Source: an uncultured virus (IMG/VR IMGVR_UViG_3300044719_000152)
Taxonomy: Duplodnaviria > Heunggongvirae > Uroviricota > Caudoviricetes
Virus record (IMG/VR): IMGVR_UViG_3300044719_000152
Reading direction: 5' to 3' (one strand)
DNA: 20,000 bases
The translations under genes were made by a program, and so were the position numbers. This document shows, in pieces, positions 1-20,000 of the stretch. Position 1 is the first letter of the stretch; each line of letters begins with the position of its first letter. The notes under the pieces are model-generated. The model searched no databases, was not told the origin of the DNA, and saw only the letters and a list, made by a program, of their open reading frames with translations.

Positions 1-1008
1 GCTGGTGGCGCCGGTGTCGAGGGCGAAGCTGAACTCGTCCTCGTCGGAGTTGACGGCGTCGGCGGTGTCGGTGTCCGGCGCGGTGAGCGCGTACCGCTGG
101 GGGAAGGCTTGGTAGTCGACGCCAGCCATGTGGCTGAGGATCAGCTTGTGGATCGCGTCCTGCGGGCCGAACGCGGACAGGTGCTCCGGCTTGCCGTACG
201 GCCGGCTGGCCGCGCGGAAGTGAAAGACGGGGACCTCGTTGAACGGATTTACGAGCGGCCACTCGTCACCCGGGTTGTCCCGGTACGGGTGCATGTCGCC
301 GGCCTCGACGTTGGTGACGCCCTCCTTGGAGATGAACCGCTCGATCCGGTCCGGGTAGTACAGGTCGATGCGGACCTGCTGGGTGTTGTTCAAGATCCAT
401 TTCTTGACCGCGTACCGCTTCCGCAATGGGCGCTCGGGGTCGTAGAAGACCCGGCAGCAGTGCGGGCTGTTGTAGAAGATGTCGACGTTGAGGAACCCGT
501 CGGCGTCGGTGTCGAGCAACTGGGGCGAGCCGTCGCCCTCGAAGTCGTCGGCGCCGTCCGGGGCGGTGGGCCAGACGATGACGTAGGCGTCGCCGTACTC
601 GCACGCCTTGAGCATGATGTGCGGGGCCTCGAGGTCGAGCTGGTTGTCCCGCCACATGTCCTCGATGCGGGCGTTGCTGTTCTCGTCGGTCGCGGAGACG
701 GCGTTTATCTCCAGGCGGTCGACGACAGCGTCCACGGGGGTCTTGGCGAAGTTGAACCGGAACCCCACACCGGTGCGGGCCATGGCGCGGCGGAGCCGGA
801 TCGAGGCGAAGAACTCGGGGACGGTGCCCTCGTAGTAGTTCTCGGCGCGCTGGTAGAGCACCGCGGAGGTGGTGAGGGATTCGATCGCGTTCTGCAGGTC
901 CGAGGGCGATGATGGGCGCCATACGCCGTAGGCAGAATCCGACATGAGGGTAGGGGTGGCCGCGACGCCCATGGTGGCCTGATCGGTCAACGCGAGGTTC
1001 TTGTCCAC
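1..1008 (-). CDS. Phage portal protein (SPP1 gp6-like), 3' end beyond the window edge
   Basis: Not in the ORF track because it is open at the edge. Manual translation from GTG at 1008, after AGGAGG: MDKNLAL...AENYYEGTVPEFFAS...FRFNFAKTPVDAVVDRLEI...MWRDNQLD...ACEYGDAYVIVWP...YQAFPQRYAL. These are typical actinophage portal motifs, directly downstream of the terminase large subunit. Confidence 0.9.
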   Translation of the reverse strand, partial: MDKNLALTDQATMGVAATPTLMSDSAYGVWRPSSPSDLQNAIESLTTSAVLYQRAENYYEGTVPEFFASIRLRRAMARTGVGFRFNFAKTPVDAVVDRLEINAVSATDENSNARIEDMWRDNQLDLEAPHIMLKACEYGDAYVIVWPTAPDGADDFEGDGSPQLLDTDADGFLNVDIFYNSPHCCRVFYDPERPLRKRYAVKKWILNNTQQVRIDLYYPDRIERFISKEGVTNVEAGDMHPYRDNPGDEWPLVNPFNEVPVFHFRAASRPYGKPEHLSAFGPQDAIHKLILSHMAGVDYQAFPQRYALTAPDTDTADAVNSDEDEFSFALDTGATS

Positions 1009-1077
1009 GGGCGTCCTCCTGTGCGCGGATATGCACAGGGTAAACGCGCTGTGCGGCTATTCCGGTAACGGACCGCG

Positions 1078-1109
1078 ACATTAGCAGTGTGTGAAAACAA
1101 TGCTGTCGA
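1078..1109 (-). promoter_or_regulatory. Putative extended -10 promoter for the portal/structural genes
   Basis: The minus strand reads TCGACA-N20-TAATGT with TGn directly before the -10 (TGCTAATGT, 1078-1086), in an AT-richer 119-bp gap between terminase and portal. Confidence 0.45.
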
Positions 1110-1127
1110 GAATTGTTTGCGCACGAT

Positions 1128-2732
1128 TCAAGAGGCGATGTCATCGGCATCGAACCCAGCCGGCGGCAGCACGGTGACCTTCGACTTCTTGCCCGGCTTG
1201 AGGAACATGTCGATGCCGGTGCCAATCGCATCCACCAGGTCGTCATGCGCGCCCTTGGGGAAGCCGACCATCTGCTCCTCGGCCTGCGTCAGCGGACGCT
1301 CGTGTACGACGTACGGCAGCCCGTCCGGCCGGCGGCGCTGGTACCAGTTCAGGGCGCGGGCGGCCCGGACCTCCTTGGCCTCGCCCTGGTGCACCGGTTT
1401 GATCGGCAGCGGGAGTCCCTTGAGGACGCTGTCCCGCCAGACTTGGCCGCCCTGGTTCGTCTCGACCACCACGCCGCGCGTCTCCGGGAACTCCTCCAGC
1501 ACCTCCAGCACCCACTTGCGGAGCGGCTCGCCGGGCTGGACGCGCCGGGCGTGGGCGTAGCGGACGACGACCCGCCGGTGGTGCGCCGAGTAGGCAACGA
1601 CGGCCAGCGCGGTGAAGTCGCTCTTGCCCTTGTCGGTGACCGCCGGGTCAATCGACAGCAGCTGGTGCGTGAGTGCAGGCACGGTGGCGTGGACGAAGTC
1701 CTCTTCGCGCCAGTACTCACCGTCCCGACCCATGGGGTCGTTGGCGTAGTTCTTCTTGTAGGCGCGGGTGTGCCGGATCGATTCGAGGTAGGCCAGTGGC
1801 CACTTCGCCGGCCACAGGCTCCGCTCGGCGCCAGTCTCGTCGTCGCGGACGATCGCCGGGTAGTAGTGGACTCGCCAGTGCTCGTCGGCAATCCACGGCG
1901 GGTGTTCCTCGCCGGGCTTGGTGACGGTCTTGACCAAGTCGTGCACGATGGAGCCCGGCATGGTGACGGTGCCGACCAGGACCACGCGGGCATAGACGTT
2001 GAGCGGCAGGATCGCGTCGAGCAGTGTGGAGAGCCGCTTCTCCTTGAGATATGGCGAGTAGTTCGACTCGTCGGGCTCGACGTCGTCCAGCACGATCAGG
2101 TCTGGCCGCCGCTCAGCGACCTTCATGCCGAGGGCGGCGCCGTCGACACCGCGGGCGGCGAACACGAACCCGGACTTGGTGATCAGCATGCCGCGGTTGT
2201 CGGACTCGGTGCTTCCGCGCGGCCGGCGGGCCGGCGTGCACAGCTGGGGGAAGTCCAGCGCCAGCAACGCGTTCTGGTCGAGCTCGCGCTTGAACGTCTG
2301 GAGGTGCAACTCGGCCTGCGTGGCGGAGTGTGCAAAGGCGGCGCAGAACCGGCGGTGCCCATGCGCCGCGGACCAGAGGGGCAGCACGAGGAAGAACCAG
2401 GTGCTCTTACCGACGCCGCGGGGGCCGACGTAGGTATCCCGGTCCTCCGCCGGGTTGTCGGATGGGAGCGCCCACTTCTTCGCCTCGACGACGACGTCCA
2501 GGTGGAACTCGCTGAACGTGATGCGCTCGCCGGTCTCCTTACCCCGCAGGTGGTGCGGCAGATACAGCAAGGCGAACAAGAGCGGGTCGTACTTGGTGAG
2601 GAGCCGCCGGCACTCGGCGATCTCCAGCATCCGCGGGTCGAACTGCGCGAGGTACGCGTCCAGGTTGAAGCCGACCCCCGACGCCGGGTCTGCCGGGTCG
2701 GGGGTCGGCTCGTGATCCTGGACAGCGGTCAC
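1128..2732 (-). CDS. terL: Terminase large subunit
   Basis: Walker A GPRGVGKST, Walker B PDLIVLDDVE, RNase H-like nuclease motifs SIDPAVTDKGKSDFTALAVV, VVETNQGG and FPKGAHDDLVDA; adjacent to the portal gene. Confidence 0.95.
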   Translation of the reverse strand: MTAVQDHEPTPDPADPASGVGFNLDAYLAQFDPRMLEIAECRRLLTKYDPLLFALLYLPHHLRGKETGERITFSEFHLDVVVEAKKWALPSDNPAEDRDTYVGPRGVGKSTWFFLVLPLWSAAHGHRRFCAAFAHSATQAELHLQTFKRELDQNALLALDFPQLCTPARRPRGSTESDNRGMLITKSGFVFAARGVDGAALGMKVAERRPDLIVLDDVEPDESNYSPYLKEKRLSTLLDAILPLNVYARVVLVGTVTMPGSIVHDLVKTVTKPGEEHPPWIADEHWRVHYYPAIVRDDETGAERSLWPAKWPLAYLESIRHTRAYKKNYANDPMGRDGEYWREEDFVHATVPALTHQLLSIDPAVTDKGKSDFTALAVVAYSAHHRRVVVRYAHARRVQPGEPLRKWVLEVLEEFPETRGVVVETNQGGQVWRDSVLKGLPLPIKPVHQGEAKEVRAARALNWYQRRRPDGLPYVVHERPLTQAEEQMVGFPKGAHDDLVDAIGTGIDMFLKPGKKSKVTVLPPAGFDADDIAS

Positions 2733-2863
2733 ACCTGCTCCGGCGGTCGGTGAGCGTCACAGCACCCGTCGGCCGTGACCTGGCCAACGCACTCCTCGCT
2801 GTCGCGTTGGCACGGCAGGTATTCCTCGTCGGACACGAGCGGGCGGTCGAACCCGGGGCTCAT
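2729..2863 (-). CDS. Small Cys-rich hypothetical protein (44 aa), below the ORF-track cut-off
   Basis: MSPGFDRPLVSDEEYLPCQRDSEECVGQVTADGCCDAHRPPEQV. ATGA overlap with the upstream gene and GTGA overlap with terL, so it fills the gap exactly. Confidence 0.6.
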   Translation of the reverse strand: MSPGFDRPLVSDEEYLPCQRDSEECVGQVTADGCCDAHRPPEQV

Positions 2864-3165
2864 GCCGGCCACGCCCAGTTGCCCGGCTGGTCGCCCTCGA
2901 CGCGCGAGGTCGCCCAGTACTGGCCGTACCCGTCGAGTTGCACCATCAGGTTGGCCGTGGTGGTCGACGGGTCGAACACGGCGACGATCGTCGCTGGGTA
3001 GATCTGGCCGGCGTGGACCGAGTTGCGCTGGTAGATGTCGTACTCGCCGCCGTCGAGGCGGGTGCCCTTCCGGTGCTGCGGCGCGTGGGAGTCGATGAGG
3101 GCAAGGTCGCCCTCGCTGACCTTGTAGAGGACGTGCGCGCCGATGCTCGGCTTCTGGTCGGTCAT
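2860..3165 (-). CDS. Hypothetical phage protein (101 aa)
   Basis: GGAG RBS, protein-like composition (KPSIGAHVLYKV...PATIVAVF...ANLMVQLDG...GNWAWPA), co-oriented in the operon. Confidence 0.8.
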   Translation of the reverse strand: MTDQKPSIGAHVLYKVSEGDLALIDSHAPQHRKGTRLDGGEYDIYQRNSVHAGQIYPATIVAVFDPSTTTANLMVQLDGYGQYWATSRVEGDQPGNWAWPA

Positions 3166-3242
3166 GTCACTCTCCGTTCATCAGCATTTGCAAGTGCGAG
3201 TGTTTCGCCGGGGATCTCCGGCACTTGCGTCACGGTCAGTTG

Positions 3243-3953
3243 CTATCCAACCCACCGCCACGGCACCGGGTCTGGTCGGAGCGCCGCGTTCAGCGCGTCG
3301 TGGTGGACCACGACGGCCGTCCCAGGTGGTACGAGCGGGCTGTACCGGATCGGCAGGTCGGGCATCGCGCCGACGGCGACGCGCGTCATCACGGCGGGAC
3401 CGTCGGCCGCTCGGCAGTAGAGGGCGCGGCCGGTCAGCTCGGTCGGCTCATGCCGTGCCTGCTGCATGTGGGCAACGGCGACGCGCGCTGCGTCTGCGAT
3501 GTGCCGCTCCAGCTCGCTCGCCGGCGCGACCGCCGCAGGCATGGCCAGCGGGGAGAAGTCGAGCACCTCGACGGGCTCCTCCTCGACGTTCCCCGCGGTG
3601 ATCCGGTACGACCGCACCTCGGGCTCGTCGGCGCGGAGCGAGACGATGACGTAGTGCGCGTCCGGTTCGGCGGCGTACCGCACATCCGGCGCGGACGGGT
3701 ACGCCTCGGTGGCCGGGTGGGAGTGGTAGATGACCACCGGTTGCTCGCCGCGCCGGTCCATGTCGAGCCACACGGCGAGCTGCTCGCCGGGGTCCATCTC
3801 GTAGCGGCTGCGGGACTGGGCGGCGTTGCGCATGGGGACGTGCCGCTCGGCGAGCCCATCCCGGCCGGCGAGCACGCCGCACGCTTCGAGGGGTGCTTCG
3901 GCGCGGCAGTGGGCGACCATGGCGTCCAGGAGGTCACGGCGTAGGCGCAGCAC
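3243..3953 (-). CDS. JAB/MPN+ (JAMM, M67) metallopeptidase, Mec-like, with a ~100-aa C-terminal extension
   Basis: EACGVLAG and IYHSHPATEAYPSAPD match E...HxH-x7-S-x2-D. The N-terminal ~133 aa closely resemble my recollection of mycobacterial Mec/Rv1334 (AMVAH, PVVIYHSH, EPDAHYV, RSYRI, EEPV). Start moved to GTG 3953 after GGAGG. Confidence 0.9.
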   Translation of the reverse strand: MLRLRRDLLDAMVAHCRAEAPLEACGVLAGRDGLAERHVPMRNAAQSRSRYEMDPGEQLAVWLDMDRRGEQPVVIYHSHPATEAYPSAPDVRYAAEPDAHYVIVSLRADEPEVRSYRITAGNVEEEPVEVLDFSPLAMPAAVAPASELERHIADAARVAVAHMQQARHEPTELTGRALYCRAADGPAVMTRVAVGAMPDLPIRYSPLVPPGTAVVVHHDALNAALRPDPVPWRWVG

Positions 3954-4137
3954 TGGGTGCCTCCGGTTCATCCAGGGCGGCGCGCAGGCCGTCGATGATG
4001 TACTGCACGGAGCCCGACGCGCGGTGCTCCTCGTCGTGCTCCAGCGACGTGATCGCCTCGCGGATCGCGGCGCCGAGCCGGTCGACGCGGCGGCCGAGGA
4101 TCCGGGCCAGCGCGGTCGAGGTGGCCGAGGCGCTCAT
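3934..4137 (-). CDS. Hypothetical protein (67 aa)
   Basis: MSASATSTALARILGRRVDRLGAAIREAI...; ATGA overlap with the upstream gene; this is the C-terminal part of track ORF 3934..4395. Confidence 0.6.
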   Translation of the reverse strand: MSASATSTALARILGRRVDRLGAAIREAITSLEHDEEHRASGSVQYIIDGLRAALDEPEAPSAAPTP

Positions 4138-4331
4138 GCCGGCTTCCCCTTGACCTCGACCCAGTCGACGGCGGTGAGGTTGATGAGGCGCTGGCCGGAC
4201 GCGTCGTTGATGGTGAGGACGCCACCGAAGCCGAGGTCGTCGACCAACGCGGTGAACTGCTTCAGCTCGTCGTCGGTGGGGCTGTAGGCGACGGTGTCGC
4301 CGTTGCGCATGTGCAGGACGATCGGGATCAC
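4134..4331 (-). CDS. Hypothetical small protein (65 aa)
   Basis: MIPIVLHMRNGDTV...RLINLTAVDWVEVKGKPA; GTGA overlap with the HNH-like gene and an AGGAG RBS. Confidence 0.7.
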   Translation of the reverse strand: MIPIVLHMRNGDTVAYSPTDDELKQFTALVDDLGFGGVLTINDASGQRLINLTAVDWVEVKGKPA

Positions 4332-4804
4332 GGCTGCTCCTTCGAAGCGGGCGGCCACTCGCTGGCCGGCACGAACTCGGCCGGCGGCGGCGCACCCGCG
4401 CGCCGATACCGCAGCGGCTCCCAGAACGGGCCCGGCAGCACGTGCACGCCGAGGTGCGTCCGGTGGTGCGTCGCGCACAGCGGCTCTAGGTTCCCCGGCC
4501 CCTCGATCCACGCCTGGAAATCGGCGTCGGACTCGAAGTGCAGGCCGAACGCCGCGGCGACCTTGTCCGGGTCCATGTTGTTGACCTCGGAGAACTCGAT
4601 GTGGCTGTGGTGCAGCTCGATCGGGCCGCCGCACAGGTCGTCGCCGATGACGCACTTCCACAGGCCCTGCCGATGGAGCCGGGCCTTGGCCTGCATGAAC
4701 AGGTGGTAGTGCGGGTCGGACTCGCGGGGTTGGTGCTCCGGGACGTGGGCGAGGATGTGCAGCGTTAGTCGCTGCTCGTGCGCCGGCGTCGGGTGGTCAA
4801 CCAT
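4328..4804 (-). CDS. HNH endonuclease-like protein, probably packaging-associated
   Basis: CVIGDDLC...IELHH...NLEPLCATHH...H fits an HNH/zinc pattern with a long insert; lies between the putative terminase subunits. Confidence 0.65.
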   Translation of the reverse strand: MVDHPTPAHEQRLTLHILAHVPEHQPRESDPHYHLFMQAKARLHRQGLWKCVIGDDLCGGPIELHHSHIEFSEVNNMDPDKVAAAFGLHFESDADFQAWIEGPGNLEPLCATHHRTHLGVHVLPGPFWEPLRYRRAGAPPPAEFVPASEWPPASKEQP

Positions 4805-5096
4805 CAGTCGGCTCCTTCGGCTTGGCGTCCTTCAACTCCGCGTCCGCCCACCGGCCCCAGAACTCCGCCTGCGCCTGGGCTATCGCCATCTGGAAGTCGA
4901 GCTCGGCCGTGGCCGCCGCCTTCACGGCTTCCTCGATGGCCTGCACCGTCCGGCACGGCCACGTCTGCGGGTTCTCGCCAGCGCACTCCGCGCAGCTGCC
5001 GTACTCCTCGTGATGCAGCCGCAGCACCGCCGCCGCGACAGGGTTCGCACTCGACACGCGGGCCAGTTCCACCACGCGGTCCCAGTCAGCTGCCAT
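4797..5096 (-). CDS. Hypothetical zinc-binding phage protein
   Basis: LH...CAEC...WPCRTV pattern common in actinophage small proteins; overlaps both neighbours. Confidence 0.75.
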   Translation of the reverse strand: MAADWDRVVELARVSSANPVAAAVLRLHHEEYGSCAECAGENPQTWPCRTVQAIEEAVKAAATAELDFQMAIAQAQAEFWGRWADAELKDAKPKEPTDG

Positions 5097-5625
5097 CGAC
5101 GCCGCCCTTCAACCGGGCCTCGGCCAGCGCGGCGTCGGCCTTGGCCTTGTTCACCATGTCGATCAGTTCGAGGTCCTGCTGCGTCGTCTCCGTCAGCGTC
5201 GCGTCGACCTTCAGCGCGCCCTCCGTGCCGTGGAGGCGCATCATGCGACCCACCAACGACTCGGCCCGGCCGATCGCCGCGAGCGTCACGCCGGGGTCCT
5301 CCAGCGGTGCACCGTCCGGGCCACGCACGACGCGGCCGTCCGACACGAGCGGGTGCGGTGTGCGGATGATCTCGACGGCCCGGTTGAACAGCCGCTCCAG
5401 GCGGTCGTGCTGGACGCGGCGGTACTGCTCGCGAAGCGGGTCGACGGTCTCCCGGATCTCGCACTCCAGGCGCCGGCTGACGGTGGTCTTGGACAGGCCG
5501 GTGAGCTCGGCGATCTCGCGGAGGTTGTGGCCGGCGAGGTACAGCTCGTAGCAGATGCGTTGTTCTTCGGCGAAGTGTGCGTTGGTGTAGCGGGGCTTGC
5601 GGTAGGGCTGGATTCCCCCGGCCAT
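5086..5625 (-). CDS. HTH protein, putative terminase small subunit
   Basis: N-terminal HTH (LYLAGHNLREIAELTGLSKTTVSRRL) followed by a helical region, 179 aa, upstream of HNH and terL; AGGAGG RBS. Confidence 0.65.
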   Translation of the reverse strand: MAGGIQPYRKPRYTNAHFAEEQRICYELYLAGHNLREIAELTGLSKTTVSRRLECEIRETVDPLREQYRRVQHDRLERLFNRAVEIIRTPHPLVSDGRVVRGPDGAPLEDPGVTLAAIGRAESLVGRMMRLHGTEGALKVDATLTETTQQDLELIDMVNKAKADAALAEARLKGGVDGS

Positions 5626-5660
5626 CGCGTTCCACCTCCTACGTTCCGTTTGCCGGCGTG

Positions 5661-5891
5661 CTATTTGTTACGTGTGAGTGCGGCCCGGATTCGCGCGGCG
5701 CGTGTCCTTGTGGTTCCGTGCCCGGCCTTGTTCTTGGGGAGTGAGCGGTAACCAGTCTTCTTTCCGCGCTCGGCGACGATCTGCTCGGCCCAGCGGTGCG
5801 CGAAGGGCTTCTTCGTGGCGAACATCCATCGCCACTGAGCTTGCGAGTGGGCTGGACCTGGCGATTTGCGGTGTCCGTGTTCCTTGGGCAT
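5661..5891 (-). CDS. Small basic hypothetical phage protein
   Basis: SQAQWRWMFATKKPFAHRWA, highly basic; GGAGG RBS. Confidence 0.7.
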   Translation of the reverse strand: MPKEHGHRKSPGPAHSQAQWRWMFATKKPFAHRWAEQIVAERGKKTGYRSLPKNKAGHGTTRTRAARIRAALTRNK

Positions 5892-5925
5892 TCACGCCTC
5901 CCCGTCGTTGTTTCCCTGGCCAGTA

Positions 5926-6174
5926 TCACCCGCCGAGGTGCATGAGGGCGTCGGCGTCCGCCGTGGACGGAGTGGGCGCGTCTGTGCTGGTGGCGGGCTG
6001 GAGGGCGACGAGTTCGAGATGCAGCGTGCCCGTGGGGAGTTGGGTGGCGCGGACCTGGTGGTTGTCGGGGAGGAATTCGTTGGGGCGGATGCTGGCGGTT
6101 CCTCCGGCGCGGGCGACGAGTACGCAGAGCACTGCCTGCGTGATGTCTTTGTCCGTGCTTTCAACTTCGCTCAC
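5926..6174 (-). CDS. Hypothetical protein (82 aa) ending in -LGG; first gene of the packaging operon
   Basis: AGGAG RBS and GTG start; a folded-looking N-terminal part plus a P/T/A/D-rich tail. Confidence 0.7.
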   Translation of the reverse strand: MSEVESTDKDITQAVLCVLVARAGGTASIRPNEFLPDNHQVRATQLPTGTLHLELVALQPATSTDAPTPSTADADALMHLGG

Positions 6175-6363
6175 GGTGTGCTCCTAGCTATTCGCTGGGC
6201 GTTATCGCCATCGTGTTCGTGTTATCAAACCGTGGCGTGTCGGCGGGTCGGCGGCGTTTGTCTGTGGGTTAGCGTAGGCCGAGAGCCGTCGGCCGCCGCG
6301 ACTGTTGACACCGTTTCGTTGTGCGTGGCACCGATTGTTTTTCACGCACGAAAGGCGGTGCTG
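6175..6363. promoter_or_regulatory. Divergent promoter region between the packaging and glycosylation operons
   Basis: Non-coding gap between divergent starts; TTGACA at 6305-6310 (+), TACGCT at 6271-6276 (-), inverted repeat GTGCGTG(6321-6327)/CACGCAC(6343-6349). Confidence 0.6.
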
Positions 6364-6603
6364 ATGGATCCGCAGAACGAACCGACGTACGTCACACCCA
6401 GGCAGTTGGCGGAGCGTCTTGGCGTCACCCCGCAGAACGTGCTCTACCACGTGAGGCAGAAGCACATCGCGGCCGAGCGGCCCGGCGGACGGGACGTCCT
6501 GATCCCGGCGGCGGAGGCGGATCGGGTGGCGGCGATGTACCGGCCGCACGCCCAGCGGATCTGGCAGGCGCGGCGACCGGAGCAGGAGGCGAAGAGTGCC
6601 TGA
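6364..6603 (+). CDS. Excisionase/MerR-like helix-turn-helix DNA-binding protein (79 aa)
   Basis: YVTPRQLAERLGVTPQNVLYHVRQKHIAAERPGGRDVLIP matches the HTH_17/Xis-like pattern; AAAGG RBS. Confidence 0.8.
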   Translation: MDPQNEPTYVTPRQLAERLGVTPQNVLYHVRQKHIAAERPGGRDVLIPAAEADRVAAMYRPHAQRIWQARRPEQEAKSA

Positions 6604-7093
6604 CTGGTTTACGTCCGAGAACCTGGCACCGCAGGGGCCAGCACCGCAGAAGTACCTGCTGGAGTGGAAGAAGCTGGGGTTCTACCAGCCGCTGTCGCGC
6701 GATGTGGCCATCCCGCCCGGTGTCACGGGCGTTGAGCTGTCGGTCGACGAGACGCTCGGCTTCTGCTCCGAGCAGATCCTGCTGAAGCTGAAGGCGTTCG
6801 TGCTGACGCATCCGCTGGCCGAGCACGAGGTGACGCGGACGAAGGCGGTCGAGTGGCCGGCGACGCCGTGGCAGCACTGGAAGCAGCGCCACAGCGAGTC
6901 GTGGTGGCTGCGGTGGCTCGTGCAGCGGTGGCCAGTGCGAATGCAGCAGCAGGTCGTGGATTTCCGGGAGGCTTGGCAGGAGATGGCCGCGTACCCATGG
7001 CAGGACCGTCTGCCGCGGCTGTCCGGCTTGGGCAGCCCGTCTCGGATGGTGGAGGTTCTGGCGGCCGAGTGGAACGTCGAGGACACGCCGTGA
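6596..7093 (+). CDS. Hypothetical Trp-rich protein
   Basis: AGGAGG RBS, GTG start, overlaps both neighbours. Confidence 0.75.
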   Translation: MPDWFTSENLAPQGPAPQKYLLEWKKLGFYQPLSRDVAIPPGVTGVELSVDETLGFCSEQILLKLKAFVLTHPLAEHEVTRTKAVEWPATPWQHWKQRHSESWWLRWLVQRWPVRMQQQVVDFREAWQEMAAYPWQDRLPRLSGLGSPSRMVEVLAAEWNVEDTP

Positions 7094-7662
7094 GCGCGAC
7101 GATCGCGGCCCGGTTCATCGGCGGCCCGTACGACGGCCAGGTGGAGAACGTCCCGGCCGACTACGACCGGGACAAGCTGATCGGCCTGGTGCCGGCGCTC
7201 CGCACGATCCGCCGGGCGCAGCCGCCTGAGTTCCGCCTGGTGCCCTCCGGGCAGCCCGAGAGCGACGTCATGCGGGACCTGTACTACGACTGCCAGCACC
7301 GCGGCGGCGAGTGGGTGTACGTCCTGCACGGCACGGACCCGGCGGTGTTGCCGGAGAAGACCGATCCGGTGTTGGAGACGCTGCTGGCGCACATACGCCG
7401 CGAGTGGCCGAACCGGCGCGTCTTCGAGAAGTCCACCAGCGTGGACGTCTACGTGCACATGGACGGCGGCGACAGGCTTGAGGAGTACGTGAGCAAGCGC
7501 CTCTTGCTGGACCTGCACGATGTGGCTGGGGCCGAGAACATGATGCTGCTGTCGGTGGACGGACCACGGTGGCAGCAGACCGAGAGTGGCTACCACGACA
7601 CGTGCACGATCAGGGGGACGGCGATCCGCCGGTGCTGGCCGCGCAAGGAGGCCGGCGCGTGA
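7090..7662 (+). CDS. Hypothetical protein (190 aa)
   Basis: MSATIAARFIGGPYDGQ..., a phage-type FxGGPxDG motif; GTGA overlaps at both ends. Confidence 0.75.
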   Translation: MSATIAARFIGGPYDGQVENVPADYDRDKLIGLVPALRTIRRAQPPEFRLVPSGQPESDVMRDLYYDCQHRGGEWVYVLHGTDPAVLPEKTDPVLETLLAHIRREWPNRRVFEKSTSVDVYVHMDGGDRLEEYVSKRLLLDLHDVAGAENMMLLSVDGPRWQQTESGYHDTCTIRGTAIRRCWPRKEAGA

Positions 7663-8633
7663 AGATCTTCGGCTGGTCGGCGGACACACAGGGGTGCAGC
7701 TACTGGCGCATGGAGCTGCCCATGGGCGAACTGGCGGCGCGTGGGCACACGACCTCGGTGCACCCGCTCCTGACGCGAGACGCACCGCAAGCGGACGTGA
7801 TCGTCGGTCAGCGGGTGCACCTGCCGGGCCCGACGGGGACGTGGCAGACGTGGGCCCGCGGCGGCAAGTTCCTGGTGTACGAGATTGACGATGACCTGTT
7901 CCGTGTGGACCAGCGGAACAGCATCGCGCACCGCTGGTACAAGCAGCAGGGCGTGCTGGACAACATCCGGGCGAACGCGGCGGCGGCGTCCCGGGTGACG
8001 GTGACGACAGAGCCGCTGGCCGAGGTGATGCGCGAGTTCAACCGAGACGTGCGGATCGTGCCGAACCTCATTCCCTCGTGGCTGTTGGAGCACGAGCCGC
8101 CGCGTCGGTCCGACGTCGTCACGGTCGGGTGGGGTGGCAGCCCGACGCACGACATGGACCTCAGCGTGATGGAGGACGAGCTGCGGCGCCTGCTGCGGAA
8201 GGAGCGCGGCTTCGAGGTGCACACGATGGGCGGGGACTACGGGCCGTTCATGCGCCTGCCGGCGGATCGGTACCGGTGGACGCCGTGGGTGCAGGGCGTG
8301 GTCCCGTTCCTGATGGCGATCGACTTTCACGTGGGGCTGTTGCCGTTGCGGGACCACGTGTTCAACCGGTCCAAGAGCTGGGTCACCGCGCTGGTGTACG
8401 CGGCGCTCGGCATCCCGGTGGTGGCCAGCGACGTCGGGCCGTACGCGGCGTTCGTGCGGCACGGCGAGACCGGGTTCCTGGTGAAGCGGCCCGGTGACTG
8501 GGTGCGGTACGTGAGGGACCTGGTGCGAGACACCGAGTTGCGGGAGTCGATGGGTGCGGCGGCCAAGGCGCTGGCGGCGAAGCACACCATCGAGGCGAAC
8601 TACGGGATGTGGGAAGAGGCGCTGCGGCCGTGA
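7659..8633 (+). CDS. GT-B fold glycosyltransferase (GT4-like), 324 aa
   Basis: GCSYWRMELP, VYEIDDDLF, VTVTTEPLA, VGWGGSPTHDMDL, FNRSKS...YAALGIPVVASDVGPY, VRHGETGFLV; AAGGAGG RBS with GTGA overlap. Confidence 0.92.
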   Translation: MKIFGWSADTQGCSYWRMELPMGELAARGHTTSVHPLLTRDAPQADVIVGQRVHLPGPTGTWQTWARGGKFLVYEIDDDLFRVDQRNSIAHRWYKQQGVLDNIRANAAAASRVTVTTEPLAEVMREFNRDVRIVPNLIPSWLLEHEPPRRSDVVTVGWGGSPTHDMDLSVMEDELRRLLRKERGFEVHTMGGDYGPFMRLPADRYRWTPWVQGVVPFLMAIDFHVGLLPLRDHVFNRSKSWVTALVYAALGIPVVASDVGPYAAFVRHGETGFLVKRPGDWVRYVRDLVRDTELRESMGAAAKALAAKHTIEANYGMWEEALRP

Positions 8634-8908
8634 CGATCCTGCGCTGGGAGGACCCGCCCCCGCTCAAGGACGGCGCTGATCAGGCGTGGGTGACTGATGT
8701 TGCCAACGTGCTGGCGGAGCGCCCCGGAACGTGGGCCGTGGTCGGTGAGTACCGGCAGCCGATGGATGCGATCAAGCCGGTTTGGCTGCTCGCGAACGTG
8801 CCGAACGTGTGGACCACTCACAGGATCTCGGAGCGCTGCACGACGCTCTACGCCTGCTGGTCCAGGAAGAAGCCCGAGGAACCGAGGGAGTCGAACGGTG
8901 GCAGCTGA
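8630..8908 (+). CDS. Hypothetical protein (92 aa)
   Basis: LRWEDPPP...LAERPGTWAVV, an actinophage-type small protein; GTGA overlap. Confidence 0.7.
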   Translation: MTILRWEDPPPLKDGADQAWVTDVANVLAERPGTWAVVGEYRQPMDAIKPVWLLANVPNVWTTHRISERCTTLYACWSRKKPEEPRESNGGS

Positions 8909-9611
8909 CCTGTTGATGATCGTGCCGAGCCGTGGCCGGCCCCAGAACGTGGCCGCGCTGCTGGACTCCTGGGCCGAGACCGCGACCGGCGCGGCAGACC
9001 TCGTCGTCGCGGTCGACGCCGACGACCCCGAGCTGCCGGGGTACGAGTCGCTGCGCATGAGCCGGTCCTGGCCGGCCGCGTTGGGGAACTTCCACATGCA
9101 CACTGGCGCGCGGCTGCGGCTGGGCGGCACGTTGAACTTCATCGCCGAGTGGGCGCTACTGCACTACCCGATGGTCGGGTTCCTCGGAGACGACCACCGG
9201 CCGCGCACCTCCGGGTTCGACCGCCGCATGGTCGAGGCGCTCACCGAGCTCGGCACCGGCATGGTCTACGCGGACGACCTTTTCCAGCGGCAGAACCTGC
9301 CGACCCAGATCGCGATGACCTCGGACATCGTGCGGGCGTTGGGCTACATGGTGCCGGGCGGTTTGGTGCACCTGTACGTGGACAACGCGTGGAAGGTGCT
9401 CGGCGAGCGGATCGGGCGGCTGCGGTACCTGCCGGACGTGGTGATCGAGCACTTGCACCCGTCGGCAGGAAAGGCCGACCTGGACGACTCGTACCGCGAG
9501 ACAAACTCGCAGCAGCAGTTCGACGCGGACCGTGGGCGGTTCGAGGACTGGCTGCGGTTCCAGGCCGATGCGGACGTGGCCCAGCTCCAGGAGCTGATCC
9601 GACGTGGCTGA
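8898..9611 (+). CDS. GT-A fold glycosyltransferase (GT2-like), 237 aa
   Basis: LLMIVPSRGRP, VVAVDADD, GFLGDDHRPRT, HLYVDN, VIEHLHP; GGGAG RBS before GTG 8898. Confidence 0.85.
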   Translation: MAADLLMIVPSRGRPQNVAALLDSWAETATGAADLVVAVDADDPELPGYESLRMSRSWPAALGNFHMHTGARLRLGGTLNFIAEWALLHYPMVGFLGDDHRPRTSGFDRRMVEALTELGTGMVYADDLFQRQNLPTQIAMTSDIVRALGYMVPGGLVHLYVDNAWKVLGERIGRLRYLPDVVIEHLHPSAGKADLDDSYRETNSQQQFDADRGRFEDWLRFQADADVAQLQELIRRG

Positions 9612-10200
9612 CGTGCCGGAGGTCCGGATCAGTCCGGACAGGACGCAGGTTGCGGTCCTCACGGATCCCGGCCAGCACACACCATGGGCCACGGTCAGGG
9701 TGCTGATCGGCGGCGTTGCAACGGACGAGTGGGTGGCTGGATGGACGCCACTCGTCGATGCAACGGAGCAGGCGGTCACTCCTGACAAAGCTGCCGCGCT
9801 GGTCCTCTACGAGGCGGCCGAGTGGGTGGCGTCCTACCGGGACCAGATGAAGCGGGGCTCCGGCGACCGGCGTGCCGCCGAACGTATCCACGCCGTGCTG
9901 GCGGATCGGGCCCGGCGGCGGCACCTCGGCGAGCTGTACGACCCGGCGATCGCCGTGAGCGGGGAGTTGCTGCGGCAGGAGCTCGCGGCGCGGCCAGCGC
10001 CGGTGGACCTGGCTGGGCTGGCCGACAAGTGGGAGAAGGAGGCGCACGCCATCGCCACTGACGGGTTCGTGCCGCTGTCCATCCGCGACAAGGGAACGCC
10101 AGAGGACGCAGCGCAGTGGCGGAAGCAGGCCGAGGCGCAGGCGTACGGCATGAACTGGTGCGCAGGCGAACTGCGGCGAGCGATGGGGGCTGGCCAGTGA
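9604..10200 (+). CDS. Hypothetical protein (198 aa)
   Basis: AGGAG RBS; overlaps both neighbours. Confidence 0.7.
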   Translation: MADVPEVRISPDRTQVAVLTDPGQHTPWATVRVLIGGVATDEWVAGWTPLVDATEQAVTPDKAAALVLYEAAEWVASYRDQMKRGSGDRRAAERIHAVLADRARRRHLGELYDPAIAVSGELLRQELAARPAPVDLAGLADKWEKEAHAIATDGFVPLSIRDKGTPEDAAQWRKQAEAQAYGMNWCAGELRRAMGAGQ

Positions 10201-10799
10201 CCGAGTGGCAGCTGTTCGAGTCGGGCACCGTGCCGGAGTGCACGACGCCGGCCTGGTACGAGGGCCGCGAGCGTGCGCCGCACGTCGACCAGGACGCGCA
10301 CCGCGGCCGGCTCGTGCTCGCCGCCGACATGGTGCGGGACGCGATCGACCAGTACGGGGTGCGGTCCGTTGTGGACCTCGGGTGCGGCGACGGCGGACTC
10401 CTGTCGCTGCTCCAGCCGTACTCGTTCGAGCACGACGTGCCGATGTGGGGCTACGACCTCCAGCGCTCCAACGTGAACCCGGCCGTGCTGGAGCGCGAGG
10501 TCGACGTGCGGTTCGGTGACGCGGTGAACGGCGCCGTCGAGTGGGGCGAGCTGGCGGTGTGCACCGAGTTCCTGGAGCACCTGGTCGACCCTCACGGGTT
10601 CGTGCGCCGGGTCGGCGAGCACGCGCGGGTGATCGTGGCGAGCTCGCCGTTTACGGAGACCGACCAGTCGCACTACGAGTTCCACACCTGGGCGTTCGAC
10701 ATGGCCGGGTATCGGGCGCTGATCGAGCAGGCCGGCTACCACGTCGAGCGGCACGAGACGACGTCGATGTTCCAGGTGATCCTCGGGAGGAAGCCGTGA
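10197..10799 (+). CDS. Class I SAM-dependent methyltransferase (200 aa)
   Basis: VVDLGCGDGGLL (motif I), GYDL, CTEFLEHLVDP. No DPPY/NPPY or PC motif, so not a DNA methyltransferase. Confidence 0.9.
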   Translation: MTEWQLFESGTVPECTTPAWYEGRERAPHVDQDAHRGRLVLAADMVRDAIDQYGVRSVVDLGCGDGGLLSLLQPYSFEHDVPMWGYDLQRSNVNPAVLEREVDVRFGDAVNGAVEWGELAVCTEFLEHLVDPHGFVRRVGEHARVIVASSPFTETDQSHYEFHTWAFDMAGYRALIEQAGYHVERHETTSMFQVILGRKP

Positions 10800-11155
10800 C
10801 CGACGACGAGAACGACGGCTGGCGGGCGCATGTCCTGTACGAGGATCGGGTGCTGTACGAGGACGGTGCGCTGCGGATGGCGCTGGGCCGCCGCATCGGT
10901 CGAGGGGCGCACGAGTGCGTGGTCGGTATCGATGCCGCGGGCGGCCTCACGCTGAAGCTGGCCGAAGAGGGCACCCAGGTGCCGACCTTCCTCCTGCCGT
11001 CCACCGTTGCCCGCGCGTTGCTCGATGCGTTGGCGCAGCACTTCGGCGGGACCGGCGACGTGCGGCAGCTTCGGAAGGAACACGATGCCGAGCGGGCCCG
11101 CGTGGACAAGCTGATCGCCACGCTCTCCACCGTCGCGACGCGGGGGCAGCCGTGA
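10796..11155 (+). CDS. Hypothetical protein (119 aa)
   Basis: GGAGG RBS, GTGA overlaps, C-terminal coiled coil (LRKEHDAERARVDKLIATL). Confidence 0.75.
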   Translation: MTDDENDGWRAHVLYEDRVLYEDGALRMALGRRIGRGAHECVVGIDAAGGLTLKLAEEGTQVPTFLLPSTVARALLDALAQHFGGTGDVRQLRKEHDAERARVDKLIATLSTVATRGQP

Positions 11156-11307
11156 CGCTAAGGCCGTACGTCTGCCGGCGGTGCCAGACGCCGCGCGCCA
11201 GCTGGGAGATCTTCGAGGCAGCCCGGTTCGGCCGCCCGAAGTACTACTGCCTGGGCTGCATCCCGTGGTGGGTGCGGCTGACGATGTGGCTGCGGGGTGT
11301 GGAGTGA
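11152..11307 (+). CDS. Small zinc-ribbon-like protein (51 aa)
   Basis: CRRC...CLGC; GTGA overlaps at both ends. Confidence 0.6.
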   Translation: MTLRPYVCRRCQTPRASWEIFEAARFGRPKYYCLGCIPWWVRLTMWLRGVE

Positions 11308-11669
11308 GCGAGCAGCAGCGCACCGAGCGGACCGCCGTCGAGCAGGCCGTGTACGACACGCTGGCCGAGTACAACCACCGCGCCCACGGCCTGACCGCCG
11401 TGCCCGAACCGACATGGTTCCTGGACTGGCTGCGGGAACGCGGCTACGAGGTCACGCCGACCGGTGCCCGGGACGAGTCGCTGTCGGAGTGGCTGGAGAA
11501 CTCGCGGGTGGCCGAGGTGCTGGCGGCGCTGGTCCGGCGTGGTGGGTCGGAGGCGGCCGAGTTCACGGACTCCGAGTTGCACGGATTCGACGCGACGCAG
11601 CAGCAGGTGCAGTTCCGGCAGGACGACGACGGGAATGTGCGCGTGGAGATCACGGAGGTGTCGGAGTGA
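11304..11669 (+). CDS. Hypothetical protein (121 aa)
   Basis: GTGA overlaps at both ends; acidic, protein-like sequence. Confidence 0.7.
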   Translation: MSEQQRTERTAVEQAVYDTLAEYNHRAHGLTAVPEPTWFLDWLRERGYEVTPTGARDESLSEWLENSRVAEVLAALVRRGGSEAAEFTDSELHGFDATQQQVQFRQDDDGNVRVEITEVSE

Positions 11670-11839
11670 GCCGGGAGACGAGGCAGCTGCACCCGCTGGT
11701 CGCGCTCGGCGTGGCCGGGCTGGTGGCGGGGTGTGTGGCTTGGGCGTGGCTGGGCGAGTGGCGGTGGGCCGTCACCGGTGTGGGCGCGCTGCTGGTGACC
11801 ACGGTGGTCGCGGCGGTGCGCGGGAAGGGGCACGCGTGA
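11666..11839 (+). CDS. Small membrane protein with two predicted TM segments (57 aa)
   Basis: LVALGVAGLVAGCVAWAWL and WAVTGVGALLVTTVVAAV; GGAGG RBS; GTGA overlaps. Confidence 0.7.
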   Translation: MSRETRQLHPLVALGVAGLVAGCVAWAWLGEWRWAVTGVGALLVTTVVAAVRGKGHA

Positions 11840-12789
11840 AGATCCTCGTCACCGGCCACCGTGGCTTCGTCGGCAGGCACCTCTGGCGCGCCCTCGCCGA
11901 CCGAGGGCACTCGCTGACGGGCATCGACCTGCTGGGCTACGGCGACCATCAGCCCGAGCTGGCCGACATCGCGACGGAGGAAAGGCGGGATGCCCTGGAC
12001 TTCTTCCGCACGGACACCACGCGGTTCGACTTGGCGTTCCACTGCGCGGCGGTGATCGGCGGCCGGGCGTCCATCGACGGCTCACCGCTCGCGGTCGGCA
12101 CCAACCTGGCGCTGGACACCTGGTACTTCCGGTGGCTGGCCCGGACGGGGACGCCGCGCGCCGTCTACTTCTCCAGCTCGGCGGCCTACCCCACGGTGTT
12201 GCAGGACCGCGGGTACCACGACCGGTATGTCGACAGCGTGCGGGATCGGGTCAGGCGATTGACCCTCGGTAACCGGCTCAGCGAGTCGGACATCCGGCTG
12301 GACGTGATGCGGCGGCCGGACCAGACGTACGGGTTCGCCAAGCTCGCCGGCGAGTTCCTGGCCCAGTACGCCGAGGGCACGCAGGTGACGATCGTGCGGC
12401 CATTCTCGGGCTATGGCTCCGACCAGGCGCTGGATTACCCGTTCCCGTCCTTCATCGACCGGGCCAAGCGGAAGGCGGACCCGTTCGAGATCTGGGGCGA
12501 CGGCGAGCAAACCAGGGACTGGATCCACATCGACGACGTGGTCGGCGCGACGCTCGCCGCCGTCGAGCAGGAGGTGCCCGGCCCGGTGAACCTGTGCACC
12601 GGCAGGCCGACCAGCTTCAACGAGCTGGCCAAGCTGGTGACCACGGAGGCCGGCTACTCCCCCGCGTTCCGCCACCTCACCGCGAAGCCGAGCGGGGTGC
12701 ACTACCGGGTCGGCGACCCGACCAAGCTCCTGTCGTTCTACGAGCCGAAAGTCAGTCTGGAGGACGGGATCCGCCGTGCACTTCAATGA
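11836..12789 (+). CDS. NAD-dependent nucleotide-sugar epimerase/dehydratase (extended SDR), 317 aa
   Basis: KILVTGHRGFVG (GxxGxxG), FHCAA, YFSSSAAY, YGFAK (YxxxK), IWGDGEQTRDWIHIDD. Confidence 0.95.
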   Translation: MKILVTGHRGFVGRHLWRALADRGHSLTGIDLLGYGDHQPELADIATEERRDALDFFRTDTTRFDLAFHCAAVIGGRASIDGSPLAVGTNLALDTWYFRWLARTGTPRAVYFSSSAAYPTVLQDRGYHDRYVDSVRDRVRRLTLGNRLSESDIRLDVMRRPDQTYGFAKLAGEFLAQYAEGTQVTIVRPFSGYGSDQALDYPFPSFIDRAKRKADPFEIWGDGEQTRDWIHIDDVVGATLAAVEQEVPGPVNLCTGRPTSFNELAKLVTTEAGYSPAFRHLTAKPSGVHYRVGDPTKLLSFYEPKVSLEDGIRRALQ

Positions 12790-13045
12790 GGAGGACTTCG
12801 AGGTCACGCCCAACACGGACGGGGCCGTCGACAGCCAGCACTTCATCACCTTCGACCTGCCGGACACCGGCGAGGACATGGTCGACCTGCTGCTGGAGAA
12901 GCTCCAACGGTTCCGGGAGCAGTTGCGCGAGGACCACCCGAACACCTTCTGGCTCAAGGGGAAGGTGACGTTCGGCGCGAGCTGGGGGATGACGTCGTCG
13001 CGGCAGCCGTCGATCCGGATCGAGATGCGGGGGCGGCGACGGTGA
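12776..13045 (+). CDS. Hypothetical protein (89 aa)
   Basis: GTG start overlapping the epimerase end; GTGA overlap with the next gene. Confidence 0.65.
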   Translation: MHFNEEDFEVTPNTDGAVDSQHFITFDLPDTGEDMVDLLLEKLQRFREQLREDHPNTFWLKGKVTFGASWGMTSSRQPSIRIEMRGRRR

Positions 13046-13434
13046 CCGGCCTGCCCGGCGCCGAGCCGCCGGACATGGCCGCCGCATCCGGCGCACCGCT
13101 CGACGAGGTGCGCGCCGGAGCATCGCGCGCCCGGACCACGAGCGCGGCGTTCGCGCCACCGTCGGCGTTCCGGGAGGTACTCGACGAGGCCACGCGCAAA
13201 GCGATCCGCGCGCACGCTGCGGTTGAGGCGCGGATGCCGGAGGTCATGGCCGGGCTGATGGCGCGGGAGCGCCTGCTGTCGGCGGGGCTCGCTGAGGACG
13301 AGCTGGAGTGGATCGTCCCGACGGCGTACGGGTGGGGTGAACCGGGCCAGGAGGGCAACCAGCTGTACGGCATCCGGATCCGCGCAGTCGAGGGCATCGA
13401 CCACCTGTACCTCGCGGCCACGGTGAAGCCGTGA
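13042..13434 (+). CDS. Hypothetical protein (130 aa)
   Basis: GTGA overlaps at both ends. Confidence 0.65.
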   Translation: MTGLPGAEPPDMAAASGAPLDEVRAGASRARTTSAAFAPPSAFREVLDEATRKAIRAHAAVEARMPEVMAGLMARERLLSAGLAEDELEWIVPTAYGWGEPGQEGNQLYGIRIRAVEGIDHLYLAATVKP

Positions 13435-14024
13435 GCCTCGACATCGGCGTGGTCATCCCCGCCCACCCTGCGCGGATCCGCGCCGGCCTGCTGGACCGCG
13501 CGGTCGCCTCGGTGTGGGCCCAGACCCTGCCAGCGGCCGAGCTGCACATCCCGGTCGACCGGCACCGCGAGGGCGCGGCGGCGACCCGGAACCGCGGCCT
13601 GGCCGCCGTCGACTCGGAATGGGTGGCGTTCCTCGACAGCGACGACGAGTTCCTGCCGCACCACCTCGAGCGGCTCGCCGCGCACGCGGTCGAGACTGGC
13701 GCGGACATGGTGTACCCGTGGTTCGAGACGCCGGGCTGGTCCGACCCGCTCGGCCGGTTCGGACAGCCGTTCGACCCGGTATCCATCCGGTCGGCGAACT
13801 ACGTGCCCGTCACCGTGCTGGTCCGGACCGAGCTCCTGCGCTCGGTCGGCGGGTTCGTCAACCTCCACGACGGCAGCGAGCGGGCCACCTGCGAGGACTG
13901 GGGAGCGTGGCTCGCCCTCATCGACGCTGGCGCGCGGATCGTGCACCTGCCCGAGCGGACCTGGCGGTGGCACCTGCACGGCGGCAACACGAGCGGCCGC
14001 ACCACCCAGGGCGACGCGGCCTGA
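13431..14024 (+). CDS. GT2 family glycosyltransferase (197 aa)
   Basis: IGVVIPAH, SVWAQT, GAAATRNRGL, WVAFLDSDDEF (DxD), CEDW. Confidence 0.93.
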   Translation: MSLDIGVVIPAHPARIRAGLLDRAVASVWAQTLPAAELHIPVDRHREGAAATRNRGLAAVDSEWVAFLDSDDEFLPHHLERLAAHAVETGADMVYPWFETPGWSDPLGRFGQPFDPVSIRSANYVPVTVLVRTELLRSVGGFVNLHDGSERATCEDWGAWLALIDAGARIVHLPERTWRWHLHGGNTSGRTTQGDAA

Positions 14025-14027
14025 TGA

Positions 14028-14059
14028 GCGGAAGGCCCCACCGAAGCGGGGCCTTCGCG
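14028..14059. terminator. Hairpin, probably a bidirectional terminator between convergent operons
   Basis: GAAGGCCCC(14031-14039)-ACCGAAGC-GGGGCCTTC(14048-14056), a perfect 9-bp stem in the 35-bp gap; no U-tract, as is common in actinobacteria. Confidence 0.75.
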
Positions 14060-14788
14060 TCATGACGCAGATTCGTCGGGGATCTCCTGCCAGTACTGGA
14101 GTTCGTACAGGTGCGCGCCTTTCACAAGCACGCTGGCCTCGACCGGCCGCTCCCCCGAGTAGATCGTCCGCAACTGCCGGATCACCGGTACATCAGAGGG
14201 CAGGTCGAGGGTCTCCAGCTCCGCGGTCGTCGGCTGGCGCGCGGAGATGCGGTCGGTCAACCGCTGCTGCGGCCATCCCTGGTCGGCCAGCACGCGGGGT
14301 GCGCCGCCGCGGATCCGGAGCCGCCGGGCCAGCGGGGTGCCGGCGGCCAGCTCGAGCGGGTAGTACGACCAGCTGATCTCGACCGGCTCACCGTCGTGTA
14401 ACAGCAGCCGGTGACGGAGGATCGCCGTGCCGTCCTCGCCGAGGCCGAGCGCTTGCGCGGCGTCCGCCGGCGGACGCGTCTCAGCGACGTCGAGCAGCTG
14501 GTAGGCGTAGCCATTCGGCATCGGTTCGAAGTAGGCGGCGATGTCGACCACGAACGGGCGCCGGTCCCGCACGTACACGCCGGCGCCGGGCCTGCTGTGC
14601 AGGTAGCCCTCCTCGCGCAGGGCGGTGGTCACCTTCTGGATGGTGGGGTTGGCGGCGCCGTAGCGGTCGACGAGCTGGGTGGTGGACGGCAGTTGGTCCC
14701 CCGGCGCGAGATCACCGGCCATGATCTTGGCGCGGAGGTCGGCCGCGACCTGCTGGTGCAGGGGCCGGGTGTCACGCGGTCGCGGCAT
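14060..14788 (-). CDS. GntR family (HutC/UTRA) transcriptional regulator
   Basis: wHTH HQQVAADLRAKIMAGDLAPGDQLPST...LREEGYLHSRPGAGVYVR plus a C-terminal UTRA domain (GEPVEISWSYYP, VIRQLRTIY, RPVEAS). Confidence 0.95.
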   Translation of the reverse strand: MPRPRDTRPLHQQVAADLRAKIMAGDLAPGDQLPSTTQLVDRYGAANPTIQKVTTALREEGYLHSRPGAGVYVRDRRPFVVDIAAYFEPMPNGYAYQLLDVAETRPPADAAQALGLGEDGTAILRHRLLLHDGEPVEISWSYYPLELAAGTPLARRLRIRGGAPRVLADQGWPQQRLTDRISARQPTTAELETLDLPSDVPVIRQLRTIYSGERPVEASVLVKGAHLYELQYWQEIPDESAS

Positions 14789-15329
14789 CGTCGCCTCCGA
14801 GCTGGTACCGGAGGCGACGGCCCGGGAGCATGGTCATCACGCTGACTTCGACCGGGACGCCATCCTGGTTGGTGATGGTCCGGGTGAGCTCGAGCACGGG
14901 CGTCGGTTCGGTGAGGTTCAGTAGCTCCCGCTCGGCGGCCGTGGCGAACCGGGCTGCGATGTCCTCGCACGGCGGCCGAAAATCGTGGCCGAGGCTGGCC
15001 AGCAGGGTGGGCGCGCCGCCGGGGATCTTCCGCTGCTCGGCAAGTCGGGTGCCGCGGGCGATCGCCGCCGGGTAGTAGGAGTCGGCGAGCTCGACCGGCT
15101 GGCCGTCGAGGAGTACCACCCGGCGGCGGACGACGGCGGGTTCATGCGGCGATTGCTGGAGGGCAGCGGCGACCTGTGCCGGCGGCTGCACCTCGGCGAC
15201 TTCGCGCAGTCGATGGGTGCCGGTATGGCCGTGCTCGGCGGCCTCTTGCGCCCAGGCATCGGGCTGGCCGGGTTGACGTGGTTTGACGTAGGGCGTCGAG
15301 ACGCTGACCCACGTATCTGTGCTGGTCAC
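14772..15329 (-). CDS. Stand-alone UTRA domain protein (no DNA-binding domain)
   Basis: VRRRVVLLDGQPVELADSYYP, KIPGGAP, VLELTRTITNQDGVPVEVSVM; no N-terminal wHTH; AGGAG RBS. Confidence 0.88.
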   Translation of the reverse strand: MTSTDTWVSVSTPYVKPRQPGQPDAWAQEAAEHGHTGTHRLREVAEVQPPAQVAAALQQSPHEPAVVRRRVVLLDGQPVELADSYYPAAIARGTRLAEQRKIPGGAPTLLASLGHDFRPPCEDIAARFATAAERELLNLTEPTPVLELTRTITNQDGVPVEVSVMTMLPGRRLRYQLGGDDAATA

Positions 15330-15377
15330 GGTGTGGGGCTCCTCTGGTCGCGGGTGGTGTGGTCCGCACCGCCCGTG

Positions 15378-15467
15378 ATCGCAACTGTAACCGAAAGGCG
15401 GTACGGCTACAGGTCGCGCTCACCCGGTCACAGCATTGCCACTGTTCGCGAATCGCTATACGGTTAT
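15378..15467. repeat. Imperfect 33-bp direct repeat in a divergent promoter gap
   Basis: 15378-15410 ATCGCAACTGTAACCGAAAGGCGGTACGGCTAC versus 15435-15467 ATTGCCACTGTTCGCGAATCGCTATACGGTTAT, 22/33 identical by hand count. Confidence 0.5.
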
Positions 15468-15492
15468 GGTGTTACCGACCCCGGAGGCCGCG

Positions 15493-15855
15493 ATGAGCAG
15501 CAACGTCCAGCGCGAGATCGACAACGCCATCGACGCGCTGCACGCTGCCGGCATCGCCGTCGTTCTCACGGATCACCCGGTCGTGACCGCCGAGCCGCAG
15601 GCCGACGGACGTGTCCTCGCCGCCGTCGGCCTGCTCTCCACCACCCGCACCGGCCGTGCGATCGTCGAGCTGTACGACTCGACCGAGAACGTGCGACTGA
15701 GCATGCTCGAGCACGCCGAGCAGGACGTTGCCGACGCGATCCGCCATGGCCGGGCGGTCACCGAGCTGCGGTGCTGGCTGCATCCGGAGACCGTGGCCGA
15801 GATGCGCGCGTGGGCGGCGGTCCGGGACGGCCTGCTCGTGGACGCGACCGCCTAG
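15493..15855 (+). CDS. Hypothetical protein (120 aa)
   Basis: GGAGG RBS before ATG 15493 (MSSNVQREIDNAIDALHAAG...). Confidence 0.7.
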   Translation: MSSNVQREIDNAIDALHAAGIAVVLTDHPVVTAEPQADGRVLAAVGLLSTTRTGRAIVELYDSTENVRLSMLEHAEQDVADAIRHGRAVTELRCWLHPETVAEMRAWAAVRDGLLVDATA

Positions 15856-16160
15856 ATCACCACCCGCTGATAGCGGGGGCACCGCGGACTACGATGCTCC
15901 GACGGCGGAGTCGGTGCGGGCTGTTCGCGCTGATCTGTGCTCGACTCCGCCGCCTCCGACTTGGCCTGCTCGCCGCACCGGCGGCAGCGCGGGATGCGGT
16001 CGAGATCTGGGTTGCGGGACACCGGCACCCACGCGCGGCGCCGCACTCCGCACAGCGCAGTCGCGGTCCAGGCTCGGCCTCGTGGCGTGAGGTGGTGCTG
16101 GCACTCGATCGTGACGTTGCAGGCGAAAGGCAGGTTGACGAACCATCCGGCAACGGTCAT
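15852..16160 (-). CDS. Cys/His-rich hypothetical protein coupled to the integrase
   Basis: H...ALCG...RCRRC zinc-binding pattern; ATGA overlap with the integrase stop. Confidence 0.6.
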   Translation of the reverse strand: MTVAGWFVNLPFACNVTIECQHHLTPRGRAWTATALCGVRRRAWVPVSRNPDLDRIPRCRRCGEQAKSEAAESSTDQREQPAPTPPSEHRSPRCPRYQRVVI

Positions 16161-17398
16161 GCCTGGTCCGTATCGGGCACGTACATGTTGTCGATGGCGT
16201 CCACCAGATTGGGGTTGTCAAGGTGGCGACCCATGTAGGTGTCGTAGGTGTCCTTGATTGAGTCCTTTCCGACCCAGTCGGAGATCTCGCGGGCTGTGAA
16301 TCCGGCGGCGTCCAGATTGGTGATCATCGTCTTGCGGCCGATATGACTGACGAAGTCGTCGAAGCCGATCCGTTCCCTGAGTTCTTGGATCTCGCCCGAG
16401 GTGTTGTTCGGGTCACGCCAGCGCAGCTTGCCGTTGGGGAAGACCGGCTCGTCGCCGGGGGCCTCCGCCGGCTTGCGCACCAGGAGCATCATGTAGACCA
16501 CTTCCGGCATGCGGCGGATACGGTTGGATGCCTTCGCCTTCGGCGGGTGGCGGACCAGCCCCTTCCCCTTGACGCGGACGATCGTTCCGTTGAGCCAGAT
16601 ATGCCTCGGCGGAATGGTTCGGTACACGCCTGGCTTCCAAGGGTCTTCGACTTTGATCGGCTCGTCGGTCAAGTTGACGTATTTCCACTGCACCGCGAAC
16701 GCCTCGCCGATTCGCACGGCCATGTAGAACACGAAGCGAAGTAGGTCGTTGAGGCCAGACCGTTTTGCCTTGGCGTCCGCGTCGGCCGCTTCGAAGAACG
16801 CCGCTGCGCGCTTCTTGTCGTAGGCGGTCGGCTCCTTCAGCGGACCGCCCTCGATGTCCTCCAGTTCGGCGACCGGGTTGTGGGTGAACACCCCGTGGAG
16901 CACCGCGACCTGCATGACGCCGCTGACGATGGCCCGGATCGCGCGGCGCGTGTTCGGTGCCAGCGGAGTGCCGCGGCGGGACTCAGCGGTCTCCAGCTTC
17001 TCGAAGTACCGGTTGAGGCGGGCTGGCGTGCACTCGCGGAGCAGGTACTCGCCGAGGTATGGCAGCACCCACTTGTCCGTGTACCGCCGCTTGGTGTCGT
17101 AGGTGCTGCCGCGCCGCTTGCGCTCGATCTTGTCGAGGTAGATCTGTGCGGCCTGCTTGAAGCGGTCGGTGCCCGTGAGGTCCTCGCCACCCTTGCCCTG
17201 GAGGTTGGTGAGGTGCTCCTTGAGGTTGGCCTTGGCCTTCGCCTCGGTCGGCCCCCGCCGCTCCTCGGGGCGGGTGACGCCGTCCTCGTGCCGGTAGCGG
17301 CAGCCGGCGCGCCAGTAGGCTGCCGTCTTGCCGTTCGCCGCGACCAGCATCGTCCAGATCTCGCCGTACGTGCCGATGGCGAGCGGCGGTCTTGCCAT
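16157..17398 (-). CDS. int: Tyrosine recombinase/integrase (413 aa)
   Basis: MARPPLAIGTYGEI start after GGAGG; catalytic R (AVRIGEAFAVQW), K (PKAKAS), HxxR (HIGRK) and Y (TYDTYMGR); next to a tRNA 3' fragment. Confidence 0.95.
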   Translation of the reverse strand: MARPPLAIGTYGEIWTMLVAANGKTAAYWRAGCRYRHEDGVTRPEERRGPTEAKAKANLKEHLTNLQGKGGEDLTGTDRFKQAAQIYLDKIERKRRGSTYDTKRRYTDKWVLPYLGEYLLRECTPARLNRYFEKLETAESRRGTPLAPNTRRAIRAIVSGVMQVAVLHGVFTHNPVAELEDIEGGPLKEPTAYDKKRAAAFFEAADADAKAKRSGLNDLLRFVFYMAVRIGEAFAVQWKYVNLTDEPIKVEDPWKPGVYRTIPPRHIWLNGTIVRVKGKGLVRHPPKAKASNRIRRMPEVVYMMLLVRKPAEAPGDEPVFPNGKLRWRDPNNTSGEIQELRERIGFDDFVSHIGRKTMITNLDAAGFTAREISDWVGKDSIKDTYDTYMGRHLDNPNLVDAIDNMYVPDTDQA

Positions 17399-17500
17399 GG
17401 TGCCTCCCCGGTCCCCAGGGGTTTCCGCTGGGTTTCCGCTGATTCGGACTACGATAAGCGTCCCGACAGGGAGATCACAATGGCTCTGACCAGGCGAAAC

Positions 17501-17531
17501 TGTAGGGCGGGTGGGGCTCGAACCCACGACC
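17501..17531 (-). other. att site core: tRNA 3' fragment (T-arm and acceptor 3' strand), probably of a CAT-anticodon Ile2/Met tRNA
   Basis: The minus strand reads GGTCGTGGGTTCGAGCCCCACCCGCCCTACA: stem GTGGG/CCCAC with a TTCGAGC loop, then CCGCCCT-A. No anticodon or D arm upstream. tRNA identity is from recollection only. Confidence 0.8.
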
Positions 17532-17710
17532 TGACAGGTCATTGGCAATGTCGGGAGCCATACGGTACCACGCGGATTCTCGCTTGTCGGGCTCCGTACC
17601 AGTCCGCACCGGTCCCTATCGATCGCCGGTCACTCGCAACCATAAACGCTGGTTTAACGCTGGTGTTGATCTTTCCTGATGGGTGCGGGAAAGGCCCCTC
17701 GAACCCCTGG

Positions 17711-17932
17711 CTAGGACGCGCCTGTCCGGCGTCGCTGGGCGAGGCCGCGCGCCTCGATAAGCGCCACGATGAGCTGGTCGATCTGCTCCGGTTCCCACGT
17801 GGTCGGGCCCACGATCGGCGGCACCAACCGCACCAAGCCGCCCGGCGTCACCTCGATGTTGTGAACCCGCGGGCGACCGGCTTCGTCACGGCATGGGCGG
17901 GTCCAGCGGATGACGTCGGGCTGCTCGCTCAC
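17711..17932 (-). CDS. Hypothetical protein (73 aa)
   Basis: GAGG RBS and GTG start; last gene of a co-oriented run. Confidence 0.7.
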   Translation of the reverse strand: MSEQPDVIRWTRPCRDEAGRPRVHNIEVTPGGLVRLVPPIVGPTTWEPEQIDQLIVALIEARGLAQRRRTGAS

Positions 17933-17939
17933 ACAAGCC

Positions 17940-18194
17940 TCACGTGAGAATGATCGGCGCCGGCCCGAGTGGGTCTGCGGCGCGTTCGAGCTCCTGGAGC
18001 GTCGTCATGCAGCACGACCCGGCTCGGTCCAGAGTGGGCTCGAGCGCGTCCCGCGGGTGCTCGATCCCGCAGAGGGTCGTAACCATCAACTGCTCGTCAT
18101 CCTCGGCCACTTCGACGATGTGCACGGTGTCGTCGACACCAGTTGTCCGCTTGAGCCGGACGAGGGCGACCAGCCTCGGCGTGCGCTCGGTCAT
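17940..18194 (-). CDS. Hypothetical protein with an H...LCG...CC motif (84 aa)
   Basis: MTERTPRLVALVRL... after a GGGGAG RBS; shorter than the track ORF. Confidence 0.7.
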   Translation of the reverse strand: MTERTPRLVALVRLKRTTGVDDTVHIVEVAEDDEQLMVTTLCGIEHPRDALEPTLDRAGSCCMTTLQELERAADPLGPAPIILT

Positions 18195-18210
18195 CGTTCT
18201 TCTCCCCTGC

Positions 18211-18729
18211 TCATTTACGCGAACCAGATCGGTGCCTGCGGTGCTCACTGCCCCCACCGCGGGGACGGAGTTCGACACCGGCGCCGAGAAGCAGTCGGCG
18301 CACCGTGCCGAAACTGCTATCGGTCTGCTCGGCCAAATCGTCAAGCGATGCGCCGGCCTCGTACTGCTCGGCCAGCTCCGAGGCATCGAGGTCTTCGCGG
18401 CGTGTCCACTTCGTCAGCTCGACGCCGGCCTGGCGGAGACGCTCGCGGATCGCCCGTTCGTCGATGCCGGTCACCAGCCGGAGTTCCTTCACCGGCACGC
18501 CCCGCCTGAAGCGGCGGGCGAGCAGGGCGGTCACTTCGTCGTCGGGCAAGCCGATCAGCAGCCATCTGGAGCACACGCCGCCCTCGGCGAGCAACTGGCG
18601 GACCGTGCGCGGCCGGCGCTCGATGCCGAGGGCGAGGGCGGTGACAGTGACGTGCTCGGTGCGGAAGCGGTGCGCCAGACGCTGAGCGAGCTCGGCGCGA
18701 CGCTGGCCGCGCAGGCGAGCAGTGGTCAC
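18211..18729 (-). CDS. Multi-HTH DNA-binding protein (172 aa)
   Basis: Three HTH-like units, e.g. LAEQYEAGASLDDLAEQTDSSFGTVRRLLLGAGVELRPRGG; GTGA overlap with the upstream gene. Confidence 0.8.
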   Translation of the reverse strand: MTTARLRGQRRAELAQRLAHRFRTEHVTVTALALGIERRPRTVRQLLAEGGVCSRWLLIGLPDDEVTALLARRFRRGVPVKELRLVTGIDERAIRERLRQAGVELTKWTRREDLDASELAEQYEAGASLDDLAEQTDSSFGTVRRLLLGAGVELRPRGGGSEHRRHRSGSRK

Positions 18730-18947
18730 AGCATGTCCGGGTGCAGGAGCGCGTTCCCCTTGACGATCATCAGGTTGAAGACGTTGGCAACCATCTGCTT
18801 GCCGTCGGACTCCTCGACGTCGCGCAGGTACGCCATCGCTCCATCGACGTCGTTGCAACCGATCATGCCGATGACCATCTCGGTGTGGGCGCGGCATCGG
18901 TTGCCGAGACGCCGCTGCTCCTCGGTGGGTTCCTGATCCGCGTTCAT
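18726..18947 (-). CDS. Hypothetical protein (73 aa)
   Basis: ATGA and GTGA overlaps with its neighbours. Confidence 0.7.
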   Translation of the reverse strand: MNADQEPTEEQRRLGNRCRAHTEMVIGMIGCNDVDGAMAYLRDVEESDGKQMVANVFNLMIVKGNALLHPDML

Positions 18948-19348
18948 GAGTTGGCGCTCGCAGTCTGGTCAGCGGGGTGGTGCCGGTCGTCCCGAACGGG
19001 TGCGCGCGGGCCCGGGACGGCCGGAGTTTCGGCGTTGGGGTGGAGGAGCCGGTCGAGCCAGGACGGGCGTCGGTGGCGATGAACGCCGAGCCGTTCGTTC
19101 ATGGGCCGCATCGACTCGCGGGCGGCAAGGAACGCGACGCACCGGGGGCAGCGCGGACCCGGGGGTTCCTCCATCGGGGCCAGCAGGACGACGGCACCGC
19201 ACACGGCCTCCGGTTCCGGGCGATGCTCGGCGAACTCCTCGTCCGTGATCGCGTGGTCCTGGCCGTCGCTGGCCGTCATCCACGCGGTGAACAGGCGCTC
19301 AGGCGCGCAAGGGCCAATGACCAGCTGGGGTGGCTCGTCGGATGCCAT
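18944..19348 (-). CDS. Zinc-finger-like hypothetical protein
   Basis: DGQDHAI...AVCG...PGPRCPRC; GAGAGGA RBS. Confidence 0.75.
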   Translation of the reverse strand: MASDEPPQLVIGPCAPERLFTAWMTASDGQDHAITDEEFAEHRPEPEAVCGAVVLLAPMEEPPGPRCPRCVAFLAARESMRPMNERLGVHRHRRPSWLDRLLHPNAETPAVPGPRAPVRDDRHHPADQTASANS

Positions 19349-19503
19349 GTCCAGTCCTCTCGATCACTACGGAGGCCAGTCTCAACCGTTTTGACCTGCG
19401 GAAACACAGCCGGAAGGCCGGGAAAGCGTGGCACCCTCGACGCGAACCCTGCCTCTAAGGCAGGGAAACGGCGGCTCTGGCCGGCCAGGTAGCCTCGCGC
19501 GCT

Positions 19504-20000
19504 GTGGACCTGTTGCCCTTCGAGGAGTACGCGGCGCAACTCAATCGCAAGCGCACCCCAGCCGGGGTGTTGATCCGCGCCGCCAACGCCCGGGTGCTGC
19601 TCGTGCAGACCTCCTACGCGCCACCTGGCATCGACGAGAACTGGGAGATACCCGGTGGCGCGGGGGAGGCTGACGAGTCGCCTTGGGCGACGGCAGCGCG
19701 GGAGGTGCGCGAAGAACTCGGCGTTGACCGCCAGCTCGGGCGCCTTCTGGTGATCGACCACGTGCCGCAGGAAGGTCCCATGCCGGAGGGGCTGGCGTTC
19801 ATCTTCGACGGCGGGGTCATCACGGACGCCGAGGTCGCCGCGCTCGAACTGCCCGATCCGGAGATCACCTCCGCTGGTCTATTCACGCTCGACGAGGCAG
19901 CCGACCGGGTGAAACCTGCCCTGGTGGCCCGGATCCACGCAGCGCTGGATGCCCTGGCCACGGGCGCAATCGCCCTGTGCGAAGACGGCAAACGCGTGTT
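19504..20000 (+). CDS. NUDIX hydrolase, 3' end beyond the window edge
   Basis: Not in the ORF track. From GTG 19504: MDLLPFEEYAAQLNRKR...WEIPGGAGEADESPWATAAREVREELG, a Nudix box Gx5Ex7REUxEExG. TAGCCT lies 8 nt upstream and there is no RBS, suggesting a leaderless mRNA. Confidence 0.92.
   Translation, partial: MDLLPFEEYAAQLNRKRTPAGVLIRAANARVLLVQTSYAPPGIDENWEIPGGAGEADESPWATAAREVREELGVDRQLGRLLVIDHVPQEGPMPEGLAFIFDGGVITDAEVAALELPDPEITSAGLFTLDEAADRVKPALVARIHAALDALATGAIALCEDGKRV

Follow-up and report, generated by a model that had tools for sequence, protein, structure and literature searches.

The gene at positions 3243-3953 on the minus strand of the window (the whole 20,000-nucleotide stretch that was analysed) encodes a 236-residue JAMM/MPN+ peptidase of the Mec (M67) family. 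The active site is intact, the gene lies in the packaging operon of a temperate phage of high-GC actinobacteria, the carrier and synthase genes of cellular mec operons are missing, and the catalytic domain is followed by a variable C-terminal tail. We tentatively favour a reading, held at somewhat less than even confidence, in which the JAB protein is a host-derived Mec that would act late on a CysO-type carrier of the host, cleaving it after Gly-Gly.

The assignment as a Mec-type enzyme draws on a Prok-JAB match, a GGAGG site and identity to Mec. The reading frame runs from a GTG at 3953, preceded by GGAGG with a 6-nt spacer, to a stop codon at 3243-3245; an ATG at 3971, upstream of the GTG, would give 242 residues, but homologues begin at the position of the GTG. 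The catalytic JAB domain (residues 1-131; 3561-3953, minus strand) matches Pfam Prok-JAB (PF14464) with an E-value of 6.2e-31 and 107 bits (cut-off 25). Its JAMM motif, E...HxH-x7-S-xx-D, is complete, and none of E23, H77, H79, S87 and D90 varies across the 25 sequences aligned. The coordinates and intact motif reported in the earlier note are exact on the minus strand, with all five catalytic residues present. An AlphaFold2 model of the domain (pLDDT mostly > 90) has minimal stand-alone JAMMs as its best Foldseek matches (2kks, 6e-12; PfJAMM1, 1.3e-9), and the complex of PfJAMM1 with the ubiquitin-like protein (Ubl) SAMP2 (5lda) matches at 2.5e-9. The protein is predicted to be active as a zinc peptidase.

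On the minus strand the gene order is terS, a 99-aa ORF, HNH, a 65-aa ORF, a 67-aa ORF, JAB, a 101-aa ORF, terL and portal, which bears out the earlier placement between HNH and terL and puts JAB inside the packaging operon. terS (5086-5625) encodes a small terminase-like HTH protein, assigned from phrog_1482 and its place in the gene order; its Pfam matches, Sigma70_r4_2 and Sf6_terminase, are both under cut-off. The 99-aa ORF (4797-5096), of unassigned function, is conserved in two related phages, the complete 76-kb relative G001 and L005. The HNH endonuclease gene (4328-4804; phrog_8048, 8.3e-5) has its stop overlapped by the GTG of the 65-aa ORF (4134-4331; hereafter small65), which also lies upstream of JAB in related phages. 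The 67-aa ORF (3934-4137), again of unassigned function, shares 20 nt with the beginning of JAB and is missing from the same position in G001. terL, the large terminase gene (1128-2732; phrog_38, 8.6e-68), and the N-terminal part of the portal gene (1-1008; phrog_104, 2.3e-36), which continues beyond the window, complete the series. The 101-aa ORF (2860-3165; phrog_19300) encodes a small protein, rich in beta structure, that is widespread among actinophages; the ORF is also found close to JAB in G001 and L016.

Overlapping start and stop codons chain terS through HNH and the two small ORFs to JAB, upstream of terL, and from 900 to 6700 the minus strand has no terminator-like site. Co-transcription of JAB with the packaging genes is very probable and would place its production late in infection; late expression, as predicted from the overlaps and the uninterrupted stretch, is plausible. 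For terL the best matches come from Streptomyces phages, with identities of 52% or less, and integrase matches are at most 28% identical. A tRNA scan of the window found none, and megablast of positions 1-8000 against deposited phages gave no match.

Mec cleaves CysO-Cys after the C-terminal Gly-Gly. Against 76 cellular homologues the JAB domain shows 53-62% identity, with a median of 58%, and the surroundings of these homologues are those of mec. We inspected the best 80 cellular loci, in 78 of which the JAB ORF was recovered. Among these 78, a CysM-like ORF of ~315-341 aa ending in (Q/H)LWA lies downstream of JAB in 77, and a small ORF ending in GG, or in GG plus 1-3 aa, lies between the two in 59. 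In three of three sampled cellular loci the ORFs were assigned to Prok-JAB, the ThiS family and PALP, the makeup of a mec-cysO-cysM operon. The CysO-like ORF has 1-3 residues past GG in 22 of the 78, and in a Micromonospora locus the ThiS domain stops 23 residues short of the ORF stop; Nonomuraea loci, too, have forms with a tail past GG. By analogy, such C-terminally extended CysO-like ORFs may serve as a host precedent for tail trimming.

The usual phage JAB is the lambda gpK-type tail protein with NlpC/P60. The window JAB shares the superfamily with these proteins, and PHROG tail families match its JAB part (phrog_30, 1.1e-14), but it lacks NlpC/P60 (Pfam) and lies outside the tail module. 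In a tree of 82 rows, Mec and phage Mec-like sequences split from gpK-type JABs with an SH-aLRT of 99, the gpK-type sequences of viral contigs forming a distant outgroup to the window JAB. The phylogeny against Mec and gpK that the earlier note had proposed, therefore, groups the protein with Mec; its description as Mec-like and captured from a host is supported by this tree, by the identity and by the operons in which the cellular homologues lie, and its separation from gpK by the tree split, the missing NlpC/P60 and the HNH-terL location. The window JAB falls in a phage/metagenome clade of 23 rows (support 92). The phage lineages are separate, and one is nested within host Mec (SH-aLRT 100).

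Nine positions are fixed in both the phage clade and host Mec but differ between them. Two host Phe residues in the 43-55 loop, which adjoins the active site, are Arg and Met in the phage clade, and T89 of host Mec, beside the S-x-x-D motif, is Pro. These clade-fixed substitutions could reflect a changed substrate.

Searches for partner genes were negative throughout. Pfam detected no ThiS, ThiF or PALP family member among the 31 ORFs of the window, and no ThiS/CysO, ThiF/E1 or CysM family member among the 108 ORFs of G001 or the 140 neighbours at 13 other phage JAB loci. Six-frame searches with PF02597, PF00899 and PF00291 each found nothing in five phage records (the window's own 25.7-kb record and four others), whereas positive controls were detected in 12-14 of 14 genomes. 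No E1/E2, Ubl or CD-NTase operon partner is present in the window, in G001 or among the neighbours of the other phage JABs, and no other sulfur-assimilation gene occurs in G001. The absence of cysO/cysM, ThiS/MoaD, E1 and E2 noted earlier is thereby borne out. With cysO, cysM and E1 unlinked in all phage copies, these genes lack the genomic trait that defines Mec.

The JAB protein thus resembles Mec in its JAMM motif, domain size, sequence identity and tree grouping, and presumably in its chemistry after Gly-Gly, but differs in being phage-borne within a packaging operon, in its unlinked cysO/cysM, in its 105-residue variable tail and in the nine substitutions. In the reading that we favour, actinophages would have taken mec from the actinobacterial mec-cysO-cysM operon and carried it alone. 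The partner would be a beta-grasp protein of the ThiS/CysO type that the host provides; as Mec does, the enzyme would bind its extended C-terminal tail and hydrolyse the bond after its Gly-Gly. The substrate may be CysO carrying cysteine, a pro-CysO with a C-terminal extension or CysO conjugated to a protein. The host sulfur carrier would be freed or recycled, and cysteine released, while virions are being built. The tail of the JAB protein may only tune partner choice or localization.

Archaeal desampylases (HvJAMM1, family NF041370; PfJAMM1, PDB 5LD9/5LDA) are likewise minimal stand-alone JAMMs that bind a ThiS/MoaD-type Ubl. The structural alignment with PfJAMM1 gives TM-scores by target of 0.83-0.86 at only 23-24% identity (Foldseek), and the NCBIfam desampylase equivalog NF041370 is matched with an E-value of 1.9e-25 but with 89.3 bits, under its cut-off of 130. 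QbsD is a JAMM enzyme that removes residues past the Gly-Gly of its carrier QbsE; the phage enzyme may similarly act on C-terminally extended carriers, but has no carrier gene linked to it.

JAB proteases are also active in ubiquitin-like antiphage systems (CBASS Cap3, Bil), with which the window JAB shares its superfamily and, presumably, isopeptidase chemistry, although it has no E1, E2 or Ubl neighbours. The protein might then strip a Ubl that host defence places on virion or signalling proteins, being made late, at assembly; the system countered could be Bil-type, of the type II CBASS Cap2/Cap3 type or an undescribed ThiS/MoaD-based conjugation system. We regard this as unlikely, while noting several observations that agree with it. 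The gene is an orphan in variable accessory positions of many phages, and at 7 of 17 viral loci it has recognizable packaging or head genes within about 3 kb; in L018 a gene resembling Tad2 (Thoeris anti-defence) is found ~2 kb from JAB; the clade-specific changes in the loop by the active site suggest altered specificity; and the JAB model has a Foldseek match (1.7e-7) to the fold of a bacterial Ubl-deubiquitinase complex, 8tyx. By sequence, however, Mec is a far nearer relative than any JAB of a defence system, and the PADLOC defence JAB profile matches residues 8-48 only, with 14.1 bits (E 0.0059). Moreover, JAMM specificity usually tracks the Ubl body, which together with the 58% identity to Mec points to a CysO-like partner and argues against a defence substrate. 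In a preprint (bioRxiv 10.1101/2023.09.04.556158), Bil is reported to conjugate a Ubl to the central tail fibre of the phage, a target that would fit such a role. A phage-encoded deubiquitinase was not found in the literature searched, which included passages of that preprint.

Instead of a host protein, the substrate could be encoded by the phage itself, a prospect that we find decidedly doubtful. Two candidates were considered. One is an 82-aa protein encoded upstream of terS (5926-6174, minus strand) that ends in ...DALMHLGG-stop, a candidate Gly-Gly-terminated protein that is offered as a lead only; a host E1 could activate it and JAB could take it off again. The other is small65, whose variable residues past an invariant ...EVKG could be trimmed by JAB. 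In each of the three syntenic phages (the window, G001 and L005) the LGG protein stops directly after Gly-Gly, and all three share its last eight residues although overall identity is only 67%. Yet GG-ending ORFs number 2 of 111 in G001, so one in a window is not rare, and the protein has no recognizable family or fold: Pfam, PHROGs, PDB sequences and the ESM Atlas (best score 0.77) yielded nothing usable. Alignment-based and degenerate-motif scans of viral contigs found relatives on the same three contigs only. Among metagenomes, a first motif hit no contig and a second hit 34 stretches, none of which encodes a relative (one held a 14-residue chance match).

The window, G001 and L005 all carry small65 alongside JAB. 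In G001 the end of small65 overlaps the beginning of JAB, and further relatives of small65 lie on contigs of 1997 and 64432 bases, the same sizes as for the JAB proteins P0009 and P0015. The C-terminal DW[VI]EVKG of small65 is invariant and followed by tails that differ in every lineage. The co-occurrence in the window, G001 and L005 is not independent evidence, since the three are close syntenic relatives; small65 has a single Gly and no Gly-Gly; and both it and the LGG protein are missing from most phage JAB loci. By sequence the small65 family is very narrow: a profile search of 1.84 billion representatives gave 15 matches at E <= 0.001, five of them of similar length (65-79 aa) and the remainder long proteins with many short stretches. 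The AlphaFold2 model (pLDDT 83) has the element order b-b-a-b-b-b. Foldseek against the PDB found nothing at E <= 0.001, the best match being Rv3208A (1.8e-3), followed by lipoprotein and Hfq-like barrels; VIA-align against 48,161 chains likewise placed Rv3208A first (Z 5.9, rmsd 3.0, 58 aligned), then Sm/Hfq (Z up to 4.9). Judged by this model, small65 as a cryptic ubiquitin-like protein finds no support, ubiquitin, ThiS and MoaD being absent among the matches listed.

The C-terminal tail of the JAB protein (residues 132-236, 105 aa; 3243-3560, minus strand) is in frame and coding-like in GC3. GC by codon position is coding-like in the tail (0.80-0.82/0.51-0.57/0.85-0.87), as it is along the whole gene, and both alternative frames contain stops. 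A single predicted helix (residues 147-166) is followed by a ~60-aa module common to P0002-P0004; in all, only three other protein clusters have part of the tail. Searched alone among proteins of 57-184 aa, the tail gave 59 word-sharing candidates, none at E <= 0.01. Related phages carry other tails at the same place after the JAB domain. The structure prediction suggested for this region in the earlier note, carried out with AlphaFold2, was poor (pLDDT mostly < 50) and gave no confident fold. The tail is a lineage-specific, variable, poorly modelled appendage, one of several alternatives in the phage clade, and not a conserved domain. For these reasons the "extra domain" once proposed here is only partly right: an in-frame, coding-like extension of ~105 residues exists, but it does not have the standing of a conserved domain.

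G001 and L005 carry JAB at the matching locus, with identities of 77% and 54%, making three syntenic phages with the window, and JAB is present at 14 further viral loci. A sporadic, non-conserved insertion, which the earlier note named as an outcome that would refute its reading, describes the tail and not the JAB domain. The spread is nonetheless patchy. Only 1 of 50,697 deposited phage genomes has a JAB homologue, namely Streptomyces phage Dryad, whose gp95 "metalloprotease" is 50.7% identical over residues 7-142 and, similarly, is an orphan amid small genes of unassigned function; it differs in its location, distant from the terminase in the genome's right arm, in having no long tail and in belonging to another phage lineage, with L009. 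In addition, the prophage of G209, the one genome with such a terL among 401 sampled from the class of G002 (the genome of locus L130), has a terL 56% identical to that of the window but no JAB on its own contig, the single JAB match of the genome lying on another contig. Patchiness of this kind is what would be expected if a host mec had been captured recently and were drifting or neutrally kept, with no role in infection. We think this most improbable: the catalytic residues are invariant, the 22 clade members keep 66-77% JAB identity amid changing flanks and tails, the codon-position GC is coding-like along the whole gene, and the phage lineages are separate, with one nested inside host Mec.

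The replacement of two invariant host Phe residues in the active-site loop and the interchangeable C-terminal tails lead us to consider that the phage Mec-derived clade has been retargeted, as a late deconjugase or processing enzyme of ubiquitin-like tagging, whether a host antiviral modification or a phage-encoded tag. This seems to us quite unlikely. In one case a Ubl-based antiviral modification made by the host would be stripped from virion proteins; in another, the LGG protein upstream of terS would be a minimal phage tag, activated by a host MoeZ/ThiF-type E1. If the second case were true, the phage would bear a pair of Gly-Gly tag and protease without an assigned beta-grasp family.

Virome surveys count "mec" as a viral auxiliary metabolic gene from annotation alone (PMC11309003, PMC11097641), and we suspect that many of these calls are gpK-type tail proteins. 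The window JAB is a genuine Mec-family enzyme in phages, parted from carrier and synthase and placed in a late operon, with a conserved active site and diverged sequence near the substrate groove. Recycling of host CysO would make it a clear example of a virus that draws on the cysteine pathway of actinobacteria by way of the sulfur carrier; removal of a Ubl tag would make it the first phage counter-defence of the deubiquitinase type in the literature searched.

The window encodes a predicted Mec-family JAMM peptidase with an intact active site, standing alone in a late operon. The JAB gene (3243-3953, minus strand, 236 aa) starts at a GTG at 3953, with GGAGG six bases before it; an alternative ATG 18 nt upstream is possible, and homologues begin at the GTG position. 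Residues 1-131 match Pfam Prok-JAB (6.2e-31) and are modelled by AlphaFold2 with pLDDT mostly > 90. The intact JAMM motif claimed in the earlier note is confirmed, E23, H77, H79, S87 and D90 being invariant in all 25 aligned sequences. The best Foldseek match of the domain is the minimal stand-alone JAMM 2kks (6e-12); PfJAMM1, alone and in complex with the ubiquitin-like SAMP2, matches at 1.3e-9 to 2.5e-9, and the proteasome/BRCC36 type and a bacterial Ubl-deubiquitinase complex stand lower in the list.

By sequence the protein is a Mec. Its best cellular matches, annotated as M67 family, CysO-cysteine peptidase or Mov34/MPN/PAD-1, come from actinobacteria, among them Mycobacterium, Nocardia and Pseudonocardiaceae. 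As host comparison set we took the 80 top-ranking cellular loci; a JAB ORF was obtained in 78, and 76 host proteins were kept (two of the four dropped loci had no resolved ORF, two an ORF > 200 aa). An ORF of ∼ 315-341 aa ending (Q/H)LWA lies downstream in 77 of the 78 loci. Between the two, 59 of 78 have a small ORF, which ends exactly at GG in 37 loci and 1-3 residues after it in 22; the CysO-like ORF has other endings in the remaining 19. All three loci sampled carry the trio Prok-JAB, ThiS family and PALP (mec-cysO-cysM). Within its own clade the JAB domain of the window shares 66-77% identity with 22 members, compared with 53-62% with the 76 host proteins.

A quick IQ-TREE tree (82 rows, 137 columns, SH-aLRT support only) was built from 39 phage/metagenome sequences, 38 host sequences (every second of the 76) and five gpK-type proteins as outgroup. 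The window falls within a 23-row clade (support 92); this clade, the host Mec clade (support 94) and further phage lineages branch from one polytomy, and with so few columns and several long branches the deeper order is not settled. The gpK-type proteins, JAB fused to NlpC/P60, separate at support 99. Identity, the mec-cysO-cysM context of the cellular matches and the tree agree with the earlier description of the protein as Mec-like, and the tree also upholds its distinction from the gpK type. Against the desampylase NCBIfam equivalog it scores below the cut-off (89 versus 130 bits). A second phage lineage (L007, L008, L010 and L011; JAB of 160 aa) lies within the host Mec clade (SH-aLRT 100), pointing to an independent capture; in this lineage a GT2 glycosyltransferase comes after JAB.

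Nine positions are ≥ 85% fixed in both the phage clade and host Mec, yet differ between the groups. Among them, F to R50, F to M53 and S to P55 fall in the 43-55 loop, where the AlphaFold2 model of the domain is least confident; T to P89 lies within the S-x-x-D motif. We infer that these residues touch the substrate.

The C-terminal tail (residues 132-236) is in frame with coding-like GC3, and both other frames contain stops. Its last ∼ 60 residues are common to three proteins of 196-197 aa (P0002-P0004, one encoded in the syntenic phage L005), which are without the ∼ 45-residue helical insert of the window protein. At least four unrelated tails, shorter or longer, end other clade members, and in G001, the other syntenic relative, a different tail of ∼ 80 residues follows a 77% identical domain. 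The tail alone had no match among proteins of 57-184 aa, and AlphaFold2 predicts a single helix (147-166; pLDDT about 60-65) and scores < 50 elsewhere. The tail is thus real and translated but lineage-specific, and the 'extra domain' of the earlier note, right as to an in-frame, coding-like extension, is overstated in view of the unrelated tails in the clade, the lack of a match to the tail alone and the low pLDDT.

The source virus is a temperate actinophage with a GC content of 64-74% in the window. Its packaging block occupies the first 6.2 kb on the minus strand: a small terminase-like HTH protein (terS, 5086-5625), a 99-aa ORF (4797-5096), an HNH endonuclease (4328-4804), the 65-aa ORF small65 (4134-4331), a 67-aa ORF (3934-4137), the JAB gene, a 101-aa ORF (2860-3165), the large terminase (terL, 1128-2732) and the start of a portal gene (1-1008). 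Starts overlap preceding stops by 4-20 nt at every junction from terS through the JAB gene, and the minus strand has no terminator-like site from 900 to 6700, so co-transcription of JAB with the late packaging genes is likely. The terS-terL stretch is a variable slot across the window, G001 and L005: a PLD-like nuclease replaces HNH in L005 (1516-2067), and in G001 (locus L006, 5287-5805 and 7202-7971) terL is preceded by a predicted additional protein of 172 aa and two more ORFs. A cluster on the plus strand (7569-14024), also found in G001, encodes a GT1-type glycosyltransferase, a SAM methyltransferase, an NAD-dependent epimerase/dehydratase and a GT2 glycosyltransferase; by analogy with mycobacteriophages it may glycosylate virion or cell-surface targets. 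Two GntR/UTRA genes (a GntR/UTRA regulator and a UTRA-only ORF, 14060-15329, minus), a tyrosine integrase (16157-17548, minus) and a NUDIX hydrolase (19504-19998, plus) are lysogeny and accessory genes.

Five contigs, the longest of 76,752 bases, encode an identical JAB protein. The nearest record compared is G001, a viral contig of 76,231 bases with direct terminal repeats; by terL, Streptomyces phages come closest among deposited phages (≤ 52% identity), and near-identical DNA was absent from 50,697 phage records. Among deposited phage genomes the only JAB match is gp95 ('metalloprotease') of Streptomyces phage Dryad. The tblastn match (L001, 6001-6426) starts 63 nt before the annotated CDS, so ∼ 21 residues at the N-terminal end of the domain may be missing from the annotated 120-aa gp95. 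An alignment-based scan of IMG/VR gave 56 loci. Mec-like JABs, 36-100% identical, are encoded by 17 of them (L004-L020, one of which is the window's own contig). The other 39 are weaker (28-43% over about 90 residues) and include the gpK type; all five that were translated have a Cys-containing motif after JAB, judged by eye to be NlpC/P60. JAB occupies packaging or head-gene positions in seven of the 17 loci: between terS and terL (window, G001, L005), directly upstream of terS or terL (L019, L020) or close to scaffold or capsid genes (L017, L013); elsewhere it lies among small early-type genes. In L018 a Tad2-like (Thoeris anti-defence 2) protein (8318-8509, minus; Pfam E 2.3e-5, at the cut-off) lies ∼ 2 kb from JAB. 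In one of 401 genomes sampled from the class of G002, the genome of cellular locus L130, a prophage has a terL 56% identical to that of the window; JAB is missing from the contig that carries this prophage. Given these varied positions and the JAB-free prophage contig, JAB is a mobile accessory gene, although its conservation is strong in the phages that have it; that it is a functionless passenger strikes us as very improbable.

The claimed absence of cysO/cysM, ThiS/MoaD, E1 and E2 from the window stands: Pfam found no ThiS/MoaD, ThiF, E2 or PALP among its 31 ORFs. The same holds for 108 ORFs called in G001, a complete relative (three more, at stretch borders, were excluded; the GC-frame ORF caller may miss genes) and for 140 neighbours within ∼ 3 kb of JAB in 13 other viral loci. 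Six-frame searches with PF02597, PF00899 and PF00291 gave nothing in five phage records each; control genomes gave matches.

A phage-encoded substrate is quite unlikely in our estimate, and two candidate partners are leads, not findings. The 82-aa LGG protein (5926-6174, minus), upstream of terS, carries DALMHLGG-stop at its end in each of the three syntenic phages, which are close kin; overall identity is 67%, the last eight residues are identical and a variable Pro/Ser/Thr-rich linker precedes them. GG-terminated ORFs number two of 111 in G001. Searches for relatives, family and fold of the LGG protein found none beyond these phages. small65 is conserved upstream of JAB in the same three, its stop overlapping the JAB start in G001, and probably accompanies JAB on two further contigs. 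Its C-terminus DW[VI]EVKG is invariant and followed by differing tails; the family has only about five relatives of similar length among 1.84 billion representatives. The small65 model (b-b-a-b-b-b) resembles M. tuberculosis Rv3208A and Sm/Hfq barrels, with no ubiquitin-like chain among the matches listed.

Deconjugation as counter-defence appears unlikely. Bil is reported to conjugate a Ubl to the phage tail fibre, and the available text of the preprint makes no mention of a phage deubiquitinase (10.1101/2023.09.04.556158); the defence-system JAB model of PADLOC matches our protein weakly (14 bits). In virome papers 'mec' figures among the viral auxiliary metabolic genes, from annotation alone (PMC11309003, PMC11097641), and at abstract level we found no work on a Mec-type peptidase from a phage. 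The interpretation in the earlier note is, as a whole, partly supported. Our tentative preference is for an auxiliary, sulfur- or cysteine-linked role on host CysO-type carriers, in which JAB would hydrolyse after Gly-Gly. Many host CysO-like ORFs run past GG, by 23 residues in one Micromonospora locus (L097, measured from the end of the ThiS domain to the stop), which makes it plausible that the Mec family trims tails besides releasing cysteine. With GG plus 1-3 residues at 22 of 78 loci, different endings at 19 others and the long extension in L097, Mec may also mature pro-CysO in many actinomycetes.

Follow-up and report, generated by a model that had tools for sequence, protein, structure and literature searches.

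Positions 6364 to 14024 of the stretch analysed here hold a single translationally coupled operon of 16 genes on the + strand, divergent from the packaging genes. The stretch as a whole, called the window, is 20,000 nt of IMG/VR record IMGVR_UViG_3300044719_000152 and has a GC content of about 69%. The best supported reading, to which we give roughly even chances, is that the operon is a phage-encoded cytoplasmic cassette decorating the phage's own virion proteins.

An initial annotation had already placed a glycan-modification operon here, and the gene limits found by third-position GC (GC3) frame plot and inspection of starts and RBS match it exactly. It listed five carbohydrate-type enzymes. 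All five are real, as judged by Pfam and PHROG matches and, for g04 and g06, by AF2/Foldseek folds. Eleven small ORFs are interspersed among them, which brings the total to 16:

6364..6603, + strand: g01, excisionase/MerR-type HTH DNA-binding protein, 79 aa, first gene of the operon (sub-cut-off HTH profiles; phrog_57, phrog_66)
6596..7093, + strand: g02, 165 aa, lineage-specific (strong RBS)
7090..7662, + strand: g03, 190 aa (GC3 frame plot)
7659..8633, + strand: g04, GT4-like GT-B glycosyltransferase (GT), 324 aa (PF00534 and PF13692 above cut-offs; phrog_7162)
8630..8908, + strand: g05, 92 aa, C-terminus ...PRESNGGS (4-nt overlap with g04)
8898..9611, + strand: g06, Pas34-like GT-A glycosyltransferase, 232-237 aa, candidate starts 8898, 8913 and 8916 (phrog_14945; AF2 fold)
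9604..10200, + strand: g07, 198 aa (GC3 frame plot)
10197..10799, + strand: g08, class I SAM-dependent methyltransferase, 200 aa (PF13489; phrog_3382)
10796..11155, + strand: g09, 119 aa (RBS and 4-nt overlap)
11152..11307, + strand: g10, CxxC...CxxC zinc-ribbon-like protein, 51 aa (sequence reading)
11304..11669, + strand: g11, 121 aa (GC3 frame plot)
11666..11839, + strand: g12, two-segment membrane protein, 57 aa, sole hydrophobic product of the operon (Kyte-Doolittle maximum 2.13)
11836..12789, + strand: g13, extended-SDR NDP-sugar epimerase-type enzyme, 317 aa (PF01370; phrog_540)
12776..13045, + strand: g14, 89 aa (GC3 frame plot)
13042..13434, + strand: g15, 130 aa
13431..14024, + strand: g16, short GT2 (GT-A) glycosyltransferase, 197 aa (PF00535; phrog_14775)

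There are 15 junctions between these genes. Eleven are 4-nt start/stop overlaps, two are 8-nt overlaps, one is a 14-nt overlap and one a 4-nt gap. Because 11 of the 15 are 4-nt overlaps, and because no terminator-like site was found on the + strand inside 6364-14024, the genes are treated as one operon.

The family assignments differ in kind. The match of g04 to PF00534 scores 37.9 bits (cut-off 26.4) and that to phrog_7162 has E=1.2e-57; its AF2 model (pLDDT 93.5) is a GT-B fold. At residue 246, g04 carries Val in place of the Glu conserved in 14 of 17 relatives, so that its activity is uncertain. For g16, PF00535 scores 56.1 bits and phrog_14775 E=8e-40, and a DSD motif lies at residue 69. 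The initial annotation counted two GT2 enzymes; this stands for g16, while g06 has no Pfam or NCBIfam match and is a GT-A enzyme by PHROG annotation (phrog_14945, E=7.7e-50) and fold only. The AF2 model of g06 (pLDDT 95.8) is a GT-A fold, with Foldseek probability 1.00 to GT2-family GT-A enzymes. It has at least 1515 homologues, and none of the 120 listed carries a precomputed Pfam domain. Invariant in the family are D35, D37, D38, G92-D93-D94-H95, H180 and H182.

The methyltransferase g08 matches PF13489 with 38.2 bits (cut-off 27); its PDB sequence matches are weak (Hen1-type enzymes, E ~0.01). A GT-A and a methyltransferase are fused in one relative locus (L085) and in phrog_2675, under which Pas34 of phage phiAsp2 is annotated, and these fusions tie glycosyl transfer to methylation. 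The epimerase g13 matches PF01370 (124.6 bits) and phrog_540 (E=4.5e-48), with motifs TGHRGFVG at residue 6 and YGFAK at residue 165. Its nearest PDB sequences are MoeE5, the B. cereus UDP-GlcA 4-epimerase and a UDP-Glc 4-epimerase, at E ~1e-19 over the C-terminal half only.

All five enzymes are predicted to be soluble; transmembrane segments occur only in g12. This agrees with the cytoplasmic pathway proposed initially. That the pathway makes its own nucleotide sugar is overstated: there is an epimerase and neither a nucleotidyltransferase nor a kinase, so that at most a host NDP-sugar is converted.

In the proposed scheme g13 would convert a host NDP-sugar into its epimer. The three transferases g04, g06 and g16 would then add sugars stepwise to form a short glycan on a phage protein, and g08 may cap or decorate one of the sugars. 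As acceptor the major capsid protein is most likely, and other proteins with a C-terminal Gly-Ser tail may serve as well. The outcome would be a sugar-coated virion, analogous to those of Che8 and Corndog. Which sugar is donated, in what order the steps run, that a sugar receives the methyl group and when the genes are expressed are inferred, as is the acceptor, which is deduced from gene context.

The folds do not identify the acceptor, since the structural neighbours span wall-teichoic-acid enzymes as well as small-molecule enzymes. The best Foldseek matches of g04 are BshA, MshA, ManT, PglA and PimA (TM 0.68-0.76), and the neighbours of g06 and g04 include TarS, TarP, TarM and RmlT. The top match of g06 is AvpGT (TM ~0.55, 18% identity), whose structure 9jma is also the sole PDB sequence match of g16 (E=5.3e-8, 35.9 bits). 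According to PMC11959488, AvpGT, a soluble GT2 from Streptomyces, 3'-O-glucosylates many nucleosides, tubercidin among them.

One could suppose that one or more of the transferases glycosylate and so inactivate an antiviral nucleoside, nucleotide or antibiotic-type molecule from the actinomycete host or its neighbours, as counter-defence or self-protection. The AvpGT matches, BshA and MshA at the top for g04, and the predicted solubility of all the enzymes speak for it. But the similarities to AvpGT are weak, and three transferases accompanied by a methyltransferase and an epimerase point to oligosaccharide assembly more than to a single transfer. There is no resistance-type context, and the placement of related transferases in head modules, described below, would be left unexplained. 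We consider this explanation very unlikely.

A second alternative is that the sugars are attached to a modified base in the phage DNA, allowing escape from restriction. The model for this is T4, where hydroxymethylcytosine is glucosylated. The operon does adjoin the packaging genes. In addition, KimJongPhill, a Streptomyces phage with homologues of the GT4 and GT2, carries genes for a dUTPase, a dCMP deaminase, a thymidylate kinase and two homologues of thymidylate synthase, a set that presumably fits a hydroxymethyl-pyrimidine pathway. In the window, however, scans with Pfam, PHROGs and NCBIfam found no base hydroxylase, and no flippase, GtrA/B-type or hydroxymethylase family among the ORFs scanned, just as initially noted; the only GtrB-like signal is phrog_22739 (E=0.0083). 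In G001, a complete relative of 76 kb, no ThyA, ThyX or TGT gene occurs in any of six frames (positive controls passed), and none of the 54 ORFs scanned is recognisable as a DNA-modification gene. The GT families also probably differ from the known DNA glucosyltransferase families: no DNA glycosyltransferase appears in the top 50 fold matches of g06 and g04. DNA as the target is therefore highly improbable.

G001 and a second relative, G002, which is 98.6-99.3% identical to the window over the shared part, show what is kept in the operon. The enzyme core is conserved: identities with G001 are 93.8% for the GT4, 75.7% for the GT-A, 87.0% for the methyltransferase, 88.9% for the epimerase and 95.4% for the GT2. 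The small filler ORFs turn over, and g05, g07, g09, g10 and g14 have no match in G001. A side observation is that the GT4 allele has been swapped between phages that are otherwise 99% identical.

Among the small ORFs, g01 (94.9% identical in G001) matches PF12728 HTH_17 (E=2.1e-5) and TIGR01764 'excise' (E=5.3e-6), both below cut-off. Only 4 homologues of g02 were found in 5.8 billion proteins; its identity is 90.9% in G001, 51.9% in the related locus L018 and 41% in G002. No family match (Pfam, PHROGs, NCBIfam) or usable Atlas match exists for g03, which is about 45% identical in both G001 (44.8%) and G002. The g07 protein is 99.5% identical in G002, and g09 is 98% identical there and 60.9% in L018. 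Further identities are 76% for g10 (L018), 58% for g11 (G001), 66-75% for g12 (G001 and L018) and 75% for g15 (G001), while g14 has no match in the relatives compared.

The surroundings of the operon are as follows:

1-1008, - strand: portal gene, runs off the window
1128-2732, - strand: TerL gene
3243-3971, - strand: Prok-JAB gene
5086-5625, - strand: TerS-like HTH gene
6175..6363, no strand: divergent intergenic region of about 190 bp between the packaging-side operon, whose leading gene is on the - strand (5926-6174), and the 16-gene operon, presumed promoter region
14060..15329, - strand: tandem pair of HutC-type GntR/UTRA regulator genes, convergent with the operon (first PF00392 and PF07702, second PF07702 alone)
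16157..17548, - strand: tyrosine integrase gene (PF14659, PF00589, PF22022)

The packaging-side genes (1..5625) are 99-100% identical in G001 and G002, and their G001 orthologues match phrog_38 (E=8e-68) and phrog_104 (E=5e-63). A sigma-70 consensus scan of 6175..6363 gave no site and no shared operator motif was found there; its regulatory role is presumed from its position. The GntR/UTRA genes, 99% identical in G001, are possible regulators. This HutC-type subfamily typically responds to small-molecule effectors. The integrase indicates a temperate phage; that of G001 is a different one, on the opposite strand.

This layout counts against a virion target. The operon lies outside the head module, about 2 kb from the integrase and beside the two regulators, and runs in the opposite direction to the late genes, a position that also fits a lysogenic-conversion module. 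Acting on the cytoplasmic face, soluble transferases could change a glycoprotein or polymer of the host envelope, such as a lipid-linked precursor or a polymer of the teichoic-acid type, in the manner of the prophage-encoded TarP in S. aureus. This would alter the receptor for other phages and amount to lysogenic conversion or superinfection exclusion. The Tar enzymes and RmlT among the fold neighbours, a related locus near an integrase (L030), and the GT4 swap, which resembles the variation of serotype-like systems, agree with this. Yet the Tar likeness is generic to GT-A and GT-B folds (TM 0.5-0.6), no flippase, GtrA/GtrB or polytopic membrane protein was found, and 16 coupled genes are unusually long for a moron. 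KimJongPhill, for which no integrase is annotated, has homologues of the GT4 and GT2, and this disfavours a function specific to lysogeny. Conversion of the host surface is on balance doubtful, also because in some relatives the transferases sit inside head modules.

It is this context in relatives that points to the virion. The synteny search covered 26 related uncultured-phage loci, 4 with GT4 homologues and 22 with GT-A homologues, and in 8 of the 26 the cassette GT families lie directly behind the major capsid gene. Two of the four GT4 loci (L019, L021) run portal, protease, capsid and then GT4, with or without a methyltransferase before it, on one strand. Six of the 22 GT-A loci (L032, L067, L076, L082, L085, L101) have a capsid gene less than 7 kb upstream on the same strand, several of them with a connector or tail-tube gene downstream. 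No capsid gene adjoins the cassette in the other 18 loci, where L049, L057 and L092 are near lysis or tail genes.

The acceptor may be hinted at by protein ends. The major capsid protein of G001 ends in ...LEDNSGS and is 100% identical in G002, and Che8 capsid gp6, Che8 tail tube gp11 and Corndog capsid gp41 all end in Gly-Ser as well. The background frequency of this C-terminus is 10 in 1140 ORFs (0.9%). The tail is not general among relatives: it was found in none of the 8 other capsid proteins adjoining the cassette, nor in the KimJongPhill capsid and tail tube proteins or the G001 tail tube protein. Separately, g05, which has no tblastn match in G001 or L018, and the unrelated ORFs at the same position there share a capsid-like C-terminal Gly-Ser tail.

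Several known systems can be set beside the cassette. The S. aureus enzymes TarP, TarS and TarM are likewise soluble cytoplasmic GT-A or GT-B enzymes, and TarP is phage-encoded, but they resemble g06 and g04 in fold alone (6-16% identity). Neither g06 (232 aa) nor g04 (324 aa) has the trimerisation and acceptor-binding domains of the Tar enzymes.

The Pas34-like GT-A family (phrog_14945) includes Pas34 of Actinoplanes phage phiAsp2, gp38 of Streptomyces phage Jay2Jay and its counterparts in similar Streptomyces phages of ~130 kb, and gp170 of Arthrobacter phage Atuin. These are 38-42% identical to g06. As in the window, a second short GT accompanies them in Jay2Jay (gp39) and Atuin (gp169, homologous to g16), whereas the usual partner in those phages is a small nucleotidyltransferase and not an epimerase. 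In the literature searched, no characterised member of this family was found.

The Streptomyces phages KimJongPhill and Zuko (genus Zukovirus, cluster BR) have the same five enzyme types near packaging genes. Upstream of the terminase their annotation gives an epimerase (gp4), a methyltransferase (gp5) and a GT (gp6); at the right end it gives a GT (gp107), a methyltransferase (gp108) and a further GT (gp109). Identity is 39-40% between gp6 and g04, 46-51% between gp107 and g16 (50.8% for KimJongPhill), 46.5% for TerL and 35.5% for the portal. Their epimerase, methyltransferases and gp109 GT have no BLAST similarity to g13, g08 and g06. Unlike in the window, the genes are split between the genome ends. 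Neither phage has an annotated integrase (118 annotated features in KimJongPhill), and their capsid protein lacks the Gly-Ser tail of the window's near-identical relatives. The initial suggestion that an epimerase and a non-mycobacterial host could make this an undescribed variant does not survive these matching enzyme types, nor the spread of the GT-A family over at least 548 IMG/VR loci, with an epimerase as its commonest neighbour (14 of 22 surveyed loci).

The closest functional parallel is in mycobacteriophages, whose virion O-glycosylation genes are reportedly Che8 gp108-110 and Corndog gp35-38 (a methyltransferase and three GTs; Freeman et al. 2023, Cell Host Microbe 31:1216). In Che8, too, there are tandem soluble GTs of similar size (391, 232 and 211 aa, against 324, 232 and 197 aa here), and in Corndog a SAM methyltransferase accompanies them. 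In both, the genes lie beside or inside packaging or head genes; those of Corndog sit between portal and capsid. BLASTP (E<0.05) of the window enzymes against these proteins gave nothing except a faint match of the GT2 to Che8 gp108 (E=0.04), and no mycobacteriophage is among the tblastn matches of the three GTs. The cassette is thus analogous to these systems, not orthologous. It differs in adding an NDP-sugar epimerase and eleven small ORFs, in its divergent orientation relative to the late genes and in belonging to a temperate Streptomyces-type phage. With the virion as the most likely target, it would be a common, unstudied equivalent of the sugar coats that certain mycobacteriophages are known to have.

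With a GC content of about 69% across the window, raw ORF lists are rich in artefacts; genes were set by a third-position GC (GC3) frame plot, together with inspection of starts and ribosome-binding sites. On the + strand this gives 16 genes, g01 to g16, between 6364 and 14024. Start and stop overlap by 4 nt at eleven of the 15 junctions; the overlap is 8 nt at two others and 14 nt at another, and the remaining junction has a gap of 4 nt. No terminator-like site was found on the + strand within this stretch. The genes form a single translationally coupled operon. The many frame switches had also suggested broken or frameshifted genes; this was ruled out, as these are separate coupled genes with their own starts.

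Features around the operon
1-1008, - strand: portal gene
1128-2732, - strand: TerL gene
2860-3165, 4328-4804 and 4797-5096: small unknown ORFs flanking the Prok-JAB gene
3243-3971, - strand: Prok-JAB/MPN deubiquitinase-like gene (PF14464, E=6e-31), between the TerS-like gene and TerL
5086-5625, - strand: TerS-like HTH gene
within the - strand packaging operon: two small genes
6175-6363: divergent intergenic region of about 190 bp, between the operon and the - strand packaging operon
14060-15329, - strand: two tandem HutC-type GntR/UTRA regulator genes, downstream of the operon
16157-17548, - strand: tyrosine integrase gene, downstream of the operon
downstream of the operon: NUDIX gene

A promoter scan returned 0 sites, with no promoter consensus found. 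The region upstream of the operon was compared with the other intergenic regions; common motifs and palindromes were only the 9-11-mers expected in GC-rich DNA, and no shared operator emerged.

Some neighbours deserve a description of their own. The Prok-JAB gene matches the NCBIfam 'desampylase' model at E=1.9e-25, which is under that model's cut-off, and its N-terminal 137 aa are 73% identical in G001, a complete IMG/VR relative. Its product may be an isopeptidase directed against ubiquitin-like defences of the host. The two GntR genes are paralogous (41% identity) and 99% conserved in G001. The first encodes a wHTH and a UTRA domain, the second only UTRA, with no HTH detected in its 185-aa ORF. 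The pair is convergent with the operon, the stop codons being 35 nt apart, and it may sense a small-molecule effector or serve as phage repressor.

The first enzyme gene of the operon is g04 (7659-8633). Its product matches PF00534 with 37.9 bits (cut-off 26.4), PF13692 with 36.9 bits (cut-off 27) and phrog_7162 at E=1.2e-57. The AlphaFold (AF2) model, made from a 17-sequence alignment, has a pLDDT of 93.5 and shows a GT-B fold with two Rossmann domains. The best PDB neighbours found by Foldseek are the GT4 enzymes BshA, MshA, ManT, PglA and PimA, with TM scores of 0.68-0.76. With its C-terminal Glycos_transf_1 domain and its GT-B fold, g04 is a GT4-like glycosyltransferase.

Retaining GT-B enzymes of CAZy family GT4 (Glycos_transf_1) have an EX7E motif. 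This motif is absent from g04, where the aligned stretch reads NRSKSWVTALVYAALG. Residue 246 (window 8384-8386) is a Val, at the position of the Glu of the ALEYAALG stretch in 14 of 17 relatives. The same Val is found in G001 and in L018, an 8.4-kb contig. The upstream Glu position of the motif holds Lys or Ser in all 17 GT4 relatives. Apart from Val246, g04 is well conserved. An altered donor site is possible in these three GT4 enzymes (window, G001, L018), as is a loss of activity.

The product of g06 (8898/8913-9611) matches phrog_14945, 'glycosyltransferase', at E=7.7e-50, and has no hit in Pfam (GT2 included) or NCBIfam. Its AF2 model (40-sequence alignment, pLDDT 95.8) is a single Rossmann-like GT-A fold, which Foldseek places at probability 1.00 with AvpGT, TarS, PcManGT, WrtF, K4CP and TarP. 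Acidic clusters at D35, D37, D38 and G92-D93-D94-H95 are invariant in the 40 sequences and include a DxD-type metal/donor site. Another glycosyltransferase is g16 (13431-14024), a short GT2 (PF00535, 56.1 bits, cut-off 23.3) with a DSD motif of the DxD type at residues 69-71. A blastn match at window 13607-13770 falls inside g16. As this match belongs to g16, and g03 has no similarity to g16, g03 was rejected as a glycosyltransferase relative.

Besides these, g08 (10197-10799) encodes a class I SAM methyltransferase (PF13489), and g13 (11836-12789) an extended SDR of the NDP-sugar epimerase/dehydratase type (PF01370, 124.6 bits). The latter has the N-terminal TGxxGxxG motif (TGHRGFVG, at residue 6) and the catalytic YxxxK (YGFAK, at residue 165). 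Among solved sequences it is nearest to UDP-GlcA and UDP-Glc 4-epimerases and to GDP-mannose 3,5-epimerase, at E of about 1e-19 to 1e-15. Its best NCBIfam score is 64.6 bits, where an equivalog-level match would need 500, which leaves substrate and reaction type unassigned.

The smaller genes say less. No usable Protein Atlas match was found for g03, g02 has 4 homologues only, and PADLOC reported no defence families, save for a weak mad1-like HTH match for g01. All enzymes of the operon are predicted to be soluble; the only membrane protein is g12, of 57 aa.

Taken as a whole, the operon would be a cytoplasmic glycan-building cassette that most likely acts on the capsid, a reading on which we are evenly balanced. 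The initial annotation had described a glycan-modification operon, and this holds, with the gene calls ending at exactly the limits it had set. It had also proposed a cytoplasmic pathway that makes its own nucleotide sugar. Of this, the cytoplasmic glycan building is the part that is supported. The supply of sugar does not: there is no nucleotidyltransferase or sugar kinase in the operon, which can therefore only re-shape an NDP-sugar of the host.

The enzymes might instead glycosylate a small molecule. AvpGT, to which g16 and g06 are weakly similar, is a Streptomyces nucleoside 3'-O-glucosyltransferase, and g04 resembles BshA and MshA; this reading is nevertheless very improbable, in that it explains neither the linkage to head modules nor the need for three glycosyltransferases.

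The nearest record to the window is G001, a 76,231-bp IMG/VR contig with 127-bp terminal repeats and a completeness rating of 100%. Over window 1-16148 the two are collinear, at a DNA identity of 82-99%. G001 is a temperate siphovirus-type phage; its genes include TerL, portal, capsid, tape measure, endolysin, an FtsK-like gene, an integrase, a NUDIX enzyme and genes for replication and recombination. Among isolated phages, the Streptomyces phages KimJongPhill and Zuko come closest (TerL 46.5%, portal 35.5%). Homologues of the GT-A enzyme g06 are named in Kitasatospora, Streptomyces, Streptosporangium, Kutzneria and Actinomadura genomes. Based on these phages and genomes, the host is probably a Streptomyces-like actinomycete.

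The integrase modules of the window (16148-17719) and of G001 (74798-76009) differ. The window's integrase gene has no match in G001 at the DNA level, and measured against the collinear flanks the G001 integrase is on the other strand. This suggests a swap or an inversion of the integrase cassette, which means that the two phages probably integrate at different attachment sites.

Within the operon, the enzymes are conserved in G001: identity is 93.8% for the GT4, 75.7% for the GT-A, 87.0% for the methyltransferase, 88.9% for the epimerase and 95.4% for the GT2. For the filler genes it is 44.8% for g03 and 58.2% for g11, and g05, g07, g09, g10 and g14 have no match. In L018 the order of the enzymes is the same as in the window.

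Another contig, G002 (25.7 kb), matches window 2024-6604 and 8898-11368 at 98.6-99.3% identity. Between these stretches the segment with g02, g03, the GT4 and g05 (window 6604-8898) has been replaced (L028 4581-6986). The replacement has a GT4 allele that is 46% identical, g03 and g02 in inverted order, and no g05. Its flanks are 96-100% identical to the window in protein, and about 99% in DNA. Such a replacement between near-identical flanks indicates that sibling phages recombine and thereby exchange their glycosyltransferase complement.

Allele swapping would also fit an operon that converts the host surface, as would the temperate lifestyle, the nearby integrase and regulators, and an orientation opposite to that of the late genes. 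Conversion of the host surface is unlikely all the same, since the operon has no membrane partner, homologues lie inside head modules, and others are found in KimJongPhill, a phage without an annotated integrase.

At E<=1e-5 the GT-A family counts at least 1515 proteins, with a Pfam domain in none of the 120 listed, and it has at least 548 confirmed IMG/VR loci. It occurs mostly in high-GC actinomycete phages, and it also matches many Jay2Jay-like Streptomyces phages of about 130 kb. The cassette belongs to a large uncharacterised actinophage family, non-orthologous to the characterised mycobacteriophage genes. The initial annotation thought of an undescribed variant; given a family of this size, it is not an isolated novelty.

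The GT-A synteny survey started from 77 new loci, 44 of them with nearly full 7-kb flanks. Every second one of these was taken, giving 22. ORFs of at least 120 aa were used, with a GC3 filter and removal of overlaps (250 ORFs), and Pfam hits were accepted at E<=1e-6; these filters may miss genes. Near the GT-A gene there is a PF01370 epimerase in 14 of the 22 loci, a Glycos_transf_1 glycosyltransferase in 8, a PF00535 GT2 in 8, a methyltransferase in 7 and an integrase-type gene in one (L030). A capsid gene (PF05065) lies at most 7 kb upstream of the GT-A gene on the same strand in 6 of the 22 (L032, L067, L076, L082, L085 and L101). In these six, the capsid gene often comes after portal and protease genes, and the cassette is followed by a connector or tail tube gene. 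A fusion of the GT-A with a methyltransferase is seen in L085. The cassette adjoins lysis or tail genes in L049, L057 and L092, and L049 carries all five enzyme types.

Four loci with GT4 homologues were scanned as well, and two (L019 and L021) have the order portal-protease-capsid-(orf-MT-)GT4, where MT is a methyltransferase. The cassette is thus directly behind the capsid gene, as in the mycobacteriophage Corndog, in 8 of 26 loci and not in the other 18, with the proviso that the filters may miss genes.

Two further kinds of neighbours turned up. Ro60/TROVE and vWA genes are found a few kb from the cassette in L041, L047 and L022, and GH5 cellulase-like genes adjoin it in L022 and L023.

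Freeman et al. 2023 are said to have found that capsid and tail tube subunits carry O-linked glycans at their C terminus. In the mycobacteriophage Che8, the capsid protein gp6 ends in ...NKTGS and the tail tube protein gp11 in ...YSDGS; in Corndog, the capsid protein gp41 ends in ...PLVGS and gp49 in ...KGDS. The window stops short of the capsid gene. In G001 the capsid protein ends in ...LEDNSGS, and that of G002 is 100% identical. As a background, Gly-Ser ends are found in 10 of 1140 GC3-supported ORFs (0.9%) in high-GC loci and in 3 of 145 in G001. The tail tube protein of G001 has no such end (...DQTA), and neither do the proteins that form capsid and tail tube in KimJongPhill. Gly-Ser as a general mark of cassette-linked capsids was ruled out, as 0 of 8 other capsid proteins have it.

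In four loci the ORF in the slot between the GT4 and GT-A genes has a Gly-Ser end: in the window (g05, ...PRESNGGS), in G001 (...KKESDSGS), in L018 (...KEPDNGS) and in L030 (...GSREGS). Between G001 and L018 these proteins are homologues (57%), and g05 is unrelated to both. In L039 and L049 the slot ORF is present without a Gly-Ser end. Among the 36 GC3-supported ORFs of the window, two end in Gly-Ser: g05 and the TerS-like protein (5086-5625, -; ...GGVDGS).

These tails hint at a tag, the observation being post hoc and the numbers small. A bolder and fairly unlikely idea is that the system would recognise a short C-terminal tag (acidic-x-Asp/Asn-x-Gly-Ser-COOH) and not a particular protein, with the operon carrying its own tagged acceptor. 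This would make for a modular, exchangeable 'glycotype' system, in which proteins are glycosylated as directed by the tag, with a glycan that varies between sibling phages. The idea draws on the Gly-Ser ends of slot ORFs and capsid together with the swap of the GT4 allele, at 46% identity in phages that are 99% identical elsewhere.

Virion glycosylation has reportedly been shown for only a few mycobacteriophages, where the glycans are said to shield particles from antibodies. The cassette enzymes are unrelated to the mycobacteriophage ones and far more widespread. If they do coat capsids, protein glycosylation would be a common soil-phage trait and not a mycobacterial curiosity. Soluble, portable enzymes for glycosylating proteins, perhaps guided by a C-terminal tag, would then also become available as a set. 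Should the cassette alter the host surface, DNA or small molecules instead, this would amount to a phage-host interaction of a new kind, in bacteria that produce antibiotics. Either way, the enzymes and the capsid C-terminus are a direct experimental handle.

A gtrABC-type serotype-conversion module does not fit: GtrA flippase, the bactoprenol glycosyltransferase GtrB and polytopic GtrC are absent. Pfam, PHROG and NCBIfam gave no GtrA/GtrB/GtrC-type matches for the operon ORFs, except for g16 with phrog_22739 at E=0.0083. T4 agt/bgt-type DNA glycosylation does not fit either, as the window has no hydroxymethylase or other acceptor-base enzyme. Both absences, of flippase or GtrA/B-type genes and of a base hydroxymethylase, had been noticed in the initial annotation and were borne out by these searches.

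Glycosylation of the phage's own DNA is accordingly very unlikely indeed: no enzyme makes an acceptor, and six-frame searches of G001, with positive controls that passed, found no PF00303, PF02511 or PF01702 (ThyA, ThyX, TGT). In its favour are two thymidylate-synthase homologues in KimJongPhill. They lie at 38.6-57.2 kb of NC_070830.1, along with a dUTPase, a dCMP deaminase and a thymidylate kinase. Such genes would fit a modified-pyrimidine pathway, and the phage has homologues of g04 and g16 as well.

KimJongPhill itself has an epimerase, a methyltransferase and a glycosyltransferase (gp4-6) directly upstream of terminase, and a glycosyltransferase, a methyltransferase and another glycosyltransferase (gp107-109) at its right end. 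Its gp6 is homologous to g04 and gp107 to g16, and the other four have no detectable similarity. The Arthrobacter phage Atuin has homologues of all three glycosyltransferases (gp165, 169 and 170). In the Streptomyces phage Jay2Jay, the GT-A adjoins another glycosyltransferase and a nucleotidyltransferase. Putative glycosyltransferases in some Gordonia and Streptomyces phages are reportedly mentioned by Freeman et al. 2023 too. A literature search found no paper characterising the Streptomyces-phage glycosyltransferases. Freeman et al. 2023 is also cited by a Rhodococcus phage paper and a Cell Insight paper.

The closest parallel is with Che8 and Corndog. As there, three glycosyltransferases, in tandem, share one operon with a SAM methyltransferase, the latter as in the Corndog type. 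Placement by the head and packaging genes is also alike, the window operon being divergent from the packaging operon across about 190 bp. A one-to-one match with a characterised cluster was looked for and not found: BLASTP of all window proteins against Che8 gp108-110 and Corndog gp35-38 gave no match at E<0.05, except g16 with Che8 gp108 at E=0.04. Mycobacteriophages are also missing from the 142, 69 and 13 tblastn phage records of the three glycosyltransferases. Since its enzymes lack sequence similarity to those of Che8 and Corndog, the cassette is not a member of that gene family; it is analogous to it, in composition, protein sizes and placement.
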